Source: Pirellulales bacterium
Lineage (GTDB): Bacteria > Planctomycetota > Planctomycetia > Pirellulales > JAICIG01
DNA: 64,000 nucleotides
Assembly (NCBI GenBank): GCA_035531595.1
Contig: DATKSN010000233.1
Coordinates: 4,414 to 68,413 of the forward strand
Direction: 5' to 3'
Below are positions 1 through 64,000 of this stretch, in pieces; position 1 is the stretch's first letter, and every line of letters starts with the position of its first letter. The translations under genes were made by a program, and so were the position numbers. The notes under the pieces were generated by a model. That model ran no database searches and had not been told where the DNA came from. It worked only from the letters and a program-made list of their open reading frames with translations.

Positions 1-980
1 ACGAAGCTGTCCGGCCAACTCCGCACAAACCGCCGGCCCCCAACGCCGAGCGACGCAGCAACTCCTTCGATGTCGACAGCCGGCAGATTTTGAAGGACCG
101 TGCGAAGTCGCTGAAAATGGGCGCGTTGGAACGGTACATCTCGCGCCGCAGACGTCCGTTGCCAATTCGCTGGATTGTCCCCCGTCAACAGGAAGTACGC
201 CAATGAGCTCCAGGCGAACAGGTCGCAGCGCTCGTCGACACGGCCGCCAGCGGCACGCACTTCGGGTGGGAAAAACCCCTCGGCATATCGTTCCGGCGGG
301 AACATCACCCGCCAGGCGCCGTCGCTTCGACCGTTGACGATGTTCTCGGAAGCGACGTAGTGCGGGCCGTCCATTTCGTCAACCCAGATCGCCGCCGGGA
401 AAGGGCCGTTCAACACGAGTCCTTTTCCATGCATCTGTTGCATAAATTGCAGAAGCCGAGCAAGCAATTGCAATACTCGGCGCGGCGACGGCTGCACGAC
501 CCTCTTCCAGGTTGCCAAGTCTTGTCCGTGGATCTTCTCGAACACCAGCACAGGCTCCTTGTCGATGAGCCGGCCGGAGCGGGGGAAGGAAAATTGGTCC
601 TGATCGTTTCGCAGCCTCAAGACGTCGAGGGGCTCCGGCAACAGGTTTGTCTCGCGGATCCCGAGGACACTTTTTGCCTCGAAGCGCGATTGTTCGCGGC
701 GCAGGTTGACGTACTCCCTGTCGTCGCATCGCGTGTAAACGATGGACTTCAACAATACGTCGAGGCATTCGTCTAAATCGGCTTCTTCCGGCCGCCCTTC
801 TTCGAACTTGAAGTTGCGGAAGATCTTCTTGCCAGTGTAAAGGCCGTGCCAGGGCGTTTCGGCGATCGTGCCCGTCACCGTGTAGATCGGCTGATTGCCC
901 GAAACAACCCCGTCAGGACTGTCAGAGATTCCTTCAACGCGCAAATGGTCGTGCAGGCGCGCGCCAGGCGTTAGTTTCAC
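1..980 (-). CDS. Kinase-fold protein with degenerate catalytic motifs (pseudokinase-like); C-terminus lies beyond the left edge
   Basis: It is absent from the ORF track because it runs off the window. My reverse-strand translation starts at GTG 980-978, with GGAGG 5 nt upstream and 2 nt after the TGA of the upstream kinase gene. It stays open to nt 1: VKLTPGARLHDHLRVEG...LLQFMQQMHGKGLVLNGPFPAAIWVDE...FPPEV...RCDLFAWSSLAYFLLTGDNP. The kinase C-lobe pattern is present (APE-like FPPE, subdomain-IX-like DLFAWSSLAYFLLTG). No HRD/DxKxxN loop or DFG aspartate is seen. Confidence 0.6.
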   Translation of the reverse strand, partial: MKLTPGARLHDHLRVEGISDSPDGVVSGNQPIYTVTGTIAETPWHGLYTGKKIFRNFKFEEGRPEEADLDECLDVLLKSIVYTRCDDREYVNLRREQSRFEAKSVLGIRETNLLPEPLDVLRLRNDQDQFSFPRSGRLIDKEPVLVFEKIHGQDLATWKRVVQPSPRRVLQLLARLLQFMQQMHGKGLVLNGPFPAAIWVDEMDGPHYVASENIVNGRSDGAWRVMFPPERYAEGFFPPEVRAAGGRVDERCDLFAWSSLAYFLLTGDNPANWQRTSAARDVPFQRAHFQRLRTVLQNLPAVDIEGVAASLGVGGRRFVRSWPDSF

Positions 981-982
981 GG

Positions 983-2077
983 TCACCTCCGCAATCGCTC
1001 GATTTCGTCATACAGTGCCTGCCCGTCACGCGGCCGCGCAGCAGGCGACCCCTCGAGGCAACGTTGGACGAAGTCATAGGTGCTTTGGCCGCATTTTCCT
1101 TTGAGCAGGTCCCAATTCCATCGGTCGGGCGGAACAGCTTTTGGCCCCGCGTCTCCGAGCCTTGACTGCATGAACTCCGCCGGCTCAACGCCCGTCAGCA
1201 TGTGGTACACGGTGCTGCCAAAAGCGTAGGAGTCGACTGCCGCGGTCCAGCGGAGTCCATCCTTGTCGGTGTCGCATTCCGGCGCGCCGTACCCCGACGT
1301 TCTGGCGCCGAGGGCCCTCGGGTTGCCATTGATTCGTAGAAAGCAACCGCCCATGTCGACAACGACCGCTTGGTCGTGTGGCCCGACAAGAATGTTCTCT
1401 GGTTTCAAATCCTGGTATATTATCTGCCAACGGGCAGCGTTGCGCATTGTGAATGGCCTGTGCAACACACGCAAGACATTGCTGACTTGTTGCATTATGA
1501 GCAATGCCCTTTCCTCGGAGACGCCATGCGAGCATTCTTTCTTAAGGAGATCAGCGACCGTTCTGCCGGTAATGTGCTCCATCACGAGGTACGGCTCGGA
1601 GGAAAGCATCGACTCGTCGTCGTACTTCCAGGCAGACCCACCTACGTCAATATGAGGTCCCTCAAGACTCGGGTTCCAATCGAAGACGTAATCATTGGGG
1701 TTGGGCACCGCATTGCAACCTTCGTTCTTGAGCAGCACAAGGATACGTCGCTCGATCTGAAGCTGCTGTCGTGGCCCCTTGAGTTTCCGCGCGACATTCT
1801 CGCGGTCGCGCCCTTTCATTTCAAACGCGACGTCGTAACGAAGCGTTGTCTTGATCAAAACCTCGGCCCCGGTTTGGAGATCGAGCCCGTTCAGCAATAG
1901 ACCACAGCCTCCCGACTTAAAAAACGATTTGACCTCGTATCGCTCTGCGACGCGCTTAGCCACGGTATATTTTTGGCCCTCGTTCGCGCCGCGCGGAACC
2001 TTGGCTTCAACAAACCGGCGGTTTCGGTAGTCGAATTCCCGCCAATCGCTCAACTCTTGGCTTGAACGTCGTGCCAT
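983..2077 (-). CDS. Hanks-type Ser/Thr protein kinase, catalytic residues retained
   Basis: The track ORF 983..2083 starts at TTG; I prefer the ATG at 2077. Motifs: G-loop SGGCGLL, AEVLIK lysine, catalytic loop IYQDLKPENIL, DMG (DFG equivalent), GYGAPE, DSYAFGSTVYHMLTG. Confidence 0.85.
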   Translation of the reverse strand: MARRSSQELSDWREFDYRNRRFVEAKVPRGANEGQKYTVAKRVAERYEVKSFFKSGGCGLLLNGLDLQTGAEVLIKTTLRYDVAFEMKGRDRENVARKLKGPRQQLQIERRILVLLKNEGCNAVPNPNDYVFDWNPSLEGPHIDVGGSAWKYDDESMLSSEPYLVMEHITGRTVADLLKKECSHGVSEERALLIMQQVSNVLRVLHRPFTMRNAARWQIIYQDLKPENILVGPHDQAVVVDMGGCFLRINGNPRALGARTSGYGAPECDTDKDGLRWTAAVDSYAFGSTVYHMLTGVEPAEFMQSRLGDAGPKAVPPDRWNWDLLKGKCGQSTYDFVQRCLEGSPAARPRDGQALYDEIERLRR

Positions 2078-2128
2078 ACGCAAGCGTCGTTCTAAATCGA
2101 AGGAGGAGCGGAGAATTCTCTGAACGAC

Positions 2129-2923
2129 TTATTTCATAATTTCAAATTTGATCCGCACGATTCCTCCAAGGACGAGTCGGCTCCCATCGATCAAAGGATA
2201 ATCAACAAGGTCAGCGGCCAGTACGCGTTCGAACTGAGTACCCGTATTCTTGGCCAACGGCCGAAGGACGAAGCTTTGGGATTCCCTTGATCGCAATACA
2301 ATGGCGTGCTTTCGGGAGATCCGACGGGCCTCCTCCGGCGCAACGAGTTCTGCGAGGTCAAGATCCGGGAAATCGCCGCGTACCGGATCACTGCGCCCGA
2401 TCATCACTACATCCTTGTTCAAGACGTGGTAGCAAAGTGGTTGCCGATCCTTGGAATACACAACGAGGCACGGGCTGCCAGCCGGAGGCCGCTGCGCTAG
2501 AGCTGGCGCGACGGCCGGCGGATTAGCCGGAATTGGCGGATTGCTCGACGCGAGATCCCGCGCCTGCAGTTCAGCGCCACAAACGCAGAAGCTGTCGGCG
2601 TATTCCGACCCATAAGTCATGTCGCAGTCAGGGCACACACGGCTCCCGCTCGCAGCACCGGCCCGCGGCCCCTCTTCCGCTGACACCGACTGCGGCGAAA
2701 CAGCACTTGACGAATCAGCCGGATCCAACGCGGCGTCAAAGGGGCCTTCCGCAGGGCTTGCCGGAACGGTTGTGCTGTTGGCTTCGTTGGAGATTGACGT
2801 GCCGCACAACGAACAGGATTTCGATTCCGCGGCATGAGGCTCGCCGCAGACTACGCACGCCAGAGCTGCCATGGGGATCACTTTGGGTTGAAAGTTCGCG
2901 TTCGACGAGGTGTCGAGCTTCAA
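2129..2923 (-). CDS. FHA-domain protein with two N-terminal Cys4 zinc ribbons
   Basis: CVVCG..CSLCG and CPDCD..CVCG ribbons are followed by a Pro/Ala linker and a C-terminal FHA domain (VVMIGRS...ISRKHAIVLRS...NTGTQF). The TTG start at 2923 overlaps the vWA stop (TTGA). ATG 2872 is an alternative start. Confidence 0.8.
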   Translation of the reverse strand: MKLDTSSNANFQPKVIPMAALACVVCGEPHAAESKSCSLCGTSISNEANSTTVPASPAEGPFDAALDPADSSSAVSPQSVSAEEGPRAGAASGSRVCPDCDMTYGSEYADSFCVCGAELQARDLASSNPPIPANPPAVAPALAQRPPAGSPCLVVYSKDRQPLCYHVLNKDVVMIGRSDPVRGDFPDLDLAELVAPEEARRISRKHAIVLRSRESQSFVLRPLAKNTGTQFERVLAADLVDYPLIDGSRLVLGGIVRIKFEIMK

Positions 2924-4335
2924 AAATCATCGATGTCAACGACGCCGACGGCTTCTTCCACCTTGGACGACGCGGCCAACGACCGATTGAGCATTTCTTG
3001 CGAGATCGTTCCCTTTGCCAGGAACTCGTCGCGCATTTTGCGATAGGAATTGGCATTCGCCTGGTCAGAGAAGTCTTCGTATTTCCCGATCAGGAGGTCA
3101 ATCAACTTGGCCACCGCCGTCCTGTCCTTCTCGGTCCCTCGCCCGGCATTGAGTGCATCTATTTTACTCTGCAGGAACAAGACCTGGCGTTGGACTTCCG
3201 CTTGGGCGATGACGCGACGAACTTCACCGATTCGCAGCATCGCGCGCTCAGCGTCAACGGTATATTCCACCGCAATGTTCGCTTCGGACTTCTGTTGAGT
3301 GACATCCAACGCGGGGATATCGTAAGTCAACGTCGCCTTTGCAATCCGGAAACGGCGGCCCGCCTCCCGCGCCGGCAACGTTGTCTGAAATAGAAACTCG
3401 TATGAAGAACCTTTCTCCATGTATTCGATAGGCAGCACGATGCAGTTGCTGGCGTCAGGGCTCATGGAGCCAACGTAAAGCACCTCGGGCTTCGTGCGAT
3501 ATAGTTCGCGCACGAAGAGTTCAGGGGAGAGCCAGAGGGAAAGAGTCACGTTCGTCGCAAGAATGTTCTTCTGGGCTTGAAGCACGGCGCCGAGATCCCG
3601 CTCGGCGTCCGTGTCGTCCTTGATATGGCTGAACTTTCCCCCCATCGTGGTTTTGCAGATCTCGGTCAGAAATTCGCCGCGACAATCGCCCGTTCCGAAC
3701 GCATGGATCGGGACATGATGTTCCTCTGCCAGAACACGCGCCTGTGCGACAGCAAACTCGGGCTCTTGATCCTCTCCGTCGGTGAGCACAACAACTTTTG
3801 ACGTTCCGTTCGCGATCGGCGCCGCGCCGAGGGCGTTGATTGCCGCTTGAAACCCACGCCCCATCGATGTTCCTCCGCCCCCCGCATTCGAGAGCTCAGC
3901 CACCGCAGTTTTGAGGTCGCGCGCGTCGGCGCCCGAGACGCAACTCGCCAATGGGTAAGCAAGATGGTCGAATGCGATGAGCGTCATGCGGTCGCTCGCA
4001 TTGATCTGCGCCGCCAATCGCTCGACCACTTGTTGGGCTACTTCGCGACGGGTGGGCACCGACGACTCAACGAATGTGACGTCTCGCCCGTCCGAGGTTC
4101 CCCGCGAAACCACGCGCGCGTTCGGGTCGTCGCGAATGAGCGAATTCATTGAACCGCTCACGTCGACGACCACGACGAGATGCGCCGGTAACGGGGTGGC
4201 TGTCGTCGTTTCCAGCAACGGGCCAAGCTTGGCGATGTTCGGCCTGATCGTGACAAGGGCGTACAAGTCCTCGGACTTGCCGGCGAGCACGTGCGGTTGG
4301 TCGACCTTGCAGTCGAGAATGAATTCTTCAGCCAT
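2920..4335 (-). CDS. von Willebrand factor A (vWA) domain protein with intact MIDAS, long helical C-terminal extension
   Basis: MIDAS motifs: VVVVDVSGSMN (DxSxS), GGGTSMG, VVVLTDGEDQ. The start was moved to ATG 4335 (MAEEFILDC), 2 nt after the PP2C gene stop. The track ORF begins at 4392, inside the upstream gene. Confidence 0.85.
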   Translation of the reverse strand: MAEEFILDCKVDQPHVLAGKSEDLYALVTIRPNIAKLGPLLETTTATPLPAHLVVVVDVSGSMNSLIRDDPNARVVSRGTSDGRDVTFVESSVPTRREVAQQVVERLAAQINASDRMTLIAFDHLAYPLASCVSGADARDLKTAVAELSNAGGGGTSMGRGFQAAINALGAAPIANGTSKVVVLTDGEDQEPEFAVAQARVLAEEHHVPIHAFGTGDCRGEFLTEICKTTMGGKFSHIKDDTDAERDLGAVLQAQKNILATNVTLSLWLSPELFVRELYRTKPEVLYVGSMSPDASNCIVLPIEYMEKGSSYEFLFQTTLPAREAGRRFRIAKATLTYDIPALDVTQQKSEANIAVEYTVDAERAMLRIGEVRRVIAQAEVQRQVLFLQSKIDALNAGRGTEKDRTAVAKLIDLLIGKYEDFSDQANANSYRKMRDEFLAKGTISQEMLNRSLAASSKVEEAVGVVDIDDF

Positions 4336-4337
4336 AA

Positions 4338-6311
4338 TCAGCCGTTCTCCTTCGTTGGTGGCGGATCGCCAATGACCTTGATGACCGCGCACGTGATATT
4401 GTCGCCGAAGCCATTCGGCTCCGCAACCGATGGCAATCGCTGAAGCGCATCCGCGGCGTCGACAAGCCGTTCAGCGATCGCTTGAGCAGAAAGGCACCTG
4501 CAGTCGCGGACGATCGCCGCGACCTCGTCCGGTCCGAGGAATACGCCCTCTTCGACCAGACCGTCCGTGCAAAGCACGAGCACATCACCTGGGCGAAGAG
4601 GCCAATGGGCAATCTGCGGCGTCGATCTCTCAACGTCGGTCGCCGTGGCTCCGTTCGGGTCGCGGCGGCAGGCCCCCAGGCAGCAGCGCAATGATTTCGC
4701 CTCAACACCCATGTCTCGGACGTGTTCAGGGGGCGTTGGCGCCGCCAGAGTCGTCGAGCGAACATCGCCGTCCACCGTGAGTTGTTCCGCCAGAGGCCCT
4801 TCGATCAGGTATGCCCGACTGTCTCCGGCGTTTGCAATGTGCAGGACGTTGCCATGTAGCAAACCGACAACGGCTGTAGTGCTCATTACGTCGGACTCGC
4901 GAAAGTCCGGGGGTAGTTGGCCTTGGTCGATGGCCGTTCGGACGATTTCCGTCCCTGCTTCAACAAAGCACCGCGAAAGCGACGCGGCGATGGTGGCTCG
5001 CGTAGATAGGTCCAACTCAGAACTCGCGGTTTTTGCCAGTGCGTCGCAGGCAATGCGGCTGGCCCTCTCGCCGCTCCCGATACGAGCAGTGCTGACGCCG
5101 TCGAGCACACATACAAGCGCCGCCGGCGCCTCGAATGGACGTTCGATCGCTTCGGAGGGCAAAGCACGCCGTACTGTTCTCGAAATCAGCCTGAACCCGT
5201 CGGCGCATCGGTTGAGGGCCGTGACGATACGCCGCGCAATGCCTTGAGTCGCGACCGCATGGGGGCGCCCACTTACCGGGACCGTGAAGACGGCGAATTG
5301 GTCTTGGTTCGCAGACCCCATTGCCGTCTTCGCGCGGCCGGCGCGCGTCAAGCCACCGATTTCGTGCCGAACCTTTGCACTTACGACGTACCGGACCCCA
5401 GCGCGCCAGACTGCCGCCTCGAGGTCGGCCAAAAAATCCTGCGTTGACGGAAATCGTGACTTCGGATCTACCCGAAGTCCGCGTTCCACCACCGGAGCGA
5501 TGCCGGGTGGCAAATTGGGCTTATAAATCCTGAGCGGCGGAAACTCGAAATCGAACGCTTCCAGGCCTCGACCTGGAAAACCACTCGGCAGCAGGCCCGC
5601 CAGCCAATAGTAGGCATACATGCTCATGTGGAATACATCGGTCGCCGACGTGATTTGATCGCCGCGAAATCGGCATACCTCAGGTGGAGAATAGCGCGGG
5701 GATATGCGGATCGACGCCGGGCATTCGTATGCCTTGTAAACCGCCAAATCGAGGTTGGTGACTCGAATGCAATCGCCTGCATCCTCGAGCTGCTCCGGGT
5801 CGAAGTTCAGCCAAACGAGGTCGCGGTCGTGCAACGGCTTCAACACCGAGTGCAGTGTTCGACAGGCATCGACGAGGGCGGCCACGCTCGAAACCCATTC
5901 GCGCCAAGCGGGGTCGCTCCCGTGGCCGTTCAACGTAAATGGCCCTCCCTGCCCCGCCTCGGCAAGCACGATCGCCCCTGCGTTGACGGGAACGACTTTG
6001 ATTCGTGGCAAGATGGGAAGTTCGACTTGTGACCGTTGCTCGACCATCGGCTGGAACTCGGCCCAACGCTTCGAGTTCAAACCGTGAGCGCGGTGCGTTC
6101 GGCCATCCGAGGAAGTCACCACGAGACCTTGAAATGGGTCAGAGGGCCAAGAGCCGCCCCAGCCGGCACAATCGACGGATTCGCCGCCTTCCAATTCAAG
6201 CGAGTTTGGCGGCGCGTCGTTGGCCGCGAAAATCTCGTCTAGCTCCGAGTTGCAGTGATCGCAAAACTCGGAGTCCAACGATTCGAGGTCGCAGGCTGGG
6301 CACTTGACCAT
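4338..6311 (-). CDS. Zinc ribbon + degenerate kinase-like domain + PP2C Ser/Thr phosphatase fusion
   Basis: Start chosen at ATG 6311 (MVKCPACDLESLDSEFCDHC, a zinc ribbon). The middle region is kinase-like: LHDRDLVWLNFDPEQL, VTNLDLAV, YSPPEV, ATDVFHMSMYAYYWLAG. The C-terminal PP2C motifs are VLDGVSTARIGSGERAS, NAGDSRAYL, LVLCTDGLVE and DNITCAVIKV. Confidence 0.8.
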   Translation of the reverse strand: MVKCPACDLESLDSEFCDHCNSELDEIFAANDAPPNSLELEGGESVDCAGWGGSWPSDPFQGLVVTSSDGRTHRAHGLNSKRWAEFQPMVEQRSQVELPILPRIKVVPVNAGAIVLAEAGQGGPFTLNGHGSDPAWREWVSSVAALVDACRTLHSVLKPLHDRDLVWLNFDPEQLEDAGDCIRVTNLDLAVYKAYECPASIRISPRYSPPEVCRFRGDQITSATDVFHMSMYAYYWLAGLLPSGFPGRGLEAFDFEFPPLRIYKPNLPPGIAPVVERGLRVDPKSRFPSTQDFLADLEAAVWRAGVRYVVSAKVRHEIGGLTRAGRAKTAMGSANQDQFAVFTVPVSGRPHAVATQGIARRIVTALNRCADGFRLISRTVRRALPSEAIERPFEAPAALVCVLDGVSTARIGSGERASRIACDALAKTASSELDLSTRATIAASLSRCFVEAGTEIVRTAIDQGQLPPDFRESDVMSTTAVVGLLHGNVLHIANAGDSRAYLIEGPLAEQLTVDGDVRSTTLAAPTPPEHVRDMGVEAKSLRCCLGACRRDPNGATATDVERSTPQIAHWPLRPGDVLVLCTDGLVEEGVFLGPDEVAAIVRDCRCLSAQAIAERLVDAADALQRLPSVAEPNGFGDNITCAVIKVIGDPPPTKENG

Positions 6312-6760
6312 ATGTATAACGCTGAAAACTGGCGGCGTTGAGTCGTCCTGATTAGTCCACGATGCCACGTCCGAAGTCAATGTAGCAAAGAAAAAACGCA
6401 CACGCAAAAGAGAAACCAGATTCCGTTTTGGCCCAGGGCGCCCTATCCACCGCTGCGCAGCCGTTTCGAGCCGACGACCCAACGGATTTCAATCGCCGCC
6501 GCATCGCGCTATTCCGAGGCCGCGAAATACGCTCAACGGGGCGGCGCGTTTCATCGATCGAAACAGCGGGGGCGTCGGACCCGGGCATAAGTATATATGC
6601 CCCGTACCCGGAAGCTAGTGGGCGAGTGAAAAAGAATGGCTGAGCGCGGTGTCGGCCAACACGCCGCCCCCACGCCGGATTAAGACACCCAGGCATTTGC
6701 CGCAAACGCCGTGGACCGCAAGGCTCGTCTGGGAAATGGGTTAGCTGAATCCAGCGTGTC

Positions 6761-6784
6761 TTGAATTCGACGTTGAATTCGACG
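6761..6784. repeat. 12-bp tandem direct repeat ttgaattcgacg x2
   Basis: Read directly from the sequence. It lies about 20 bp beyond the stop of the truncated HTH ORF. Function unknown; it could be an operator or iteron. Confidence 0.5.
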
Positions 6785-6804
6785 TATTGACTTGGCGGTG
6801 CGGA

Positions 6805-6975
6805 TCAGCCCGTCCGCCTGCGTTTCGCGGCGGGGTCGTCGACCAGCTTGACCACGACCCGCTTGCCGAGACCATTGGCCAGCGAGAGCAACGTCAACAG
6901 CGTCGGGTTCGAGGCAACGCCGTTTTCGAGACGACTGATCGCGGCCTTGTCCGTTCCGGCACGTGGCGCCGGCAT
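6805..6975 (-). pseudogene. 5'-truncated XRE/Cro-type helix-turn-helix gene remnant (56 codons)
   Basis: Below the ORF-track size cutoff. My translation: MPAPRAGTDKAAISRLENGVASNPTLLTLLSLANGLGKRVVVKLVDDPAAKRRRTG. This matches the recognition-helix half of XRE HTH domains (..ISRLENG..P.L.TL..LA.aLG). The first helices are missing. Confidence 0.4.
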
Positions 6976-6987
6976 CACGATTGTTGA

Positions 6988-7001
6988 TTATTGTACAATA
7001 A
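6988..7001. promoter_or_regulatory. Perfect 14-bp palindrome TTATTGTACAATAA upstream of the HTH remnant (possible operator)
   Basis: AT-rich perfect palindrome in GC-rich surroundings, 13 nt upstream of the remnant's ATG on the minus strand. Confidence 0.35.
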
Positions 7002-7102
7002 CCGCCGAGAAAATCCATATTGGCGCCGGCCTCCCCGCACGGCGACGCAGGTGAGGAGCTGACGGTTGATCCGATGCCCTGAAACCGGTGCGGCCTGGCA
7101 AT

Positions 7103-7255
7103 GTAGTAGGCACACTCCGTGTGCCGTAACCTCCGGCGAGTCGACGTCGCGACCGCATCAATCACGGCCTTCGCCGCGCTCCTGCGTGTGCCGCAACCTC
7201 CGGCGAGTCGACGTCGGCGGGCGGAAAGCTACGGCACACGGAGTGTGCCTGCTAC
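7103..7255. repeat. Long-range inverted repeat (26 nt arms, 1 mismatch) enclosing about 100 bp
   Basis: Arm 7103-7128 (gtagtaggcacactccgtgtgccgta) is complementary to arm 7230-7255 (tacggcacacggagtgtgcctgctac). Each arm also contains a 7-bp mini-hairpin (ggcacac/gtgtgcc). Confidence 0.8.
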
Positions 7256-7274
7256 TTTGGGCTACTGCCCGACG
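7146..7274 (+). repeat. Direct repeat X (left copy) flanking the vapBC block
   Basis: About 129 bp. It is near-identical to 8856-8983 apart from a short divergent patch (ccgcgctcctgcgtgtgccgcaacc versus ccgcacctcccctgtgccgtaacc). Confidence 0.85.
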
Positions 7275-7318
7275 CCGCGATTCGCGCGGCGGGCCACGTT
7301 TCGGCCAGCGCAGCCCTA

Positions 7319-7524
7319 CCTTGCGATTCGTCGGACCCAATCCTGTGAATCCCGTCAATCCTGTCGAAGAAAAGCATTCGAGGTGAGTTTCAGGATGGAG
7401 CGCAGCCGCGAGGTCGACCGCGATGAGCGCATCGAATTCAAAAAGCGGCTAGGAAGGCGGGCACATCGGCGGACGCCATCAACTCCGGGTTAACGGTCAT
7501 CAGGCCTTCCGCCTGGGCGGCACG
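7319..7524 (+). repeat. Direct repeat Y (copy 1): vapC 3' end plus about 120 bp downstream
   Basis: About 206 bp, matched at high identity by 8647-8853. It includes the atcctgtgaatcccgtcaatcctgtc motif and the last 28 codons of vapC. Confidence 0.85.
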
Positions 7525-7935
7525 GAGCAGCCGCTGATCAGCGGCGACCAAGATAAAGGTAGTCGTAACAGGTTGCGATCGAGCGAAACCCATGAACGAC
7601 ATGAGGATCGAGGCATCCGCGGAGTTGAGGTTGTGACGATCGATCAAGTCGATTCCGTCAAGCATGTCGCCGAACTCAATGGCCAAGACGCCGAAATCCG
7701 CGTCGTCAATGACTTCGGCGCGTAACGCTGAGCGAGCCACCGAGAAGGTAGCTGCGTCGAGCGCGCCTCCGTTGCGCTTGCGGACCAGGGCGCCACAAGT
7801 CTCCGAATAACTCAGGACGGTCGTGATCATCTGCGCGCGAGAAGCGGCCGCGAAAAGTGCGTTGACGGTCTGGTGCCCGATCTCGGGTGCATAACGTTGC
7901 GCCAGCGCACTCGCATCCCAGAGAAGGAAAACCAC
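7438..7935 (-). CDS. vapC: PIN-domain ribonuclease toxin (VapC-like)
   Basis: GTG start. The acidic residues are in PIN-like spacing: LLWDASAL, SYSET, NSADASIL, VAADQRL. A small upstream partner gene lies 6 nt away. Confidence 0.75.
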   Translation of the reverse strand: MVFLLWDASALAQRYAPEIGHQTVNALFAAASRAQMITTVLSYSETCGALVRKRNGGALDAATFSVARSALRAEVIDDADFGVLAIEFGDMLDGIDLIDRHNLNSADASILMSFMGFARSQPVTTTFILVAADQRLLRAAQAEGLMTVNPELMASADVPAFLAAF

Positions 7936-7941
7936 GGGCTG

Positions 7942-8160
7942 CTACTCCTCGCCATGCTCGCGGCGCATGCGGATGATATCAGCCGAAAGGAAGCGATCCG
8001 CCGGCCGGATGCCTCGCGCCAGCATCATGGCTTGGGCCTTTTCCGCCGTTGCCGTGGGATCGATGACAAAACCCATGCGGTCGTCCAAATCCGCAACGGC
8101 TTTTTGAAGCGCGCGTTTGTCTAGCAGTTTGCTTGCCGGTTGAACCGGGGAGATGGCCAT
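7942..8160 (-). CDS. vapB: Putative VapB-type antitoxin
   Basis: Small ORF immediately upstream of the PIN gene. I prefer the start at ATG 8160 (MAISPVQPASKLLDKRALQ) over the track start at 8184. Assigned by position only. Confidence 0.55.
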   Translation of the reverse strand: MAISPVQPASKLLDKRALQKAVADLDDRMGFVIDPTATAEKAQAMMLARGIRPADRFLSADIIRMRREHGEE

Positions 8161-8229
8161 AGACGTACTCCTGTGCGCGATCAACGTCCCACTTACCCTA
8201 TTGCAATTCTGGCCAAGACCATCGATCAG

Positions 8230-8523
8230 GTCAATGGCGAAGCCGTCGCCACAACTCCCCTACCGGTTTTCGGATTGTTCGTGGCGACGGGCATCGCATT
8301 CCTGGCGTTTTTCATCCGGCCCACCGACCTCGACCTGCGGTTCGGCCTGGGGGTGGGGGCGATTTTCGCCGCTGTGGCGAGCCAGTACGTCGTCAGTTCG
8401 TCGTTGGCCGCCACCCATGTGCTGACGATGGCCGACTTCCTGCATATCCTGGCGTTCGTGTTCATTTTCCTCTCGCTCGTCGAATCGACCGTTTCGCCGC
8501 ACCTCTACACCACCGGTGGGTGA
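8230..8523 (+). pseudogene. Fragment resembling the M1-M3 transmembrane region of a pentameric ligand-gated ion channel
   Basis: LPVFGLFVATGIAFLAFFIRPTDLDLRFGLGVGAIFAAVASQYVVSSSLAATHVLTMADFLHILAFVFIFLSLVESTV fits the pLGIC pattern (R..lg.t......P....T..D.f.......f..l.e..v). There is no extracellular domain, no M4 and no credible start. The upstream part would overlap vapB. Confidence 0.35.
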
Positions 8524-8646
8524 GTCGGGCATGCCCGCAAGACGGGCGATAGGGGGTAAGGTCAGGCGCGTGAAGCTCCTTCAGGCGCTTCGGCCAGCCA
8601 GCGAAGGCGAGACACGATGACCAGGAGGAACAGGATGGAAAGCAAT

Positions 8647-8853
8647 CCTTTGCGATTTGTCGGACCATATCCTGTGAATCCGGTCAATCCTGTCCAAAAA
8701 AAGCGTTCGAGCGGAGTTTCAGGATGGAGCGCAGCCGCGAGGTCGACCGCGATGAGCGCATCGAATTCAAAAAGCGGCTAGGAACGCGGGCACATCGGCG
8801 GACGCCATCAACTCCGGGTTAACGGTCATCAGGCCCTCCGCCTGGGCGGCACG
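8647..8853 (+). repeat. Direct repeat Y' (copy 2)
   Basis: Matches 7319-7524. It is joined directly to X' at 8853/8856. Confidence 0.85.
8767..8853 (-). pseudogene. vapC 3' remnant (last 28 codons plus stop)
   Basis: Translates to RAAQAEGLMTVNPELMASADVPAFLAAF*, identical to the C-terminus of the intact PIN protein. It is truncated where repeat X' begins. Confidence 0.7.
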
Positions 8854-8855
8854 AC

Positions 8856-8983
8856 GTCGCGACCGCATCAATCACGGCCTTCGCCGCACCTCCCCTGTGC
8901 CGTAACCTCCGGCGAGTCGACGTCGGCGGGCGGAAAGCTACGGCACACGGAGTGTGCCTGCTACTTTGGGCTACTGCCCGACG
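8856..8983 (+). repeat. Direct repeat X' (right copy)
   Basis: See 7146-7274. It carries only the 3' arm of the inverted repeat. Confidence 0.85.
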
Positions 8984-9108
8984 GATCGTGACCGGCAAGC
9001 TGCTCTTGGCAAGAAAGCGGACTTGGGATTATCTTGACCCTGGCGGTGGTCGTTTGGTTGCGCGCTGCGCGGCGCGGCCGCCGGAGTCTCGAACGAAAGG
9101 AGTCGACC

Positions 9109-10053
9109 ATGTACTGGGGGGAATGGAAACCGTATGTTCCCGTGGCTAAGCGGCGCGCCCAGGCCGCCCAGTTCGCGGCGAAGCAGGCGAAGAAAGAGGG
9201 TCGCGACCTGCGGCCGGTGAATATCGAAGGCCGCAAGATCGCACGCACGTTCTGGGGCGGAGCCTGGTGCGACAATCTGGAACGCTACAGCGACTTTGAA
9301 AACCGGCTTCCGCGCGGCCGCACCTACGTTCGCAACGGGTCGGTGATCGACCTGCACATCCAGCCCGGACGCGTGAAAGCCTTCGTCAGCGGCTCGGAGG
9401 TCTACACCGTCAAGATCGAGATCGACCGGCTCAAGCCGGCCGACTGGAAGCGGATCAAGGCCGAGTGCTCGGAAGCGATCGATTCGCTGCTCGACCTGTT
9501 GGCCGGTCGCTTTTCCGACGGCGTCATGCGGCGGCTGACGCGCGAGCGGGACGGCCTTTTTCCGCACCCCAAGGAAATCCATATGTCGTGCAGTTGCCCC
9601 GACTGGGCCGGACTGTGCAAACATATCGCCGCCGTACTCTACGGCGTCGCGGCGCGACTCGACGAGGAACCCCAACTCCTGTTTCTGCTCCGCGACGTCG
9701 ACCACGGCGAGCTGGTCAGCCAGGCGGTCTCGGGCGACAACCTCGCCGGCGCCCTGGGCTCGCGAGGCGACGCCCTGGCCGGAGAAGACCTGGGCGCCAT
9801 GTTCGGGATCGATCTCGATTCATCCGCAGTCGGCCAGGCCGCCACGAAAAGCGGGCGCCGGCGCCGCTCGCCGAGCCGCGCCGCCGAGCCGGCCGTGGCG
9901 ACAATCGTCGCGCCCAAGGTGAAGCGTAAGGCGCATGCCACCGCCGCAGCCCTCCCGCCGGCGGCCGCCGAGGAAACGAAAGCCGCCGCGCGCACGCGGG
10001 CCGCCAGGAAGAAACCGCTTGCCGCGGCCAAGCGAAAGCGCGGCGGCGTTTAG
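9109..10053 (+). CDS. SWIM zinc-finger protein with Lys/Arg/Ala-rich basic tail
   Basis: AAGGAG RBS sits before ATG 9109 (MYWGEWKPYVP). The SWIM motif is CSCPDWAGLCKHIAAVLYGV. The C-terminus is a basic low-complexity tail (..AARKKPLAAAKRKRGGV). No SNF2 helicase partner is adjacent. Confidence 0.8.
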   Translation: MYWGEWKPYVPVAKRRAQAAQFAAKQAKKEGRDLRPVNIEGRKIARTFWGGAWCDNLERYSDFENRLPRGRTYVRNGSVIDLHIQPGRVKAFVSGSEVYTVKIEIDRLKPADWKRIKAECSEAIDSLLDLLAGRFSDGVMRRLTRERDGLFPHPKEIHMSCSCPDWAGLCKHIAAVLYGVAARLDEEPQLLFLLRDVDHGELVSQAVSGDNLAGALGSRGDALAGEDLGAMFGIDLDSSAVGQAATKSGRRRRSPSRAAEPAVATIVAPKVKRKAHATAAALPPAAAEETKAAARTRAARKKPLAAAKRKRGGV

Positions 10054-10075
10054 TTCTTCTTCACCCGCAACCGAG

Positions 10076-10174
10076 AATGAGACGTTCACGGTGGCTGGGG
10101 CGGAGCCTAAGCGATGCCCCGGTCGCTATGTAGCCGGGGCATCGCTTACGCTCTGCCACCAGCCGGCGGGGGCT
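10076..10174 (+). repeat. Palindromic element family PAL, copy a (partial)
   Basis: Core: cacggtggctggggcggagcctaagcgatgccccgg...ccggggcatcgcttacgctctgccaccagcc. It starts about 20 bp after the SWIM gene stop. Confidence 0.8.
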
Positions 10175-10237
10175 TGAACCGGTCTTGCGTCCAGGCGAAG
10201 ATCTGGTTAATCTCCCGTTCCTTTCCCGCAACGTATC

Positions 10238-10684
10238 GTGACTCAAAGCGTCCAAATCGGGCCCGACCGGTTTTCCGTCCGACGGCGGCTTTTGCTGGCC
10301 GTGGCGGGCGTGTGCTGGTTGGCGCCCCTGGTGGTGGCTGGTTGCTTGCGGCCGGACCCGAACGGGCTCGGCACGCACCAGCAACTCGGCCTGCCTCCGT
10401 GTACGTTCGTTTGGCTGTTCGGCATGCGATGTCCCTCGTGCGGCATGACCACCTCGTGGGCCCATGCGGCGCGTGGGAATTGGACCGCGGCGCTGGCGTC
10501 GAATTCGGGCGGGGCCTTGCTGGCCGGCGTGGCGGCGCTGGCGGGGCCCTGGCTGGTGGTTTCGGCCGCCCGCGGGCGCTGGCTGACACGGCCGCCCAGC
10601 GAGCGCGCGTTGGTGGGCGCCTCCCTGGGGGTGGTCGTGGTGACGTTGATCGACTGGATTTGCCGGCTGAGCTTCGGCCGATAG
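10238..10684 (+). CDS. DUF2752-family membrane protein
   Basis: CTFVWLFGMRCPSCGMTTSW motif (CPxCGxT) followed by hydrophobic segments. GTG start. Confidence 0.7.
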   Translation: MTQSVQIGPDRFSVRRRLLLAVAGVCWLAPLVVAGCLRPDPNGLGTHQQLGLPPCTFVWLFGMRCPSCGMTTSWAHAARGNWTAALASNSGGALLAGVAALAGPWLVVSAARGRWLTRPPSERALVGASLGVVVVTLIDWICRLSFGR

Positions 10685-10712
10685 TTTCGTTCAAGAGGAA
10701 CGAGGAAATACC

Positions 10713-11393
10713 ATGCACCGGTCTCATTCGCGGACGTGCTGCTACTTGTTGGCCCTTGTGGCGGCCGGCGGTATCGTGCCGTCGCAAGGCGGTTGTCGGA
10801 CCATGTTGACCACGGCCGTCTATCTGATCAAGGGAACCGACGTGGACCCGGAATACGTCGGGCTCAAGGACAAAACGGTGGCCATCGTCTGCCGTCCCGC
10901 GCAAAGCTTGCAATTCGGTTCCAGCAGCGTGGCGACGGAAATCGCCACGGAGGTCGGCCGATTGCTGAAGTCGCACCTTCGCGGCAGGATCAAGGTCATT
11001 CCCGCCCGCGACGTCGATAACTGGATCGACGAGAACAGCCGCGGCGAGGACGACTTCGCCGACATCGGCAACGCCCTCGAAGCCGACATGGTACTGGGAA
11101 TCGAACTGGAAGCATTCGAGTTGAGCCAAGGACAGACCCTTTGGCAAGGCCAGTCGCAGGTCCGGCTGAAAGTGCTCGACATGACGATCGAGGACGAACG
11201 GGACCGGATCGTTTTCGACAAGATCATGCCGCACGTCGTCTTTCCGCCCAAGGCCGGCATTCCGGTCCAAGACCGTTCCGAGGACGCGTTCCGCCGCCAA
11301 TACGTGAGCGTCTTGTCCGACACGATCGGCCGCTACTTCTACCCGCACGATCCGCGCGACGTCTTCGCCCAGGACTCCGGGCCGTTCAACTGA
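10713..11393 (+). CDS. Hypothetical lipoprotein
   Basis: The N-terminus MHRSHSRTCCYLLALVAAGGIVPSQGGC looks like a signal peptide with a lipobox Cys. Codon bias is consistent with coding. No family recognised. Confidence 0.6.
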   Translation: MHRSHSRTCCYLLALVAAGGIVPSQGGCRTMLTTAVYLIKGTDVDPEYVGLKDKTVAIVCRPAQSLQFGSSSVATEIATEVGRLLKSHLRGRIKVIPARDVDNWIDENSRGEDDFADIGNALEADMVLGIELEAFELSQGQTLWQGQSQVRLKVLDMTIEDERDRIVFDKIMPHVVFPPKAGIPVQDRSEDAFRRQYVSVLSDTIGRYFYPHDPRDVFAQDSGPFN

Positions 11394-11500
11394 GCCGCGC
11401 GCACGACATGCCATCGTGACCTATGCTTGGTATGGACGGAACGCCACGGAGGGCGTTCCCTACAGACCTGACTTGATTCATCCGCGGTGAACCGACCGAC

Positions 11501-12628
11501 ATGACGGCAACCGTCGAAATCCCATTGCCGAACACGACGATTCCGGAGGTCACGCCGGCCCGGCGGCATTGGACGACGTCGCGGACGCTCGACGAGTTCG
11601 ATGCGCTCGAAGCCGCTTGGACGACGTGCCCAGCCGCCGCTTCCAACCCGATGCGGTCGTTTTCCTGGCTGCGCTCGGCGATCGCGAGCCTGGCCCAAGA
11701 GCGGAAAATCCAGGTGATCGCGCTGTGCGACGGCGCGCGACTGTTGGCCGCGGCGCCTTTGATCAGGGCTCAGGCCGGCCGCTGGGAACTCTTGAACCAT
11801 TACAAGCTCTACGAGCCGGCCGATCTGGTGTACGCCGACGCGGCCGCCTTGGCCGAGTTGACAGGCGAGCTGGCTCGCCGTGGATTGCCGCTTTTCCTGG
11901 GGCGTCTGCCGGCCGATTCGCCCACGGTCGCGGCCATCCAAAGGGCTTACGGCCGGCGGGGGCGCGTCGTCGTCCGTCCCCAGGCCGGCTTCCCCTACAT
12001 TCCGCTCGACGCCGCCTGGTCGGCGCCGGAAGGCCGGCTCTCGTCGCGCCGCCGCGGCGACTTTCGCCGTGCTCGGCGGCACGCCGAGGAGCAGGGCGAA
12101 GTGGCCGGCGAGATCGTCGCCCCGTCGTCGCGCGACGTCGATGAACTGCTCGACGTCGTGTTTGAGATCGAGGGTCTTTCCTGGAAGGGCGCGCAGGGGA
12201 CGGCCTTGGCCCGTGACGCCGCCCGCGCCGCCTTCTACCGCCGTTTCGCACGCCGCGCCGCGCGCGACGGCAGCCTGCGATTGGGCTTCCTGCGGATCGG
12301 CGGCAACGTGGCGGCCGTGCAGATCAGCGTGGTCCAGGCCGATGCCCTGTGGGTGCTCAAGATCGGCTACGATCCGCGCTTCCATCGGGCCAGTCCCGGC
12401 ATCCTGCTGATGGTCGAGCAGATCAAGGATGCCGTGGCGGCCGGACTTTCGCGGTACGAGTTGCTTGGGACGGTCGAGCCGTGGATTCAGGTCTGGACCG
12501 AACACCAGCGGGCCTGCGTCTCGTTGCGCGCTTATCCGGCCAACCTGCGGGGCGCGGCCACGCTGGCGCGGGAAGCGGCGGCCATGGGATACCGGCGGCT
12601 TCTGGGGCGCGCGGCATGCGAACGCTGA
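11501..12628 (+). CDS. GNAT/FemAB-related acetyltransferase (CelD-like, Acetyltransf_6 type)
   Basis: C-terminal FLRIGGNVAAVQISVVQADALWVLKIGYDPRFHRASPGILLMVEQIKDAVAAGLSRYELLG is typical of CelD-like GNAT proteins. Confidence 0.6.
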   Translation: MTATVEIPLPNTTIPEVTPARRHWTTSRTLDEFDALEAAWTTCPAAASNPMRSFSWLRSAIASLAQERKIQVIALCDGARLLAAAPLIRAQAGRWELLNHYKLYEPADLVYADAAALAELTGELARRGLPLFLGRLPADSPTVAAIQRAYGRRGRVVVRPQAGFPYIPLDAAWSAPEGRLSSRRRGDFRRARRHAEEQGEVAGEIVAPSSRDVDELLDVVFEIEGLSWKGAQGTALARDAARAAFYRRFARRAARDGSLRLGFLRIGGNVAAVQISVVQADALWVLKIGYDPRFHRASPGILLMVEQIKDAVAAGLSRYELLGTVEPWIQVWTEHQRACVSLRAYPANLRGAATLAREAAAMGYRRLLGRAACER

Positions 12629-13551
12629 CGAGCTACCTGCGGCGAACCGCTTCAGGCTGCCTTTGGCCGCTTGCTCGGCGCGCCGCCCGCGGCTACATCG
12701 CCGGACCCGAACTCGGCGACGCGCTGCGCGTCGCCGATCATCTGGGCGGACGCGGGTTTCGTTCGACGCTGGGCTTTTGGGACGGCGAAGGGGACTCGCC
12801 GCGCGGCGTGGCCGACCAATACCTGGCCGCGCTCGACGCCCTGGCCGCGCGGCGCGCCGAACATGCCGCCGAGGCGGGCGGCGACTCGTATCTCTCGATC
12901 AAGCCGCCCGCCTTGCAATTCTCGCCGGAGTTGCTGGGTGAAGTGGCCCACCGCGCGGCGCGGCGGCAGGTACGGCTGCACTTCGATTCCCATGGGCCGG
13001 AAACGGCCGCCGCCACCTGGCAGGCGATCGCGGCGCTCGCCGGCGCGGGATCGGAGCTGAGTTGTACGTTGCCCGGCCGCTGGCGAAGGAGCCTTGACGA
13101 CGCCGAGTCGGCGATCGCGCGGGGTGTGATCGCCCGCGTGGTCAAGGGGCAATGGAGCGACGTCGAGCAGCCGGAGCTCGGCATGCGCGAGGGCTTCTTG
13201 AACGTCATTGATCGTTTGGCGGGCCGAGCGCGGCATGTGGCGGTGGCCAGCCACGACGCGCCTTTGGCGGCCGAGGCGCTCAAGCGGCTGCGGGCAAGCG
13301 GAACCTCATGCGATCTGGAGCTTCTTTACGGACTGCCGGTGCGCGCCGCGCTCGACGTGGCGGCCGAGCTTGGCGTACCCGTTCGGATTTACGTCCCGTA
13401 CGGCCGAGCTTATCTTCCCTATTGCCTGGCCCAGGCCCGGCGTCAGCCGCGCCTGCTTTGGTGGCTGTTGCGCGATTCCCTCGTTCCCACGCTCCGCGTG
13501 GGAGCGCACCGTCGGCCGCTCCGCGGCCCTGGCGGCTCGCTCAAAGGCTAG
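12616..13551 (+). CDS. Proline dehydrogenase-family protein
   Basis: Start moved to ATG 12616 (MRTLTSYL), which overlaps the GNAT gene end by 13 nt. Motifs: YLSIKPPAL, ARVVKGQW, VASHDA, LELLYGLP, RIYVPYGRAYLPYCLAQARRQP. The last 20 or so codons are encoded by a REP element. Confidence 0.65.
   Translation: MRTLTSYLRRTASGCLWPLARRAARGYIAGPELGDALRVADHLGGRGFRSTLGFWDGEGDSPRGVADQYLAALDALAARRAEHAAEAGGDSYLSIKPPALQFSPELLGEVAHRAARRQVRLHFDSHGPETAAATWQAIAALAGAGSELSCTLPGRWRRSLDDAESAIARGVIARVVKGQWSDVEQPELGMREGFLNVIDRLAGRARHVAVASHDAPLAAEALKRLRASGTSCDLELLYGLPVRAALDVAAELGVPVRIYVPYGRAYLPYCLAQARRQPRLLWWLLRDSLVPTLRVGAHRRPLRGPGGSLKG
13478..13528 (+). repeat. REP-like element (gttcccacgctccgcgtgg family), copy 1
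   Basis: ccctcgttcccacgctccgcgtgggagcgcaccgtcggccgctccgcggcc. Related copies lie at 13631, 20947, 33187 (inverted) and 63399. Confidence 0.8.
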
Positions 13552-13578
13552 GATGGCAACGCGGCCGACCATCGTAGA

Positions 13579-13622
13579 CATCACGCTCCGCGTGATGAAA
13601 CCACATCACGCGGAGCGTGATG
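13579..13622. repeat. Perfect 19-bp-stem hairpin (catcacgctccgcgtgatg / catcacgcggagcgtgatg, 6-nt loop)
   Basis: Read directly from the sequence. It sits between two REP copies. Confidence 0.85.
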
Positions 13623-13630
13623 ACTACGGT

Positions 13631-13681
13631 CCCTCGTTCCCACGCTCCGCGTGGAAGCGCACCGTCGACCGCTCCGCGGCC
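13631..13681 (+). repeat. REP-like element, copy 2
   Basis: ccctcgttcccacgctccgcgtggaagcgcaccgtcgaccgctccgcggcc. Confidence 0.8.
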
Positions 13682-13829
13682 TGGGGCCGGCTCGCTGGGT
13701 TGAAGCTGTCGTGACGGAGCCGATAGAGTAGAGTTGGAGCTCCCCCACCGGAACGCCGGGCCAGGTGCCTTACCGCATTGTCCAAGTGCCATGCCATCCT
13801 AGACCGCGGTCGGGCAACCGTCGAGGAGG

Positions 13830-14327
13830 TCATGGCGCCCGGGCCGGCGCCTGGACGGGCACGACGAAGCTCATGTGCAACTCCGAGTGCCGCAGGTGCA
13901 AACTGTCCCACTCGTCGAGGCTCATCTCCCCCAGCAGCGCATGGGGCGATCGCTCGGTTTCGTCGCGCAGCCGTTGGATCGCCACCCGCAGCATGGCCAA
14001 GCCCTCGTCGGTGTTGATGGGGCCGGGTACGAGGAAATCGGCCGCTCGGCCCGGCAGCGTGAAGCCGGCCGACATGGGACGAGTGATGATCCGCCGACGC
14101 ATGAAAAGCCGCACGACCGTTCGTATCGGCCAGGGAGCCTTGTACGGAATGCCGTCGATGGCAAATTCCATCCCCCGCGACAAGTGAGCCAGGATTTGCC
14201 CCAGCGACCAATTGCCCAGCAGGCGGACCTCCCCGCCGGCCAGCCGCTCGGCGTCGTTCAAAAGATCCTGGTAACTGTCGTAGTGTACCTCTCTACGACC
14301 GGTTACTTTGCCCGTCTTGACGGCCAT
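13830..14327 (-). CDS. DinB-like / DUF1569-family protein
   Basis: Start moved to ATG 14327 (MAVKTGKVTGRREVHYDSYQDLL). Motifs: NWSLGQILAHLSRGMEFAIDG ... LDEWDSLHLRHSELHMSF. Confidence 0.65.
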   Translation of the reverse strand: MAVKTGKVTGRREVHYDSYQDLLNDAERLAGGEVRLLGNWSLGQILAHLSRGMEFAIDGIPYKAPWPIRTVVRLFMRRRIITRPMSAGFTLPGRAADFLVPGPINTDEGLAMLRVAIQRLRDETERSPHALLGEMSLDEWDSLHLRHSELHMSFVVPVQAPARAP

Positions 14328-14475
14328 GCCAATTGCCTCAAAGAGAGATAATGAATGGGATACCCCCCGATGGCATGTTAGTGTAATCGGTTGCCGGCGG
14401 CGTGCCAAGCGGTTGGTGGAGTGGTGAGTAGTGAGTCGCGGCCTGTCGCGAAACACGCGCCGACCGCTATAATCC

Positions 14476-15231
14476 GTGGCCCTTTCCAAGCGGGCGGCAA
14501 GGATGACGCGGATGACTGAAACGGTGCGGGTCGTCATACAGGCGAGAATGAATTCGTCGCGGCTGCCCGGCAAGATCATGGCGCCCTTGGCGGGCCGGCC
14601 GCTACTGGCCCAAGTCGTCGCACGGCTGGAAGCGGCGGGTCATGCCGCCTTCAAAACCGGCGCCCCCATGTGGGAAGTGCTGGTCGCGACCTCGACCGCG
14701 CCGGCGGATGACGCGACGGAATATTTTTGCCGCGAGTTGGGCGCGGCTTGCTTCCGTGGCCCGGAAGACGACGTGCTCGCGAGGTACGTGGCCGCCGGCG
14801 AGAGTCTGGCCGACGACGACCTCGTGGTGCGCGCGACGGCCGACAACCCGCTTTATTGTCCGCTGCGAACGGCGGCGATCGTCGCCGAGCATCTACGGAT
14901 CGGGGCCGACTATACGTGCATCGAAAGCCTCTCCTATGTCGTGCCGGAGGTGATACGGGCCGGAGCGCTGCGAACGATGGCCCGGCTTGCCATCGACGCC
15001 CAGCACCGCGAACACGTCACGCCCTACTTCCGTCAAACGCCCGGCCGCTTTCGCGTCGCGCCGTTGCCGCAAACCTGGCAAGGTCTGCGGCCCGACATTC
15101 GCCTCACGGTCGATACGCGGGCTGAACTTGAGCGAATGGCCTGGATCTTCGAGCGCTTGGGCGCCGACGGCCCGCTGTTCCCGCTCGAAGACGTCTATGA
15201 GCTGTGCGACAAAGCGCTCGGAAAGGTTTAA
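14476..15231 (+). CDS. Cytidylyltransferase-fold protein (SpsF/NeuA-like, COG1861 type)
   Basis: VRVVIQARMNSSRLPGKIMAPLAGRPLL motif. The start is uncertain, with in-frame ATGs at 14503 and 14512. Confidence 0.7.
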   Translation: MALSKRAARMTRMTETVRVVIQARMNSSRLPGKIMAPLAGRPLLAQVVARLEAAGHAAFKTGAPMWEVLVATSTAPADDATEYFCRELGAACFRGPEDDVLARYVAAGESLADDDLVVRATADNPLYCPLRTAAIVAEHLRIGADYTCIESLSYVVPEVIRAGALRTMARLAIDAQHREHVTPYFRQTPGRFRVAPLPQTWQGLRPDIRLTVDTRAELERMAWIFERLGADGPLFPLEDVYELCDKALGKV

Positions 15232-15336
15232 TCCGCTTCCCGCGGACGGCCGAAAACAACCATACGGGATGGACCGGCTCTCGCTGAGCGGCGAACTCCC
15301 GTCCCTTGGACACGGGAACCGGACGGGAAATCGCCG

Positions 15337-16764
15337 ATGAACGCATTCCGCATGCCTGCCGCCGTCGCGGTGCTCATGCTCGCGTGCGCGTCGGCACTCT
15401 CCGCCCAAACGCCCGAACTTACGGACGACGACCGATTGACACCGGCGTACCTCGCGGCCTATCGACCACGCAAGGCGTGCGACGCTTGCCGCCGTTGCGG
15501 CGATCCTTGCCGCTGCCGCCGCCCCAAGGCCAGGCCCGCGCCCAGCACGAACGATACGCCGTCCGCGCCCGGTATCGGGCCTTCCACCGAACAGGAACCC
15601 GGTGAAACCCCCGCCCCCGCGGGCGGAATACGAAACGACGCGGCGCCCGATCTCGGCTCGATTGCCGGCGCGTACGGAGGCGCGTCGGGACCGCAATCGG
15701 CCGGCACGTTCATGATCGGCGACTACCTGGCCGGCGGCGCCTTCGGAGGCACGCTGTTCTTGAACAACACCGTCACGACACCCAACGTCACCCTGCCCAA
15801 CGGTGAGATCATTCCGGGGAAGGTCGTCAGCGTCACCGTTCCGTACGGCGGGCACCTGGCGGCGCCCTTCAACCTGCGGACGTTCAATATCGCCGACAAC
15901 GAAAGCCCGTGGCCCCGCAACCGCGTCTTCTTCACCTCGAACTACTTCGCCCAGGTGGGCGACTCGACCGGCCTCACGCAGGAGATGGGAGGCTTCGAAC
16001 GCACGTTCGGCGAGGGACGGTCGTCGTTCGGGATGCGGATCCCGTTCTGGACGGTCGATCCGGGCGTGGCCCCAGACCCCTTCGCGCCGGGCGGGCAGAT
16101 CGGCACGTTCGGCGCCGGGACCGGCACCAGCGCCTACATCGGCGACCTGACGTTCCTTTACAAGCGGGCCTTGATCTTTCAACCGAACAGCGGCAATGTG
16201 CTTTCGGTCGGCGCAGCCGTGACCACGCCCACCGGTCCGGCCACGTTCGCGGGCGTCACGCCGCTCTACACCATCAACGGCGTCGATCACCGCGGCAGCA
16301 TCCAACCCTGGATGGGGTTCTATCGCTCGATCGGGCGTGCCTTCGACGGCCTGTTCGTACACGGCTTTTCCTCGATCGATGCCCCGTTTTCGGCCCACGA
16401 CGCGACCTTCTGGTACAACGACTATGGGTTGGGGTACTACTACAAGCGGAACACCAATCGCGGGCTGACGGGTATTGTGCCCACCGTCGAGTGCCATGTG
16501 AACACGCCCTTGGGCAATCGCACCCACGGCGTGACCGCCACGCAGTCCCTGGCCGCGATGACCGGTTTCTCCAACATGCTGGGCAGCGTGCAGTATACCA
16601 ATACGGTCGACCTCACGTCGGGCGCGACCTTGGTCTTCAACCGCCGCACGACCTTGACCGTCGCCGCCGTGGCGCCCGTCAGTTCGCCGCAACCCTTCAA
16701 CTACGAGCTCGTGATGCAACTCAACGTGCTGCGCACCCCTTGGCGAGTCGGCCCGCCCCCGTGA
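15337..16764 (+). CDS. Secreted protein, putative outer-membrane beta-barrel
   Basis: Signal peptide MNAFRMPAAVAVLMLACASALSAQ. The N-terminal stretch is Cys/Arg-rich. The IADNESPWPRNRVFFTSNYF motif and Gly/Thr/aromatic-rich alternating segments are typical of planctomycete porin-like proteins. Confidence 0.6.
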   Translation: MNAFRMPAAVAVLMLACASALSAQTPELTDDDRLTPAYLAAYRPRKACDACRRCGDPCRCRRPKARPAPSTNDTPSAPGIGPSTEQEPGETPAPAGGIRNDAAPDLGSIAGAYGGASGPQSAGTFMIGDYLAGGAFGGTLFLNNTVTTPNVTLPNGEIIPGKVVSVTVPYGGHLAAPFNLRTFNIADNESPWPRNRVFFTSNYFAQVGDSTGLTQEMGGFERTFGEGRSSFGMRIPFWTVDPGVAPDPFAPGGQIGTFGAGTGTSAYIGDLTFLYKRALIFQPNSGNVLSVGAAVTTPTGPATFAGVTPLYTINGVDHRGSIQPWMGFYRSIGRAFDGLFVHGFSSIDAPFSAHDATFWYNDYGLGYYYKRNTNRGLTGIVPTVECHVNTPLGNRTHGVTATQSLAAMTGFSNMLGSVQYTNTVDLTSGATLVFNRRTTLTVAAVAPVSSPQPFNYELVMQLNVLRTPWRVGPPP

Positions 16765-16777
16765 TCGCGAAAATGTG

Positions 16778-16806
16778 TTGGTCCGTCGCAATCGACGGGG
16801 TATAAT
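16778..16806 (+). promoter_or_regulatory. Sigma70-like promoter (TTGGTC - 17 nt - TATAAT) for the antitoxin/parE pair
   Basis: -35 at 16778-16783 and -10 at 16801-16806, about 55 nt upstream of ATG 16863. Confidence 0.45.
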
Positions 16807-16862
16807 AGCGGTGACGTTGGAACCGACTCGCAAGCCGCTCATTCATGCCACAGGAAACTAGC

Positions 16863-17096
16863 ATGACTCAAGTCATCGTCGATGCGACCCTGAAACGCAA
16901 GCTCTTGAACCTCACGCGGAAATTGGAATTCCGCTCAGCATCGGGAGAAGTGCTCGGCACCTTCGTACCGACGGTAGATTACGAGCAGGTCGAGCGCGCC
17001 ATGCCCAAGCTCTCGGAAGAAGAGATGCGTCGCCGTGAAAAGGAAACCGGGGGGTATACGACGGCGGAAGTTCTCGCCTATCTGGAAAAGCTGTGA
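16863..17096 (+). CDS. Antitoxin partner of the ParE-like toxin
   Basis: MTQVIVDATLKRKLL...YTTAEVLAYLEKL. It overlaps the toxin start by 4 nt (ATGA). A paralogue lies at 26771-27001. Confidence 0.65.
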   Translation: MTQVIVDATLKRKLLNLTRKLEFRSASGEVLGTFVPTVDYEQVERAMPKLSEEEMRRREKETGGYTTAEVLAYLEKL

Positions 17097-17350
17097 CTTT
17101 CCGCGTCATCTGGCAACCCTCCGCGCTTGACGACTTGGCAGCCGTATGGATGGCAGCCGATTCCGACCGGCGGCGTGCGATCACAGAGGCGACAGAAGGG
17201 ATCCACGAGATCCTGCGGAATGATCCCTTACATGCGGGCGAATCACGCGACGGCGGCCGACGGATTCTATTTGGCGGACCACTTGTTGTCGTGTTTCGAG
17301 TCCTGCGCTCGCAAAACGTCGTTCATGTTTTGCGCGCGTGTCGGAGTTGA
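17093..17350 (+). CDS. parE: ParE/RelE-superfamily toxin
   Basis: MTFRVIWQPSALDDLAAVW...DPLHAGESRDGGRRILFGGPLVVVFRV...VVHVLRA fits the ParE-type pattern. Confidence 0.7.
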   Translation: MTFRVIWQPSALDDLAAVWMAADSDRRRAITEATEGIHEILRNDPLHAGESRDGGRRILFGGPLVVVFRVLRSQNVVHVLRACRS

Positions 17351-17455
17351 AGCTTCGCCAGCGCGACCTTCGACCTCAGACGTGTACGGCTTTCTCCTTT
17401 CGCCAAACACCCTTAGAATGGCAGGAAGGAAACCCTTCCCACCAGGGCCGACGGC

Positions 17456-19294
17456 GTGGCTGCGAAATTGACGTTCATGGTCTATCACAAGGGCCGGTTG
17501 CTCCACAGCGGCGAGTTCGACGCCGCCATGGAACTCGGCCGGCAGCACGACTCCGACGAGCGTCTCTTCGAAAACGCGCCCGACGAAACGGTCCGCCGAG
17601 TGCCGATCGCCGGGATCGATGAGATGAGCGTCTCGCGGCGGCACGTGCTCTTGGAACCGCTGGCCGGCGACCGAGTGCGCGTCGGCAACGTCTCGACGAG
17701 AAATGTCATTCGCCTGCGCGAGGGCACGAGCGTGGCCTCCGGCGCCAACCGCGAGCTTTTCGCGCCCTGCCAATTCTCGGTCGGCGAGCGCGAATTGTTC
17801 GAGGTGCGCGTCGAACCCCTGGTTTCCGAGTCGCAGGAGTTGCACACGCTGGCGCAACCGACCATGGCGCCGGGTGTCGCGCCGCGCGTGCCGCGGACCA
17901 TGGCGCCGCCGCTGTCGTCGTTGGCCGACCGGGACTTGGTTCCGCTGGTCGAGTGGCTGCAGACCGTTTCGGGGGTCTTGCAGAGCGCCTCCAGTTCCGA
18001 GGACTTCTTCGAGCGCGCCGCCGGCGCCGTCGTCGATCTGGTCGGGCTCGATTCGGGCCGCGTGCTCCTGCGCGAGGAGAAGGGCTGGATGGTGAAGGCC
18101 GAGCGGCAGGGGCGCGGACTGGCCGCCCGGCAGGGCGAATGGCAACCCAGCCGCCGCATCCTCGATACCGTCTGCCAACGGAAGGCGACCTATTGGCGCG
18201 ATGGGGCCGACGTCGGCGCGATGCGGGACAGCCTGGCCGACGTCGAGGCCGTCGTGGCATCGCCGATCCTCGATCGTCACGGCGACGTGATCGGCGCGCT
18301 CTACGGCGACCGGTACGTGGGTACTCGTTCGTCGGCGGGCATGCGGATCAGCAAGCCCGAGGCGGTGCTGGTCGAAACGCTGGCATGCGGCGTGGCGGCC
18401 GGCTTGGCGCGGATGGAGCAAGAGCGCGAGGCGGTCGCGGCGCGCGTTCGCTTCGAGCAGTTCTTCTCGGCGGAGTTGGCCGAGCAACTCGCGTTGCAGC
18501 CCGACTTGCTGGCGGGGCGCGACACCGAAGTGAGCGTGTTGTTCGCCGACATCCGCGGTTTCAGCCGCATCGCCGAGCAGCTCGGCGCGACGGGCACGAT
18601 GGCCTGGATCAACGACGTGCTCGACGTGCTCTCCGATTGCGTGATCCGCCACGGCGGGGTGCTGGTCGATTACGTCGGCGACGAACTGCTGGCCATGTGG
18701 GGGGCGCCCATCGCCCAGCCAGGCCATGCATTGTGCGCCGCGCGCGCGGCCGTCGAAATGTGGCAATCGTTGCACGACTTCAACGCGCGCTGGGCCAAGC
18801 GCCTGGGTGAAGAGACGCGGCTGGGAATCGGCATCAACAGCGGCGTTGCCCGCGTGGGAAACACCGGCTCGCGCCGCAAGTTCAAGTATGGGCCGCTGGG
18901 GAACACCGTCAACTTGGCAAGCCGCGTGCAAGGGGCGACCAAACACCTGCGGGCCGGCATGTTGGTCACCGCCGCGACGCAGGCGCGGCTCGACGCCTCG
19001 CTGGCCACTCGCCGGCTTTGCCAGGTGCGGGTTGTCAACATCGTCGAACCGGTCACCCTGTACGAGTTGCGGCCCGTCGCCGAGCCCACCTGGCCCGCGC
19101 TATGCGAGCGGTACGAACAGGCCCTCGCGCATTTCGAGGTCGGCGATTTCTCGCAATCGCTGAAAACCCTGCGCGAATCGCCGGCCCATTTTGCCGACGA
19201 TGGTCCTTCGCTCGTGCTCCGCTTGCGCGTCGAAGCGGCTTTGGCGTCGTCCACATCGCCCTTTAGCCCCGTTTGGGAACTGCCGGGGAAATAA
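17456..19294 (+). CDS. FHA - GAF - class III adenylate/guanylate cyclase
   Basis: N-terminal FHA domain (MELGRQ...VSRRHVLLEP), a central GAF-like region, and cyclase motifs VSVLFADIRGFSRIAE, DYVGDELLAMWGAP, GINSGVARVGNTGS, YGPLGNTVNLASRVQG. GTG start at 17456, or ATG at 17477. Confidence 0.85.
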   Translation: MAAKLTFMVYHKGRLLHSGEFDAAMELGRQHDSDERLFENAPDETVRRVPIAGIDEMSVSRRHVLLEPLAGDRVRVGNVSTRNVIRLREGTSVASGANRELFAPCQFSVGERELFEVRVEPLVSESQELHTLAQPTMAPGVAPRVPRTMAPPLSSLADRDLVPLVEWLQTVSGVLQSASSSEDFFERAAGAVVDLVGLDSGRVLLREEKGWMVKAERQGRGLAARQGEWQPSRRILDTVCQRKATYWRDGADVGAMRDSLADVEAVVASPILDRHGDVIGALYGDRYVGTRSSAGMRISKPEAVLVETLACGVAAGLARMEQEREAVAARVRFEQFFSAELAEQLALQPDLLAGRDTEVSVLFADIRGFSRIAEQLGATGTMAWINDVLDVLSDCVIRHGGVLVDYVGDELLAMWGAPIAQPGHALCAARAAVEMWQSLHDFNARWAKRLGEETRLGIGINSGVARVGNTGSRRKFKYGPLGNTVNLASRVQGATKHLRAGMLVTAATQARLDASLATRRLCQVRVVNIVEPVTLYELRPVAEPTWPALCERYEQALAHFEVGDFSQSLKTLRESPAHFADDGPSLVLRLRVEAALASSTSPFSPVWELPGK

Positions 19295-19381
19295 CCAAAC
19301 TGGCCTGGACGCCCGTGCGAAAATCGCTATGCTCCCGCCCCCAGGTTTTAGGTGGCGATCGGTGGAAAAAGGAGTCGTCTG

Positions 19382-19990
19382 ATGAAACGGCCGCTGGTGC
19401 TGTTCTCCGCGGCGCTGCTGGCGGCGGGGTGCCATTCGGCCCAACGGCCGAACGACCCCTTCCTACCGCGCACGACCGTGCCTCCCCCGGCCACCGGCTC
19501 CTATCCCGCCCAGGGTGCGGCGCCTTATTACCCTAGCCCGCCGGGCGCCTACCCAGGACCGACGTCGAGCCAAGGCTTTGTCCCCAACAACTCCGCGCCG
19601 GCCAGCCCCTACACTCCGCCGGGTGGCTTCGCACCCGGCCCATCACCAGGTAACGGCGCGGCGGTTCCCACCGGTGGCCGCGCCTCGCAACGACCCTCAT
19701 CGAGCGGATGGGCGGCGCGCGCCGCCGATCCCGCTCGCAGCCCGCGAACCGCCGCCGCACCCGATGCGGAAGCTATCGAGCCAGCCAACCCGGTTCAGCC
19801 GGCGGGGTACAGTGCGCCGGCGAGCGGCCAGCGAAATCGCGTGACGCGGGCCCAATACGCGCCGCGGGTGCGGATTCGCATGCCCAATACCTCCACGTTG
19901 GCATCCTCGACAAACGACGGATTGCGGCGGTTGATCTCCGACGACAAGCCGATCGACATCATGGATTTGCCGCCCGCCCACGCGCGCTAG
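19382..19990 (+). CDS. Pro-rich lipoprotein
   Basis: MKRPLVLFSAALLAAGC lipobox, followed by Pro/Ala/Gly-rich low-complexity sequence. Confidence 0.6.
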   Translation: MKRPLVLFSAALLAAGCHSAQRPNDPFLPRTTVPPPATGSYPAQGAAPYYPSPPGAYPGPTSSQGFVPNNSAPASPYTPPGGFAPGPSPGNGAAVPTGGRASQRPSSSGWAARAADPARSPRTAAAPDAEAIEPANPVQPAGYSAPASGQRNRVTRAQYAPRVRIRMPNTSTLASSTNDGLRRLISDDKPIDIMDLPPAHAR

Positions 19991-19993
19991 ATA

Positions 19994-20127
19994 GACTTCA
20001 CGGTGGCTGGGGCAGAGCCTTAGCGATGCCCCGGTCGCTATCGAGCCGGGGCATCGCCAAGGCTCTGCCACCAGCCACCGCCGCTTTCTCCCGCAAAATA
20101 TCTCATTGTCGGCCGCGTGAAGTATAA
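19994..20127 (+). repeat. Palindromic element family PAL, copy b
   Basis: Core 19999-20079 plus the right flank ...gctttctcccgcaaaatatctcattgtcggccgcgtgaagtataa. It begins right after the lipoprotein stop. Confidence 0.8.
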
Positions 20128-20146
20128 TGACGAGTGGGCCGGGAAG

Positions 20147-20935
20147 CTAAAACCTTCCCCGCCGCCGTTCCTTGCTCGGCAGGATCTCCAGGCACGTCGT
20201 CCACCAGCCGCTGAGCAGCGTCCGCTGGAATTCAGGTGGCAACCCTTCGGCTTGCATTTCGCGGGCGAGGCGATCATGGTCGTACTCGATCGGCACGAAC
20301 TCAACCGTCAGTCCGGCGGCCGGCGAGTGCTCGAGGAGCGTGTACCAGACGTTCGTGCGACCGTCGTTCTCGGGACGCCCCAGGACGCCGACGTTCACGA
20401 ACCGCCCGCCCCGCTTCAGTTCGCGCAGCCAGTGGATGCCGGTGTGCGTGGCTAGTACCACGTCGGCCGAAACATCGTCGGCCAACTGGTCGAGGAAGTG
20501 CGTGGGGGTCGTCGACTCCCAAAGAAACTCGTTCACCTTCCGCGGGCTGCCGTGGCACAAGTAAACCCGATACGGTCCCAACTCCAAGCGAAGTTGCTTG
20601 GGCAGCGCGCAAAGCCAGCGGCGATTTTCCTGCGACGTGTTGCTCAACGTATAGCCGTAGCTGATCTGAGCGAAGTGGTTGTCGCGCGGGTCGGTATAGC
20701 CGCACTGGCAATCGTCCAGACCATGGCCGACCGAATCATCGTAGTTCCCTTGCAAGCAAACGACACCGTGGTCGAAGAGCAACGGAAACACGCGATCCGG
20801 GTACGGGCCGAAGCCACCCAGGTCGCCGAGGCAATAGATCGCATCGACACCGCGGCCGCGCGCGTGGCGCAGCGCCGCCGCCAGCGCCAGGTAATTGCTG
20901 TAGACGCCGCCGAAGAAGGCGATGCGGGTGGTCAT
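20147..20935 (-). CDS. Metallophosphoesterase (calcineurin-like)
   Basis: Motifs: CLGDLGG, LQGNYDD, LCHGSPR, ATHTG. Confidence 0.8.
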   Translation of the reverse strand: MTTRIAFFGGVYSNYLALAAALRHARGRGVDAIYCLGDLGGFGPYPDRVFPLLFDHGVVCLQGNYDDSVGHGLDDCQCGYTDPRDNHFAQISYGYTLSNTSQENRRWLCALPKQLRLELGPYRVYLCHGSPRKVNEFLWESTTPTHFLDQLADDVSADVVLATHTGIHWLRELKRGGRFVNVGVLGRPENDGRTNVWYTLLEHSPAAGLTVEFVPIEYDHDRLAREMQAEGLPPEFQRTLLSGWWTTCLEILPSKERRRGRF

Positions 20936-20946
20936 GGGTCATTGAT

Positions 20947-20988
20947 CTCGTTCCCACGCTGATCACGTTTCCACGCTCCGCGTGGCAG
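20947..20988 (+). repeat. REP-like element, copy 3 (degenerate)
   Basis: ctcgttcccacgctgatcacgtttccacgctccgcgtggcag. Confidence 0.6.
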
Positions 20989-21112
20989 TCGATTGTAATG
21001 CGCCGGCGCCCCACTTCGCCAGCACGATCGGGAGAATATCTCCCAACATCTCCCAACCTCCCAACCATGACGATTGCACCGCACGCCGCAATCAGGTAGG
21101 CTGTCCATCCAC

Positions 21113-21562
21113 ATGATCCTCGACCGTCTTAGCAACGCGCGGCGTTACTTGTCGCTCCATGCCGGCTTTGCCGCGGCGTTGGAGTTTCTTGCACAGCCGC
21201 TCGACCATTTGCCCTCCGGGCGGCAGCCGATCGACGGCGAGCGGCTGTTCGTGGTGATGAACCGGGAACAGGGACGCGGCCGCGCCGGTGCGAAGCTCGA
21301 ATCGCACCGCAAGTACATCGACATCCAGCTCACGCTCGGCGGGGCCGAAGAAATCGGCTGGAAGCCGAGCGGCGATTGCTCACGCGCCGAAGCGCCGTTT
21401 TCGGACGAGAACGACATTGCCTTCTACGCCGACCCGCCCGAAAGCTGGTTCGCCGTCCCACCGGGCTTTCTGGCGGTGTTCTTTCCCACCGACGCCCACG
21501 CGCCCCTGGGTGGAACGGGGGCCTTGCTGAAGGCGGTCGTCAAGATCGCCGTCGATTGGTGA
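21113..21562 (+). CDS. YhcH/YjgK/YiaL-family (DUF386) protein
   Basis: MILDRLSNARRY...LESHRKYIDIQLTLGG.E.IGW...FFPTDAHAP. Confidence 0.75.
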   Translation: MILDRLSNARRYLSLHAGFAAALEFLAQPLDHLPSGRQPIDGERLFVVMNREQGRGRAGAKLESHRKYIDIQLTLGGAEEIGWKPSGDCSRAEAPFSDENDIAFYADPPESWFAVPPGFLAVFFPTDAHAPLGGTGALLKAVVKIAVDW

Positions 21563-21563
21563 G

Positions 21564-22919
21564 ATGGCCAATCCGTTGGAACCAACGTCGCCGCGCAAAG
21601 TCTGGCCGGGCGCCAGGCCGGACGACGCTCCGACCCGTGTCCGCTATCGCGTACTCTTCGTCACGACGCTCGCCGCGGTGGTGCTTTACCTCGACCGTAA
21701 CTGCCTTGCCGAGGTGCTCAAGTACGACGACGTCAAGCGATCGCTCGGCCTGGACAAGGATTGGCAGGTCGCTTGGAGCTTGAGCGCCTTTTATTGGACC
21801 TACGCCGTCGCTCAGGTTCCGACCGGCTGGCTCGGCGACCGGTTTGGCGCGCGGACGATGATGGTGGTCTATATTGCCGGCTGGTCGGCGTGTACCGCCC
21901 TGATGGGCTGGGCGACCGGGTTCGCGATGTTGTGCGTGTTCCGTTTGAGCACGGGCGCCGCGCAAGCCGGCGCCTATCCCACCAGCGGCGCCCTGTTGAG
22001 CCGCTGGATGCCGTTGGCGGAGCGTGGCCTTGCCAGTAGCGTGGTCGCCTGGGGCGGGCGCGTGGGAGGCGCGATCGCGCCTGACCTGACGACGAGGTTG
22101 ATGCTGTCGTTCGGAAACTGGCAGGGCGTGATGCTCAGCTACGGCGTGCTCGGGTTGGGTGTGTCGGGGCTGTTTTGGCTTGTGTTTCGCGAGCGTCCCG
22201 AGCGGCACCCGCGGTCGAACGCGGCCGAGCGCCGTCTGATCGCGGCGGGGCGGCCGGCGTCCGGCGATTCGCCGCCCCTGCGAACCGGGCTGCCCTTCGC
22301 GCCGTTGATTGCCAGCTCGAGCATGTGGCTGATGTGCGTCTCACAGTTCACGACCAACGTCGGTTGGGTTTTCCTGGTCACCTGGTTGCCCAGCTACCTG
22401 AAGGAAGCCAAGCGGATGCCCGACGCGGCGGGCGGACGGATGACGACCTGGGTGCTGTTCGCGGGAATGGCGGGAATGCTGTTGGGAGGCTATCTCACCG
22501 ACCGGGCGACCCGCGCCCTGGGGCTGCGCTGGGGGCGGAGTCTACCGCTGGTGCTGTCGCGATTCATGGCGGCGGCCGCCTTCATGGTCGTTCCCTGGCT
22601 CGATTCGCCCTTGGCCGTGGCGGCGGCGTTCGCGGTCGTCGCCTTCTCGACCGACCTGGGAGTGGCCGGCACATGGGCCTACATGCAGGACGTCGGCGGC
22701 GGGCATGTGGGGTCGGTTCTCGGCTGGGGCAACATGTGGGGCAACTTCGGCGCCGCCGTCTCGCCGCCGCTCTTGGAGTGGGTCAACCGCGGGCAGGGCC
22801 AAGTGCCGAATTGGAACATCGGCTTCGCCGTCTGCGCCATCTCGTTTGTGATTTCCGGCCTCGCCTCGCTGGGCATCGACGCCACGAAGCCGATCGTGCC
22901 CGACCACGCCAATCTTTGA
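21564..22919 (+). CDS. MFS transporter
   Basis: About 12 hydrophobic segments. Includes the DRFGAR motif (GWLGDRFGARTMM). The start is 1 nt after the yhcH-like stop. Confidence 0.8.
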   Translation: MANPLEPTSPRKVWPGARPDDAPTRVRYRVLFVTTLAAVVLYLDRNCLAEVLKYDDVKRSLGLDKDWQVAWSLSAFYWTYAVAQVPTGWLGDRFGARTMMVVYIAGWSACTALMGWATGFAMLCVFRLSTGAAQAGAYPTSGALLSRWMPLAERGLASSVVAWGGRVGGAIAPDLTTRLMLSFGNWQGVMLSYGVLGLGVSGLFWLVFRERPERHPRSNAAERRLIAAGRPASGDSPPLRTGLPFAPLIASSSMWLMCVSQFTTNVGWVFLVTWLPSYLKEAKRMPDAAGGRMTTWVLFAGMAGMLLGGYLTDRATRALGLRWGRSLPLVLSRFMAAAAFMVVPWLDSPLAVAAAFAVVAFSTDLGVAGTWAYMQDVGGGHVGSVLGWGNMWGNFGAAVSPPLLEWVNRGQGQVPNWNIGFAVCAISFVISGLASLGIDATKPIVPDHANL

Positions 22920-23118
22920 CTGGATAATCCGCGGCGACTTTGCCGATAACCATGTTCGCATCGGTTCTCGTGCGCGTTCCGCGCGCCGGCTTGGGCCGAT
23001 GAGTGGTGTGGCGGCTGCCTTTGCGCCGATAAGAAGGCTGGGGCGCAGGGCACCATGGGAAGTCTCGGTCGGCCCGGATCGCGAGGCGTGGGCCGGCGTC
23101 GGAAGGAGGAAACTGGCC

Positions 23119-23382
23119 GTGCCGCAAGACATCAACGTGTTGGCCCTGGTCAAAGGCGCGGAGCGCTACGTGTTCCTTTATGACGACGCCAGCCGCGCCG
23201 AAACGCTGCGGGTGTTGGGGCGATACGCCTCGAACCCCGAGTTGAGCTTTACCTGGTACGACGCGGCCGTCCTGAGCCAGAAGATCCGCCAGGAAGCGGC
23301 CCATCCGCAACCACCGCCCCCGCACGCCCGGCCCCGCCGCTTCGACCTCCCCCTGCCCACCGACTCGGACGAGATTCTCTAG
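23119..23382 (+). CDS. Hypothetical protein (87 aa)
   Basis: GAAGGAGG RBS sits 9 nt before GTG 23119 (MPQDINVLALVKGAERYVFLYDD). It ends 3 nt before xerC. Confidence 0.5.
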   Translation: MPQDINVLALVKGAERYVFLYDDASRAETLRVLGRYASNPELSFTWYDAAVLSQKIRQEAAHPQPPPPHARPRRFDLPLPTDSDEIL

Positions 23383-23385
23383 GCC

Positions 23386-24285
23386 ATGCAGACGGCCATC
23401 GCACGTTTCTTGCAATACCTTCGGGTGGAGCGCAACGCCTCGGCGCTGACGATCAAGAGCTATCGCGAGGATCTCGACGCGCTGACGGCGCACCTGACCG
23501 AGCGTCACGGCTCCGCGCCGGAACCCGGCGGGCTGACGACACTCGACTTGCGCGGCTACCTCTCGGGTCTGCATGAGCAGGGATACGCCAAGACCACCAT
23601 CGCGCGGCGGCTGGCTTCGCTGCGTAGCTTCTTTCGTTTCGGCCAGCGTGAAGGCTGGACCGAGACGAACCCCGCCAAGCCACTGCGAAACCCTCGCAAG
23701 AGTCGATCGCTGCCCCACTTCCTTTCGTCGGTGGAGCTGGGAACGCTCTTGGAAGCTCCCGTGGGCGACAAGCCGATGGGCCTGCGCGACCGGGCGATCC
23801 TCGAAACGCTTTACTCGGCCGGGCTGCGAGTGAGCGAGCTCGTCGGGCTTAACGACGGCGACCTCGATTTCGCGGCCGGCATCGTTCGGGTGCGCGGCAA
23901 GGGGAAACGCGAGCGACTATCGCCCGTTGGCTCGTTCGCCGCCAAGGCACTGGCTCGCTGGCTCAAGGTCCGCGTCATCAACCCACGCGAGTCCCAGGGC
24001 CCCGAGGCGCCCGTGTTCGTGAACAAATCGGGCCGTCGGCTCACCACTCGCAGTGTCGGCCGTTTGCTGGAGAAGTACCTTGCCGCGACCGGACTTGACC
24101 GCCGCACGACGCCCCACACGCTCCGGCACAGCTTCGCCACGCACCTCCTGGACGGCGGCGCCGACATCCGAAGCGTTCAGGAACTGTTGGGCCACAAGAG
24201 CCTGGTGACGACGCAGATCTACACGCACCTCAGCACGGCCAATCTGAGGGCGGCCTACGAAAAGGCGCACCCGCGCGCCAATTGA
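23386..24285 (+). CDS. xerC: Tyrosine recombinase XerC/XerD family
   Basis: [61 protein letters not shown]. Confidence 0.85.
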
Positions 24286-24337
24286 CGGAGCGACGCGGTG
24301 GCGGTCGTCCGCCTCCTGCCCTTTACGGCCGAGCAGG

Positions 24338-25147
24338 TTACGGTTCCGTGAGCGCGCCGGGAGTCGCTCTTCCCAGCAGTTCATCGACCGCTTCGCCGAT
24401 GTCGGCCCGCGACATGAGGGTCTCGCCGACAAGGATGGCGTCGATGCCTGCGGCCGCGAGACGCTCGACGTCGGCCCGGTCGCGGATGCCGCTCTCGGCG
24501 ACCAACAGGCAGTCGTCGGGGATTCGATCGCGCATGCGCAGCGTGTGTTCCAGATCGGTCGCGAATGTCCTCAGATCGCGATTGTTGACGCCGATCAAGG
24601 TGGCGCCGGCGGCCAGCACGCGCGGCAGGTTTTCCGGCTCGTAAAGCTCGACCAGCGGCGTCATGCCCAGCTCGATCGCCTCGTTGTGCAAGGCTCGCAA
24701 ACGGCAGTCGTCGAGGCACTCGGCGATCAAGAGCACGGCGTCGGCCCCGGCGGCGCGCGCCTCGAGCAGTTGGTAACGATCGAGGATGAAGTCCTTCCGC
24801 AGCACCGGCAGCCCCACCTCGGCGCGGACCCGGCGCAGATCGTCGAGCGATCCTTGAAAAAACGGCTCGTCGGTCAAGACGCTCAGGCAGGTTGCTCCGT
24901 GGCGCTCGTAGGTTTGCGCAATGACGAGCGGATCGAAATCGGCGCGGATGACGCCCTTCGACGGGCTGGCCTTCTTGACTTCCGCGATCAGCTTGATCGG
25001 ACCCGGCGCCGCCAGCGCCGCGAAGAAGTCGCGCACCGGCGGCGCCGAGGCCAATGGCTCGACAAGCGACGACGCGGGCCGCGCGGCCTTGGCCGCCGCG
25101 ATCTCCCGCCGCTTGGTCACAAGAATCTCGTCGAGGATGGTTGGCAT
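24338..25147 (-). CDS. trpC: Indole-3-glycerol-phosphate synthase
   Basis: MPTILDEILVTKRREI...IAEVKKASPSKG...LRKDFI...GVNNRDLRTF. ATG 25147 lies 2 nt after the purH stop. The track start at 25153 is a TTG. Confidence 0.9.
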   Translation of the reverse strand: MPTILDEILVTKRREIAAAKAARPASSLVEPLASAPPVRDFFAALAAPGPIKLIAEVKKASPSKGVIRADFDPLVIAQTYERHGATCLSVLTDEPFFQGSLDDLRRVRAEVGLPVLRKDFILDRYQLLEARAAGADAVLLIAECLDDCRLRALHNEAIELGMTPLVELYEPENLPRVLAAGATLIGVNNRDLRTFATDLEHTLRMRDRIPDDCLLVAESGIRDRADVERLAAAGIDAILVGETLMSRADIGEAVDELLGRATPGALTEP

Positions 25148-25149
25148 GT

Positions 25150-26748
25150 TCAATGTTTGAAATGCCGTCTGCCGGTGAAGACCATCGCCATCGAGTATTC
25201 GTCGCAGGCGGCGATGACTTCGGGGTCGTTGCGTGAACCGCCGGGCTGGATCACGGTGGTGACGCCGGACTTGGCCGCGGCATGCATCGAATCGGCGAAG
25301 GGGAAGAACGCGTCGGAACCGAGCGCCGCGCCCGTGGCGCCCGCGGAGGCCTTGGAAAGCGCGATTTGCACCGAATCGACGCGGCTCATTTGCCCCGCGC
25401 CGGTCCCCAGCAGCGTACGCTCCTTGGCCAACACGACGGCGTTCGACTTGACGTGCCTCACCAGAGCCCAGGCGAAACGCAAGTCAACCCATTCGGCGTC
25501 GGTCGGGGCGCGGCGAGTCACGACTTTCCACTCGGCTTCGGTGTCGGCCTCGATGTCCGCTTGCTGCACCAGCATGCCGCCGGCCAGGCGGCGATAGTCC
25601 CAGCGGGGAGGCTCGACCTCGAGCGGCCCGACGCGCATCAGCCGCACGTTGGCCCTCCATTTGGGGCGGGTCGTGAGGATCGCCAGCGCGTCGGGGGCGA
25701 ACTCGGGGGCCACCATCGCCTCGATGAACCGGCCCGGCTCCGCCAGCACCTCGGCCGTGGCCAGGTCGAGCGAGCGGTTGAACGCCAGCACCGAGCCGAA
25801 GGCGCTTTGCGGGTCGCCGTCGAGCGCGCGCCGCGCGGCGACGGCCAACGTGTCCGCCGAGGCGGCGCCGCACGGGTTGTTGTGCTTGATCACCACCGCG
25901 GCGGCGCCCGGCAACGTGCGCACGATCGCCAAGGCACTGTCGAGATCGAGCAGGTTGTTGTACGAAAGCTCCTTGCCCTGAAGCTGTTTCGCCGTGACCA
26001 GGTTGGCGCCGGAGGCGTTCGGCTCGGCGTACAGCGCGGCACGCTGGTGCGGGTTTTCGCCATAGCGAAGCAGCTCGCGACGAACGAGTTCGAGGCTCCA
26101 GGTTTCGGGCGGCGCGTCGGTCGCTTGGGCTTGGCGTGGACCAGCGGGCGCGCCGGCCTGACGGGCGAAGTAACCGGCGATGGACGCGTCGTAACGCGCC
26201 GTATGGGCGAAGGCGGCGCCGGCGAGTTGAAACCGCTGTTCGAGCGTGGTCGCGCCGGTCGCCGCGATCGCGCTGAGAATGCCGGCGTATTGATCGGGAT
26301 GGGTGGCCACGGTGACGAACGCGTGGTTCTTGGCCGCCGCTCTCACCAGCGATGGCCCGCCAATGTCGATCTGCTCGATGGCCTCCGCCCGCGTGACTTC
26401 GCCGCGCGCCACAGTGGCCTCGAAAGGATACAGGTTGACCACCACCAGGTCGAAGGGGAGTATTCCGTGCGATTCGATCGCGGCGAGGTCGGCCGCCTCG
26501 TCGCGGCGAAAGAGGATGCCGCCGTGAATTTTGGGGTGCAAGGTCTTGATCCGGCCGTCCATCATTTCCGGAAAGCCGGTGTAGTCGGCCACGTCGCGCA
26601 CGGCCAGTCCTTCGCCTTCCAGGTGACGGCGCGTGCCGCCGGTGCTGAACAACTCGACGCCTCGCGCGGCCAATCCGCGCGCCAAGGCCGCCAGTCCGGT
26701 CTTGTCGCTGACGCTGACGATCGCACGCTCGATACGCGGTTGGCTCAT
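25150..26748 (-). CDS. purH: Bifunctional AICAR transformylase / IMP cyclohydrolase
   Basis: RAIVSVSDKTGL, TGGTRRHL, KTLHPKIHGGIL, VVVNLYPF, C-terminal RHFKH. Confidence 0.95.
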   Translation of the reverse strand: MSQPRIERAIVSVSDKTGLAALARGLAARGVELFSTGGTRRHLEGEGLAVRDVADYTGFPEMMDGRIKTLHPKIHGGILFRRDEAADLAAIESHGILPFDLVVVNLYPFEATVARGEVTRAEAIEQIDIGGPSLVRAAAKNHAFVTVATHPDQYAGILSAIAATGATTLEQRFQLAGAAFAHTARYDASIAGYFARQAGAPAGPRQAQATDAPPETWSLELVRRELLRYGENPHQRAALYAEPNASGANLVTAKQLQGKELSYNNLLDLDSALAIVRTLPGAAAVVIKHNNPCGAASADTLAVAARRALDGDPQSAFGSVLAFNRSLDLATAEVLAEPGRFIEAMVAPEFAPDALAILTTRPKWRANVRLMRVGPLEVEPPRWDYRRLAGGMLVQQADIEADTEAEWKVVTRRAPTDAEWVDLRFAWALVRHVKSNAVVLAKERTLLGTGAGQMSRVDSVQIALSKASAGATGAALGSDAFFPFADSMHAAAKSGVTTVIQPGGSRNDPEVIAACDEYSMAMVFTGRRHFKH

Positions 26749-26770
26749 CGGATCCGCCAGACATGGTAGT

Positions 26771-27001
26771 TCACAGTTTCTCCAGGTACGCGAGAACCTC
26801 GGCGGTCGTGTAACTGGGCCCCTGGTTGCGTCGATTCAACTCGTCGTCGCTCAATGGCGGGCATGCGCGCTCGGCCGCCTCATAGTCGATGACCGGCATG
26901 AGCGTGCCCAGCACGGTGCCGGACTCGTCGCACAACTCGAGGGGCTCGGTCAAATCCAACAATTGATCGCGCAGGGTTGCGTCAAGGACAATTCTAGTCA
27001 T
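26771..27001 (-). CDS. Orphan paralogue of the 16863 antitoxin-like protein
   Basis: MTRIVLDATLRDQLLDLTEPLELCDESGTVLGTLMPVIDYEAAERA...YTTAEVLAYLEKL. By eye roughly half the residues match the 16863 protein, and the C-terminal 13 residues are identical. No toxin gene is adjacent. Confidence 0.6.
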   Translation of the reverse strand: MTRIVLDATLRDQLLDLTEPLELCDESGTVLGTLMPVIDYEAAERACPPLSDDELNRRNQGPSYTTAEVLAYLEKL

Positions 27002-27123
27002 GCGCGTCTCCAGGGTCGTTGAACAAAAAGCTGATCGTTCCAACCAACGCCAATTCGATTATACCTTGTCGGATGTGACGAACCAACACCCATGGGAACA
27101 AGGAGAAATTCGGCGAGCGTGCG

Positions 27124-28443
27124 TTACTCGTCGTCCTTCATTTCTTCGCCAGCGGCGGCGGCGGCCTTGTCGGCGAATGGATTGTCGTCGTCGTCCGCGG
27201 GCATGTCGGGCTTGTCTTCCATGTCCGGCTCGGCGGCCGGCTTGTCGCCGTCCTTCTTGTCTCCCGCCTCCTCATCGTCGGTGACCAGCTCGGGAAGCGT
27301 ATGCCGGATCGGCTCGAGTAACTCGCGCTCGCGCAAACATTGGATCATGCCCGACGGCGAGCCGAGGTAGATCCGGTCGGTTTGAGTGTTGATGATCTTC
27401 AACTTGAGATACTCGGTTGGAATCGCCCCAAGACGCGCTCCGGTGCCGATGTCGAGAATGACCAGACGACCGGCCATGTCGACCATGTAGAGCTTGGTTT
27501 GGCTCGCCGCGACGAACCGGCTGATACCACTCACCGACCATTCCTCCAGGCCCGTGTCGAGCGTCAGCTTGAACAGGTCGCCCGTTTCGGAAATCGCGTA
27601 CAGCGCGTCGTCGATCACGACCGGCCGCTCGATCACCGGGTTGCCCGCCGAGAATTGCCAGCGTTTACGGCCTCGTTCGTCGCGCAAACCATAGACGTAG
27701 CCGTCGCGCGAGGCCGCATAGATGAAGGGCGGAAAGTAGGCCAACGGAGCGCTGATCGCCTGGCGAGAGCGGAAGCGGAACTTGCCCAACATCTCGTCGC
27801 CGGTGGCCGCGCAAACGTCGCCTTTGTCCGTGCCCCAAACGACGCAGTGCTCGGTGAAGATCGGTGGCGCGTCGGCCATTCCGTTGCCGCGGAAGTGCAA
27901 TACCCTTTCGAACGTCTCGCGCTCGGCCGGGTGCTCGTCGTCCGGCGGTTCGGGCAGGCGGTAGCCCACGACCATGCCGCTCACCAGCGGCACGTAAACA
28001 CGGCCGGCCCCGATGACCGCTCCGGCGCTAGGCACGCTTTCAAGCTTTTTTTCCCAAATCAATCGGCCGTCGCGGCGATCGAACAGGTAGAGCATGGCGC
28101 CGTTGGTCGCAATCACATGTTCGGCGCCGCATGTGGGGGCCGACGTAGGGCTCCTGCGCCGGCCGACCTGAGCCTTCCAGAGCGTGCGCCGCGTTTCGGC
28201 GTCGAGCACATGCAAGGTGGCCTGATCGGTTTGAATCAGCAACAGGCCGTCGTTCAGCACCGCGTAGTCGACCCGGCCGACGCCGGGATCAACGGCGACC
28301 TGGATCACCCAGGCCCGGTGCAGACCGTGTTGCTGGGCGACGTTCTCCGGGATAATCCCGCCTCTCAAACGCTGGGCCGAAGCGGGACTGGCGATCGCCA
28401 GCACGCTCCCAATACCAAACAACACCACCGCGATTCGCGACAT
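27124..28443 (-). CDS. PQQ-like beta-propeller repeat protein with acidic C-terminal tail
   Basis: Signal peptide MSRIAVVLFGIGSVLAIASPASAQ. Repeated propeller blades (VLNDGLLLIQT, ATNGAMYLFD, GRVYVPL...). The tail is DDEEAGDKKDGDK...EEMKDDE. Confidence 0.75.
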   Translation of the reverse strand: MSRIAVVLFGIGSVLAIASPASAQRLRGGIIPENVAQQHGLHRAWVIQVAVDPGVGRVDYAVLNDGLLLIQTDQATLHVLDAETRRTLWKAQVGRRRSPTSAPTCGAEHVIATNGAMLYLFDRRDGRLIWEKKLESVPSAGAVIGAGRVYVPLVSGMVVGYRLPEPPDDEHPAERETFERVLHFRGNGMADAPPIFTEHCVVWGTDKGDVCAATGDEMLGKFRFRSRQAISAPLAYFPPFIYAASRDGYVYGLRDERGRKRWQFSAGNPVIERPVVIDDALYAISETGDLFKLTLDTGLEEWSVSGISRFVAASQTKLYMVDMAGRLVILDIGTGARLGAIPTEYLKLKIINTQTDRIYLGSPSGMIQCLRERELLEPIRHTLPELVTDDEEAGDKKDGDKPAAEPDMEDKPDMPADDDDNPFADKAAAAAGEEMKDDE

Positions 28444-28555
28444 GATTCCTCCCGCGGCCAATGGCGGACCCGAACGAACCTTTCTATCATATCATAACCG
28501 GAAGCCGCCTTGGAATCAGCATAAAAATCGAACGAACCGCCAAAAGGGCAATCTT

Positions 28556-28610
28556 GTGGTGCAGGCGTCCCGCCTGCCTGCCGGATACGCAGGCGGGACG
28601 CCCGCACCAC
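28556..28610. repeat. REP-type hairpin, 22-bp stem (1 mismatch), 11-nt loop
   Basis: gtggtgcaggcgtcccgcctgc / gcaggcgggacgcccgcaccac, in the divergent intergenic region. Confidence 0.8.
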
Positions 28611-28656
28611 AACCCCGCACTGATGTTCCAGATCGGTATGACGAGAGGCTCCCTCG

Positions 28657-31600
28657 ATGGATCCACGCAGTTCCAACCCACAATCCGAAGCGGCCGCGCA
28701 AGAAATGCTCGGCTATTTGAACTTCTCGTCCGGGACGGCCGACCCCAAGTTTCAACGCAACGCGAATTTCCTTTTCCGCTCGATTCTTGACGAATCGGCC
28801 CAGGGCCAAGGGGTCTGGCAACAAGTTGGCTGCCGCCTGCGAGACCAGCTCGCCCGGCTGCGTGGCACGTCGGCCGCGTTCGATGAAGTCGAGCAAGCCC
28901 AAGCGGTGATTGGACTTGTGTTCGATCATTTGTCGCCCCACTACCGCGAGTTTCATCACGATTTATTGAGCCACCAAAGCTCCGACGCGCTATTCGGCCC
29001 TTTCTTCCTGGTTCGAGCGTGCGAAGCGGTGCTCCAACAGGGGCCCCCCTTGGATGAGTCGGAGCGAATCGTCCCGGCCGCGCTGGCGCAATTGAATGAC
29101 TTCCTGGGACATCGCCCTGTCGCCGTGCTCCAGACCCCCCAACGGATCGAGCCCTACGCGCATGAATGGGTATGCCCCATCCCCCTCTACTTGAGGGGAG
29201 TTGGCGTCGCCTGCGGATCGTACCACGATCTGGTCGAGCAGGCCCTGGCGATTCTCGAAGCAACCGATTCCGAAATCTTGGAGCAGGCATGCTTCGACCC
29301 GGCTTTGCTCGACGAACTGGCGCTCGACCCGCGGGCTTACGACTTCGATCATCCGGTCAACAAGCGGCCCAACTACCAGTTCGGCCAATGGGATCCGCAC
29401 CGCATCGACAATCAAGGGCGCTACCGCCGCTTCGTGTTGCAGGAAGTGACGCTCGAGGCCCTTGGCAAGCGTCTGGCTGGACAGGTTTCGCTACCGGCCG
29501 ACGAGTTGCTGTTCGAGGCCGGCGCGGTCTTGGCGGGAACGATGCTGATGGCCTCGGCCGTCAGCGGCCGCGGTCCCGACACGCACGATTCGGGCACGAC
29601 CTTGGCGACTCTGGTTCCGCGGATCGCCGCCTTCCGCGACTCTTTCTATCCGCGATTGCTCGCCGGAGTCGCGGGGCCGCACGGCGAGAGACTGCGGGCC
29701 GAAGCGGCGACGCTTCGTCAACCGTTCGGCGGCGCGCGGCAACACTTGAACCAGTGCCTGGCCCGTTTGCGGGCCGTGCAGCTTCAACATGTTCACCTGG
29801 CCCAGTTGTTCGCGCGGATGGGTTTTCCCGAAGCCAGCAGCCGGCAAGCCCAGGTCGTGCCGGTGGCTTCGGCGCGCTTACTGTGCGAGATCAACGGCCG
29901 GCTGACCGCCGGGCATCACGCCATCGACCGCGGGCAGCTTGCCCACGCCGCGCGGCTGCTCGCGGAAATCGAAGACCTGCTCCAGCGGGCGATCGAGTGC
30001 GGTGCGCTGGTCGATCCGTGGAACGTGCTGGGGTTTCAGGGCCAGTTCAGCTTGTTTCCGGCCATGGAAAACAGCGTGCGCGACCACCGCGTCGACGTGT
30101 TGATCCATCTGATTGAGCATGTGTTCGGACTTTACGCGAGGCTCGAAGGCGAGGCGGCCGCCCGAGGCGACGGCCCGCTCGCCACGAAACTCGCGGCCGA
30201 CATGAAGATACGAGCGCGCTGGTGGGACCAGTTCGCGACGCTCGAAGTGGCGAGTGTGGCCCACGTATCGGGACGCGAGGCGGCCGAATCGGCGTCGCAT
30301 GTGGCCGACGCCTTGGGCGCCTGGCAACGCGCCGGCGCCGCGGCCGGCGACGTGGCCTTCTGGCGCCAGCACGTCGATCGCTTCACCTCGCCCAAGTCGT
30401 ACGCGTTGGTCGTCGATGCGCTCCTGGAGCAGCGCGATTTCGTCGCCGCGCTGGCGCTCTTGATCCAGTGGCTGGGACAGGCCGCCGAAGTGCCGCTGGT
30501 CGAAGGAGAATACTCGTTCCACGAGTTGGCCGATCGATGGTTGCGCGGCCTCGGGCCGGCCGTCACACGTTGGCCCCTGACCGTGAAGTTCTTCGATTAT
30601 CTCGAAGCCAACGCCGAGGAATACTGGGAGGTGCCGCGGTTCGAGTTCGACGCCGGACGCGCGCCGGGCGGCCGGCGCGACCGCGACGACGAAGCCGAGC
30701 CGGACGCGGAGCACGACCCGGATTTGTTCAGCGCCGCTTACGACGACGTCGTCTACCGCGACAGCACCGGCGACGGCCATGATGCCGACATGCTCGAAGG
30801 GCCCAGCGCGGCGAACGATTTCGAGTTGGAATTCGAAGCGACACGGCTCGAACAGCGATTGGCGTTTCTTTCGACGTTGGCCCGGCTTTGGAAACTGGCC
30901 TCCGGCATGTCGGCGTCGGCCACCGACACGCGCGCGCGCGACGCGATGCTTCGCGGATGGTTTTCACGCGCCGTGTCGAACCGGCGCGAACTGTTCAAGC
31001 TGCTGCGCGCGATACACCGTTTCCGCGTGCCCGCCCCCCGCGGAACGCACGAATCGCTGGTCGAATACGACCGCCGGCGGTTGCTCAAAGAGTCGCTGCT
31101 GGCGCGGATCGTGGCGGCCTGCGTCGAAACCTCGTCAGCCGCGCGCTGGCTCCTGGCCGCCTGCCATGTCGCCGACGGCGACGGTGGCGACGGTGGCGAG
31201 AGTGGCGAGAGTGGCGATGGCGGCGAGAGTGGCGACGGCGGCGACAGCGGCGACGGCGGCGACGGCGGCGAGAGCAAGGATCTGGCCGATTGGGAACGAC
31301 GATCCGTCGGCGTGCTGCGGGCCATGTTTCGCGGCGACGCCGATCAAGTGCGCGCTCGGTTTCCCCAATTGCGCCTCATGCTTGAGCGCGAACCCATCTT
31401 GTACGTGCCCTTGTCGCGGCACGGCGCGCCCGGTCAAATCGTGGGCGCCCAGACGCTGCAACACCTGCTGTTGGCCCTCCTGCGCGGGCTGCCGCGGCTG
31501 GGACTCTTGACGGAGACCTGCCAGGTGATCGCCACGGCGCAGGCCATGGAGCAACATCGCCCCGACCGGGAAGGAGCGGTCACCGAGTTCGACCGATTGT

Positions 31601-32679
31601 TCGAGGTCGGATATCGGGCGATCGTCGAAGCGCTGGTCAGGTCCGCCGGCGACACCCGCGCCGCCGGCGCCACATCGGCCGGAGGCCAAAGTCACGAGCT
31701 CATCGCGGCGACCGACTCCGAGCTGATCGATTCACTGCAAATGGTGACCGAGCGGCTGCTCAAAGGCTGGCTCGGGCATAGCCGCTCGTTGCGGTTGAGC
31801 GTGCTTGAAAAAGTCGCCGAGCACGACCGCTGGCAGGCCCTGGTCGGCTTCATCGAGCGTTATGGCCACGACCTGTTCACACCGCGCTTCTTCAACCTGG
31901 GCAACCTGCGGGCCATCCTTCATCAGGGAGTCGACGCCTATCTCGACGGCCTGGAGGCGAGCGACGCGGCCGACGAGATCGGGCTCTTGTCGGAACTCGA
32001 CGCTCAGGTTCCCCGTGCCACGGTGGTCGAACAGTTGAGCCTGGTGATTGAGGCGATCGTGGAGAACTTCGGCGAATTCAAGGACTACAACAGCACCACG
32101 ACCCAATCGGACCAGGGCGAGTTGCTTTACGTGCTGTTGGATTTCCTGCGGCTCAAGGCGGGTTACGACCGTTTCGCCTGGAACATCAAGCCGGTCGTGC
32201 TGGCCCATGAGATTCTGGTGCGGCACGGCCGCATGGCGGCGGCCGAACTCTGGCGGCGAGCGGTCGCCGATCGCACGAGCCGGGCCGCCGATTGGCACCT
32301 GCGGCGGTTGGGTGAACTGGTCGAACAGTACAGCGTCAGGCTGCCGACGATCGCCGACCGCTTGGGCGAGCGGTTCGTCCGGCCGCTGGCCATCGACCGC
32401 GTCCGCGCGTTGATTCGGCCGGCCATCGAGGAAGCACGCCGCGGCGATCCGCCGACCGCCTTCGACCTCTTGGAGCAGGAACTCGCCGAATTCACCGAGC
32501 ACCCCTCCGGAGCGGGACTCGACGTACCCGCCTGGTTGACCGCGCTGGAGAACGAAGTGGCCGAGGTCGGCCCCACGCGCCGCCGCGGACTGGATGCCGA
32601 TGACGTGCCGCCGCCGGTGCCCCTGCTGCCGCTCGCGTGGGACGCGGTGCAACAGCAGCTTCAGACGGGAGAATGGTGA
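28657..32679 (+). CDS. Very large hypothetical protein (1340 aa), predicted mostly helical, no recognised domain
   Basis: Single long ORF with consistent GC3 codon bias. I see no P-loop, catalytic motif or TM segment. It contains an internal (D/E)(G/S)G low-complexity tract. Confidence 0.75.
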   Translation: MDPRSSNPQSEAAAQEMLGYLNFSSGTADPKFQRNANFLFRSILDESAQGQGVWQQVGCRLRDQLARLRGTSAAFDEVEQAQAVIGLVFDHLSPHYREFHHDLLSHQSSDALFGPFFLVRACEAVLQQGPPLDESERIVPAALAQLNDFLGHRPVAVLQTPQRIEPYAHEWVCPIPLYLRGVGVACGSYHDLVEQALAILEATDSEILEQACFDPALLDELALDPRAYDFDHPVNKRPNYQFGQWDPHRIDNQGRYRRFVLQEVTLEALGKRLAGQVSLPADELLFEAGAVLAGTMLMASAVSGRGPDTHDSGTTLATLVPRIAAFRDSFYPRLLAGVAGPHGERLRAEAATLRQPFGGARQHLNQCLARLRAVQLQHVHLAQLFARMGFPEASSRQAQVVPVASARLLCEINGRLTAGHHAIDRGQLAHAARLLAEIEDLLQRAIECGALVDPWNVLGFQGQFSLFPAMENSVRDHRVDVLIHLIEHVFGLYARLEGEAAARGDGPLATKLAADMKIRARWWDQFATLEVASVAHVSGREAAESASHVADALGAWQRAGAAAGDVAFWRQHVDRFTSPKSYALVVDALLEQRDFVAALALLIQWLGQAAEVPLVEGEYSFHELADRWLRGLGPAVTRWPLTVKFFDYLEANAEEYWEVPRFEFDAGRAPGGRRDRDDEAEPDAEHDPDLFSAAYDDVVYRDSTGDGHDADMLEGPSAANDFELEFEATRLEQRLAFLSTLARLWKLASGMSASATDTRARDAMLRGWFSRAVSNRRELFKLLRAIHRFRVPAPRGTHESLVEYDRRRLLKESLLARIVAACVETSSAARWLLAACHVADGDGGDGGESGESGDGGESGDGGDSGDGGDGGESKDLADWERRSVGVLRAMFRGDADQVRARFPQLRLMLEREPILYVPLSRHGAPGQIVGAQTLQHLLLALLRGLPRLGLLTETCQVIATAQAMEQHRPDREGAVTEFDRLFEVGYRAIVEALVRSAGDTRAAGATSAGGQSHELIAATDSELIDSLQMVTERLLKGWLGHSRSLRLSVLEKVAEHDRWQALVGFIERYGHDLFTPRFFNLGNLRAILHQGVDAYLDGLEASDAADEIGLLSELDAQVPRATVVEQLSLVIEAIVENFGEFKDYNSTTTQSDQGELLYVLLDFLRLKAGYDRFAWNIKPVVLAHEILVRHGRMAAAELWRRAVADRTSRAADWHLRRLGELVEQYSVRLPTIADRLGERFVRPLAIDRVRALIRPAIEEARRGDPPTAFDLLEQELAEFTEHPSGAGLDVPAWLTALENEVAEVGPTRRRGLDADDVPPPVPLLPLAWDAVQQQLQTGEW

Positions 32680-32862
32680 CAGTCGGCGTTCAAGACTCGC
32701 TCCCCAGTCGTTGATCCGCAGTGACTACGAGGCATGATTCACGCTGCGAAAGCGCGATGTACACGCAGTCGTAGACGCCCAAACGTAATGTTGAAGAGAG
32801 GAGAAATGCCGTGGGCATCAGATCGGTGGACTTGAAGGCAAGCGACGAGTCGAGCGCGAGTT

Positions 32863-33081
32863 TCATTGGCGATCACGGAACTCGCGGATCGCGGGAATGC
32901 CGATTTCCAGGATCCCGTGTTTTCGCTGGATTTCCTCGGTGATCCGCGCGGCCCGCCGATGCACCCGGCGAGCGATCTCCGGATCAAGCGGCTCCTTGCG
33001 CAAGACGTGCCGAAGAACCGCCTCGCAATCCGCGAGCGACTGTGGGTCAATTACGATCGTCTCCTTCGTTTCGGTGCTCAT
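32863..33081 (-). CDS. Small hypothetical protein (72 aa)
   Basis: MSTETKETIVIDPQSLADCEAVLRHVL... It lies downstream of the response-regulator gene on the same strand. Confidence 0.45.
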   Translation of the reverse strand: MSTETKETIVIDPQSLADCEAVLRHVLRKEPLDPEIARRVHRRAARITEEIQRKHGILEIGIPAIREFRDRQ

Positions 33082-33186
33082 GATCCAATTCTGTATCAAA
33101 TCACCACGGTAGTCAATCGACATCCGTAGGAGCGGGAAGCCATCGAAGGAAGCTGTCGAAAACGCCCATGCGCTCGCTCATCGCGG

Positions 33187-33254
33187 GGCCGCGGAGCGGC
33201 CGAAGAGGTGTTCGGGTTATCCGCGCAATGGGTCGGCGGAGCGTGGGAACAAGG
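33187..33254 (-). repeat. REP-like element, copy 4 (inverted orientation)
   Basis: The reverse complement reads ccttgttcccacgctccgccgacccattgcgcggataacccgaacacctcttcggccgctccgcggcc, closely matching 63399-63466. Confidence 0.8.
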
Positions 33255-33275
33255 TCACGGATCCAGCCGATCGGT

Positions 33276-34751
33276 TCAGCGATCGGAGCCCCGACGGAAT
33301 GGAAAATCGCCGTCGGGTAAGAGCCATTTCTCGACCGCCAGCCCCAGCGAGCGGAGCTTGGCGCGGAGCGTGGTCCGCGAGATGCCCAGCAACTCCGCGG
33401 CCTGCAATTGGTTGCCGCGCACATGCCTGAGCACCTCGTCCAACACGACGCGATCAACGGCCGCATATACCTGGCGGTAGATCTCCGGCTCCCCGTCCTT
33501 CAGGAACTGGCGGACCAACTGCGCGACCTCCAGGGCGCCGGCCACCGAGGCCGCCACCGCCGGGGCGGGCGGCGAATGTCCGGGACGCAGGTTTTCGGGG
33601 AGGCAGTCGGCCGTGAGGATCTCGCCCGTGGCGTGGAGCATGGCGTATTTCAGCGCGCTTTGCAGCTCGCGCACGTTGCCGGGCCAGCCGTGGGTTTCAA
33701 GCAACTGCCGCGCCTCGGGCGTGACCGCGCGGACGTTCCTGTCCAGCTCGCGGTTGAACTGCCGCAGGAAGTGGTCGATCAACAGCGGCAGGTCGTCGCG
33801 GCGGTCGCGCAGCGCCGGCAGTTGGATCGTAAAACCGTTCAAACGGTAGTACAGATCCTGGCGGAACTTCCCCTCATCAACCAGCGTCTGCAGGTTCTTG
33901 TTCGTGGCGGTGATCACCCGCGCGTCGGTCTGGATCGTCTCGTTGGCGCCCACGCGCTCGAAGCGCTGCTCTTGCAGGAGCCGCAGCACTTTGGCCTGCG
34001 TCGAGGCGCTCATGTCGGCGATTTCGTCGAGAAAGATCGTGCCGCCGCTGACTTGCTCGAACTTGCCGATCCTGCGGTGGTCGGCGCCGGTGAACGCCCC
34101 CCGCTCGTGCCCGAACAGCTCGCTTTCGAGCAAGGCCTCTGGAATCGCGGCGCAGTTGATCGCCAGAAACGGTCCCTCGCCGCGGCGGCTGTAATGATAG
34201 ATCGAACGGGCGACCAGTTCCTTGCCCGTCCCACTCTCGCCCAGAATCAACACCGTGACGTCCTGCGGGGCGACGCGCCCGATCGCCTTGTAAACCTCCT
34301 GCATCAAAGCGGCGCGGCCCACGATGCGGTCGGTCGGCTTGTCGCTCTCTTCCGCTTCGACGTCGAACACCGCCGGCACATGGTTCAATCGGCTGACTTC
34401 CAGCGCCTTTCGCACCACTTCGCGGAGACGGTGAAAATCGACCGGCTTGAGCAGGTACTCGAAAGCGCCGCGGCGGATCGCCTCGATCGCCGTCTCCGTC
34501 TTGGCGAAGGCGGTCATCACGATCACCGGCAAGCGCGGGTCGATCTGGCGAATGCGGTCGTAGGCGTCCAGTCCCGACATGTCGGGGAGCCGGACATCGA
34601 GGATCACGGCGTCGGGCTTTCGCGTCTCGACCAGTTGCAGCCCTTCCTTGGCCGTGCTCGCCGAGATCACCTCGAGCGCGTTTGAACTCAAGCACTTCTC
34701 CAGCGAATAGAGCACGTTCGGTTCGTCATCGACCACCAACAGGCGCGCCAT
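33276..34751 (-). CDS. Sigma54-dependent response regulator (NtrC family)
   Basis: Start moved to ATG 34751 (MARLLVVDDEPNV). Receiver domain, then an AAA+ domain with GESGTGKE and the GAFTGA loop (ERGAFTGA), then a C-terminal Fis-type HTH (AAELLGISRTTLRAKL). Confidence 0.9.
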   Translation of the reverse strand: MARLLVVDDEPNVLYSLEKCLSSNALEVISASTAKEGLQLVETRKPDAVILDVRLPDMSGLDAYDRIRQIDPRLPVIVMTAFAKTETAIEAIRRGAFEYLLKPVDFHRLREVVRKALEVSRLNHVPAVFDVEAEESDKPTDRIVGRAALMQEVYKAIGRVAPQDVTVLILGESGTGKELVARSIYHYSRRGEGPFLAINCAAIPEALLESELFGHERGAFTGADHRRIGKFEQVSGGTIFLDEIADMSASTQAKVLRLLQEQRFERVGANETIQTDARVITATNKNLQTLVDEGKFRQDLYYRLNGFTIQLPALRDRRDDLPLLIDHFLRQFNRELDRNVRAVTPEARQLLETHGWPGNVRELQSALKYAMLHATGEILTADCLPENLRPGHSPPAPAVAASVAGALEVAQLVRQFLKDGEPEIYRQVYAAVDRVVLDEVLRHVRGNQLQAAELLGISRTTLRAKLRSLGLAVEKWLLPDGDFPFRRGSDR

Positions 34752-36325
34752 TACGGGGCCTCCACGCGCGATGCCGCCGTGACGGCCGTGATACGAGGCG
34801 GCTTGGCGCCGCCCACGACGGGCGACGCGGCGCGCGGGAGCCATACGATGAACTCGGCGCCTCCTTGCGGCCGGTTGACCGCCGTGATGCGGCCGCCGTG
34901 CGCCTCGACGATCCGCCGGCAGATCGGCAGCCCCAGGCCGGTGCCGGTTTCCTTGGTGCTCACGAACGGATCGAAGATGCGGTCGCCCAATTTGACCGAC
35001 AGGCCCTCGCCCGTATCGGCGACGTGAATCGAGCACCAATCATCGGCGACCGCCCAGACCTCGATCGCGCCTCCCACATGCAGGGAATCGAGCGCGTTGA
35101 AGAACAGGTTGAGCAGCACCTGCCGGATTTGCCCGCTGTCGGCTTCCACCTTGATCGCTTGCGCCGGCAACTCGCAGCGGACGACCACCCGTTGTCGCTC
35201 GGCGCGGGCGGAAACCAACTCCAATGTCTGCGAGACCAGGCCACGCACATCGATGGTGGCCTTGGCGAGCTGCGGTGGCCGGGCAAAATCGAGCAGCGAC
35301 TGAATCGACTCCTCGAGCCGCGTGATTTCCTCATCGACCACCATCAAGTCGCGGCCGCGCAGTCCTGCGCCGTCGTCCCGCGCGGCCGCCGCCTGGACGA
35401 GGATCTTCATCGCCATCAGCGGATTCCGCACCTCGTGGGCGATACCGGCCGCCAACTGGCCGACCGCCGCCAGTTGCTCGCCGCGAATCACTTCCAATTC
35501 GCGCTGTTCGAGCCGTTCCACCACGATCGCCACATGCTCGGCCATGTTGCGCAGCGCCGATTCCAGTTCCTCGAAACCTTCACCGGCCGAAAGTGTGATC
35601 GGTCCGATCACCTCGTTCAGCTTGCCGGCCACTCCGCGCACCGGCACGCTGAGTTGCACGATCGAACGGCTGACGCCGCGGGCGATGCCGAAGCCCGCCA
35701 GCAGCCCTCCCACCGAACCGCACACGCCCAGCAGCAACAGCGCCAGCCCCATCCGGTCGGCCGACCGTTGGCTTTCGTCGCTGGAGTGCGCGACGACCTG
35801 CCGGTGGTACTCGATGTACTCCCGGGCCGGAGTGAAGATTTCGGCTTGCATCAGGTCGTCGATCATGGTGCCCACCGCCAAGGCCGAATCGCCGCGCTGC
35901 AACCGCTCGGTCAATTGATCGACGTCGCTGAAAAATCGCTGGCAGCCGCGGTCGACCTTGGCCACCAACTCGTGTTCCTTGGGGTTGCGCGCCAACCGGT
36001 TGGATTGCTCGAGAAGTTTCAGGGTGTGCGCGCGTAACGCGGGAATCTCGTCGAGGTTTTTTCGCTCGCCCAAACGCAAATACCGGTTCAGCCGGCTACG
36101 CACCTCACGCATGGCGATTTCAACGTCCTCGGCCGTCAGCATGCTCGAAACGTCGCGGGCCAGCAACTCGGAATTGTCTTTCTGTTGATTGTGGACGTAC
36201 CAAGCCGCCACGACGCCAACCGCCAACAGCAACATGCTCAGGCCGATCATGGGAGCGGCCATCCTGAGAATGAACCGTGTGCTCATTGAAATTGACCTCG
36301 ACGCGGCTGACCAAACCATGACCAT
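34751..36325 (-). CDS. Sensor histidine kinase (TM-HAMP-HisKA-HATPase)
   Basis: H-box AGIAHEVRNPL, N-box LLNLFFNALDS, G-boxes DTGEGL and GTGLGL. The TAATG overlaps the regulator start. The start may instead be ATG 36286. Confidence 0.85.
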   Translation of the reverse strand: MVMVWSAASRSISMSTRFILRMAAPMIGLSMLLLAVGVVAAWYVHNQQKDNSELLARDVSSMLTAEDVEIAMREVRSRLNRYLRLGERKNLDEIPALRAHTLKLLEQSNRLARNPKEHELVAKVDRGCQRFFSDVDQLTERLQRGDSALAVGTMIDDLMQAEIFTPAREYIEYHRQVVAHSSDESQRSADRMGLALLLLGVCGSVGGLLAGFGIARGVSRSIVQLSVPVRGVAGKLNEVIGPITLSAGEGFEELESALRNMAEHVAIVVERLEQRELEVIRGEQLAAVGQLAAGIAHEVRNPLMAMKILVQAAAARDDGAGLRGRDLMVVDEEITRLEESIQSLLDFARPPQLAKATIDVRGLVSQTLELVSARAERQRVVVRCELPAQAIKVEADSGQIRQVLLNLFFNALDSLHVGGAIEVWAVADDWCSIHVADTGEGLSVKLGDRIFDPFVSTKETGTGLGLPICRRIVEAHGGRITAVNRPQGGAEFIVWLPRAASPVVGGAKPPRITAVTAASRVEAP

Positions 36326-36396
36326 CGCGGACAGGCACTGTCCAGTTTGTTCGTTGATCCTGGTACGGTCGTCGTCTTACAACGTACCACAAAACT

Positions 36397-36411
36397 TGGC
36401 ACATTTCACGC
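36397..36411 (+). promoter_or_regulatory. Sigma54-type -24/-12 candidate (TGGCAC-N7-CGC)
   Basis: TGGCACatttcacGC places GG and GC at the canonical spacing, but the TTGC consensus is replaced by ACGC. It faces the 36722 gene about 310 nt away. Confidence 0.25.
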
Positions 36412-36608
36412 TTCATCGCGGACGTGGCGCCGTCAAACGGCGCGTCGCGCGGCGTTTTTCCGACCCGAGATCGTCGATCTCCGCCCCAGCTTCAGCAAAG
36501 ATGGGGCCAGAACCGCTTTGAGCCTGGCATGGGCCGCGAAAAACGCAATCGCCCCGGCTTCGGATCGAACGGCACAAGCCTTGCTTCTCATTTCATTTCA
36601 GCGGCGAA

Positions 36609-36700
36609 CGCCCACCAACCCCACGCGCGCAAGAAAACGCCGGGTTCGGGCGATGTAGGGTGGGCACCGCCCACCAACCCGCCCGACGCGCGCAAGAAAA
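36609..36700 (+). repeat. About 30-bp direct repeat cgcccaccaacc..cgcgcgcaagaaaa x2
   Basis: Copies at 36609-36637 and 36669-36700, upstream of the 36722 gene. Confidence 0.7.
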
Positions 36701-36721
36701 GAGAAGAAAGGAAGATCAGCC

Positions 36722-37450
36722 ATGCTGGAAACCCTCAACTTGGAAACGGCTCAGCCTGTTCCGACGCTTACGGTCAGCGGATTGCCGTGGTATGTCCTGC
36801 GGCAGATCGCCCGGGAGCGCGATCAAAGTTCGGCGCGGCAAGGACCGCGGTTGGGTCCGTACATCGTGGTCTCACGTCACATGGGCGCCGGCGGGGACGA
36901 AATGGCCGAGCTGTTGGGAGGCCAGTTCGGCTGGCCGGTGTTGGACAAGCAACTGGTCGACCTGATGGCCGAGCGGTTTCACGTCGATCACGACGTCGTG
37001 GAAATGCTCGACGAAAACAAGAGCAGCACGCTCTACGAGGCGCTGGGGCACTTCGTCAACCATCGTCTGATCAGCCAACAGACCTACGTGTGCTACCTGC
37101 GGCGAATCGTCGCCTCGGTGGTGGCCGCCGGCCCGGCGGTGTTCGTCGGTCGCGGGGTGCAGTTCTTCCTGCCGCGGCGGCATGGGCTTGCGGTGCGCGT
37201 CGTGGCGGACGAACGCGACCGGATCGACCGGATCTCGCGGCGATATGGCCTGTCGAAAACCGAAGCCAAGCGGATCATGATCGAGACGCACGACCGCTGG
37301 TCCGCTTTCGTCCGCTGTTATTTCCACAAGGATCTCGACGACCCGGCGAACTACGACCTGGTGGTGAATACCTCGCGGCTGGGTGTCGAGGCCGCCGCCG
37401 AGTTGGTCGTGGCGACCTTCCGCTCGCGCCACATTGACGCGCCGGGCTAG
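36722..37450 (+). CDS. Cytidylate-kinase-like family protein
   Basis: IVVSRHMGAGGDEMAELLGGQFGWPVLDKQLV resembles the PF13189-type N-terminus. Confidence 0.7.
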   Translation: MLETLNLETAQPVPTLTVSGLPWYVLRQIARERDQSSARQGPRLGPYIVVSRHMGAGGDEMAELLGGQFGWPVLDKQLVDLMAERFHVDHDVVEMLDENKSSTLYEALGHFVNHRLISQQTYVCYLRRIVASVVAAGPAVFVGRGVQFFLPRRHGLAVRVVADERDRIDRISRRYGLSKTEAKRIMIETHDRWSAFVRCYFHKDLDDPANYDLVVNTSRLGVEAAAELVVATFRSRHIDAPG

Positions 37451-38286
37451 CCCGGTCCCTGCAAACTTTCGGCCAGTTTGGCGAGCGCTTCGGTTTCGAT
37501 CTGGCGCACGCGCTCGCGCGTGAGTCCGAGTTGTTCGCCGATTTCCTTGAGCGTGCGCGGTTCGTTGTCGGACAAGCCGAAGCGCAGACGCAGGATCGTG
37601 GCCTCGCGCGGGTCCATCGTCTCCAGCATCCGCATCACATGGCTCATGTCGTCCCCCTCGAGCATTTCGTCTTCGGGGCTTTTGGCGCGGTCGTCCATGA
37701 TCATTTCGCCCAGCGACCAGCCCGCCTCGGCCTGGTCGGTTTGCGGCGCCGAGTTGTAGATCCGAATCGCCTTCTTGATGATCGGCAGCTTCTTCCGCGG
37801 CAGACCGAGCACGCGCGCGATTTCCTCGGGCGTGGGCGTGCGGCCCAATTCCTCCGTCAGACGCACGGTCGCCCGCCGCCATTTGCTGAGCAGCTCCACC
37901 ATGTAGGCCGGAATGCGGATCGTTTTGGCCGTGTTGATCAGCGCCCGCTTGATCGACTGCTTGATCCAGTAGCTGGCATAGGTGGAAAATCGCGTCCCCA
38001 TCGCCGGGTCGAAGCCCTCGACCGCGCGCAGCAGGCCGAGGTTTCCCTCCTCGATCAGGTCTTGCAGGGCCAGCCCCTTGCCGGTGTAGCCGCGGGCGAT
38101 GTTGACCACCAGCCGCAGATTGGCGCGGACCATGCGGTCGCGGGCTTCGATGTTTCCCTGGCCGATCGCAACGGCCAGGTCTTGCTCGTCACGGGCCGAG
38201 AGCAGCGAGGTTTCGTTGATTTCCCGCAGATAGGTTTCCAAGGGCGATTGGACCGCGGATCTCGTTCGGCGTCGTGTTTTCGGCAT
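37447..38286 (-). CDS. RNA polymerase sigma-70 family factor (RpoD/SigA-like, regions 1.2-4)
   Basis: Start at ATG 38286. Motifs: YLREI, NLRLVVNIARGY, DLIEEGNLGLLRAVEGFD, FSTYASYWIKQSI, TLKEIGEQLGLTRERVRQIE. Confidence 0.9.
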   Translation of the reverse strand: MPKTRRRTRSAVQSPLETYLREINETSLLSARDEQDLAVAIGQGNIEARDRMVRANLRLVVNIARGYTGKGLALQDLIEEGNLGLLRAVEGFDPAMGTRFSTYASYWIKQSIKRALINTAKTIRIPAYMVELLSKWRRATVRLTEELGRTPTPEEIARVLGLPRKKLPIIKKAIRIYNSAPQTDQAEAGWSLGEMIMDDRAKSPEDEMLEGDDMSHVMRMLETMDPREATILRLRFGLSDNEPRTLKEIGEQLGLTRERVRQIETEALAKLAESLQGPG

Positions 38287-38716
38287 CGGGCTAACCAACC
38301 GCTGGAGCGTGAGGGCGGGGATGAACCACGACAACTATCGTCGCCCGCCGCGGCCTTTCTACAACCAACGGACCCGGCGACAAGCTGGGCCGGATGTAAG
38401 CCGCCTTCGGGGGTTGCCGGTAACAACGGCCGGCCGTTGTGGCGCGGGCGGCCCACCATTGTCTAAGCCGCGGGCGGCGCCGATCCTGCCAGCTTTGTGG
38501 CGCAGGCGTCGAAAACAACGATTGAGCGGGTCGTTGATGGTAAAAAATCCCCCCGGAGACCGCCGCGCGTCGCAAGAGTGACGAGGTGGGACAAAAACGC
38601 GAAAGGAGGGTTGATGTGGGGAGAACGCGGGGTGGGTGGTCGTGCCGCGGGATGGCCGTACCGCCCGTTCTTCTTCTACCTTTCCCTTGATTCGCACGGG
38701 GTCTCCGGAGGTGTTT

Positions 38717-39610
38717 TCAACAACTCAATTCAATCGCCACGATGGCGAGCTTGTGTTCGTCGGCGAAACGGATCATTTCGTCGGAGTCGACGATGATCGT
38801 CCGCCCGGCCTCGACGGCCAGGCACGCGGCGCCCGCCTCGACCATCGTTTCGAGCGTGCCCAGGCCAATGGTTGGTACGTCGAACCGCATGTCCTGCCGC
38901 GGCTTGGCCACCTTGACCACGGTGAAGCCACCCGCGCGGCAAAGCTGGCCTGCCCGCCGGATGCACTGGTCGGTGCCTTCGATCGCCTCGACCGCCAACG
39001 CCGTGCCGCCCATCACGGCCACGCTTTGGCCCACGTCGAGCCGGCCCAGTTCCTTGGCCAACTGCCAACCGAATTCGATGTCGTCGCGTTGCGCCGCGGA
39101 TGGGCCGCGCCGCGTGAGCGGTCCTCGTCGCACCAGCAACTCCGGGGCGAAATCGGTGGCCGGGACCATCTCGATGCCGTTGACGGCGAACGCCTCGACC
39201 ACGGCCAGAAGCAACGTATCGTCGCGGCGGTCGCGGCGGTTGAGCACGAAGTGCTTGAAAAACCGTCGCGCCGTCGGCCAATCGGGAAAGTGCTTGATCC
39301 AGAACCACGACTCGAACAACCTCAGCTTATGGATCTTGCCGGCCATCGTGGCCCGCCGCACGCCGTGCCGCTTGAAGAAGCGAATCGCGCGGTTCAGCTT
39401 GCCCAACCCCATCCACTCGAACTCGTCGCAAACGGCGGCCAACGCCGGGTCGGCATGCCCCTTGACCCCCATGCAATACGTCTGGCCTCCCTGACGACGC
39501 AGCGCCTCGGCGACGACGAAAGGGTATCGGCCCCAACCGGCCACTAGGCCAATCCGCGTCGGGGCCGACTTGGCGTCGTGGTTTCGAGTTGTCAGCACGT
39601 CGCTCGCCAT
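38717..39610 (-). CDS. lpxI: UDP-2,3-diacylglucosamine diphosphatase LpxI (DUF1009)
   Basis: IGLVAGWGRYP, DVGQSVAV, AVEAIEGTDQCIRRAG, VVKVAKPRQDMRFDVPTIG. Confidence 0.8.
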   Translation of the reverse strand: MASDVLTTRNHDAKSAPTRIGLVAGWGRYPFVVAEALRRQGGQTYCMGVKGHADPALAAVCDEFEWMGLGKLNRAIRFFKRHGVRRATMAGKIHKLRLFESWFWIKHFPDWPTARRFFKHFVLNRRDRRDDTLLLAVVEAFAVNGIEMVPATDFAPELLVRRGPLTRRGPSAAQRDDIEFGWQLAKELGRLDVGQSVAVMGGTALAVEAIEGTDQCIRRAGQLCRAGGFTVVKVAKPRQDMRFDVPTIGLGTLETMVEAGAACLAVEAGRTIIVDSDEMIRFADEHKLAIVAIELSC

Positions 39611-39611
39611 C

Positions 39612-39688
39612 GAGGTTAGAGGTTAGAGGTTAGAGGTTAGAGGTTAGAGGTTAGAGGTTAGAGGTTAGAGGTTAGAGGTTAGAGGTTA
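39612..39688 (+). repeat. Heptamer tandem repeat (gaggtta) x11
   Basis: Eleven perfect units counted from 39612. The array ends 1 nt from the lpxI start codon. Confidence 0.95.
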
Positions 39689-39721
39689 GGTTTTGAATCC
39701 TAACCTCTAACCTCTAACCTC
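39668..39721. repeat. Perfect 23-bp-stem hairpin formed by the last 3 heptamers and 3 inverted units
   Basis: gaggttagaggttagaggttagg - ttttgaat - cctaacctctaacctctaacctc. It is followed on the plus strand by tgctgttttt. Confidence 0.9.
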
Positions 39722-39763
39722 TGCTGTTTTTCTTCGCGCCGTTTGATTGCCCCGCTCAACTCA

Positions 39764-40819
39764 TCATGCCGCCGCATTGCGTCCACTCTTGCCGGCCTGC
39801 GCTTCGAGCCGCGCCACGGCGGCGCGCAGGGCCTTGAATTCCCGCCGCATGTCGGGCAGTTTGGCGACCGCGGCGAAGATCCGCTTCTGCTCTCGCTCGG
39901 GACGGGCGGGGGTGCCAAGCACGAAGCTGTCGGCGGCCACGTCGTTGGGCACGCCCGCCTGCCCTCCCAACACGGCGCGGTCGCCGATGTGAACGTGGTC
40001 ACGCACACCCACCTGGCCGGCCATCGTCACGTAGTCGCCCGTCGTGGTGCTGCCCGCGATGGCGACTTGCGAGCAGATCAGGTTGTGCCGCCCCAGACGA
40101 CAGTTGTGGGCGATCATCACCAGGTTGTCGATTTTGGTTCCCTCGCCGATCACCGTGGCACCGTAGGTGCCGCGGTCGACCGTGGTGCCGGCGCCGATCT
40201 CGACGTCGGCGCCGATCTCGACGTGGCCAAGTTGGGCCGAGAGTTGGTGCCGGCCCGCGACCAGCGTGTAGCCGAAGCCGAAGCCGCCCAGTACCACGTT
40301 GGCGTGGATCGTCGAGCGCGGGCCGACAACCGTGTTCTCGTAAAGCACCGCGTTCGAGAAAATCGTCACCTGTTCGCCCAGCTTACACCCCGCCATCACA
40401 TGCGCGCCGGCGTGGATCGTCGAACCGGCGCCGATTTCGACGTCGTCGCCGATCGTCGCGCCGGGGTACACGTCGACGTCGACGCCGAGCCGGGCCGACG
40501 GGCGGAGCACCGCCCGCGGACTGACACCAACGCGGCGGACCTCGCGGGGCGGGCGAAAATGGCGCACGATCGCGGCGAACGCCGCCGCGACGTCATCGAC
40601 CTGAATCGCCGCAAGTCCGTCGGGCGCCAGGCTACGGGGCACGACCACGGCCGAAGCGGCTGTTTGGCCCAGCCGCTGGGCCTTGTCGGCCGAATTGATG
40701 AAGGTGATCTCGCCCGGCCGCGCGTCCGACAAGGTGGCCGCGCCGGTAATCGCCAGGCCGCCGTCGCCCAGCGCGGCGCCGCCCACCCATTTCGCCAGTT
40801 CGGCCAGACTGACTGCCAT
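39764..40819 (-). CDS. lpxD: UDP-3-O-acylglucosamine N-acyltransferase
   Basis: Left-handed beta-helix hexapeptide repeats (IGDDVEIGAGSTIHAGAHV...). The N-terminus MAVSLAELAKWVGGA is typical of LpxD. Confidence 0.9.
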   Translation of the reverse strand: MAVSLAELAKWVGGAALGDGGLAITGAATLSDARPGEITFINSADKAQRLGQTAASAVVVPRSLAPDGLAAIQVDDVAAAFAAIVRHFRPPREVRRVGVSPRAVLRPSARLGVDVDVYPGATIGDDVEIGAGSTIHAGAHVMAGCKLGEQVTIFSNAVLYENTVVGPRSTIHANVVLGGFGFGYTLVAGRHQLSAQLGHVEIGADVEIGAGTTVDRGTYGATVIGEGTKIDNLVMIAHNCRLGRHNLICSQVAIAGSTTTGDYVTMAGQVGVRDHVHIGDRAVLGGQAGVPNDVAADSFVLGTPARPEREQKRIFAAVAKLPDMRREFKALRAAVARLEAQAGKSGRNAAA

Positions 40820-40904
40820 TTCCAGGAATCCTTTCCGTTACGCGCCGCGATTCAGGCGACCGCTTTTGACGGTTCCGCCCGGCGATGTCTCAAGTGGTGA
40901 ATGC

Positions 40905-41060
40905 TATACTTCACGCGGCCATCAATGTGACATTTTGCCTCGAGAAAGTGGTGGCTGGTGGCAGAGCGTAAGCGATGCCCCGGCTAGATAGCGACCGAGG
41001 CATCGCTTACGCTCTGCCCCAGCCACCGTGAATGTCTCATTCCCGGCCGCGTGGAGTATA
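40905..41060 (-). repeat. Palindromic element family PAL, copy c (full length, about 156 bp)
   Basis: Outer inverted repeat tatacttcacgcggcc / ggccgcgtggagtata, and inner core gtggctggtggcagagcgtaagcgatgccccgg / ccgaggcatcgcttacgctctgccccagccac. Confidence 0.85.
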
Positions 41061-41315
41061 ACCATTCCGGGAGATGACGGCAAGATCAAGCTGGGGTGCC
41101 GCCGCTTACGCGGCTTGCTCAGACGTCGTGGGGATGTCGAAGATCGCGTTTCTCCGCGCCTCCGCCGCCCGTTCGCTTACGCGCATACCCGCGGATGACC
41201 CTTGATCGCATTGGCGATCGTCGATCAATCGGGTAGAATAACTGATGAGATTCCGTGCCAAGGGCTTTCGGCGGGTAAGGTCTGAATCGCTATCGAACCT
41301 GCCGCCGGCGAGGAG

Positions 41316-42689
41316 ATGACCGTGTTCAATACCGCCAGGGGTCTGTCGCGCCGCAAGATGCTGGCAACTGCGGCGGGCATGTACGGTATCTCCCTGCCCA
41401 ACTTCCTGCAGTTGCAATCGTTGGCGGCGACGCGAAACGCGACACTTGCCGGCAAAGCGAAATCCTGCATCATTCTTTATTGCTGGGGCGGGATGAGCCA
41501 TCTCGAAACATGGGATCCGAAACCGGAGGCGCCGGCCGAGGTGCGCGGCGAGTTTTCCCCGATTCAAACGGCGACCCCAGGCATCCACATCAGCGAACAC
41601 ATGCCGCTGTTGGCCCGGCAAACGGAAAAACTGGCCATTATCCGTTCCATCCATCACGACGATTCGGCGCACGGCCGGGGCATGTATTGGAACATCACCG
41701 GGCACAAACCGCCGCGTGCCGGAAACATTCCCCCCGAGTCGAGCGATTGGCCTTCGCTGGCCGCGATGGTTTCCAAATTCCGCTCGGCGCCGCGCGGCGT
41801 GCCGACCGCCGTTCGTTTGCCGTACCCGATGGTCGATAACGGCACGCTGCAAGCGGGTGAATACGGCGGATGGCTGGGGGTCAAATATGACCCGATCGTC
41901 CTGCGCACCCCCAGCGGCGAACCCTACGGCGGCGTTTCCAGAACGCTCGGCTCGGAAGTCCTCAAGCTGGGCGACGTCGACGGCCAGCGCGTCATGTCAC
42001 GAAGCCGTCTGCTGGCTTCGTTGGAAAAACCGATCGGCCAGTCCGGCGATTTCGAGAACTACAGCCACTTCCGCGACCTGGCGCAAGGAATTCTGTTCGG
42101 TTCGGCGATCAAAGACGCCTACGACCTGGACAAGGAAGATGCGAAAGTCCGCGATTCGTACGGGAACCACCTCGGGGGTCAAAGTATGCTCCTGGCGCGT
42201 CGCCTGACGGAGGCCGGCGTGCCGGTCGTTCAAGTCTTGTGCTCGGCGGGCGATCTCAACGGCGGCGCGGGCGACATGTGGGACACGCACAGCGACAACT
42301 TCAATCGGCTCAAGACGCGACTGCTGCCCGTTTTCGACCGCGGAACTTCCGCCTTGCTGCAAGACCTGGCCGATCGCGGAACACTGGACGAAACGCTGGT
42401 CGTCGTGCTTACCGATTTCGGCCGTACTCCGCGTATCAACGGCGCCGCGGGGCGCGACCATTATCCGAACGTCTACTCGGTCGCGCTCGCCGGAGGCGGC
42501 ATTCGGGGCGGACAAGTCCACGGCGGCAGCGACGGCCACGGGGCCTTTCCCAGAACTCAGCCCTGCGGCCCTCCCGACATCCATGCCACGATTTTCCATT
42601 CGTTGGGCATTGATCCCAGAGCCCAGATTCGCGACATGCTCGGTCGACCATTCCCCGTCAGCGACGGCGAAGTCCTGCCGCTCATGTGA
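41316..42689 (+). CDS. DUF1501-family (sulfatase-fold) protein with Tat-type signal
   Basis: N-terminus LSRRKMLATAAG. Motifs: CIILYCWGGMSHLETWDPKP and VVVLTDFGRTPRIN...GRDHYP. Confidence 0.85.
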   Translation: MTVFNTARGLSRRKMLATAAGMYGISLPNFLQLQSLAATRNATLAGKAKSCIILYCWGGMSHLETWDPKPEAPAEVRGEFSPIQTATPGIHISEHMPLLARQTEKLAIIRSIHHDDSAHGRGMYWNITGHKPPRAGNIPPESSDWPSLAAMVSKFRSAPRGVPTAVRLPYPMVDNGTLQAGEYGGWLGVKYDPIVLRTPSGEPYGGVSRTLGSEVLKLGDVDGQRVMSRSRLLASLEKPIGQSGDFENYSHFRDLAQGILFGSAIKDAYDLDKEDAKVRDSYGNHLGGQSMLLARRLTEAGVPVVQVLCSAGDLNGGAGDMWDTHSDNFNRLKTRLLPVFDRGTSALLQDLADRGTLDETLVVVLTDFGRTPRINGAAGRDHYPNVYSVALAGGGIRGGQVHGGSDGHGAFPRTQPCGPPDIHATIFHSLGIDPRAQIRDMLGRPFPVSDGEVLPLM

Positions 42690-42881
42690 CGCGACTGGGG
42701 AGTGAGCAACGGCGCCGCATCATCGAGTGATCTGCCACGCGGGTCCGCGCCAATACGCCACGTACCATTCGAGCGGCCCATCGAGCGGCGTCGCGCGGTA
42801 GAGCCAGTCTGGCTTGCCCGGTGGAGCCTCGTCTCGATTGCCGCCCTTGACGCCGCGGGCGAACCAGCCCTAGGATGCACC

Positions 42882-43277
42882 ATGAATGGTCGATCCACCC
42901 CTTCTCTGACTGAGCTTGGCATGTCCACTGACGCAGGATCATCACCCAGCGCCGCCGCCGACGTCCCGCCGGTTGCCGTCCCGCAAACCATGAGCATCGA
43001 CGATTCAAACATGATCGCGTCGTACTCGAATTTCTGCCGCGTGACGGGCACGCCGGAGGAATTGATCGTCGACTTCGGCACGAATCCCAGCCCGTTCGAG
43101 TACACGCCCGAGCCGGTCGTGGTCACCCAGCGGATCGTCACGAACTTTTTTACCGCCAAGCGGATGCTTCATGCCTTGCAGTTGACGCTCGACCGGCATG
43201 AAGCCGCCTTCGGCGTGATCGAGCCCGACGTGCAACGCCGGGCGATGGACGCGCAGCACCCGCAGGCGCACCGCTGA
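42882..43277 (+). CDS. DUF3467-family protein
   Basis: Start at ATG 42882. YSNFCRVTGTPEELIVDFG...VVVTQRIVTNFFTAKRMLHALQLTLDRHEAAFGVI. Confidence 0.6.
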   Translation: MNGRSTPSLTELGMSTDAGSSPSAAADVPPVAVPQTMSIDDSNMIASYSNFCRVTGTPEELIVDFGTNPSPFEYTPEPVVVTQRIVTNFFTAKRMLHALQLTLDRHEAAFGVIEPDVQRRAMDAQHPQAHR

Positions 43278-43329
43278 TTGCCGAGCGGGTCGGTAACTCT
43301 AGATCTAGACCCAGATATCCGACGTGCCG

Positions 43330-44802
43330 TCATCCGAGCTTGACCGTGACCGTTTTCAATTCCGTGTAGTGCTGCAGGGCGGCCTCGCCGTTTTCGCGGC
43401 CCTGGCCCGACATCTTGAAGCCACCAAACGGCGTCGTGGTGTCGACGACATGATAACAGTTCACCCAAACCGTCCCGGCTTTGACGCGCTGCGCGAAAAG
43501 GTGCGCTTTGTCGATATTCTTGGTCCAGATCGCGGCCGCCAGGCCATATTGAGTCCGGTTGGCGCGATCGACGACCTCGTCCACCCCCTCAAATGGCAAG
43601 ACGCTGACCACCGGCCCGAAGATCTCGTCCTTGGCGATCGCCATCTCGTCACGCACGTCGTCGAAGATCGTCGGCTCGATGAAGAAGCCACGCCCGCCGA
43701 CGCGGTGGCCGCCGGTCAGCAGCTTGGCCCCCTGTTTCCGGCCCAGGTCGACGTAGCCGAGAATCTTGTCCATCTGTTCCTGCGACACCTGCGGACCCTG
43801 TTCGGTGTTCGGGTCGAGCGGGTCGCCGATACGGCGATCTTTCGCCTTGGCGGCCAGGCGCTCGACGAACTCGCGGTGAATCGGAGCCTCGACGAACAGC
43901 CGGCTTCCGGCGGTGCAGCACTGGCCGCCGTGAAAGTAGATCGCGTGGAACGCTCCGGCCACGGCCTCGTCCAGGTCGGCGTCGGCGAAGACCACGTTGG
44001 GACTCTTGCCGCCCAACTCGAACGTAGTCCGCTTGAGCGTTTCGGCCGCGGCCTTCTGAATGATCTTGGCCGTATCGACGTGCCCGGTGAAAGCGATCTT
44101 GTCCACGTCCGGATGCGCGACCAGCGCCGCGCCGGCCGTTTCGCCGAAACCGTTGACGATGTTGATCACGCCCGGCGGGAAACCGGCCTCGATCGCCAAC
44201 TCGGCCAATCGCAGCGCGGTCAGCGGGCTTTGCTCTGCGGGCTTCATGACGACCGTGTTGCCGCATGCCAAGGCCGGACCCCATTTCCAGGCCAGCATCA
44301 ACAGCGGGAAGTTCCAAGGAATGATCTGGCCGACGACGCCGACCGGCTGGCGCAGCGTGTACGATAGAAAGCTTCCGCGGACGGGCACGGTGCGGCCTTC
44401 GATCTTGTCGGCCCAGCCGGCGTAATAGCGGAGCGTGTTCACGACCCCTTGCAGGTCGCCACGCGCATCGCGAATCGTCTTGCCGCAATTCAGCGATTCC
44501 AGCGCGGCCAACTCGTCGGAGTTCTGCTGTGCGAGGTCCGCCAACTGGTACAGCAGCCGTCCCCGCTCGGCCGCGTCGCACTTCGACCAGGGGCCCGATT
44601 CCAGCGCCGCCCGCGCGGCCTTCACCGCGCGGTCGATATCCGGGGCCGTGCCCAAAGCCATTTGGGCGATGTTCTCGCCGGTGGCCGGGTTGATCGCGTC
44701 GAAATGCCCTCCCTCGACGGGGTCAACCCACTGGTTGTCGATCAGAAGCTTCGTCTGGCGGATCTTGGGGACGGTCGTACGTTGGACGAGAGTTTCGTGC
44801 AT
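43330..44802 (-). CDS. NAD(P)-dependent aldehyde dehydrogenase
   Basis: [24 protein letters not shown]-type ([10 protein letters not shown]), PFGGFKMSG. Confidence 0.9.
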
Positions 44803-44937
44803 GGTCGTCGTTCCTGGCGTAGTGTGATCGGATGTTTTCGTCCGGCGATCCTACCGAAGGCCCCCCACCGGTCGTCATTTCCATCGGACGATAGCGATAG
44901 TCTCGACTTAAGCATTGAGCATGTCAAGGAGCCGCCG

Positions 44938-47544
44938 CTACGCGACGAAGCGTCCCGGCACCGGATCGGCGGTGCGTTGACCGCCCTGGTGCTGGCCCAG
45001 CGTGGTCTTCGCCACGACACCGTCGAACAGCCGCTGCACGAATTCGCTTTCGTCGCAAATCTGCCGCACGGCGCGCAGGAACGAGGCGATCTCCTCGGCG
45101 CTGACCGTCAAGGGAGGCTGAATCCGCAGTACGCGCGGATTGGAACGCGTGACCTGGGTGTAGATGCCGTGCTCGTTCAAGAGCGTTTGCATCGCGTACA
45201 TGGCCGGCATGCCGTCGACGATCTGGTCGAGGTTGGCCACCAGGTAGGAGTTCAGGCCGCTGGCGTCGAGCGCTTTCCAGTGCGCGGCGATCGCGGCCGG
45301 CAAGGGCTTGAATTCGAGCCCGACCAGAAGACCTTGGCCGCGGACCTCGGCGAGCAAGTTGCTCTCGCGGCACAACTCGGCCAGCCCGTCGCGCAGTTGC
45401 TCGCCGCGCCGGTCGGCGCGCTGCGAAAGCCGTTCGTCTTCGATCACTCGCATCGCGGCAAGTCCCGCGGCGCAGGCCAGGCTGCCGCCGCCGAACGTGC
45501 TGGTGTGCAAGGCGAATGTTTGCACGGTGCCGTAGGCCTTGAGCCACAAGTCGCGGCGACAGAGCATGGCCCCGATCGGCAGCATGCCGCCGCCCAGCGA
45601 CTTGGCCAGTGTCATCGCATCAGGTTCAACCCCTTCATGGTCGCAGGCGAACAGTCGGCCGGTGCGGCCCAGTCCGGTTTGCACCTCGTCGACGATCAAG
45701 AGCGTGCCGGCGGCGCGGCACAAGTCCTGCGCTTCGCGCAGGTAGCCCGGCGGCGGCAGGTACATGCCCCCTTCCGCTTGCAACGGCTCGACGATGAAGG
45801 CGGCAAAATGGCGTGAAGCCAAAGCCCGCTCGAGGGCTCCGGCGTCGCCATAGGTGATCGACTGGCATTCGGGCACGAGCGGCCCGAAGGCCCGCTGATA
45901 ATTCGCATTGCCGGTCACCGAAAGCGAGCCGAACGACTTGCCGTGGAACGAGCGTGTGCAATGGAGCAGACCGGCGCGGCCCGTCGCCGCGCGGGCGAGC
46001 TTGAGCGCCGCCTCGACCGCTTCCGTGCCGCTGTTGGCGAAGAACGCCATCTCCAGGCTGGGCGGGGCGAGCGAAACGAGTTTCTCGGCGAGCGCCGCGG
46101 CGTAGGGGTTCACCGCCGATTGAGCGAAACCGGGCGCCTGCTTTTGGATCGCCTCGGTCAATGCGGCGGCGACGGCCGGGTGGTTGTGGCCTAGATTCAT
46201 CGAGCCGAAACCGGCCACGAAATCGAGGTACTCCTTTCCGTCTGCATCCCAGAGCCGCGTGCCCGCCCCGCGCACGAAGGTCTTGGCGAACTGGCTCTTG
46301 GATGAGATCGCCATCAGCACGGGGTTCAGATAGCGCGCGTGTAGTTTGGCGGATCGGCTTGCGTCGGGCGCGACCGGCGCCGCGGCCGACACGCTCGGAT
46401 CGGCAAAGGGTAACGTGGCCCGACGTTCGGCCGACCGTTCGCGCACCAGCGCCTTGCGGAAACGGACCAGGGCCAGATCGTCCAAAGGCAAGCCGAACGA
46501 TATCAGCCGCGAGAAGTCGAAACCGTGCGCGCCGGCCCGGGCGCCGATCGCGAGGATGCCGTTGGTGTCGAGTTGGCGCCCCAGCGAGAAACACTCGGCG
46601 CGGCCGTCGAGCGCAAGGACCATGGTCTCGGCCAGGCAACTCGGAACCATACCCTGGTGGAACCAGAGGTAGTTTGAATCGAGCGGCACGGTGGGCGGCA
46701 CCTTGGCCAGTCCGCCGGAGAGAATCAGCACGTCGTCGCGTATCGCCCGGTTGCCGTTGACGTCGGTGGGCACGGCCACGTCGACGATGATGCTGCCCGC
46801 TTGCAGCTTGTCCTGGTCGATGCAATTGCCCGAGGAGGTGGCCGAAAGCACGACGCGGGCCTGGGCCAGCGCGGCGGGGATGTCCAACAACAGTTCGGCG
46901 TCGAGTTGTTCGGCGAGTTGCACGGCGCGGGACGAAGCGTTCCTCGCGACCAACAGCAGCCGGCCGCAACGCGGCGCCAGCAGCCTCGCCGCGGCCACGG
47001 CTATGCTACCCGGAATTCCGATCACCGCCACGGTTTCGTCGGCCAGGTCGATTTCGGTTTCAAGGCACAGTTGCGCCAGGTTTTCCAAGGCGGCGAACAC
47101 GGTCAGGCTGTTTCCGGTCGTCACGTGGATGGGCCCGCGCGCGGCCAAGTGCGTGCCGTGCCCGCCCACCACGCCCGTCATGGAACCGAGTCCCACGAGC
47201 CGCGCGCCCCAGGCGGCGGCCTCGTCCACCGCTTTCTCCATGTAGTCCACCGCGCGCCCCGGGTCGTCCAGAATCTCCCAGGCGTCCATGGGGATTTCGT
47301 AGAACCGTCCGTGAGCTCGGGCGCCTGTGGCCGAGACCAGCCCGCACAACTCATCCACCACGCGAACACGCGGCTCGCCGACGGTTGCCTGACGTCGCCG
47401 CGCCGGTGCCAGCATTTTGTGCAGACTGGCGCAGAAGCTCAACAAATCGCCGCCGTGATCGCGGTGCAGGTGCCCATTGGGATCAAGCTCCAACAGGGTC
47501 TTCGTCTCATCACTGAGGGGATGAATCAAGAACGCGAACTTCAT
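44938..47544 (-). CDS. Fusion: acyl-ACP-reductase-like (COG5322) domain + class-III (omega) aminotransferase
   Basis: Start at ATG 47544 (MKFAFLIHPL). The N-terminal half parallels cyanobacterial acyl-ACP reductase as I recall it: FAFLIHPL / FGLIGHL, GLGSMTGVV / LGGFTSII, VTTGNS / FTTGNT, VAVIGIPGSIA / VAVVGATGDIG. The catalytic-Cys region also matches, PSCLAETMVLAL / FACFAEAMLLEF. The C-terminal half has LDFVAGFGSMNLGHNHP, ANSGTEAVEAALKLAR, DEVQTGLGRTG and TLAKSLGGG. Confidence 0.75.
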   Translation of the reverse strand: MKFAFLIHPLSDETKTLLELDPNGHLHRDHGGDLLSFCASLHKMLAPARRRQATVGEPRVRVVDELCGLVSATGARAHGRFYEIPMDAWEILDDPGRAVDYMEKAVDEAAAWGARLVGLGSMTGVVGGHGTHLAARGPIHVTTGNSLTVFAALENLAQLCLETEIDLADETVAVIGIPGSIAVAAARLLAPRCGRLLLVARNASSRAVQLAEQLDAELLLDIPAALAQARVVLSATSSGNCIDQDKLQAGSIIVDVAVPTDVNGNRAIRDDVLILSGGLAKVPPTVPLDSNYLWFHQGMVPSCLAETMVLALDGRAECFSLGRQLDTNGILAIGARAGAHGFDFSRLISFGLPLDDLALVRFRKALVRERSAERRATLPFADPSVSAAAPVAPDASRSAKLHARYLNPVLMAISSKSQFAKTFVRGAGTRLWDADGKEYLDFVAGFGSMNLGHNHPAVAAALTEAIQKQAPGFAQSAVNPYAAALAEKLVSLAPPSLEMAFFANSGTEAVEAALKLARAATGRAGLLHCTRSFHGKSFGSLSVTGNANYQRAFGPLVPECQSITYGDAGALERALASRHFAAFIVEPLQAEGGMYLPPPGYLREAQDLCRAAGTLLIVDEVQTGLGRTGRLFACDHEGVEPDAMTLAKSLGGGMLPIGAMLCRRDLWLKAYGTVQTFALHTSTFGGGSLACAAGLAAMRVIEDERLSQRADRRGEQLRDGLAELCRESNLLAEVRGQGLLVGLEFKPLPAAIAAHWKALDASGLNSYLVANLDQIVDGMPAMYAMQTLLNEHGIYTQVTRSNPRVLRIQPPLTVSAEEIASFLRAVRQICDESEFVQRLFDGVVAKTTLGQHQGGQRTADPVPGRFVA

Positions 47545-47838
47545 CTCCCCGGAGTCAGCCGGCGAGGCGGACGCCCAAGGAGGTCGCGACGGGCAGCCGA
47601 GGTTGTCCTGGATCGCCATAAGTTGTTCGATCTTGGCCTTACAGAAGCAGGGAACAAGGGTCAATGCGATGGAGTATCGACCACGGCGGGCGGCAATCTT
47701 TGACGGTTCACGCGATTTTAACGATCCGAGCCTCTGTTAGGAGCTTGGCGATGAGGTGGAAGCAAGGGGATTTTGGACGGCTGCGCGGCATAGGATACCG
47801 TGCGAGCGTGCTGGAACAAAGGCGTCTTTGTTCGCAAA

Positions 47839-48111
47839 CCCTCGTTGTTCTACACATCTTCAGGGAGGCCACGGGCTTGCCCCGTGGAGTTTCACGCTCG
47901 TATCTACACACGCAGGATGCCCGGATTACCTGCCTTTCCCCGTGTCGCCCCTCGGGCCGCCTCCGCCTCCGGCGGCCTGCGGTGCCCGCGACACCGCCCC
48001 TTCGGGGCGGACGACATTCTTCGCGGGACATTCCTCTGACGAAGAAGCCCCTGATTGCCCAACATTCCCATTTCACCACCTGCGATCAAAAGATGCGTAG
48101 AACAACGAGGG
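47839..48111 (-). other. Candidate structured RNA / cis-regulatory leader (family unassigned)
   Basis: A 15-bp perfect closing stem (47839-47853 / 48097-48111) extends to about 19 bp. Nested inside are the helices cgcagg/cctgcg (47911-16 / 48079-84), gtgtcgc/gcgacac (47942-48 / 47987-93), ggccgcc/ggcggcc, ccacggg/cccgtgg and ccgcccc-ttc-ggggcgg. It is non-coding and lies between the OMP stop and the fusion-gene start. Confidence 0.35.
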
Positions 48112-48131
48112 CTTACGCCCCAGGCTAGTAC

Positions 48132-49562
48132 TTACCAGCGGAATTCGGCCCTGGTGGTCAAGCCGTCGAACGTGACCGTGTCGCTTCGGCTCGAGGTGTT
48201 GTTGGCATAACTGTTGTTTTGCACGGCGGCCATGAAGTTGTTGGGCGACACCGTGTTGAACCAGGCGGCGAAATAATAACCGCCGCTGATGCGAATCCGG
48301 CCGGTTCGGTTTTGCCAGCCTAGGCCGAGTTCGTATTCCAAAATCGGCACGGCGCGGCTGTCGTTCCAAGCGGCCATGGCCTGGAGCGCCTGGAAATTGT
48401 TGGTCTGGGAGTAGCCCGAGCGGAACGTGCCCACCAACAGGCTGGCAAAGCCCTTACTGTAGGCCATCAAGCCGCAGTTCCTGGCTTTGCGTTCGCCTTG
48501 CAAGCCGATGCGGGTGCCGAGACCGTCGAAGTTCACGTTGCTGGCAACATTGGTGACGCCAGGACCCAGCGGCTGGGCCTCGCGGAACGCCTCGTGCAGG
48601 TTGGCGTATCGCGTGCCGACGGTGTAGTTCAGGGCCCAGTTGTCACCGCCGCTCAGCAGGCGCATATAGTCGACGTCGGCGAACTGAAAGCGAACGTTGT
48701 AGCGGCCCAACGCGCCAAGGCTGTCGGAGACCGCGTTGTACGTCTGGGGCAGCGTGACCAGTGAGTGAACCGACAGAGGCGGGTTCGCAAACAGAGAACT
48801 GTTGGTTTCCGATTGGAAATAAGTATAGGTCGCGACGATGCTCGTACAGCGGTTCAATGCCTTGGTGAATCCGGCGCGGTAGCCGATCGAGTAATTTGGA
48901 CTGACCGTCGCGACTTGTCCGAAGGGCACGGCGGTCGCCGGGTCGGTGCCGTTGCGGACTTCGGCGTAGGCGACGTCGGCGCCGCGCGGACGCAGGTACA
49001 GCATTTCGGCGAAAACACTGTTCCTGTGTGCCCAGAAGGGGGAGCAACACGGCTTGCGGCAGCCGTCGCCACAACACGCCGGGTTGCCGCCTTGGGCCGT
49101 GTTGTCGGCGTCGTCGCCGGACCCATAGGCGGCGAACGGCTCGGCGCCGGTCGTGTACGGGGCATCGGAGTCGTCGGCGGGGTCGGCCAAAACGTCGCCG
49201 GGCATCTGGCCACTGCCGAGCATCTGGCCACTGCCCTGCCCCCACGGGTCGTACTTCCCTGGATGGCTAGCGTAGCGGTATCCATGCACGTTGCGCGAAA
49301 TGTCCGGCGACGCGGTGCTGGGGTTTTCGTCGTCGGCTGGATCATCGTCGCCGGTTGACTCATCGTCGGCGATTGAATCGTCGTCGCCGGTTGACTCATC
49401 GTCGGCGGCCGTTTGGGACGACTTGCCGGCCAGGGTGGCGCCCATCCATTGTCGGACGGGCGGGCTTTGCTGTTGCGCCCGTAACGGATGGCCTACGCAC
49501 AGCAGCGCCGCCACCGTCGTGGCAGTGAAAATGACGGTTTTCACGTCTGTACCCTTTCGCAT
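48132..49562 (-). CDS. Putative outer-membrane beta-barrel protein
   Basis: Start at ATG 49562 (MRKGTDVKTVIFTATTVAALLCVGHPLRAQQ signal). An acidic repeat (DDESTGDDD) and a Cys cluster (CCGDGCRKPCCSPFW) are present. Alternating beta-strand-like sequence ends in a C-terminal aromatic ...TRAEFRW. Confidence 0.65.
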   Translation of the reverse strand: MRKGTDVKTVIFTATTVAALLCVGHPLRAQQQSPPVRQWMGATLAGKSSQTAADDESTGDDDSIADDESTGDDDPADDENPSTASPDISRNVHGYRYASHPGKYDPWGQGSGQMLGSGQMPGDVLADPADDSDAPYTTGAEPFAAYGSGDDADNTAQGGNPACCGDGCRKPCCSPFWAHRNSVFAEMLYLRPRGADVAYAEVRNGTDPATAVPFGQVATVSPNYSIGYRAGFTKALNRCTSIVATYTYFQSETNSSLFANPPLSVHSLVTLPQTYNAVSDSLGALGRYNVRFQFADVDYMRLLSGGDNWALNYTVGTRYANLHEAFREAQPLGPGVTNVASNVNFDGLGTRIGLQGERKARNCGLMAYSKGFASLLVGTFRSGYSQTNNFQALQAMAAWNDSRAVPILEYELGLGWQNRTGRIRISGGYYFAAWFNTVSPNNFMAAVQNNSYANNTSSRSDTVTFDGLTTRAEFRW

Positions 49563-49893
49563 GGATTTGTCGGTCGTAAGGAATGACGGGGTTGCATGTT
49601 TTCCGCCGATTCGTCTGGTGAATCTCATTCGGCGGTTTGTAACGGTTGCTCCAAGGTTGCCGATTGTTCCGACAAAAGCGGCGCAAACCGCCCATTTTCA
49701 TGCCGTGGTTTCTCGCCATGAATCCGGCATAACCCAAAGGTTGCGACGATGTGGCAGTTCCCGTCCGGCTGGTAGTTTCGGAAAGCGGCTTGCCTAACTC
49801 ACGCGGTCGGAAAAGTTCGACGATAGCTCACCATAGCTGCAGCCTAGAACCCCTAGTTTTTCAACCTTACTGCTCCCACGTAGGAGACCTCCC

Positions 49894-50334
49894 ATGAAAG
49901 CGAAGCTGTTTTTTTCGTTACTGGCCGTTGCCGGTTTCGTGCTGGCCAGCGCCAATAGCGCCAACGCCGGCCTGTTCCACCACAGGCGCGGTTGCTGCGA
50001 GCCGACCTGTTGCGAGCCGACCTGCGGCGCGCCGGCCGCTTGCGAACCCACCTGCGGCGCGCCGGCCGCTTGCGAACCCGCCTGCTGCGAGCCGACCTGC
50101 TGCGAGCCCGCCGGCTGCAATACGTGCGGCAACACCTGCTGCGGCAAGAAGCACCGGCTGCGGGGCTTGTTCCGCAAGCTGTGCAGCCGGAACAAGTGCT
50201 GCCAGCCGACGTGCTGCCAGCCGACGTGCTGCGAGCCAACGTGCGGCCAGCCGTCGTGCGCCGCGCCGTCGTGCGCCGAGCCGACTTGCGGCCAGCCGTC
50301 GTGCGCCGAGCCCACCTGCGGCGGCAACTACTAA
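49894..50334 (+). CDS. Secreted cysteine-rich repeat protein (C-[EQ]-P-[TS]-C pentapeptides)
   Basis: GGAGA RBS and signal peptide MKAKLFFSLLAVAGFVLASANSANA. The mature 121 aa contain 29 Cys by my count: CCEPTCCEPTCGAPAACEPTC...CCQPTCCQPTCCEPTCGQPSC... The underlying DNA is a 15-nt repeat, so all frames are open. A strong terminator follows. Confidence 0.75.
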   Translation: MKAKLFFSLLAVAGFVLASANSANAGLFHHRRGCCEPTCCEPTCGAPAACEPTCGAPAACEPACCEPTCCEPAGCNTCGNTCCGKKHRLRGLFRKLCSRNKCCQPTCCQPTCCEPTCGQPSCAAPSCAEPTCGQPSCAEPTCGGNY

Positions 50335-50395
50335 GCGCCGCGGGAGCCTCCACGGCGGCTCACCCCCACTCCGACGGATCGATCCGTCGTCCGAA

Positions 50396-50432
50396 ACGGC
50401 CCCTTGCGGCAGCAAGCGGGCCGTTTTTTTTT
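50396..50432 (+). terminator. Rho-independent terminator of the Cys-rich protein gene
   Basis: acggccccttgc-ggca-gcaagcgggccgt stem-loop followed by a run of nine T. Confidence 0.85.
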
Positions 50433-50442
50433 CGCATCCAGG

Positions 50443-50560
50443 CTATAGCCCGTATTATTCATGGTCCGGGGAGGAACTCGCGCTCTGTGCCGTAGCGAAA
50501 TTCGCAAGAATTCTGGCGTAACTCGCGTCCACGGCCTGACTTCTTGCGAAGCCAGCTACG
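50443..50560 (+). mobile_element. CTAG-TIR MITE-like element, copy 1 (left end degenerate, no right TIR)
   Basis: ctatagcccgtattattcatggtccggggaggaactcgcgc...cttcttgcgaagccagctac. Confidence 0.75.
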
Positions 50561-50741
50561 GTCGCCGCGGCAAGACTAACCGTGACGCGGATCGTTGGAT
50601 TTTTGTCCTGATTTTTCTTGCTTCCGGACGGCACTTGTGCGAGTCTATAGGCTGATCCTGGGTGGGGCGGCGCCTGGGTGCGTTGGAATGCCCGTTTGTC
50701 GGACAACCCGTTTGTCGGAGAAGAAGAAGGGGAACGTCATC

Positions 50742-52568
50742 ATGGCCTCGCTTTGGTTTCGCTGTCAGCGCCGCGGCAACTTTCCGTGGCGGCCGGTTTG
50801 CTTCGTGGGACTCGTTGGTTGTTGTTGGGCGGCCGTGGCGGTCGCGGGCGCCCCGTCCGGCGCACCGTCCGGCGCCGACGCACTGTTGGAGGAACGACTG
50901 GATTGCGGAGAATTCGCTCCCGCCTTCGAGCAGGCGCGCCTCTTAGCCGATCCGGTCGAGCGCGACGGTCTACTCAAGCGGGTCGCCCAGGCGCAGGCCG
51001 GCGCCGGAGAACGTGCCGCGTCGTTGGCGACGATCGGTTCGATGCGCGACGACCTGGCGCGCGGCGCGGCCCTCGACGACATCGCCACGCGAACGCCCTC
51101 CGGCGGGCGGCCCGAGGGGGCGCCTGGCGGCGGAGGGATGAACAATTTTGGAGAACTCATCGAGCTGATCACGTCGACGATCAAACCCGAAAGTTGGGAC
51201 GAGACCGGCGGTCCGGGTACGATCAAGTCGTACCAGAACGGCGTTTACGTCGATCCCACAGGCGTCGTTCGACCGGTGACCGACCGCGACGGCGGCAGCC
51301 GGCTCGCTGAGTTCCGCCGCGCGGCTCGCCGCGCCGTTCACTCCAGCGACGCCCGGCGGACGTCGCCGTCGCGGAAGGTGTCGCTCAACCGTCTGGAACG
51401 CGCCGCGCAGTTGCGGCTGGCGGCGGGCCGCGCCCTGGACGAGGACATGTTCGTGCTCGCCGGCTTGCAGCGAGTCGAGTACGTGCTCGCCTACCCCGAG
51501 ACGGGCGACATCGTGCTGGCGGGTCCGGCCGCCGATTGGAAGTACGACCGCGAAAACCGCATCGTCGGCGCCGACACCGGCCGCCCCGTGTTGCAACTCG
51601 ACGACCTGGTGGTGCTGGCGCGGCACTTCAACGCCGCAGGGGGCGGTGCTTCCCGGGGAGGCGAATTGGCGGGCGGCGAATTGGCAGGCGGCGAATTCGG
51701 CTGTTCGATCGATCCCACCGAGAAAGGCCTGGCCAAGGCTCGCGCGTTTGCCGAAGCATCGAGCGCCAAGCCGCTCAAGCCGGGCCAACGCGGCAAGTGG
51801 CTGGAACAGCTTCGTAGTCAAATCGGCATGCAAGACGTGCGTGTCTTCGGCATCGACGGGCACTCGCGCGTCGCCCAGGTGATCGTCGAGGCCGACTACC
51901 GCATGAAGCTGATCGGGATCGGATTGGAAGAGGGAACGGCCGACGTGCCCAGCTACCTGCGCATGATCCAGATGGCCGCCGGCGAATCGCCGCGGCCCAT
52001 GGATGTGCTCCGCTGGTGGTTCACCGTCAATTACGACGCCGTGCTCACCAGCCCCGACCGCGACGTGTTCGAGATCCGCGGACAGGGGGTCAAAGTGCTC
52101 GGCGAGAACGAGATGCTCACCGCGGCGGGCAAGCAAATCCACACGGACAACGCCGACCCGCTGAACGCGGAATTCGCCCACAACTTCACCAGGCATTTCA
52201 CGGACCTGGCGGCCAAGTACCCGATTTACGCCGAGCTTCAGAACGTCTTCGACCTGGCCCTGGTCGCTTCGCTGTTGAAGTCCGAAGGGCTGGCCGACCA
52301 GGTTGGCTGGCACATGCGGTGCTTCGGCGACCCCAACCAGTACACGGTGGCCCGTTTTCCGGTGCCCAAGGCGGTCGACACGGTGATCAACCATCGCGTC
52401 GTACACGGCAAGCAGATCCTGGCGGCCGTCAGCGGCGGTGTCACAGCCGATTTCCGCGAGTTGGTCACGCCCGATGCGATTGCGATCGACCGCAAGGGGG
52501 CGTTGGGCAGCCGGCGCTCCCGTTCCGCGCCCGACGACGCGCCCCATGCGGCCTGGTGGTGGGACTAA
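50742..52568 (+). CDS. Secreted hypothetical protein (608 aa)
   Basis: Start at ATG 50742 with an N-terminal hydrophobic segment. It carries the planctomycete-typical motif FGELIELITSTIKPESWDETGGPGTI and the in-frame tandem repeats APSGAPSG and GELAGGELAGGEF. Confidence 0.7.
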   Translation: MASLWFRCQRRGNFPWRPVCFVGLVGCCWAAVAVAGAPSGAPSGADALLEERLDCGEFAPAFEQARLLADPVERDGLLKRVAQAQAGAGERAASLATIGSMRDDLARGAALDDIATRTPSGGRPEGAPGGGGMNNFGELIELITSTIKPESWDETGGPGTIKSYQNGVYVDPTGVVRPVTDRDGGSRLAEFRRAARRAVHSSDARRTSPSRKVSLNRLERAAQLRLAAGRALDEDMFVLAGLQRVEYVLAYPETGDIVLAGPAADWKYDRENRIVGADTGRPVLQLDDLVVLARHFNAAGGGASRGGELAGGELAGGEFGCSIDPTEKGLAKARAFAEASSAKPLKPGQRGKWLEQLRSQIGMQDVRVFGIDGHSRVAQVIVEADYRMKLIGIGLEEGTADVPSYLRMIQMAAGESPRPMDVLRWWFTVNYDAVLTSPDRDVFEIRGQGVKVLGENEMLTAAGKQIHTDNADPLNAEFAHNFTRHFTDLAAKYPIYAELQNVFDLALVASLLKSEGLADQVGWHMRCFGDPNQYTVARFPVPKAVDTVINHRVVHGKQILAAVSGGVTADFRELVTPDAIAIDRKGALGSRRSRSAPDDAPHAAWWWD

Positions 52569-52707
52569 CTAGCCCGGATTATTCATGGTCCAGTAGCTGG
52601 CTTCGCAAGAAGTCAGGCCGTGGACGCGAGTTACGCCAGAATTCTTGCGAATTCTGCTACAGCACAGTGCGCGAGTTCCTCCCCGGACCATGAATAATCC
52701 GGGCTAG
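52569..52707 (-). mobile_element. CTAG-TIR MITE-like element, copy 2 (complete, 139 bp, perfect 23-bp terminal inverted repeats)
   Basis: ctagcccggattattcatggtcc ... ggaccatgaataatccgggctag. The core is the reverse complement of copies 1 and 3. No ORF. Confidence 0.85.
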
Positions 52708-53318
52708 GCGTCGGGAGTGTCGAGGATTCCTTGCAACCGTTGGGTGAGCAACGGCGGCAGCTTGGCAAGCCAACTCCGGTCGATGAGGCCAACACCGATG
52801 AGGTCACGCACATGCGTCCGATCCTTGTCGCGGTTCGACAGCAACTTCATGGACACAAGCGCCTCAAGTGTGGCGACGCGAAAGCCGGCCGGGTCGTCGA
52901 TGGCGACGAGCTCCGGTGAAGGCAACAGGTGGTCGGCGCGGACCTTTTCCCCGGCGAAAAGGAGATGGATCGACTCGCTGGGTTTGGCGTCGGGACCATC
53001 CAGGAACATAATCACGTCGAGAACTTCCGCCCGCACGAACCCCGCCTCTTCAAGCGCCGTGGTGACGTCGGGTAAGTCCTCGCGCCGGATGAGCAGGTCG
53101 ATGTCGCGGGTATTGCGCACCGCTCCTTCATCGATGGTGGCCACCCACGAGGCGACGGCGTTGCCACCGACGACGGCGTAGGGAACATGGGCATGGTTAA
53201 GGACCGCGGTCGCCCGCAACAAACGTTCGCGTACCTTCGCCACGGCTCGCTCCATACGGTCCACGATTTCCCAGGCCATCGTGACCGTCGCGCTTGTCTT
53301 TCTTGGTTCAAGACCCAT
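52704..53318 (-). CDS. Nucleotidyltransferase-fold protein (MNT/AbiEii-like)
   Basis: YAVVGGNAVASWV...RNTRDIDLLIRREDL fits the hGG..(n)..D.D NTase pattern. ATG 53279 is an alternative start. Its stop codon lies inside the MITE TIR. Confidence 0.55.
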   Translation of the reverse strand: MGLEPRKTSATVTMAWEIVDRMERAVAKVRERLLRATAVLNHAHVPYAVVGGNAVASWVATIDEGAVRNTRDIDLLIRREDLPDVTTALEEAGFVRAEVLDVIMFLDGPDAKPSESIHLLFAGEKVRADHLLPSPELVAIDDPAGFRVATLEALVSMKLLSNRDKDRTHVRDLIGVGLIDRSWLAKLPPLLTQRLQGILDTPDA

Positions 53319-53411
53319 CGTAAAGCCAACGGCGCCGGACTTTCCCCGCCCACACCATGTTAACCTCTTTTTCGTCGAAGGCGATGCAAATGGGAGGTGG
53401 ATGGGCGAATT

Positions 53412-54638
53412 TTAATCGCATGCGAGTTGATCCCAGTCGATCGGTCGGTCCTTGTCGATTCGCGGCAGGTCAACGGCCATCGCCTCGGGGTACTTCTGCG
53501 CGGCGCCGGTGTTGAACACGACGACACGCTCGTTGGCAGCGATCCAGCCCTCGGCGGCGAGCCGTTCCAGCGCGCCGATGCAGGCGGCCGTTTCGGGACA
53601 GACGGAGATGCCTTCCAGACCGGCGCCCAAGTCCATCCACTGGCGGATGCGGCCCTCCTCGACGGCCACCGCCCGGCCGCCGCTGGCACGCACGGCGTCA
53701 AGGATCATGAAGTCGCCCACGGCGGCCGGCACGCGAATGCCGCTGGCAATGGTCTCCGCGCCGGGGAATGGTTCGGCGAAGCGCTGGCCGGAGTCGAACG
53801 CGCGCACAATCGGCGCGCATCCGGTTGACTGCACGGCCACCATTCTCGGCCGCCGCTCGTCGGCGAGCCAACCGAGCCGCGCCAGTTCGTCGAAGGCCTT
53901 CCACATGCCGATCAGGCCGGTGCCGCCGCCGGTGGGATAAAGGATCACGTCGGGCAAGCGCCAGTCGAACTGCTCGGCCAGTTCCAGGCCCATCGTTTTC
54001 TTCCCCTCGATGCGGTAAGGCTCCTTGAGCGTCGACATGTCGAACCAGCCGAGCCGCTCTTTTCCCTCGCGGACGATCCGGCCGCAGTCGGTGATCAGGC
54101 CGTTGACCAGAAAGGTTTTGGCGCCCGCCAGGCGGCACTCATACTGATTGATCGCCGGCGTGTCGGCGGGCATGAAGACGTAAGCCTCCATCTCGGCGCG
54201 CGCGGCGTAGGCGGCCATCGCCCCGCCCGCGTTTCCCGCCGTGGGGATCGCCACGCGCCGCGTGCCGAACCCTCGGGCCATCGTGATCGCCATCGCCAGG
54301 CCGCGGCTCTTGAAGCTGCCGGTGGGCAACCGCGATTCATCCTTGATCCACACGTCGTCGAGATTGAATCGCCGGCCCAGGCGCGGACAGGGAATCAAAG
54401 GAGTCATTGTCTCGCCCAGCGAAACGACCGCCTGATCTTGAGCCGGCGGCAGAAGCTCGCGGTAGCGCCACATTGTCGGCGGCCGGCGGGCCAGTTGCTC
54501 CTTGGTCAACGCTCGGCCCACGGCTTCGAGATCGTAGCGCACCCAGAGCGGCCGATCGCGGTGCAGGGTTTGCACCTGCCCAGCCGGCAGACGCGTACCG
54601 TCGAGCGCGCTTTCAAGGTGGGTGACGAAGGAAGTCAT
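53412..54638 (-). CDS. thrC: Threonine synthase
   Basis: PLP-lysine motif PTGSFKSRG, glycine-rich IPTAGNAGGA, YPTGGGTGLIG. Confidence 0.85.
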   Translation of the reverse strand: MTSFVTHLESALDGTRLPAGQVQTLHRDRPLWVRYDLEAVGRALTKEQLARRPPTMWRYRELLPPAQDQAVVSLGETMTPLIPCPRLGRRFNLDDVWIKDESRLPTGSFKSRGLAMAITMARGFGTRRVAIPTAGNAGGAMAAYAARAEMEAYVFMPADTPAINQYECRLAGAKTFLVNGLITDCGRIVREGKERLGWFDMSTLKEPYRIEGKKTMGLELAEQFDWRLPDVILYPTGGGTGLIGMWKAFDELARLGWLADERRPRMVAVQSTGCAPIVRAFDSGQRFAEPFPGAETIASGIRVPAAVGDFMILDAVRASGGRAVAVEEGRIRQWMDLGAGLEGISVCPETAACIGALERLAAEGWIAANERVVVFNTGAAQKYPEAMAVDLPRIDKDRPIDWDQLACD

Positions 54639-54663
54639 TGGTCATTGGTGAGTGGTCATTACT

Positions 54664-55779
54664 TCACAACCCCTCGTTCAATCCATGCAAGTCGTCCGGC
54701 AGGAAATATCCGTTCTCGCGGATCAAGACGTCATCGAACCAGATTTCGCCGCCGCCCCAGTCGGGCGTTTGGATCAGCACCAGATCCCAGTGGACGCGGC
54801 TGCGGTTTCCGTTGTCGCACTCGTCGTAGGCGTTGCCGGGCGTGAGGTGGATCGAGCCGCCGATCTTTTCGTCGAACAACGTATCGAGCATGGGCTTGCG
54901 GACGCGGTTGTTGCAGCCGATCGACCACTCGCCGATGTACCGCGCCCCCTCGTCGGCATCGAGCACCTGGTTCAGTTTTCGCTCCTCGCCGGCGCAGGTC
55001 GCACGCACGATCTTCCCCTGGCGGAACTCGAACTCGATGTCCTGAAAAACCGTACCCTGGTAGCGCGACGGGGTGTTGTAGCGGATCGTGCCGTTGACGC
55101 TGTCGCGCACGGGGGCCGTGAAGACTTCGCCGTCGGGAATGTTCCGCTGCCCGTGGCAAGGCCGAACCGGCATGCCGCGAATCGAGAACGAAACGTCGCT
55201 GCCCGGCGCGACGATCCGCACGCGGTCGGCCGCCTCCATGCGGCGCACCAGCGGTTCTTGGTCGCGGCCCATTTGCGCGTAATCGGCCGTGCAGACCGAA
55301 AAGTAGAAATCAGCGAACCCCGCGCCGCTCATGTTGGCCGCCTGGGCCATCGAGTCGGTCGGGTAGCGGAGCACCACCCAGCGGGTCAGCGGCACGCGCA
55401 CCTGGCTATGCACCGGGTGCCACCAAAGCCGCTGGTAGATGTCCATCTGCTCGATCGGCACGTCGGCGAACTCGCTGGAGTTGGCCGCCCCGCGGATGCC
55501 GATGTAGCAATCCATCTCCTCCATCCGCGCCTTTTCGAAATCGCCCGCCAGGCCGATCGCCGTCTCGCTCCCGGTGCGGTAGATCGCCCGCAGCACCGTG
55601 TTGCTTTTCCAGGTCACCAGCGGATGGGCGCCGCGCTCGGCCGCCAACTCGACCAGCCGGCAGACCAACGCCGGGTCGGGTAGATCGTAGGCCTCGATCA
55701 GCAGCTTTTCGCCCGCCTTGAGCTGGCAACTGTGGTCGATCAGGATCTCCGCGAGACGGTTCAAACGAGGGTCGGACAT
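54664..55779 (-). CDS. M29-family aminopeptidase (AmpS/PepS-like)
   Basis: Start at ATG 55779 (MSDPRLNRLAEILIDHSCQLKAGEKLLI). The C-terminal part has GGSIHLTPGNAY...VHWDLV. Confidence 0.8.
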   Translation of the reverse strand: MSDPRLNRLAEILIDHSCQLKAGEKLLIEAYDLPDPALVCRLVELAAERGAHPLVTWKSNTVLRAIYRTGSETAIGLAGDFEKARMEEMDCYIGIRGAANSSEFADVPIEQMDIYQRLWWHPVHSQVRVPLTRWVVLRYPTDSMAQAANMSGAGFADFYFSVCTADYAQMGRDQEPLVRRMEAADRVRIVAPGSDVSFSIRGMPVRPCHGQRNIPDGEVFTAPVRDSVNGTIRYNTPSRYQGTVFQDIEFEFRQGKIVRATCAGEERKLNQVLDADEGARYIGEWSIGCNNRVRKPMLDTLFDEKIGGSIHLTPGNAYDECDNGNRSRVHWDLVLIQTPDWGGGEIWFDDVLIRENGYFLPDDLHGLNEGL

Positions 55780-55939
55780 GGAGGCTCCGTCGAGTTGGCG
55801 GTGGCGAGGCAATCAGGCCATGATAGGGTATGGGCCGCGTTTGAAGAAGACCTTCATCCCTCACAACCCCTACCGCCGTCAATCTTCTTTGACCGGACGC
55901 CAGTCGTATCCTATAGAACTGCATAGGAATCGACTCCCC

Positions 55940-57385
55940 ATGGAAGACGTGTCTCCCACGACCGACGCCGACAGCCAACCGCGCGACGAGGTGCTTCGCA
56001 CCCTTGCGGCGCAACGCGCTCGGGCGCGGGATTTCGTCGCCGCGCAAGAGCGGCGGCTACGGCAGGCCGAGGCCGAACTGGCCAGGCAATTGGCGCTGAT
56101 CGGCGAGGAGTTGGCCTGCGACCAGCGTCACACCGCGCAAGGACAAACGCAGTTGGCGCAGGGGCGGAGCGAGGTTGCCGAAGGGCAAGCCGAACTCGCG
56201 CAGGGGCGGCGGCAGCTCGATTCCGCGCTGGCCAAGCTGCGCCAAGAAGAGCGCGAGCTGAGCCGGCTGCGGCGAGAACACGAAGCGGACGCCGGAGAAC
56301 TCGCGCGCCAGCGGCAAAGGTTGCAAGAGAAATCGGCGCAGGTCGAGCGCGCGGACGAGGCGCTCGCCGCCGAACGGCAAGCGACGAAAATCCAACGCCG
56401 GCGTATCGCGCAAGAATTCAAGGCGCAACGCGCGGCGCGCCTCAAGGATCTGGATCGCCGTCGCGACGAATGGAAAGCGGAACTCGACGGCCGGCGGCGG
56501 CAGTGCGAGGCGCTGGAACAGCAGCTTGCGGAGCGGGCGGCGGAGTTCGCCGTCGCCGAGCGCCGCCTGCAAGCGGCGGCCGACCAAGGCGAGTCGCTCC
56601 AACGGCGCCTGACGGAAGCCCTGGACGCGGCGGCCGCCGAACGCCGATCGTTCGAATCGAGGTTGACCGAAGCTCTCGAAGCGGCAAGCCGCGCGGCGGC
56701 GGCCGAGGGCGCGGCGGCCGAGGGCGCGGCGGTGGAAGCCGACGATCTGGCCGATATGAAGCGGCGCTACGAGATAGCCTTGGACGACCTTCGCGAACTG
56801 CGCCGGCGCTGCGCCGAGTTGGAACTGAAGCTGTCCGAAGTACCCAGGGCTTCGACCGCCGTCTTGGCGGGCGACGGCATGGACTGGGAAGCTCAGAAGC
56901 GGCGCATGCTGGCCGCCTGGGAGGCCAACGCGGAAGACGACGGCGACGAGCCCGTGCGAGAAGAACGCCTCAAGCTGCGCGCGGTGATCGCCGAGACCGA
57001 CGCCGCGATGGTCAAAAAAGAGCAAGAGCTGGAGGATCTGCGGCGGCTCTTGGCGGCCGCGTCGCCCAACGGCGGCCCAACGCCCGAGGCCGTCGCCGCG
57101 GTCGACGAACTGCTTTCCCACGACGAGACCGTCCGCACCGAACGCGAGCGACTCCAACTTTTGCAACTCGAATGGGAAGAAAAGCTTCGTCGGGCCGAGA
57201 TTGATCTTTCGGTCGAGCGCGCCAAGATGGCGCGCCAACGCGCCGACATTGAAGAACGCCACCGGCAGTTGCAAGAGCTTCAGGCCCAACGCGGCAACGA
57301 GCCGCCCGCCGCCGGCAAGGAAAAGAAACCACAGCGCGGCCGGTGGCTGGCCCGGCTGGGGCTGAAGGAAGAGGATTCGGGGTGA
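55940..57385 (+). CDS. Long coiled-coil protein (Ala/Glu/Arg/Leu/Gln-rich)
   Basis: Start at ATG 55940 (MEDVSPTTDAD). Heptad-like AELARQ/QAELAQGR repeats run throughout, with the basic tail KEKKPQRGRWLARLGL. Confidence 0.6.
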   Translation: MEDVSPTTDADSQPRDEVLRTLAAQRARARDFVAAQERRLRQAEAELARQLALIGEELACDQRHTAQGQTQLAQGRSEVAEGQAELAQGRRQLDSALAKLRQEERELSRLRREHEADAGELARQRQRLQEKSAQVERADEALAAERQATKIQRRRIAQEFKAQRAARLKDLDRRRDEWKAELDGRRRQCEALEQQLAERAAEFAVAERRLQAAADQGESLQRRLTEALDAAAAERRSFESRLTEALEAASRAAAAEGAAAEGAAVEADDLADMKRRYEIALDDLRELRRRCAELELKLSEVPRASTAVLAGDGMDWEAQKRRMLAAWEANAEDDGDEPVREERLKLRAVIAETDAAMVKKEQELEDLRRLLAAASPNGGPTPEAVAAVDELLSHDETVRTERERLQLLQLEWEEKLRRAEIDLSVERAKMARQRADIEERHRQLQELQAQRGNEPPAAGKEKKPQRGRWLARLGLKEEDSG

Positions 57386-57388
57386 CGA

Positions 57389-57847
57389 TCAGCCCGATCC
57401 CCCTTCATCCTGGAAATAAGCTTCCTGGATGACGGCCGTCTCGGTGGCGCTGTGCTCGTCGAGTTTTTCGAGCAAATCACGCAGCGTGTCGCAGGTCTTG
57501 GTGAAGGCGGTCAGATCGGTCGGCGCCAGGCGATCGAGTCGCGACACGATCTGGCGGACGGCCCGCCGGAAGCGCTCGTGGTCTTGCTTGAGGGCTTCGA
57601 CCCTCTCCGCCAGGCGCGGGCATGTTTCGACGACCTCATCCATGTACCCTTCGCATTCTTCGAGCGCCATCATGCGGTCCAGGTGCCGCTGTAACGATTG
57701 CGCGACGAACCGCAAGCTCGACAGGTGTCGCGAGAAATCTCCGCCGTCGACTTTCCAATCGAGCGTGACCCGCAATGCGTTGCAAATATGCTTCAGCATC
57801 GCGTGCTCGACCATCGCCTGCTGTTCCACATAATGTGTTGGCATCAT
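57389..57847 (-). CDS. Hemerythrin-like (HHE) four-helix protein, tentative
   Basis: GGAGGTG RBS before ATGATG 57847. His/Glu pairs occur in helical spacing: VEHAMLKH, LQRHLDRMMALEE, LKQDHERF, LDEHSATETAV. Confidence 0.4.
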   Translation of the reverse strand: MMPTHYVEQQAMVEHAMLKHICNALRVTLDWKVDGGDFSRHLSSLRFVAQSLQRHLDRMMALEECEGYMDEVVETCPRLAERVEALKQDHERFRRAVRQIVSRLDRLAPTDLTAFTKTCDTLRDLLEKLDEHSATETAVIQEAYFQDEGGSG

Positions 57848-58067
57848 TGCACCTCCTAGCCCGGTAGGTATTCTACCGCCGGATCGCGCGGTTAGCACCC
57901 ATCGCCTCGCTCGTCGAAGATGAGAAAGGCTCGACAAGAACAGGACTTACGACGACGCGACGACCGTCGTTCGCTTCGCCGGACACTTGGTGAAATGACC
58001 CAACGAGGGCGCTCCCTACCTACAGATGCCGTTGCGCCGGCAATCTTCGCCGTGCCGCGCAGCGACG

Positions 58068-58096
58068 TTGAAAAAAAGCCGGGACCAACGCATAAT
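58068..58096 (+). promoter_or_regulatory. Sigma70-like promoter (TTGAAA - 17 nt - CATAAT) upstream of tgt
   Basis: -35 at 58068-58073 and -10 at 58091-58096, about 50 nt before the tgt start. Confidence 0.4.
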
Positions 58097-58147
58097 GGCA
58101 AGGCTGACGAGAGGGCAACGGTTGGACCTTGAACGACTCTTGATCCG

Positions 58148-59269
58148 GTGTCATTTACCTTCACGCTCCACCACCACGACCCGGCCAGCCAGGCGCGGCG
58201 AGGCACGTTCCACACGCCTCATGGGCCGGTGGAGACTCCGGCGTTCATGCCCGTCGGCACGCAGGGCGCCGTCAAAGGCGTGACCTTCGACCAAATCCGC
58301 GCGACGGGCGCGGCGATGGTGCTGGCCAATACCTATCACTTGACGTTGCGGCCGGGCGAGAAAATCGTCGAAGCCTTGGGTGGCCTGCACGCCTTCATGC
58401 ACTGGGACGGGCCCATCTTGACCGACAGCGGCGGCTTTCAACTCTACAGCCTGGCCCAACTGACCCAGATCGGTGACGATGCGGCCGTGTTCTGCTCGCA
58501 TATCGACGGCCGTGCCTTGAGCTTGTCGCCCGAACGGGCCATCGCCATTCAGGAGTCGTTGGGTAGCGACGTGGCGATGGTTTTGGATCATGTCGTACCC
58601 TTGCCCAGCCCCGCGGACGTGGTGCGCGACGCGGTCGAACGTACCGTCCGCTGGGCCGAACGAAGCAAGAACGCCGCTCGGCGGAGCGACCAAACCCTCT
58701 TTGGCATCGTCCAAGGGGGGCTGGACGAAGCGCTGCGCGTTTCGTGTGGCCGGCGACTGGTGGCCCTCGACTTCGCGGGCTACGCGGTGGGCGGGCTGAG
58801 CGTCGGCGAAACGCCCGAGCAGATGTACCGCGCGCTCGAATTCACCGTGCCCGTACTGCCCGCCGACAAGCCCCGCTACCTGATGGGCGTCGGGAGGCCG
58901 CAAGACCTGCTGGAGGCCGTCCACAGAGGTATCGACCTGTTCGACTGCGTCATGCCGACTCGCAACGGACGCAACGCTTTGGCCTTTACCGACCACGGCC
59001 GGCTACGTTTGCGAAATCAGCAGTTCGAGCGCGACGAGCGGCCGCTCGAAGCCGATTGTCCCTGCCTGGCCTGCCGCCACAGCCGCGGCTACCTGCGGCA
59101 CCTGTTCATGGCCCGCGAAATGCTGGGGCCGATCCTGCTCTCGATTCACAACCTGACCTTCTACCAGCGGCTGCTCGCAGCCACCCGGCAAGCGATTGCC
59201 GCGGGCCGTTTCGGAGAATTCAAAATGGGTAAACTGGCGGCGTGGGAGGGGGAAATGTACAACGGCTAG
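58148..59269 (+). CDS. tgt: tRNA-guanine transglycosylase
   Basis: [29 protein letters not shown] and the zinc site CxCxxC ([16 protein letters not shown]). The TAG stop lies inside the MITE TIR. Confidence 0.95.
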
Positions 59270-59380
59270 CCCGGATTATTCATGGTCCGGGGAGGAACTC
59301 ACACACTGTGCTGTAGCAGAATTCGCAAGAATTCTGGCGTAGCTCGCGTCCACGGCCTGACTTCTTGCGAAGCCAGCTAC
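59266..59380 (+). mobile_element. CTAG-TIR MITE-like element, copy 3 (no right TIR)
   Basis: ctagcccggattattcatggtccggggaggaactcacacactgtgctgtagcagaattcgcaagaattctggcgtagctcgcgtccacggcctgacttcttgcgaagccagctac. Confidence 0.8.
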
Positions 59381-59553
59381 GGGACTTGCCCGTTACGCCG
59401 CTTCATCTTATGATACGCGGCGACACGCGTTGGCCGCTCGGCTCGAGGCGCGCGAGCGCCGTCGGGCCGTTTATGTTCGCACCGGTCGCGAGGTTGCGGC
59501 CGGTGTGGAAATCCGCCTTCGGGGCGGTTCAGGGGGGATTCGTCGTGGATTTC

Positions 59554-59925
59554 ATGCTGACAACGAGCTGTTGCCTGTTGGCGCAGGCGGCGGACGGGCC
59601 GCCCAACCCGTGGCAAGGGCTGCAGTTGCCCATGATGGCGCTGATGGTCTTCGCGATGTACATCTTCATCGTGCAACAACCCAGGGCCAAGCGCGAGCAA
59701 CAGACGCGGCAGCAGATGCTGAAGAACCTGAAGAAGAACGACCATGTGCTGACGACCGGAGGCATTTACGGCGTGGTGACCCAAGTGCAGTTCGACGCCG
59801 ACGAAGTGACCATTCGGGTCGACGATGCGTCGAACACGCGGCTGCGAATGACGTTAAGTTCCATCGCCCGCGTGTTGGGCGACGACCCGGCGGGCGACAA
59901 AGAACCTAAGAAAGAAACGAAATGA
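59554..59925 (+). CDS. yajC: Preprotein translocase subunit YajC
   Basis: One TM segment (PMMALMVFAMYIFIV), then QQPRAKREQQ...LKKNDHVLTTGGIYGVV. Confidence 0.8.
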   Translation: MLTTSCCLLAQAADGPPNPWQGLQLPMMALMVFAMYIFIVQQPRAKREQQTRQQMLKNLKKNDHVLTTGGIYGVVTQVQFDADEVTIRVDDASNTRLRMTLSSIARVLGDDPAGDKEPKKETK

Positions 59926-62900
59926 CCAAGTCGGCATCGCAAAGCGGATGGCGCTCGGGGTTCGTCACGGCGGCAACATGGTTGGCGCTGTCGGCCCTTG
60001 TATGGACCTGGACGGGGCCGGCCGCCGCATGGGCGCCGGGCGACGATACACCCGCCACCGCGGAACGCGCGGCTGAGCAAGATAACCCAACCGATGCGTC
60101 GGCCCCGACGAACGGGTCGGCCTCAACCGATGGGACGGCGCCAACGAACGGGTCGGACCCAACCGATGGGTCGGCAAACGCCGCGACCGGTTCCCAAGGC
60201 GCGTCAAAGCCGAAGGGCAACAGCGGCCGCGTGTTGTCGATCGTGGCGCTGGTGGCGGCGATCTTCATCATCCCGATGTTGCTGGGCAACTTCCTGAGCA
60301 AGAAGTTGAGGATGCCCGATCACGGCACGCGGATTTCCATCGTGTTGTTCGCGATCATCGCTTCGGTCGCGGCGACCCTGGGCGGTTGGCCACCCAAGCT
60401 CGGCATCGACTTGGGGGGCGGCGCGATCCTGGTCTACGAGGTGAAGGACAAAAGCTTCAAGGAAATGGACAAGCTGGTCGGCGCCGTCCTCAAACGCGTC
60501 AACCCCGACGGCCTCAAGGAGGTGAATGTTCGCCCTTATGGCGAGCACGAAATCGAAATCATCATTCCCATGGCCGACGAGGCCGAACTGGCGCGGATGC
60601 AGAACATCATCAGCCAGCAGGGAACGCTCGAGTTTCGCATCGTGGCCGACGCCCAGTTCCGTGAGGATGAAGAGATCATCAACCTGGCCAAGGACGACCA
60701 GTTCAAGGACGAAAAAGACGTCATCGACGCCGACAAGGACGGCGCGACGACCGTGGTCGCTCGCTGGGTGCCGGTCGTGCCCGACGAGGTCGGCTCGATC
60801 GTGTCGCAGCGCGGCCATCCGGTTCGCGAGAACAAAAAGGGCGAGACGGAAGTGCTGGTGCTGATCGACAAGCAGAATGTGACCGGCGAATTCTTGACCA
60901 GCGCCACGGCCGGCAACGACGAAAACGCCCAGCCCTGCGTGCATTTCCGCTTCAACCCGGCGGGGGCCAAGCGGTTCGGCCGGCTGACCTCGAACAACCT
61001 GCCTAACCCGATCGACGAAAAGCAGGCCCATAAGCTGGCCATCATTCTCGACGGCCGCTTGCACTCGGCCCCCTTCATTCGCAGCCGCATCGACGAGTTG
61101 GGGCAGATCACCGGCCGCTTCACCGCCGAAGAGGTCGGGCGGTTGGCCGACGTGCTCACCGCCGGCAGCCTGCCGACCACGCTCCGCGAGGAGCCGACCA
61201 GCAGCATGCACATCGGGGCGACGCTGGGCGAGGACACGAAAACCAAGGGCGTCTGGTCGATGATCTGGTCGACCGTGGCCGTCGTGATCTTCATGGTGTT
61301 CTATTATCGCTTCGCCGGCATCGTGGCCAACCTGGCCTTGCTGTTGAACGTGTTGTTGATCGTGGCCTTCATGATCCTGTTCAACGCGGCCTTCACCTTG
61401 TCGGGCCTGGCCGGCCTGGCCCTGACCGTGGGCATGGCCGTCGACGCCAACGTGCTCATTTACGAACGGATGCGCGAGGAGATCTCGCGCGGCGCCACGT
61501 TGCGGATGGCCATCCGCAACGGCTTCGAACGCGCGACGACGACGATCGTCGACGCCAACGTGACGACCCTGATTTCGGCCGTCGTGCTCTGGTTCATCGG
61601 CACCGATCAGGTCAAGGGTTTCGCCGTGACCTTGATTCTGGGGATCGTCATGAACCTGTTCACCGCGATCACCTTCACGCGGCTGATCTTCGACATCGCC
61701 GAAAAACACCGCTGGATCAAGCAGCTCAAGATGTTGAGGGTCATGGAGAAACCCAACTTCGACTTCATCGGCAAGCGCAAGCTGGCCATCAGTTTTTCGC
61801 TGCTTCTGATCGGCGCCGGGCTGGTGGGCGTATTCCTGCGCGGCCGCGGCTTATTGGACATCGACTTTACCGGCGGCGTTTCGGTGCAAGTGCTGTTCGA
61901 GAAGAAACAGGAAATCGGGTACATCCGCGACCGGGTGAACGACTTGCCGGACGTGACCGTGCAATCGGTCGACTTGGGCGACGAGGAGAAAGGGCATCGT
62001 TTCCTGATCGTGACGTCGATGTCGGAAATCGACGAGTCGAATCCACCGCCGAGCGGCCCGAAAACGAACATCACCCTGGTGGAGCGGACGCTCAAGGATG
62101 TTTTCAACGACGCCGACCATCGGCTGGCGTTCAATCACTTGACGTGGAGCGGCCTGGCGCCGCACGGTGGGTTGAAACCGGCGACCGAAGCCAAGCCCCC
62201 CGACGATGCCAACCCTCCGGAAGCCGACGGCGCCGACGCGGGGCGAGCGGGGGGCGTTAGCCCCCTGTTGGCGGCGGCGTTGGACCCAGATGCCGACGCG
62301 GGGCGAGCGGGGGACGTTAGCCCCCTGTTGGTGGCGGCTGGATCCAACCAGGACGACGCCGCGACCATCGACGAATCGCCTTTGGAAAAAACCAAGCCTG
62401 CGAATCAGGCGGGCAGTCCGGCGACCAAGAAGGCCGGCGCGAAGCGAGATCTCTACGCCGGCGGCACGGTGGTGACGCTCACGTTTGCCGACGGCGACCC
62501 TGATGACGCGACAACCAAGCCCACGCAAGTCAATCACGACACTTTGAGCGGAGAGATCAAGCGAGCGCTCGTCGCCGGCGGCTTTTCGGAAAACGTCGCG
62601 TTCAAGTTGGACAACCCCGAGTATGAAGCTGGCAGCGACAAGCGTTTCGCCCAGTGGACGTTGACGATCGGGCTGACGGGCGAGCCGACCGAGTCGTTGC
62701 TCAAAGAGATCAAGCGGAAGCTGGCTCAGGAGCCGTTCTTCCCCTCGTCGAACCGAGTGGGCGCGAGCGTGGCGTTCAACACCCAGGCCCAGGCCACCTT
62801 CGCGCTCCTGGCCAGCCTGGTGATGATCGTGCTCTACGTCTGGATCCGCTTTCAGCAGGTGAGCTTCGGCTTCGCCGCGGTGTTGGCCTTGGTGCATGAC

Positions 62901-63386
62901 GTGCTGGTGGCCCTGGGCGCGTTGGCGCTGAGTTACTGGCTGGCCAACTTGCCGTTCATGGACAAATTGCTGATCGAGCCGTTCAAGATCAACCTGCCGA
63001 TCATCGCCGCTTTCCTGACGATCATCGGCTACTCGATCAACGACACGATCGTGATTTTCGACCGCATCCGCGAGATTCGCGGCAAGAGCCCCGAGTTGGG
63101 TCCCGACCTGGTCAACCGCTGCGTGAACGAGACCTTGAGCCGGACCTTGCTCACTTCGTTGACGGTGTTCATCGTGGTCTTGATTCTGTACATCTTCGGC
63201 GGGCTGGGCATCCACGGCTTCGCCTTCACTTTGGTCATCGGCACGATCAGCGGCACCTACAGCACGGTCTACATCGCCACGCCGGTGTTGATCTGGATGA
63301 ACAAGTCGAAGGTGCGCGGCGGCGGCGCCGCCGGCGGTTCGATGGCAAAGCCCAAGCCGCCCGTCCCCTCGGCCACTGGAAGCTGA
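59922..63386 (+). CDS. secDF: Fused protein-export membrane protein SecD/SecF
   Basis: ATGA overlap with yajC. SecD signatures: LGIDLGGG and GLALTVGMAVDANVLIYERMREE. SecF signatures: IGYSINDTIVIFDRIRE and LSRTLLTSLT. It has a Pro/Thr/Asp-rich N-terminus and an expanded periplasmic insert. Confidence 0.9.
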   Translation: MTKSASQSGWRSGFVTAATWLALSALVWTWTGPAAAWAPGDDTPATAERAAEQDNPTDASAPTNGSASTDGTAPTNGSDPTDGSANAATGSQGASKPKGNSGRVLSIVALVAAIFIIPMLLGNFLSKKLRMPDHGTRISIVLFAIIASVAATLGGWPPKLGIDLGGGAILVYEVKDKSFKEMDKLVGAVLKRVNPDGLKEVNVRPYGEHEIEIIIPMADEAELARMQNIISQQGTLEFRIVADAQFREDEEIINLAKDDQFKDEKDVIDADKDGATTVVARWVPVVPDEVGSIVSQRGHPVRENKKGETEVLVLIDKQNVTGEFLTSATAGNDENAQPCVHFRFNPAGAKRFGRLTSNNLPNPIDEKQAHKLAIILDGRLHSAPFIRSRIDELGQITGRFTAEEVGRLADVLTAGSLPTTLREEPTSSMHIGATLGEDTKTKGVWSMIWSTVAVVIFMVFYYRFAGIVANLALLLNVLLIVAFMILFNAAFTLSGLAGLALTVGMAVDANVLIYERMREEISRGATLRMAIRNGFERATTTIVDANVTTLISAVVLWFIGTDQVKGFAVTLILGIVMNLFTAITFTRLIFDIAEKHRWIKQLKMLRVMEKPNFDFIGKRKLAISFSLLLIGAGLVGVFLRGRGLLDIDFTGGVSVQVLFEKKQEIGYIRDRVNDLPDVTVQSVDLGDEEKGHRFLIVTSMSEIDESNPPPSGPKTNITLVERTLKDVFNDADHRLAFNHLTWSGLAPHGGLKPATEAKPPDDANPPEADGADAGRAGGVSPLLAAALDPDADAGRAGDVSPLLVAAGSNQDDAATIDESPLEKTKPANQAGSPATKKAGAKRDLYAGGTVVTLTFADGDPDDATTKPTQVNHDTLSGEIKRALVAGGFSENVAFKLDNPEYEAGSDKRFAQWTLTIGLTGEPTESLLKEIKRKLAQEPFFPSSNRVGASVAFNTQAQATFALLASLVMIVLYVWIRFQQVSFGFAAVLALVHDVLVALGALALSYWLANLPFMDKLLIEPFKINLPIIAAFLTIIGYSINDTIVIFDRIREIRGKSPELGPDLVNRCVNETLSRTLLTSLTVFIVVLILYIFGGLGIHGFAFTLVIGTISGTYSTVYIATPVLIWMNKSKVRGGGAAGGSMAKPKPPVPSATGS
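62232..62351 (+). repeat. 60-bp tandem duplication inside secDF (in frame)
   Basis: gccgacgcggggcgagcgggg(g/a)(g/c)gttagccccctgttgg... occurs twice, encoding DADAGRAGGVSPLLAAAL / DADAGRAGDVSPLLVAAG. Each unit contains a small hairpin (ggggc-gtta-gcccc). Confidence 0.85.
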
Positions 63387-63398
63387 TCGGATTCCTTT

Positions 63399-63466
63399 CC
63401 TTGTTCCCACGCTCCGCCGACCCACTGCGCGGGTATCCCGAACACATCTTCGGCCGCGCCGCGGCC
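63399..63466 (+). repeat. REP-like element, copy 5
   Basis: ccttgttcccacgctccgccgacccactgcgcgggtatcccgaacacatcttcggccgcgccgcggcc. Confidence 0.8.
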
Positions 63467-63662
63467 CGCGACGATCGTCGCGTGAACTGGCGCGGCAAGG
63501 CACCGGCGACGAATGCTTGAGCGTTGGCGAAGCGATAGGCGTTCTCAGAGTGATAGGGTGCCCGCTTCTGACGCAACCATAGCTTTTCCTGGGCGTGAAG
63601 ATGCGAAAGAATTGTGAAAAATATGAAAGGACGGAACGCGCGCCGGCCAGCATCGCTGGTTT

Positions 63663-63755
63663 GCCTTTGGCACCGCAGTCGGGATGAAAGCATTGGAACA
63701 CATTCTTCTCGAAGTTCACCGAGAACGAACGGTGATGGTCGCCGTGTTCGCCATG
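63663..63755 (-). pseudogene. CHC2 (primase-type) zinc-finger remnant
   Basis: The reverse-strand frame reads HGEHGDHHRSFSVNFEKNVFQCFHPDCGAKG, matching the CHC2 core (..H.e..pSFsVn.ek..f.CF..CGa.G). There is no start codon and no first Cys. The frame is otherwise part of a spurious antisense ORF. Confidence 0.4.
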
Positions 63756-63802
63756 GGCCAGGGCAAGCCGCGTACGAAACAGGGGTCGTGGTCCGCCCGA
63801 TC

Positions 63803-64000
63803 CTACCCCACCGGCTGGCTCTTGGGGTACGACCCCAGCACTTCCAGCCGCAGGGCCTTGCGTTCCAGCGCGGCCAGCGCCTTGCGCACGCGGCTTTCCT
63901 GTTCGTGACCGTCCAGTTCGACGAAGAACAAGTAGCAACCGTCCGATTGGGGAATGGGAAACGACTCGATCCAGGTCAGGTTCAGCCGGTTGCGTTTGAA
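63803..64000 (-). CDS. pheA: Prephenate dehydratase, C-terminal ACT domain only (N-terminus beyond right edge)
   Basis: Not in the ORF track because it is partial. My translation from nt 64000: FKRNRLNLTWIESFPIPQSDGCYLFFVELDGHEQESRVRKALAALERKALRLEVLGSYPKSQPVG*. This matches the ..INLT.IESRP.....W.Y.FFvD.eGH......AL..L......lkvLGSYP signature. Confidence 0.75.
   Translation of the reverse strand, partial: FKRNRLNLTWIESFPIPQSDGCYLFFVELDGHEQESRVRKALAALERKALRLEVLGSYPKSQPVG

Follow-up and report, generated by a model that had tools for sequence, protein, structure and literature searches.

A PigE-like reductase-aminotransferase fusion in a planctomycete and its neighbouring aldehyde dehydrogenase

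Genes at the locus

The window, meaning the whole 64-kb stretch of DNA that was analysed, contains two adjacent genes on the minus strand. One encodes a reductase-like domain fused to an aminotransferase domain, and the other encodes an aldehyde dehydrogenase (ALDH). Open reading frames read from the sequence place both genes where the first-pass annotation had put them. The features discussed below are as follows.

43330..44802, minus strand: canonical NAD(P)+-dependent ALDH, 490 aa (PF00171, E 5.6e-183)
44803..44937, no strand: spacer of 135 bp separating the fusion and ALDH genes, read from the sequence
44938..47544, minus strand: PigE-family thioester reductase / class-III aminotransferase gene, 868 aa (open reading frame, NF053554, alignment to PigE 4ppm_A)
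45040..46344, minus strand: class-III PLP-dependent aminotransferase domain, aa 401-835 (PF00202, E 9.5e-98)
45601..45603, minus strand: codon of the PLP Schiff-base Lys648 in TLAKSLGGG (invariant; codon verified)
46345..46428, minus strand: interdomain linker, aa 373-400 (little conservation, low model confidence)
46429..47544, minus strand: thioester reductase domain like acyl-ACP reductase (AAR) and the PigE N-terminus, aa 1-372 (phmmer, PF01488, Foldseek)
46636..46638, minus strand: codon of the putative acyl-accepting catalytic Cys303 (pairs with AAR Cys294 and PigE Cys296; codon verified)
46999..47019, minus strand: Rossmann dinucleotide-binding motif GIPGSIA, aa 176-182 (aligned to AAR GATGDIG; translation verified)
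47545..48131, no strand: upstream intergenic region of 587 bp, a likely site of the fusion-gene promoter

The fusion gene starts at the ATG at 47544, which is preceded on the minus strand by GGGGAG. The resulting N-terminus, MKFAFLIHP, is kept among homologues. The upstream intergenic region probably holds the gene's own promoter, and a terminator-like hairpin (48122-48106, minus strand) follows the upstream OMP gene. Another gene occupies the equivalent upstream position in two relatives (L081 and L001); in L081 it encodes RNase PH. A promoter scan of the locus returned no promoter-like sites, and terminator-like sites were no commoner than in shuffled sequence. Scans of the window for Rfam families and tRNAs returned nothing.

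Over its length, the fusion protein resembles PigE. The NCBIfam model NF053554 (PigE) scores 789.4 bits and covers aa 64-832, corresponding to profile positions 48-832 of 837. The PigE chain 4ppm_A gives a single collinear alignment (E 1e-162) between residues 68-833 of the query and 53-848 of PigE. The protein falls in a clade that is separate from PigE and nearly confined to Planctomycetota MAGs, and the two domains are fused in all 80 related loci. Literature searches found nothing relevant on this clade in Planctomycetes.

The reductase domain

When residues 1-379 are compared with the PDB using phmmer, they match PigE (4ppm_A, E 5e-47) and cyanobacterial AAR (6jzq, E 2.4e-14). Pfam identifies an NAD(P)-binding domain, PF01488, at aa 166-264 (E 5.7e-9). 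The first-pass annotation had noted a motif-by-motif likeness to cyanobacterial AAR, and HMMER aligns both of the segments concerned. The segment VPSCLAETMVLAL of the fusion protein pairs with FACFAEAMLLEF of AAR, which holds the catalytic Cys294, and VAVIGIPGSIA pairs with VAVVGATGDIG. The core of the latter, GIPGSIA, also matches the nucleotide motif of PigE.

The catalytic cysteine of PigE is Cys296 (PMC8341465). Its counterpart here, Cys303, is retained by at least 98% of 120 homologues and is invariant across an alignment of 67. Within the Rossmann motif, G176, P178, G179 and S180 are invariant in the same 67 sequences.

A fold search with the full-length model returned aminotransferase matches only, so the N-terminal domain was modelled and searched on its own. 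This model has a pLDDT of 81.9, and its top seven matches are AAR structures (TM 0.67-0.78, E down to 7e-19). The domain ends near residue 372, short of the roughly 430 residues assigned to it earlier, and is followed by the linker. AF2 pLDDT falls below 50 at aa 377-390, and the homologue alignment has no conservation across the linker.

The aminotransferase domain

The C-terminal half is a complete class-III aminotransferase, with the Pfam domain Aminotran_3 spanning aa 419-829. Lys648 is invariant in 67 homologues and stands at the position of the class-III aminotransferase lysine. The nearest solved structures are PigE, then the putrescine aminotransferase YgjG, and then acetylornithine/ornithine aminotransferases. 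Pfam, the alignments to AAR and PigE, and the catalytic residues together bear out the earlier description of both domains on one polypeptide.

Relationship to known enzymes

A 2021 paper presented PigE as a bifunctional thioester reductase/transaminase, with reductase activity seen in lysate only and not reconstituted with the purified protein (PMC8341465). PigE acts in the 2-methyl-3-amylpyrrole (MAP) branch of prodigiosin synthesis in Serratia (PDB 4PPM). Domain order and length class are the same as in the fusion protein. The two also have in common the catalytic cysteine (C296 in PigE, C303 here), the G-x-P-G-S-I variant of the Rossmann motif and the PLP lysine. They differ in setting: PigE belongs to Proteobacteria and a pig cluster with PigD and PigB, whereas the fusion protein belongs to Planctomycetota, with no pig cluster found in the window, and its planctomycete relatives adjoin genes for FemAB-like or GNAT acyltransferases, ANL ligases and carrier proteins. 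On NF053554, which has an equivalog cut-off of 850 bits, planctomycete-type representatives score 710-799 bits, as against 1133 and 1392 for true PigE representatives.

TamH from Pseudoalteromonas tunicata supplies the fatty-amine tail of tambjamine YP1 and lies in a bipyrrole pigment cluster. It is built from the same two domain families in swapped order, with the aminotransferase N-terminal and the reductase C-terminal. In both domains, the TamH-type representative P0161 shares about 38% identity with the fusion protein. TamH converts a C12 acyl thioester bound to TamA into the C12 amine (PMC9594044). This is the chemistry, from acyl-carrier thioester through aldehyde to primary amine, that is proposed here for the fusion protein. 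TamH needs its ANL-ACP partner TamA, in which ligase and carrier are fused, whereas planctomycete loci encode them as separate genes.

AAR (PDB 6JZQ/6JZY) matches the N-terminal domain in fold, catalytic cysteine, TTGN motif and Rossmann site, although the Rossmann motif reads GATGDIG in AAR and GIPGSIA here. AAR stands alone as a protein of about 340 aa, and its aldehyde is passed on to the oxygenase ADO for alkane formation. The fusion protein departs from this pattern, as its reductase domain is joined to an aminotransferase throughout the related loci, and no ADO-like gene was found nearby. Work cited in PMC8341465 describes a ping-pong acyl-enzyme mechanism for AAR, with the aldehyde channelled to a partner.

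The same two steps, reductive release and then transamination, are carried out in polyketide alkaloid pathways and for tambjamine BE-18591 by pairs of a thioester reductase and an omega-transaminase, such as TabE/TabA (bioRxiv 10.1101/2025.08.11.669332). Those pairs are separate polypeptides from unrelated families, with reductases of the ALDH/LuxC-like or SDR type.

Both architecture and chemistry are therefore already known from PigE and TamH, and the fusion is no new enzyme design. The first-pass annotation had the logic of the fusion right but did not make the link to PigE.

Gene neighbours in related loci

Neighbours were counted within 4 kb of the fusion gene in the 49 related loci whose flanks extend for 3 kb or more on each side. 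The most frequent is an acyltransferase gene of the FemAB_like/Acetyltransf_6 type (26 of 49), often directly downstream on the same strand after a gap of 50-90 bp. A divergent AMP-binding ligase occurs in eight of the 49 and a second GNAT family in seven. Each ligase gene precedes a PP-binding carrier ORF of about 90 aa. Separate genes for ligase and carrier protein occur in nine related planctomycete loci, and the succession of ligase and carrier mirrors the arrangement of TamA (ANL-ACP) and TamH.

This context comes from relatives at no more than 64% identity and not from the window. No tblastn matches to the ligase, carrier, FemAB-like or GNAT homologues were found in the 64 kb, and a family HMM for the FemAB-like protein had no match there, including to the Acetyltransf_6 gene at 11501-12628. 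The closest relatives, at 71% identity or more, likewise have no ligase, carrier or FemAB-like partner nearby. A Pfam scan of 48 window ORFs found no PigD-like (ThDP) or PigB-like (FAD oxidase) gene, and the genes that recur beside the fusion gene in 80 related loci include none of pig type.

The FemAB-like neighbour has no sequence match in the PDB. Separately, the 350-aa GNAT neighbour has marginal matches to N-myristoyltransferase (E about 0.02), which are a lead and not evidence.

Proposed function

The fusion protein, from a Pirellulales (Planctomycetota) genome, is probably a PigE-family enzyme that converts a carrier-bound thioester to an aldehyde and then to a primary amine, with the ALDH most likely no dedicated partner. 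Homology and the relatives' ligase and carrier neighbours support a predicted thioester reduction followed by transamination. The first-pass annotation had assigned this conversion to the single polypeptide, and domain identities and catalytic residues agree with it. Which substrate the enzyme takes, which way the reaction runs and what becomes of the product are inferred.

The acyl group would arrive as a thioester, most likely on a phosphopantetheinyl carrier protein that an AMP-ligase has charged; in the source genome this ligase would sit outside the window. It would then move onto Cys303 of the AAR-like domain. NAD(P)H bound at the GIPGSIA site would reduce the acyl-enzyme thioester to a free aldehyde. 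Since an ARN motif is common to the fusion protein and the NADPH-dependent AAR, NADPH is the likelier cofactor. The aldehyde would pass to the fused PLP domain (Lys648), probably without release, and be converted there to a primary amine by transamination. Many relatives probably go on to N-acylate the amine with the adjoining FemAB-like or GNAT acyltransferase, and some may also formylate or sulfate the product and export it.

The downstream aldehyde dehydrogenase

The ALDH carries the motifs WNFP, ELGGKSP and GQCCTAG. Its best NCBIfam matches (StyD, BADH and aminobutyraldehyde dehydrogenase) all fall under their cut-offs. For instance, it scores 496 bits on NF010000 (aminobutyraldehyde dehydrogenase, cut-off 615) and 389 on TIGR03374 (cut-off 909).

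In the source strain, co-transcription and some functional coupling with the fusion gene are possible, since the genes share a strand and the promoter and terminator scan found no terminator-like or promoter-like site in the spacer. The first-pass annotation had suggested that the ALDH scavenges or diverts the aldehyde. Recruitment as such an accessory, removing leaked aldehyde or turning some flux to acid, would also fit the identical arrangement that another contig from the same sample carries. It is nevertheless unlikely. A route from thioester through aldehyde to acid would be futile, and no related locus supports a conserved coupling.

The pairing is seen only in the source strain and that identical contig. 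An adjacent ALDH is absent from five close relatives (L001, 91% identical in the N-terminal domain; L081, 89%; P0010, 85%; L083, 74%; L033, 71%). Among the 49 more distant loci, 48 lack an ALDH within 4 kb, and the remaining one is convergent and 46% identical. A tblastn search of the 80 related loci with the window ALDH adds to this last gene a single match, 6 kb away. Synteny around the fusion gene is lost on both sides even at 89% identity, which points to frequent rearrangement and not to selection for the pair. Finally, the genome of L047 encodes an ALDH that is 81% identical to the one in the window, while identity between the fusion proteins is only 52-58%, as would be expected of an independent housekeeping enzyme that evolves slowly. 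The ALDH is most likely a widely conserved general aldehyde dehydrogenase and not a dedicated partner of the fusion enzyme.

The same counts weigh against an amine-catabolic pair, the alternative offered by the first-pass annotation. Here the aminotransferase would deaminate a diamine or alkylamine, the ALDH would oxidise the aldehyde to the acid, and the N-terminal domain would be regulatory or vestigial. YgjG is the closest match after PigE (E 1.7e-84), although the score on the putrescine aminotransferase model NF008570 is 344 bits against a cut-off of 612, below equivalog level. The ALDH score on NF010000, though under cut-off, and the position of the two genes on one strand, 135 bp apart with no terminator found, also agree with catabolism. 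However, Cys303, the TTGNS motif and the Rossmann glycines are invariant over 67 to 120 homologues, and such strong constraint does not fit a vestigial domain. The relatives' neighbours, an acid-activating ligase and a carrier protein, are biosynthetic partners. Together with the missing adjacency, this makes a catabolic role quite improbable.

The two genes do not qualify as a PatA-PatD-type pair, as both aminotransferase and ALDH fall under the equivalog cut-offs and the pairing is absent in 48 of 49 loci.

Other readings of the fusion protein

The N-terminal domain could act without reductive release, either in a terminal amidation like that of the AAR-related TAD domains, or on an aminoacyl-tRNA ester like GluTR, followed by a GSAM-like aminotransferase step. 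TAD structures are the second-best fold match of the domain model (TM about 0.65), and GluTR is a weak PDB match in sequence (phmmer, E 4.5e-4). The Fem family fold, to which the FemAB-type neighbours belong, often uses aminoacyl-tRNA. Yet the structure search gives about 24% identity to AAR and about 14% to TAD, and similarity to PigE, which is linked to thioester reduction, is far stronger. Fusion to an omega-transaminase is chemically sensible only if an aldehyde is produced, and the ligase and carrier neighbours point to a phosphopantetheine thioester and not to tRNA. A non-reductive domain is accordingly very improbable.

That the protein is a genuine PigE orthologue making the MAP precursor of a prodiginine-like pigment can very nearly be dismissed: NF053554 is its best NCBIfam model and JGI labels some homologues '3-acetyloctanal aminotransferase', but its score lies under the cut-off and far from those of true PigE representatives, to which it is 38-42% identical, and neither the annotated window ORFs nor the recurrent neighbours in the 80 loci include PigD, PigB or another pig-like gene.

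Wider meaning

The neighbouring ALDH should not be annotated within the pathway of the fusion enzyme. Natural single-chain enzymes that lead from thioester to amine are of interest as biocatalysts for fatty amines.

The clade shows that PigE-type enzymes also occur away from pigment clusters, in uncultured Planctomycetota of several orders. The conserved gene set of the relatives comprises ligase, carrier, FemAB-like or GNAT acyltransferases and in some cases formyl- or sulfotransferases and MMPL exporters, a hint of an undescribed amine-derived metabolite. Tentatively, the clade may mark an undescribed pathway to an N-acyl alkylamine lipid or signal, with the gene in the window as its orphaned core enzyme; this is a conjecture somewhat more doubtful than not. 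If it is true, an acid, perhaps a fatty acid, would be activated by an AMP-ligase and a carrier dedicated to the pathway and turned into an alkylamine by the fusion enzyme. Acylation or aminoacylation of the alkylamine by FemAB-like or double-GNAT acyltransferases would follow and give a new class of N-acyl alkylamines, formylated or sulfated in some lineages and exported by MMPL or FtsX transporters.

Structure and surroundings of the fusion gene

Two genes, both on the minus strand, occupy the interval. The first encodes the fusion protein, in which a reductase-like domain precedes a class-III aminotransferase. The second encodes an aldehyde dehydrogenase (ALDH).

Features of the fusion gene region
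47544..44938, minus strand: fusion gene, 868 aa; ATG at 47544 behind a Shine-Dalgarno-like GGGGAG
44802..43330, minus strand: ALDH gene, 490 aa; begins 135 bp past the fusion-gene stop codon
47545-48131: intergenic region upstream of the fusion gene, 587 bp, unusually long
Around the pair: genes for DUF1501, DUF1598, DUF3467 and DUF1569 proteins, LpxD, LpxI and a fused SecDF

A longer, TTG-initiated reading frame from 47664 is unneeded, since the N-terminus MKFAFLIHP agrees with the conserved N-terminus of homologues. An identical protein is recorded from a Pirellulales MAG. The upstream region contains a terminator-like hairpin (48122-48106) past an OMP gene, and LpxD and LpxI are encoded at a distance of 3-7 kb from the fusion gene.

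The G+C content of the window ranges from 58 to 70%. The part lower in G+C (58-62%) holds a run of signalling genes on the minus strand (983-6482), encoding a Ser/Thr protein kinase, FHA-domain and VWA-domain proteins, and a PP2C/SpoIIE phosphatase. On the plus strand are a XerC/D-like tyrosine recombinase with Phage_integrase and SAM-like N-terminal domains (23386-24285), a 1340-aa reading frame with strong coding signal and a GC3 of 0.80 (28657-32679), and SecD-SecF fused into a single 1154-aa protein (59922-63386), downstream of YajC and tRNA-guanine transglycosylase. The 1340-aa frame has no Pfam match at E <=0.01, and neither a tRNA nor further signs of mobile elements were detected within the window.

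Domains and catalytic residues

The fusion of a domain like cyanobacterial acyl-ACP reductase (AAR) to a class-III aminotransferase, proposed in the first-pass annotation, is borne out by Pfam, by HMMER comparison with PigE and AAR, and by structural matches to the AAR fold. The domains and catalytic residues of the protein, like its comparative context, can be observed directly.

The C-terminal half is a complete class-III aminotransferase (aa 419-829, E 9.5e-98 in Pfam). Its PLP lysine, K648 within TLAKSLGGG, and its DEVQTG motif are both conserved in homologues. The N-terminal half contains, by Pfam, an NAD(P)-binding domain of the Shikimate_DH type (aa 166-264, E 5.7e-9). Residues 1-379 match the full-length chain of Serratia PigE (4ppm_A, E 5e-47), cyanobacterial AAR (6jzq, E 2.4e-14) and, weakly, glutamyl-tRNA reductase (E 4.5e-4).

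Both motif pairings with AAR given in the first-pass annotation reappear in the HMMER alignments: VPSCLAETMVLAL is paired with the AAR segment holding Cys294, FACFAEAMLLEF, and VAVIGIPGSIA with VAVVGATGDIG. Across 67-120 homologues, Cys303 and the motifs TTGNS, GxPGS and ATS show no variation or almost none. An ARN motif after strand beta-2 is common to the fusion protein and the NADPH-dependent AAR, making NADPH a plausible cofactor.

In an AlphaFold model of the full-length protein (mean pLDDT 82.7), two well-folded halves are connected by a low-confidence linker at about aa 373-400. The reductase domain is accordingly some 370 residues long; the earlier estimate of about 430 was right about the domain and too generous about its length. 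For a model of the N-domain only (pLDDT 81.9), the seven best PDB matches are all AAR (TM 0.67-0.78, E down to 7e-19), followed by an AAR-related terminal amidation domain from the carmabin pathway (TM about 0.65).

Relation to PigE and TamH

Judged by sequence, the fusion protein is a member of the PigE family. It aligns collinearly with Serratia PigE over the whole length (E 1e-162), and its top NCBIfam model is NF053554, 'prodigiosin MAP biosynthesis aminotransferase PigE' (789 bits, profile positions 48-832 of 837). PigE itself was rejected as an assignment, as this score falls short of the curated cut-off, 850 bits. True PigE representatives score 1133 and 1392 bits, against 710-799 for planctomycete-type representatives, and are 38-42% identical to the fusion protein. 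No PigD-like, PigB-like or other bipyrrole-biosynthesis-like enzyme was found by Pfam among the 48 window ORFs scanned.

In PigE, an AAR-like thioester reductase domain carrying Cys296 precedes the transaminase half, and evidence from in vivo and lysate experiments indicates reduction of a thioester followed by transamination of the resulting aldehyde (Couturier et al. 2021, PMC8341465). TamH converts a C12 acyl thioester, bound to its ANL-ACP partner TamA, into the C12 amine (PMC9594044). Its two domain families are those of the fusion protein, in swapped order. Thioester reduction followed by transamination was the correct logic to propose for the fusion. As PigE and TamH combine both steps on one chain, the design, with probable channelling, is real and already described.

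By this precedent, an acyl group would move from a phosphopantetheine thioester onto Cys303, and the acyl-enzyme would be reduced by NAD(P)H to an aldehyde. The aldehyde would then be handed to the fused PLP domain and transaminated to a primary amine. For this protein we infer the identity of the substrate, the cofactor, the amino donor, the channelling and the fate of the product.

Distribution

Searched against 5.8 billion proteins, the fusion protein has more than 400 matches. The best 120 of these are nearly all full-length fusions of 850-970 aa with 58-100% identity, and the named sources among them are Pirellulales, Thermoguttaceae, Planctomycetia or Planctomycetota MAGs.

Loci were also collected by scanning a single genome for each GTDB species with two N-domain peptide patterns; 89 were found and 80 retained, all 80 encoding both domains side by side. 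Nearly all come from Planctomycetota MAGs (Pirellulales, Planctomycetaceae, Gemmataceae, Isosphaeraceae); one locus bears the label Kuenenia and one Conexibacteraceae. Since this two-pattern scan of GTDB species genomes returned no cultured isolate, and since neighbourhoods vary, the fusion gene would seem to be an accessory gene of specialised metabolism rather than a core gene.

The Conexibacteraceae locus, L073 (contig CAVUYP010000001.1), is the only one with an Actinomycetota label. A planctomycete-typical DUF1501 gene lies near its fusion gene, and the label or binning may be wrong. The blast matches of its fusion gene are fragmented, suggestive of frameshifts from long-read sequencing.

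A library clustered at 50% identity contains 2262 N-domain relatives at E <=1e-3, of which 113 reach E <=1e-30. They occur in three settings: stand-alone (about 350 aa), N-terminal in proteins of 840-920 aa (the PigE type), and C-terminal in proteins of 700-840 aa. One representative, P0161 (835 aa), is of the TamH type, with transaminase-reductase order and about 38% identity to the fusion protein in both domains. P0167 and P0172 (about 700 aa) have 340 residues ahead of their AAR-like domain.

The adjacent aldehyde dehydrogenase

The ALDH is a canonical member of PF00171 (E 5.6e-183) and carries the motifs WNFP, ELGGKSP and GQCCTAG. In NCBIfam it comes closest to StyD and the betaine-aldehyde and aminobutyraldehyde dehydrogenases, every score falling below its cut-off.

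Genes adjoining the fusion gene in its closest relatives (identity to the fusion protein)
L082, 100%, same ENA sample: downstream gene is ALDH, matching the window
L001, 91% (N-domain): 1.5 kb of downstream flank without ALDH
L081 (P0002), 89%, same ENA sample: Peptidase_M56 gene downstream
P0010, 85%: small unrelated genes
L083 (P0006), 74%: GlmS upstream, PGM_PMM (GlmM-like, phosphoglucosamine-mutase-type) downstream, confirmed by Pfam
L033, 71%: GlmS/PGM_PMM flanks as in L083, inferred from matching ORF lengths

The first-pass annotation had proposed a link between the ALDH and the fusion enzyme, which related loci do not support: among the 49 loci whose flanks reach 3 kb or more on each side, only one has any ALDH within 4 kb. 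When the 80 loci were searched by tblastn with the window ALDH, there were two matches, one in L073 (convergent, 46% identical) and one in L047, 6 kb from the fusion gene. The L047 ALDH is 81% identical to that of the window and the fusion protein only 52-58%, which fits an independent housekeeping ALDH. As a conserved functional partner the ALDH was rejected, there being no comparative support across the 80 loci.

The 135-bp spacer showed no terminator, and the two genes could be co-transcribed in the window strain. At the position equivalent to the long upstream region, L081 has an RNase PH gene and L001 an ORF of the same length. The upstream side, too, has thus been rearranged recently.

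Recurrent neighbours in related loci

Flanking ORFs of the 80 loci were clustered, and the two nearest genes on each side were scanned with Pfam. Neighbours were counted in the 49 loci with flanks of at least 3 kb on both sides.

Recurrent neighbours of the fusion gene
FemAB_like/Acetyltransf_6 protein, about 400 aa: 26 of 49 loci; often directly downstream, same strand, 50-90 bp gap
AMP-binding ligase, about 500 aa: 8 of 49 loci; divergent upstream
Distinct GNAT, about 350 aa: 7 of 49 loci; within 2 kb on either side

Of the 49 loci, 32 have one or more of these neighbours. The FemAB-like gene can also be divergent upstream, and some loci have 2-3 paralogues. The ligase, whose nearest models are long-chain fatty-acid-CoA ligase and MenE (all below cut-off), occurs in nine loci overall, in every case followed by a PP-binding carrier ORF of about 90 aa. 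Rarer neighbours include MMPL and FtsX transporters, formyltransferases, sulfotransferases and methyltransferases.

A compact cluster is found in Planctomycetaceae MAGs at L053 (7046-13898) and at L077, L034, L029, L035, L039, L022, L027 and L072 (around 7700-13900). The AMP-ligase and carrier genes are divergent from the PigE-like gene, which is followed by a FemAB-like gene and often, further on, by NAD kinase. In L053 and L077, a 350-aa GNAT gene comes after the carrier.

The ligase and carrier pair parallels the TamA/TamH arrangement and supports a carrier-bound thioester as the substrate. The acyltransferase neighbours suggest a later N-acylation of the amine product.

None of the FemAB-like, ligase, carrier or GNAT partners was found within the 64-kb window. 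An Acetyltransf_6 GNAT of 375 aa (11501-12628, plus strand; PF13480, E 2e-29) lies 32 kb from the fusion gene and shares its Pfam family with the FemAB-like partners. It is probably unrelated to them, since it is matched neither by tblastn with the partners nor by the partner-family HMM.

In the clade with 71-74% identity (L083, 5263-11987; L033, 3037-9895), the fusion gene lies between genes for UDP-GlcNAc precursors. In L083 these are a GlmS-type gene (GATase and SIS domains) upstream and PGM_PMM downstream, and L033 has ORFs of matching length at the same positions. These flanks, together with LpxD and LpxI in the window, may be coincidence or may mark a loose envelope-biosynthesis neighbourhood.

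Significance

In its architecture the fusion protein belongs to a known family, PigE/TamH. A mildly new element is that planctomycetes have a clade of PigE-like enzymes outside pigment clusters, whose relatives recur in a context of ligase, carrier and acyltransferase genes.

What the first reader, a model, noticed from the sequence alone, without database searches (positions are those of the whole stretch)
49894..50334. Secreted 24%-cysteine protein built from CC-E/Q-P-T-C pentapeptides (keratin-associated-protein-like)
After a clear signal peptide, the 121-aa mature protein has 29 Cys by my count. It forms two modules, each introduced by a basic GLF motif (GLFHHRRGCC..., GLFRKLCSRNKCC...). 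The modules are made of C-[EQ]-P-[TS]-C and C-G/A-x-P-[AS]-x-C units encoded by a 15-nt DNA repeat. The gene has its own RBS and a textbook terminator. It is divergent from a putative OM beta-barrel gene and upstream of another secreted protein gene. The repeat is strikingly convergent with mammalian high-sulfur keratin-associated proteins. Classical chemical analyses described planctomycete envelopes as protein-rich with abundant cystine and proline, so a disulfide-crosslinked envelope component is one hypothesis. A periplasmic metal-binding (metallothionein-like) protein is another.
Basis: partly seen in the sequence, partly recalled or inferred. Interest (0 to 1): 0.7.

Follow-up and report, generated by a model that had tools for sequence, protein, structure and literature searches.

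The report
Secreted cysteine-repeat protein family of planctomycetes
This is a real, strongly conserved gene for a small exported protein that is one-quarter cysteine; it belongs to a large, uncurated planctomycete family that may be part of the disulfide-bonded, cysteine- and proline-rich envelope seen in old chemical analyses, though its function is untested.

Summary
Window 49894..50334 (+) encodes a 146-aa protein: a Sec signal peptide, then 121 residues with 29 Cys and 16 Pro, in two acidic CC-E/Q-P-T-C arrays (15-nt DNA period), each preceded by a basic GLF motif. It has an AGGAG ribosome-binding site and a strong terminator.

The gene is real. Only this frame is open in all 76 related loci. 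Orthologue pairs give dN/dS of 0.04-0.2. All 160 retrieved relatives have a signal-peptide-like N-terminus.

It belongs to a family of at least 372 clusters (50% identity). All 70 genomic loci found are Planctomycetota. No NCBIfam model matches and I found no paper. RefSeq calls one homologue 'keratin-like protein'.

The Pfam keratin hit (61 bits) depends on residue order, not composition. Only 21 of 150 members share it, so it is convergence.

Function is not established. I favour a disulfide cross-linking envelope protein (about 0.4). The neighbouring outer-membrane porin family carries the same style of Cys cluster before its barrel in 62 of 67 homologues. Cys parity is random, the arrays are acidic, and no metal-related genes recur nearby. 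Metal or thiol binding remains a rival (about 0.2). Tryptic proteomics would miss this protein.

The parts
49882..49886 (+). Shine-Dalgarno AGGAG, 7 nt before the ATG
   Evidence: Read. A GGAG, AGGAG or GAGG sits 5-10 nt before the ATG in nearly all 76 related loci.
49894..50334 (+). Coding sequence of the 146-aa Cys-repeat protein (stop codon included)
   Evidence: GC3 is 88% in this frame. It is the only frame open in 76 of 76 loci. dN/dS is 0.04-0.2 in orthologue pairs.
49894..49968 (+). Sec (SPase I) signal peptide, 25 aa, with A-N-A before the cleavage site and no lipobox
   Evidence: Sequence. AF2 predicts a helix at residues 3-21. A signal-peptide-like N-terminus is present in all 160 relatives.
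49969..49992 (+). N-terminal basic aromatic motif GLFHHRRG (net +2, two His)
   Evidence: A GLF, FGLL or FELLNRMLG type motif follows the cleavage site across the family.
49993..50142 (+). Cys array 1: 50 aa, 16 Cys, 8 Pro, net charge -6 (CCEPT and CGAPAACEPT units)
   Evidence: TRF period 15/30 at 49993-50118. Composition. AF2 gives no regular structure, pLDDT below 50.
50143..50196 (+). Basic linker GKKHRLRGLFRKLCSRNK containing the second GLF motif
   Evidence: net +8 for the 21-aa segment measured there, which also includes the next CCQ. AF2 predicts a helix at residues 90-99 with low confidence. The highest hydrophobic moment in the protein is here, but it is not above shuffles.
50197..50331 (+). 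Cys array 2: 45 aa, 12 Cys (CCQPT, CCEPT, CGQPS, CAAPS, CAEPT units). This is the stretch that matches Pfam Keratin_B2_2.
   Evidence: TRF period 15/45 at 50196-50322. Pfam best stretch is residues 102-142.
50393..50432 (+). Intrinsic terminator: 15-bp bulged hairpin followed by U9
   Evidence: -25.8 kcal/mol, z = -4.5. Also found in the scan. 44 of 76 related loci have a hairpin plus T-run within 120 nt of the stop.
48132..49562 (-). Divergent neighbour: Lpg1974/Legionella_OMP-family outer-membrane porin. Proposed as a possible disulfide partner, not as a conserved neighbour.
   Evidence: PF05150, 91 bits. NCBI name.
49044..49076 (-). Pre-barrel Cys cluster of the porin, CCGDGCRKPCC, directly before the barrel-start motif SPFWAHR
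   Evidence: 62 of 67 homologues have at least 4 Cys in the 35 aa before the barrel (median 6), against a median of 2 in the ~292-aa barrel. The family HMM aligns weakly to this cluster.
50742..52568 (+). Downstream recurrent neighbour: secreted 608-aa DUF1598 protein, probably a separate transcript
   Evidence: PF07643. It is the next same-strand gene in 17 of 65 loci with enough sequence, with gaps of 128-451 nt. The terminator lies between the two genes.

Best explanation
SHOWN: this is a genuine, monocistronic gene with a strong ribosome-binding site, under strong purifying selection. It encodes a small protein that is exported by the Sec pathway and has no membrane anchor. The mature protein is non-globular. 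It alternates basic Leu/Phe/His-rich segments with acidic arrays of CC-E/Q-P-T-C-type pentapeptides. It belongs to a large family found here only in Planctomycetota, in which array length and module number (1-4) vary freely.

INFERRED (about 0.4): the arrays act as disulfide cross-linking handles. After export the many cysteines are oxidised and form mainly intermolecular disulfides. Partners would be other copies of the protein and similar Cys clusters on envelope proteins, such as the periplasmic N-terminal extension of the Lpg1974-family porins. The result would be a cystine- and proline-rich, SDS-resistant matrix. Prolines keep the arrays extended. The basic segments would dock onto acidic arrays or anionic envelope components. 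This would work like the keratin-associated-protein matrix of hair and like the chlamydial outer membrane complex, without being homologous to either.
For: REAL GENE: the Cys frame is open in 76 of 76 loci, against 2, 2, 45, 17 and 16 of 76 for the other five frames. dN/dS is 0.04-0.2 with changes concentrated at codon position 3, for example [1, 4, 24]. A Shine-Dalgarno is present in nearly all loci and a terminator in 44 of 76; the window's terminator folds at -25.8 kcal/mol.

EXPORTED: all 160 relatives have a signal-peptide-like N-terminus. There is no lipobox, transmembrane segment or sorting domain.

FAMILY: 372 cluster representatives at E <= 0.001 and 83 at E <= 1e-10. All 70 genomic loci are Planctomycetota, including cultured strains.

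NON-GLOBULAR: AF2 mean pLDDT is 48 and the arrays have no regular structure.

CROSS-LINKING READING:
- Cys parity is random, 117 even and 109 odd of 226, with a median of 30 Cys. Complete intramolecular pairing is therefore not conserved.
- The arrays are acidic (-6 and -3) and contain no Lys, unlike metallothionein clusters.
- Pirellulales porins of the neighbouring gene's family carry the same style of cluster before the barrel, for example CCQPACCPSTCCEPFWAHR, in 62 of 67 homologues.
- Trypsin gives no 7-35-aa peptide, and 81% of the protein lies in 53- and 45-aa peptides with 16 and 12 Cys. That would explain its absence from published wall proteomes.
- A TlpA-like thioredoxin-fold lipoprotein recurs in the syntenic block. 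This is weak evidence.
Against: There is no expression, localisation or redox data. Published wall proteomes found a different Cys-rich family (YTV proteins), not this one (PMC8567305, PMC12673574). Planctomycetes are now known to have peptidoglycan components, so a protein wall is not required. His enrichment in the linkers (8%) and the C-x-C and CC motifs would suit metal binding equally well. The porin adjacency is unique to this window. The porin-cluster resemblance is short and compositionally biased, at 7-17 bits. No dedicated oxidase or partner is strictly co-located: DUF1598 follows in 17 of 65 loci and Hpt is divergent in 24 of 67.
Confidence: 0.4

Rival explanations
1. Periplasmic metal- or thiol-buffering protein that works like a metallothionein. 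The Cys arrays, together with the His in the linkers, would bind Cu(I), Zn, Cd or similar ions, or act as a sacrificial thiol or redox buffer.
For: The protein is 24% Cys with CC, C-x-C and C-x3-C motifs, and many relatives have CGCEPxCG units. Linkers are His-enriched (8%), for example HHRR and HHHK. The apo form is predicted to be disordered, like apo-metallothioneins. Random Cys parity is compatible with this reading.
Against: No metallothionein or other metal-binding Pfam family matches any of 150 members. Export into a normally oxidising compartment works against free thiolates. The arrays are acidic and Lys-free, whereas metal-thiolate clusters of metallothioneins are typically flanked by Lys (established knowledge). 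Among recurrent neighbours in 76 loci there are no metal efflux, chaperone or sensor genes. No riboswitch lies upstream. Pro at every fifth residue is atypical of metallothioneins. A similar cluster on an outer-membrane porin is harder to explain as metal storage.
Confidence: 0.2
2. Secreted bioactive or adhesive product. One version is a polyprotein precursor cut at the basic linkers into Cys-rich peptides with antimicrobial or signalling roles. Another is an extracellular adhesive or holdfast component.
For: The protein has a signal peptide and a modular design of 1-4 units separated by K/R-rich linkers with dibasic sites such as GKKHR and CKKKR. It has no anchor. A sub-family carries an extra Pro/Ala-rich C-terminal tail.
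Against: There is no conserved Cys framework or even Cys count, as folded disulfide-rich peptides have. The arrays are acidic, not cationic. No protease, ABC exporter or immunity gene recurs nearby. AF2 finds no fold. Repeat number varies freely between close relatives, which does not suit a defined peptide product.
Confidence: 0.1
3. Not a real gene: an open frame produced by a GC-rich 15-nt DNA repeat, with another frame or strand, or none, being functional.
For: All six frames are open across the repeat in this window. Antisense ORFs of the repeat also cluster across loci.
Against: Across 76 loci with GC of 48-71%, only the Cys frame is always open. The open antisense frames are explained by the fact that reverse complements of Cys, Glu, Pro, Thr and Ala codons cannot be stop codons. 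dN/dS is 0.04-0.2. The start codon, Shine-Dalgarno, signal peptide and terminator are conserved. GC3 is 88% in this frame.
Confidence: 0.02

Closest known systems
Mammalian high-sulfur keratin-associated proteins (Pfam PF13885 Keratin_B2_2, PF01500 Keratin_B2)
   Same: Both use the same pentapeptide chemistry (CC-Q/E-P-S/T-C repeats), are 20-25% Cys, Pro-rich and non-globular. KAPs are presumed to act through dense disulfide cross-links. The window protein scores 61.4 and 34.7 bits, above both gathering cut-offs.
   Different: This protein is bacterial, has a Sec signal peptide (KAPs are cytosolic), and has basic GLF linkers. The hit vanishes on shuffling, even with Cys positions fixed. Only 21 and 5 of 150 family members match the two models. 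This is convergence, not homology.
Chlamydial outer membrane complex: MOMP porin plus the Cys-rich proteins OmcA and OmcB
   Same: Both are in the PVC superphylum. In Chlamydia, exported Cys-rich proteins and a porin are heavily disulfide cross-linked and give envelope rigidity (PMC6752827). Here a small exported Cys-rich protein sits beside a porin whose family has a Cys cluster.
   Different: There is no sequence similarity: no Chlam_OMP3 or Chlam_OMP6 hit. OmcA is a lipoprotein, and this protein has no lipobox. Cross-linking is not shown here.
Planctomycete YTV-domain cell-wall proteins
   Same: They are Cys-rich, signal-peptide-bearing proteins restricted to planctomycetes, and were found in wall preparations (PMC8567305, PMC12673574).
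   Different: There is no YTV Pfam match for the window protein or for any of 150 members. This family consists of small, low-complexity repeat proteins. It has not been reported in wall proteomes, and trypsin cannot yield identifiable peptides from it.
Metallothioneins (bacterial SmtA/BmtA type and eukaryotic)
   Same: Both are small, about 25-30% Cys, have CC and C-x-C motifs, and are disordered without a ligand.
   Different: No family match. This protein is exported, acidic and Pro-rich in its arrays, contains Phe, His and Tyr, and has no metal-related gene context.

Membership tests
Keratin-associated proteins (PF13885 / PF01500) | Score above Pfam's gathering cut-off | tested here: met
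   61.4 bits (cut-off 27) and 34.7 bits (cut-off 28.7). However, 6 shuffles score 0 and the reversed sequence scores 26 bits. The match rests on a short repeat.
Keratin-associated proteins (PF13885 / PF01500) | The match is shared by the protein's own homologues, which would indicate common descent | tested here: not met
   Only 21 of 150 members hit PF13885 and 5 of 150 hit PF01500 at E <= 0.001. P0002, P0004 and P0009 have no hit.
Keratin-associated proteins (PF13885 / PF01500) | Cytosolic protein without a signal peptide, from a mammalian hair or epidermal lineage | tested here: not met
   A Sec signal peptide is present. All 70 loci are Planctomycetota.
Metallothionein | Match to a metallothionein family model | tested here: not met
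   No such Pfam or NCBIfam hit for the window protein or for 150 relatives.
Metallothionein | Binds metal ions stoichiometrically through thiolate clusters | not testable with these tools
   This needs ICP-MS or spectroscopy on purified protein.
Chlamydial OmcA/OmcB Cys-rich envelope proteins | Sequence membership (Chlam_OMP3 / Chlam_OMP6) and, for OmcA, a lipobox | tested here: not met
   No Pfam hit. The cleavage region is A-N-A|G with no Cys at +1.
Chlamydial OmcA/OmcB Cys-rich envelope proteins | Disulfide cross-linked to a porin in a detergent-insoluble complex | not testable with these tools
   Only circumstantial: a Cys cluster on the porin family.
Planctomycete YTV wall proteins | YTV repeat domain | tested here: not met
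   No YTV hit at E <= 1 for the window protein or at E <= 0.001 for 150 members.
The uncurated planctomycete 'keratin-like protein' family (defined here by alignments A1 and A4) | Sec signal peptide, then a basic aromatic motif, then at least one acidic Cys array, a basic linker and a further array, with 10-28% Cys overall | tested here: met
   The window protein is the top hit of the family HMM (6.9e-40). The architecture is seen. Homologue WP_131282790.1 of Blastopirellula marina is named 'keratin-like protein'.

The most novel reading that the evidence does not exclude
This family would be the main cystine- and proline-rich matrix of the SDS-resistant planctomycete envelope described in the 1980s. 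It would have been missed by every proteome because trypsin cannot cut it into identifiable peptides. It would be a bacterial counterpart of the hair-cortex KAP matrix, evolved independently to the same CC-x-P-x pentapeptide, and disulfide-bonded to matching Cys clusters on the periplasmic N-terminus of the major Lpg1974-type porins. That would parallel the chlamydial outer membrane complex within the PVC superphylum.
Probability: 0.25. Interest if true: 0.8.

Novelty: new variant of a known kind. Interest (0 to 1): 0.58.

Why it matters
Planctomycete envelopes have been debated for 40 years: protein wall versus peptidoglycan, and what the cystine-rich SDS-resistant layer actually is. This work identifies a large, strongly conserved family of exported proteins whose composition (Cys and Pro, with Glu, Thr and Ala) fits that old chemistry, and shows why standard proteomics would miss it. 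It also points to a candidate partner, the Cys cluster on the porins. Together these make the question directly testable in cultured strains that carry the gene, such as Blastopirellula marina DSM 3645, Bremerella cremea and Adhaeretor mobilis. It is also a clean case of sequence-level convergence between a bacterial protein and mammalian hair proteins, strong enough to pass Pfam's curated thresholds and to have produced a misleading RefSeq name.

Tried and rejected
- **Locus search with alignment A1.** It failed because no conserved 7-10-column stretch existed. The tighter alignment A2 worked.
- **First gene caller.** My GC3-based caller missed members in lower-GC genomes. I replaced it with HMM searches of six-frame ORFs.
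- **P0001 DNA.** No DNA is held for the closest homologue, so I ran the codon tests on other orthologue pairs.
- **AF2 of the Cys protein.** Confidence was low (pLDDT 48), so I ran no fold search on it.
- **Amphipathic linker helix.** Rejected as a claim: the hydrophobic moment of 0.64 is reached by 521 of 2000 shuffles.
- **Riboswitch or known RNA near the gene.** Only noise.
- **Type-B partners c11, c6 and c20.** No Pfam family, apart from weak P-loop hints for c11.
- **Second Cys-rich gene at 30587-31507.** Rejected: it is an off-frame ORF of a 1340-aa gene.
- **The 114-nt inverted repeat around DUF1598.** I considered an invertible or mobile cassette. It turned out to be two copies of a dispersed repeat.
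- **Operon with DUF1598.** Rejected for this window, because a strong terminator lies between the two genes.
- **Literature.** Searches for DUF1598, for 'keratin-like protein' with Planctomycetes, and for cystine/proline envelope chemistry found no description of this family.

Full report
**1. Observation**

The window holds an ORF at 49894..50334 (+) of 146 codons. Its product starts with a canonical Sec signal peptide, MKAKLFFSLLAVAGFVLASANSANA. The 121-residue mature part has 29 Cys (24.0%), 16 Pro, 12 Gly, 12 Ala, 11 Thr and 9 Glu.

It divides into four segments:
- GLFHHRRG, net charge +2.
- A 50-residue array with 16 Cys, net charge -6.
- A basic linker, GKKHRLRGLFRKLCSRNK.
- A 45-residue array with 12 Cys.

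Tandem Repeats Finder reports 15-nt periodic arrays at 49993-50118 and 50196-50322. AGGAG lies 7 nt before the ATG. A 15-bp bulged hairpin (-25.8 kcal/mol, z = -4.5) followed by U9 lies 59 nt after the stop.

**2. Is it a gene?**

Yes. A word-indexed search found 13 relatives. An exhaustive profile search of 1.84 billion cluster representatives found 372 at E <= 0.001 and 83 at E <= 1e-10. All 160 sequences retrieved have a signal-peptide-like N-terminus.

A scan of one genome per species returned 70 confirmed loci. In 76 non-redundant loci, with GC from 48% to 71%, the Cys frame is the only one always open. The two other sense frames are open in 2 of 76 each. The antisense frames are open in 45, 17 and 16 of 76. 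That is expected, because the reverse complements of Cys, Glu, Pro, Thr, Ala and Gly codons are never stop codons.

Close orthologue pairs give dN/dS of 0.04-0.2, with substitutions piled on codon position 3. For example, L029 vs L030 gives [1, 4, 24] and L056 vs L059 gives [2, 2, 32]. Nearly every locus has a GGAG-type Shine-Dalgarno, and 44 of 76 have a hairpin plus T-run within 120 nt of the stop. The gene is therefore typically monocistronic and built for efficient translation.

**3. The family**

The architecture is constant. A signal peptide is followed by a basic aromatic motif (GLF, FGLL or FELLNRMLG) and an acidic Cys array (CCEPxCC, CCAPEPxCC or CGCEPxCG). A basic Leu/Phe/His-rich linker (for example GLLHRLFHR or GLFARLRAK) then leads to another array. 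There are 1-4 modules and repeat number varies freely.

Residues within the arrays are mostly Ala, Pro, Glu, Gly, Ser, Asp and Thr. Linkers are mostly Leu, Arg, Gly, Ala, Lys, His (8%) and Phe.

All 70 loci are Planctomycetota. Most are Pirellulales: Blastopirellula marina DSM 3645, Bremerella, Aeoliella, Adhaeretor, Stieleria, Neorhodopirellula, Bythopirellula and Lacipirellulaceae. Some are Planctomycetaceae (Fuerstiella, Planctomicrobium). One MAG is labelled Phycisphaera.

No NCBIfam model hits any of 150 members. RefSeq names the B. marina protein WP_131282790.1 'keratin-like protein'; other records say 'hypothetical protein'. I found no paper on the family.

**4. The keratin resemblance**

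The window protein scores 61.4 bits on Pfam Keratin_B2_2 (cut-off 27) and 34.7 bits on Keratin_B2 (cut-off 28.7). Controls:
- Four composition-preserving shuffles score nothing.
- Two shuffles with Cys positions fixed score nothing.
- The reversed sequence scores 26 bits.

The hit therefore reflects the actual CC-E/Q-P-T-CC order, not composition alone. However, only 21 of 150 family members hit PF13885 and 5 of 150 hit PF01500, and the window protein is the best of them. Given also the signal peptide and the bacterial distribution, this is motif-level convergence and not membership of the keratin family.

**5. Genomic context**

Unbiased clustering of neighbours in 76 loci gives two recurrent settings.
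- **Type A:** [GCV_T-like< LarN-like< TlpA-like lipoprotein> PGK>] Hpt< (receiver>) CYS> DUF1598> ApbE< cytochrome c'-like>.
- **Type B:** P-loop membrane protein> lipoprotein(s)> CYS> polytopic membrane protein>. None of the type-B partners has a Pfam family.

Counts where enough flanking sequence exists:
- DUF1598 is the next same-strand gene in 17 of 65 loci, with gaps of 128-451 nt.
- Hpt is divergent upstream in 24 of 67.
- The type-B lipoprotein is upstream in 15 of 67.

Type A is a long block that includes housekeeping genes, so adjacency alone is weak evidence of functional coupling. In this window only DUF1598 remains next to the gene, and a strong terminator separates the two. No metal-homeostasis genes recur, and Rfam finds no riboswitch.

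DUF1598 is a large family, with at least 3981 relatives. Its AF2 model is confident (pLDDT 80, pTM 0.77). It has no solved homologue by sequence and no significant Foldseek match. The other fold libraries were unavailable.

**6. An unexpected link to the divergent porin**

The neighbour at 48132..49562 (-) is an Lpg1974/Legionella_OMP-family porin. Just before its barrel-start motif PFWAHR it has CCGDGCRKPCC, at window 49044-49076.

Among its homologues, 62 of 67 with a recognisable barrel start have at least 4 Cys in the preceding 35 residues (median 6; 47 have at least 6). The ~292-residue barrel has a median of 2. Many clusters read like the small protein's arrays: CCQPACCPSTCCEPFW, SCCSNGCCPTSCCQECCEPFW and CCPTSCCQTSCCTPFW.

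The family HMM aligns its first array to these clusters, but weakly (7-17 bits; short and compositionally biased). By the usual topology of outer-membrane barrels, this N-terminal extension should face the periplasm. That is an inference.

**7. Mechanism**

AF2 finds no fold for the Cys protein (pLDDT 48). It predicts only the signal-peptide helix and a low-confidence helix in the linker. Cys parity across 226 distinct mature proteins is random, 117 even and 109 odd, with a median of 30 Cys. A fixed intramolecular disulfide framework is therefore not conserved. That argues against a folded knottin- or defensin-like product, and leaves intermolecular cross-linking or free-thiol or metal chemistry.

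I favour cross-linking (about 0.4) for these reasons:
- The protein is exported.
- The arrays are acidic and lack Lys, unlike metallothionein clusters.
- Pro at every fifth residue favours extended, exposed arrays.
- A porin family carries matching clusters.
- There is no metal-related gene context.

The chlamydial outer membrane complex shows that such a system exists in the PVC superphylum (PMC6752827).

Wall proteomes reported YTV proteins, not this family. However, trypsin would give no peptide of 7-35 residues from this protein. 81% of it falls in 53- and 45-residue peptides with 16 and 12 Cys, so its absence from those data is uninformative.

Metal or thiol buffering remains a serious rival (about 0.2), favoured by the His-rich linkers and the C-x-C motifs. 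A processed-peptide or adhesive role is possible but poorly supported (about 0.1). I withdrew the amphipathic-helix claim for the linker, because shuffles match its hydrophobic moment.

**8. Verdict**

The gene belongs to a large, uncurated, planctomycete-restricted family of exported Cys-repeat proteins under strong purifying selection. Its function is unproven.

I classify it as a new variant of a known kind, namely Cys-rich envelope proteins of PVC bacteria. It is homologous to none of them, and it converges on mammalian keratin-associated proteins.

Noticed in passing
window 49044-49076 (-), within the porin gene 48132..49562 (-); homologues P0283-P0360: Lpg1974/Legionella_OMP-family porins of Pirellulales carry a conserved Cys cluster directly before the barrel-start motif PFWAHR. 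62 of 67 have at least 4 Cys in the preceding 35 aa (median 6), against a median of 2 in the barrel. The clusters often have the same CC-x-x-x-CC style as the small protein.
   Followed up: yes
window 50446-50559 and 52593-52706: A 114-nt inverted repeat (96% complementary) brackets the DUF1598 gene and starts 14 nt after the Cys gene's terminator. Its 34-nt core occurs in 95 stretches, 94 of them on contigs of the sister samples Ga0307372, Ga0307373 and Ga0307374, sometimes in tandem (L131 x4, L127 x3, L107 x3). The element folds into a long hairpin (-43.5 kcal/mol, z = -2.1). It is a dispersed REP/MITE-like repeat of this organism, not a locus-specific feature.
   Followed up: partly
window 50742-52568 (+): DUF1598 is a very large family (at least 3981 relatives) of secreted ~600-aa proteins. 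The AF2 model is confident (pLDDT 80, pTM 0.77), with no solved homologue and no significant Foldseek match in the PDB. It has a near-invariant single Cys in an FGCSI motif and a conserved C-terminal WWWD.
   Followed up: partly
loci L031, L034, L046, L055, L056, L059, L072, L077, L079, L083, L084: A second, operon-like setting for family members (type B): a ~500-aa P-loop protein with membrane segments, one to three lipoproteins, the Cys-repeat gene, then a ~320-aa polytopic membrane protein, all on one strand. None of the partners has a Pfam family. Bremerella genomes carry type A and type B copies about 10 kb apart.
   Followed up: partly
proteins P0012, P0020, P0024, P0029, P0034, P0038, P0040, P0046, P0058, P0063, P0073, P0074: A sub-family has a distinct N-terminus (MKWN...SQSFGFELLNRMLG) and a conserved Pro/Ala-rich C-terminal tail (...AAPMPPAPMADPSAS...RR.V...) that the window protein lacks. 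The tail could be an anchoring or sorting segment.
   Followed up: no
loci L017, L019, L023, L024, L026, L032, L044, L045, L062, L065 (about 2.5 kb upstream of the Cys gene): A lipoprotein with a C-terminal thioredoxin-fold (Redoxin/TlpA-like) domain and a WCGWC active site recurs in the type-A syntenic block. It is not present in this window.
   Followed up: partly
window 50373-50391: A perfect 9+9 palindrome (CGACGGATC|GATCCGTCG) lies between the stop codon and the terminator hairpin. Its significance is unknown.
   Followed up: no
window 30587-31507 (+ frame) inside gene 28657..32679 (+): This is the second most Cys-dense frame of the window (14 Cys in 60 aa). It is an off-frame ORF of a 1340-aa gene. 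The real gene contains a GDGGESGDGG low-complexity stretch.
   Followed up: yes

What the first reader, a model, noticed from the sequence alone, without database searches (positions are those of the whole stretch)
52569..52707. MITE with perfect 23-bp TIRs ending in CTAG that donates stop codons to flanking genes
The complete copy is 139 bp: ctagcccggattattcatggtcc ... ggaccatgaataatccgggctag. Its right-hand CTAG is the TAG stop of the minus-strand NTase-like gene (52704-52706). Its left end starts 1 nt after the TAA of the 608-aa protein gene. In copy 3 (59266-59380) the TIR's TAG is the stop codon of tgt. Copy 1 (50443-50560) sits just after the Cys-rich gene's terminator. Copies 1 and 3 lack the right TIR. 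This points to CTAG/TAG-targeted insertion. Some IS families duplicate CTAG/TNA-type targets, a statement I make from memory. Insertion may have remodelled host gene C-termini.
Basis: partly seen in the sequence, partly recalled or inferred. Interest (0 to 1): 0.6.

Follow-up and report, generated by a model that had tools for sequence, protein, structure and literature searches.

The report
CTAG-targeting MITE carrying a REP doublet
This is a small, non-coding jumping-DNA element, present in many copies in an uncultured planctomycete; it inserts at CTAG-like sites and duplicates those four bases, so where the site held a gene's TAG stop codon that stop comes from the host target rather than from the element.

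Summary
Window 52569-52707 is a 139-bp repeat with perfect 23-nt inverted ends, and two one-ended copies lie at 50445-50561 and 59266-59385.

The anatomy needs correcting. The true terminal inverted repeat (TIR) is 19 bp, CCCGGATTATTCATGGTCC. The outer CTAG is a 4-bp target-site duplication (TSD).
- In 90 non-redundant full copies from related metagenome contigs, the 4-bp flanks are identical direct repeats in 64.
- The spectrum is CTAG 36, CTAA/TTAG 11, ATAG/CTAT 7, with a few lacking TA.
- Deleting an element plus one flank copy restores uninterrupted paralogous sites at 100% identity.

The interior is two GTAG-tagged REP hairpins in inverted orientation, resembling a REPIN. Each has an 8-bp stem with compensatory changes and a GCAA or GTGA loop.

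Stop codons come from the target, not the element. 120 relatives of the NTase-like protein nearly all end at the same residue. Stop-codon overlap (21/90) matches that of unoccupied CTAG sites (87/413). The tgt tail cannot be judged.

The one-ended copies break within 0-6 nt of the REP's GTAG end, which is a recurrent breakpoint. No autonomous partner or RAYT gene was found.

Verdict: a new MITE family with an IS5-like target signature. It is well supported but fairly ordinary.

The parts
52569..52572 (.). Copy 2, left 4-bp target-site duplication (CTAG). It directly follows the TAA (52566-52568) of the DUF1598 gene.
52573..52591 (+). Copy 2, 19-bp terminal inverted repeat CCCGGATTATTCATGGTCC (the REP2-side end)
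52593..52616 (+). Copy 2, REP2: GTAG + CTGGCTTC / GCAA loop / GAAGTCAG (8-bp stem with one G-T pair)
52617..52636 (.). Copy 2, 20-nt spacer between the two REPs; it forms the loop of the long hairpin
52637..52660 (-). Copy 2, REP1 (GTAG on the minus strand): GTAG + CAGAATTC / GCAA / GAATTCTG
52661..52684 (-). Copy 2, 24-nt unpaired spacer (GGGGAGGAACTCGCGCACTGTGCT on the minus strand)
52685..52703 (-). Copy 2, second 19-bp terminal inverted repeat
52704..52707 (.). Copy 2, right 4-bp target-site duplication (CTAG). Positions 52704-52706 are the TAG stop of the minus-strand NTase-like gene 52704-53318.
50445..50448 (.). Copy 1, left flank/target tetramer ATAG
50449..50561 (+). Copy 1, one-ended: TIR 50449-50467 (one mismatch), spacer 50468-50491, REP1 50492-50515, inter-REP spacer 50516-50535, REP2 50536-50559. 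It breaks 2 nt after the CTAC; the second TIR is absent.
59266..59269 (.). Copy 3, left target tetramer CTAG. Positions 59267-59269 are the TAG stop of tgt (58148-59269).
59270..59385 (+). Copy 3, one-ended: TIR 59270-59288, spacer 59289-59312, REP1 59313-59336, inter-REP spacer 59337-59356, REP2 59357-59380, then GGGAC (the first bases toward the second TIR). It breaks 5 nt after the CTAC.
59386..59414 (+). Host sequence that resumes exactly at the break of copy 3: a promoter-like TTGCCC-17-TATGAT upstream of yajC-secDF, conserved in the orthologous contig that lacks the element
50403..50432 (+). Terminator-like hairpin and T-run of the Cys-rich gene (49894-50334), just upstream of copy 1

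Best explanation
The element is a 131-bp non-autonomous DNA transposon (MITE). It is bounded by 19-bp terminal inverted repeats and was most probably moved in trans by a transposase that makes a 4-bp staggered cut at CTAG-like sites. That is the target and duplication signature known for IS5.

Its cargo, in order, is a 24-nt spacer and then two GTAG-tagged REP hairpins in inverted orientation (a REPIN-like doublet). These fold either as two small hairpins or as one long one.

CTAG, TTAG and CTAA contain a stop codon. CTAG is rare in this 64% G+C genome, and roughly a fifth of CTAG sites are gene ends, so many copies sit exactly on a stop codon. The duplication regenerates that codon, so the coding sequence is unchanged.

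One-ended copies such as window copies 1 and 3 arise later, by breakage or deletion next to the GTAG end of the REP doublet.

Shown here: mobility as a unit, the 4-bp duplication, the target spectrum, the REP structure, and the breakpoint clustering.
Inferred: the type of transposase, and the cause of the breaks.
For: Element ends and target duplication
- 90 non-redundant full copies have a modal length of 131 bp. Their 4-bp flanks are identical direct repeats in 64 of 90, and 17 more differ by 1 nt.
- Shuffled pairings give a mean of 26 and a maximum of 36 identical pairs. Direct repeats of 2, 3, 5, 6 or 8 bp measured at the same boundary fail.
- 28 of the 64 exact pairs are non-palindromic: CTAA, ATAG, CCAG, CGAG, CAAG, CCAA.
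- Removing the element plus one duplicate restores uninterrupted paralogous sites. L083 matches L109 at 100% over 74 nt, L095 matches itself at 100% over 80 nt, and L039 matches L123 at 98.7% over 78 nt.
- The orthologous tgt-yajC spacer in an 84%-identical relative has no element. Homology resumes at the element boundary.

Spread of the family
- The same exact 20-mer TIR pattern (the 19-bp TIR plus the adjacent flank base) occurs in MAGs labelled Schlesneria, Planctomycetaceae and Pirellulales, with different internal stems.
- The same TIR bounds other cargos. One 603-bp element has TTAG on both sides.

Target preference
- CTAG gives 36 of 64 duplications at a background of 0.54 per kb.
- The IS5 duplication motif is YTAR (PMC5009759).

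REP arms
- The form is GTAG + 8-bp stem + GCAA/GTGA loop. 92.5% of cells are paired. 46 cells changed on both sides against 14.6 in shuffles (0 of 500 shuffles reach this). Slid controls pair at 50% or less.

Stop codons
- NTase relatives nearly all end at the same residue.
- The dnaK and NTase stops are reconstructed unchanged.
- 21/90 copies against 87/413 empty CTAG sites end an ORF of at least 150 codons.
- There is no orientation bias relative to the gene: 14 against 8.

Breakpoints
- All 7 true right-hand truncations lie 0-6 nt after the CTAC.
- Left-hand truncations cluster at the other GTAG (about 10) and at the REP2 foot (about 9).
Against: - No autonomous element with these TIRs was found, and no transposase gene lies next to any TIR, in 1.15 Mb of sampled sequence.
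- The sample holds no homologue of the E. coli IS5 transposase, and the IS5 ends are unrelated in sequence.
- 26 of 90 flank pairs are not identical.
- ATAG, CCAG and CGAG are not strictly YTAR.
- Copies in the Pirellulales MAG DATLQY show a constant ATAG at one end, but those copies lie at contig ends.
- All copies come from metagenome assemblies, which can collapse or break at repeats.
Confidence: 0.8

Rival explanations
1. It is a TA-duplicating MITE of the IS630/Tc1-mariner type with 21-bp TIRs (G...C ends). It prefers CTAG and duplicates only the central TA.
For: IS630 is recalled (from memory) to insert at CTAG and duplicate TA. Most flanks do contain TA next to the element.
Against: - Non-palindromic tetramers recur as direct repeats on both sides (CTAA 11, ATAG 7). 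A TA-only duplication does not predict this.
- Exact duplications without TA exist: CCAG 4, CGAG 2, CAAG 1, CCAA 1.
- Empty-site reconstruction works with a 4-bp duplicate, including at CTCG.
Confidence: 0.03
2. The whole unit is a REPIN-type element moved by a REP-associated tyrosine transposase (RAYT/TIRYT, HUH family). The 'TIRs' would be a palindromic landing site or part of the hairpin, not binding sites for a DDE transposase.
For: - The interior is a GTAG-REP head-to-head doublet.
- Tandem REP arrays exist: 27-29-nt and 78-nt units.
- Breakpoints sit at GTAG, where the E. coli RAYT is reported to cleave.
- REP dimers inside long palindromes, and RAYT-like genes flanked by TIRs, have been described. 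R. baltica is rich in such genes (PMC3733652).
Against: - HUH Y1 transposition makes no target duplication (established knowledge of IS200/IS605). Here 64 of 90 copies carry an exact 4-bp duplication.
- The TIR moves other cargos that have no GTAG REP.
- No RAYT-like ORF was found by motif search in 1.15 Mb. This is a weak test, because such genes are usually single-copy.
Confidence: 0.07
3. The copies are kept because they work as RNA elements at gene 3' ends, for example as terminators or as hairpins that stabilise or destabilise mRNA. Insertion at stop codons would then be selected, not incidental.
For: - The full copy folds at -76.5 kcal/mol, z = -9.4.
- The stems show compensatory changes and tolerate G-T pairs, which would be G-U in RNA.
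- REPs and MITEs near 3' ends are reported to affect mRNA fate (PMC3733652).
Against: - There is no orientation bias relative to the upstream gene: 14 against 8.
- There is no enrichment at gene ends beyond that of empty CTAG sites.
- No T-run follows the hairpin at any window copy.
- There is no Rfam match.
- 11 of 90 copies are nested inside another repeat.
Confidence: 0.1
4. The element supplies new stop codons and has remodelled host C-termini, at least for tgt.
For: tgt ends 7 residues after the conserved Trp. The closest orthologue without the element runs 26 residues and has its own TAG 63 nt further on.
Against: - tgt tails range from 2 to 26 residues among orthologues.
- Copy 3 has lost its right end and some flank, so the original target cannot be rebuilt.
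- For the NTase-like gene and dnaK the stop position is unchanged.
Confidence: 0.1

Closest known systems
Bacterial MITEs derived from DDE insertion sequences (for example Correia/NEMIS, RUP, ERIC, Nezha)
   Same: Small (131 bp), non-coding and high-copy, with TIRs, a target-site duplication, strong predicted hairpins, and a mostly intergenic location often next to gene ends.
   Different: The TIR sequence was not found in PLSDB, IMG/VR or searchable paper text. No parent IS has been identified. The interior is not just the space between TIRs; it is a structured GTAG-REP doublet.
IS5 (IS5 group of the IS5 family): 4-bp duplication at YTAR
   Same: A 4-bp duplication with a target centred on CTAG, CTAA/TTAG and TTAA: 49 of 64 exact duplications.
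   Different: The ends are unrelated to those of IS5 (GGAAGGTGCGAATAAG). No InsH-like gene was found in the sample. ATAG, CCAG and CGAG targets are also used.
GTAG-tagged REPs and REPINs (Bertels & Rainey 2011; Di Nocera et al. 2013)
   Same: A GTAG tag, an 8-bp stem and a 4-nt loop. An inverted head-to-head doublet with a conserved spacer of about 20 nt forms a long hairpin. Compensatory changes and tandem clusters are present, and a TAG at the repeat's end sometimes serves as a gene's stop.
   Different: Here the doublet travels inside a TIR-bounded unit that makes a 4-bp duplication. Free doublets are rare: about 1 in 116. No RAYT gene was seen.
REP dimers embedded in long palindromes (Anabaena variabilis GTAG-15, Halothiobacillus neapolitanus CGTC-1; PMC3733652)
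   Same: A REP dimer enclosed by a longer inverted repeat that is not found empty in the same genome.
   Different: No target duplication or mobility as a unit was reported in the passages of that paper read here. In the present data the enclosing repeat also carries other cargos, and it occurs once without cargo (L001).

Membership tests
MITE (non-autonomous DDE-type transposon) | Small and without coding capacity | tested here: met
   131 bp between the duplications. The only ORF is ATG AAT AAT CCG GGC plus a stop, reading outward from the TIR.
MITE (non-autonomous DDE-type transposon) | Terminal inverted repeats | tested here: met
   A 19-bp TIR, perfect in copy 2. An exact 20-mer containing it is found across several MAG lineages.
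MITE (non-autonomous DDE-type transposon) | Direct target-site duplication, with empty sites that have a single copy of the target | tested here: met
   64 of 90 flank pairs are exact 4-bp direct repeats, against a shuffled mean of 26. Paralogous empty sites are restored at 100% identity.
MITE (non-autonomous DDE-type transposon) | Many dispersed copies in unrelated contexts | tested here: met
   146 hits in 113 metagenome stretches with the scan cut off at its limit. Three copies lie in the window and two more just beyond it on the same contig.
MITE (non-autonomous DDE-type transposon) | An autonomous IS with the same TIRs | tested here: inconclusive
   None was found among the TIR pairs in 1.15 Mb. 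Pairs farther apart hold host genes or non-coding cargo. The complete genome was not available.
IS5-group derivative | 4-bp duplication at YTAR | tested here: met
   CTAG 36, CTAA/TTAG 11 and TTAA 2 of 64; the rest differ from CTAG at one position, or two for CCAA. The IS5 motif is from PMC5009759.
IS5-group derivative | Ends or transposase related to IS5-family elements | tested here: inconclusive
   There is no similarity to the E. coli IS5 ends, and tblastn with InsH gave no hit better than E = 3.5 in the sample. Other IS5-family members were not tested.
IS630/Tc1-mariner-derived MITE | TA dinucleotide duplication | tested here: not met
   Non-palindromic 4-bp direct repeats and duplications lacking TA. 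A CTCG empty site was restored.
GTAG REP / REPIN | A short palindrome tagged by GTAG at one end | tested here: met
   The form is GTAG + 8-bp stem + 4-nt loop + 8-bp stem. The G, T and final G of the tag are invariant, and its third base is A in most variants and G in a few (GTGG), in 45 distinct variants that were selected by a GT[AG]G-anchored pattern.
GTAG REP / REPIN | Stem kept by compensatory change | tested here: met
   92.5% of cells are paired. 5 of 8 pairs show changes on both sides. 46 cells changed on both sides against 14.6 in shuffles (0 of 500 reach this). Slid controls pair at 50% or less.
GTAG REP / REPIN | An inverted doublet with a spacer that forms a hairpin | tested here: met
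   REP1 and REP2 are inverted, with GTAG outward and a 20-nt spacer. The long hairpin appears in the predicted fold.
GTAG REP / REPIN | A cognate RAYT gene flanked by the REPs | tested here: inconclusive
   A motif search (HUH plus NPxRA) of the six-frame translations of 1.15 Mb found none. The genome is incomplete and the test is crude.
Rho-independent terminator | A G+C-rich hairpin directly followed by a T-run | tested here: not met
   No terminator-like site was called at any of the three copies. The only one nearby (50403-50432) is host sequence upstream of copy 1.
Any curated RNA family (Rfam 15) | Match at the gathering score | tested here: not met
   No matches in the whole window.

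The most novel reading that the evidence does not exclude
One 131-bp element is acted on by two unrelated mobility systems. A DDE-type transposase uses the 19-bp TIRs and spreads the unit to CTAG sites. A RAYT-type tyrosine transposase recognises the internal GTAG REPs. The RAYT activity would generate the one-ended copies (such as window copies 1 and 3), the rare free doublets, and the tandem REP arrays. In that reading the REPs use a MITE as their main vehicle, which would be a route of REP dispersal independent of the RAYT.
Probability: 0.3. Interest if true: 0.6.

Novelty: new member of a known kind. Interest (0 to 1): 0.35.

Why it matters
- It explains why intergenic repeats in this planctomycete so often abut stop codons. 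The element targets a tetramer that contains a stop codon on both strands, and it rebuilds that tetramer on insertion. It can therefore land exactly at the end of a gene without changing the protein. Annotators should not read such junctions as C-terminal remodelling.
- The family accounts for many contig breaks in Planctomycetota MAGs.
- It offers a clean natural case for asking how REP hairpins and TIR-based MITEs combine.
- Practically, the 19-bp TIR is a search handle for the still-unknown transposase.

Tried and rejected
- **Regulatory or structured RNA.** No Rfam match and no orientation bias.
- **Start of a real protein.** The ATG in the TIR gives only MNNPG plus a stop, or chance ORFs.
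- **Solo TIRs as ends of an autonomous IS.** The neighbours of L005, L016 and L017 are ordinary host genes.
- **Distant TIR pairs (478-2903 bp).** They enclose host genes or non-coding cargo and give no Pfam hit.
- **Other unpaired TIRs.** No transposase-like ORF within 2.5 kb.
- **tblastn with the E. coli IS5 transposase.** Nothing found.
- **Motif search for a RAYT.** Nothing found.
- **TIR searches elsewhere.** No hit in IMG/VR, PLSDB or paper text (only unrelated primers).
- **Exact-protein look-ups.** These failed for the window's own tgt and NTase ORFs because the gene calls on record use other start codons. This was solved through homologue P0001.
- **Bias from the first genome scan.** Its pattern included the G of the flank and so biased the flank logo. 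The metagenome scan used an internal pattern to avoid this.
- **First empty-site search.** The fuzzy-regex version timed out and was redone with blastn.
- **TA-only duplication.** Considered first, from the TA next to nearly every copy, and rejected.

Full report
**1. The observation**

Window 52569-52707 is as described. It has two 23-nt arms, 100% complementary, 93 nt apart. The 23-mer occurs four times in the window at up to 3 mismatches, with none expected by chance.

Copies 1 (from 50445) and 3 (from 59266) share the left arm and the interior. They are 93% identical to each other and 96% complementary to copy 2, which is inverted relative to them. Both lack the second arm.

The gene contacts are correct:
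- The DUF1598 gene ends with TAA at 52566-52568.
- A nucleotidyltransferase-like ORF (52704-53318, minus strand) uses 52704-52706 as its TAG.
- tgt (58148-59269) uses 59267-59269 as its TAG.
- Copy 1 follows the terminator-like hairpin and T-run of a Cys-rich gene.

These points rest. DUF1598 and the nearest homologues place the window in Planctomycetota, probably Pirellulales. The source is JGI metagenome contig Ga0307374_10000077.

**2. The outer CTAG is a target duplication, not part of the inverted repeat**

A scan of one genome per species with the TIR found the element in MAGs labelled Schlesneria, Planctomycetaceae and Pirellulales. The base before TA varied among those copies. Because that pattern included a flank base, I sampled again with an internal 21-mer in metagenome contigs. 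This gave 146 hits in 113 stretches, mostly from three samples of the source habitat.

Results on 90 non-redundant full copies (modal length 131 bp):
- The four bases outside each CCCGG end are identical as direct repeats in 64 copies, and differ at one base in 17 more.
- Shuffled pairings give a mean of 26 identical pairs and a maximum of 36.
- Direct repeats of 2, 3, 5, 6 or 8 bp measured at the same boundary fail.
- 28 of the exact pairs are non-palindromic: CTAA/TTAG 11, ATAG/CTAT 7, CCAG/CTGG 4, CGAG 2, CAAG 1, CCAA 1. This excludes both a longer TIR and a TA-only duplication.

Eleven copies are nested inside another repeat family. For these, deleting the element plus one duplicate recreates an uninterrupted paralogue:
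- L083 against L109: 100% over 74 nt.
- L095 against another site on the same contig: 100% over 80 nt, with target CTCG.
- L039 against L123: 98.7% over 78 nt.

The orthologous tgt-yajC spacer of an 84%-identical relative has no element, and homology resumes exactly at the boundary of copy 3.

The unit therefore inserts as a whole and makes a 4-bp staggered cut.

**3. Target preference**

CTAG supplies 36 of the 64 exact duplications. It occurs only 0.54 times per kb in 938 kb of this 64% G+C sequence. With CTAA/TTAG and TTAA, 49 of 64 fit YTAR. YTAR is the duplication motif measured for IS5 (PMC5009759).

**4. Stop codons**

CTAG, TTAG and CTAA contain a stop codon, and the duplication rebuilds it.
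- For copy 2, the reconstructed pre-insertion sequence is ...GAC TAA CTAG GCG... The NTase TAG was therefore already there, abutting the TAA of the convergent gene.
- For a further full copy 14 kb downstream on the same contig, the TTAG duplication contains the dnaK stop, which is also unchanged.
- The tails of the 120 relatives of the NTase-like protein (78-99% identical) nearly all end at the same residue...ILDTPDA/S/G.
- Two of those relatives, fetched with their DNA, have no element and stop at that codon with TGA.

Across the family, 21 of 90 copies have an ORF of at least 150 codons ending in the duplication. The figure for CTAG sites outside full copies is 87 of 413. There is no orientation bias relative to the gene: 14 against 8.

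The association with stop codons therefore follows from where the target tetramer occurs. The element does not donate the stop.

For tgt the question stays open. Its tail is 7 residues, against 26 in the closest relative lacking the element. However, tails range from 2 to 26 residues among orthologues, and copy 3 has lost its right end.

**5. The interior is a REP doublet**

Each arm of the internal 'hairpin' is itself a small palindrome preceded by GTAG:
- REP1: GTAG-CAGAATTC-GCAA-GAATTCTG.
- REP2: GTAG-CTGGCTTC-GCAA-GAAGTCAG.

The two are inverted with GTAG outward and are separated by 20 nt.

Copies from other lineages keep GTAG, the 8-bp stem and a GCAA, GTGA or GCCA loop, but with different stems. 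Examples are CTGAGTTC/GAACTCAG, CCAATCTC/GAGATTGG and CGGAATTC/GAATTCCG.

On 45 distinct variants:
- 92.5% of cells pair.
- Five of eight pairs show changes on both sides.
- 46 cells changed on both sides, against 14.6 in shuffles (0 of 500 shuffles reach this).
- Slid registers pair at 50% or less.

Two caveats apply. The variants were collected with a pattern that fixed the inner two pairs, and they are related to one another.

This matches the published definition of GTAG-tagged REPs: stems of 5-13 bp, loops of 2-20 nt, head-to-head dimers. It also matches REPINs, which are REP doublets forming hairpins (PMC3733652; PMC3116915). The first paper reports several REP families and many tyrosine-transposase genes in Rhodopirellula baltica. 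It also reports REP dimers enclosed in long palindromes in Anabaena variabilis, and it notes that GTAG REP termini often provide TAG stops.

**6. The one-ended copies**

In 116 non-redundant copies sampled through REP2, all seven true right-hand truncations, including window copies 1 and 3, lie 0-6 nt beyond the CTAC. Left-hand truncations cluster at the other GTAG (about 10 cases) and at the foot of REP2 (about 9 cases).

Tandem arrays of the 27-29-nt REP2 unit and of a 78-nt doublet unit also exist.

This is REP-like behaviour. The E. coli RAYT is reported to cleave at the GTAG motif (PMC3733652). Whether a RAYT or hairpin-driven deletion causes the breaks here is inference.

The break of copy 3 stops exactly at a promoter-like TTGCCC-17-TATGAT. 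That sequence is conserved in the relative lacking the element and lies upstream of yajC-secDF.

**7. What moves it**

This is unknown.
- The same TIR bounds other cargos. These include a different long hairpin of about 131 bp, elements of 478-715 bp (one with TTAG on both sides), and one case of bare TIR-TIR. That argues for a TIR-recognising transposase acting in trans.
- No transposase gene lies beside any TIR in 1.15 Mb.
- There is no IS5 InsH homologue and no RAYT-like ORF by motif.
- The TIR is absent from IMG/VR, PLSDB and searchable paper text.
- Rfam has no match.

**8. Verdict**

The finding is real. It is a new MITE family: a 19-bp TIR, a 4-bp duplication at CTAG-like (IS5-like) targets, and a REPIN-like cargo.

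It is a new member of a known kind. The REP-doublet-in-MITE architecture and the GTAG breakpoints are the only unusual aspects.

Noticed in passing
window ~40905-41060; partial copies ~10075-10165 and ~20006-20080; L019 17445-17605: A second palindromic repeat family of about 155 bp, with ends TATACT.CACGCGGCC...GGCCGCGTG.AGTATA and core ...AAGCGATGCCCCGG-loop-CCGGGGCATCGCTT... The sample holds 33 uninterrupted cores. Its central CTAG/ATAG/TTAG is a favoured landing site for the MITE: 11 of 90 copies are nested there.
   Followed up: partly
window 59386-59414; L022 11191-11219: A promoter-like TTGCCC-17-TATGAT upstream of yajC-secDF, conserved between the window and an 84%-identical relative. 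It starts exactly where copy 3 breaks off, as if the deletion could go no further.
   Followed up: partly
L102 1-473; L098 88-457; L050 ~1-360; L032 ~1-300: Tandem arrays built from parts of the element: a 78-nt REP-doublet unit x4.2, a 27-29-nt REP2 unit x5-6, and a 116-nt unit x3 that includes one TIR and flank.
   Followed up: partly
L039 2650-2781; L109 ~9148-9272; L035 11437-12040; L064 9677-10392; L026 2393-2871; L001 2364-2410: The same 19-bp TIR bounds other cargos. These include a different long hairpin (CACACCAACCCGCGGCGCAAGCAAGG...), non-coding elements of 478-715 bp (L035 has TTAG on both sides), and in L001 a bare TIR-TIR palindrome.
   Followed up: partly
window 50431-50458 (+) and 52723-52694 (-): The TIR contains a -10-like hexamer (TATTAT/GATTAT). 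Together with chance -35-like flank hexamers it scores as a promoter-like site reading into the element. Every TIR also carries an outward mini-ORF, ATG AAT AAT CCG GGC + stop.
   Followed up: no
L001 (MAG labelled Myxococcales) and L016 (MAG labelled Deltaproteobacteria): Exact matches to the TIR occur in two MAGs not labelled Planctomycetota. This could be binning contamination or horizontal spread; it was not resolved.
   Followed up: no
window 49894-50334: A gene for a 146-aa Cys-rich protein built of 15-nt (5-aa) repeats (C-C-E-P-T-like). It matches the Pfam Keratin_B2 models (E = 7e-17) and is followed by a clean hairpin and T-run.
   Followed up: no
L059 8494-8898; L035 4729-4995; L045 ~1500-1700: Head-to-tail tandem insertions of full elements that share a single CTAG between neighbours: three in a row in L059.
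   Followed up: no
L006, L013, L014 (Pirellulales MAG DATLQY): Copies at contig ends show a constant ATAG at the far end while the near flank varies (CTAG/TTAG). This is probably an assembly effect at repeat boundaries and is otherwise unexplained.
   Followed up: no
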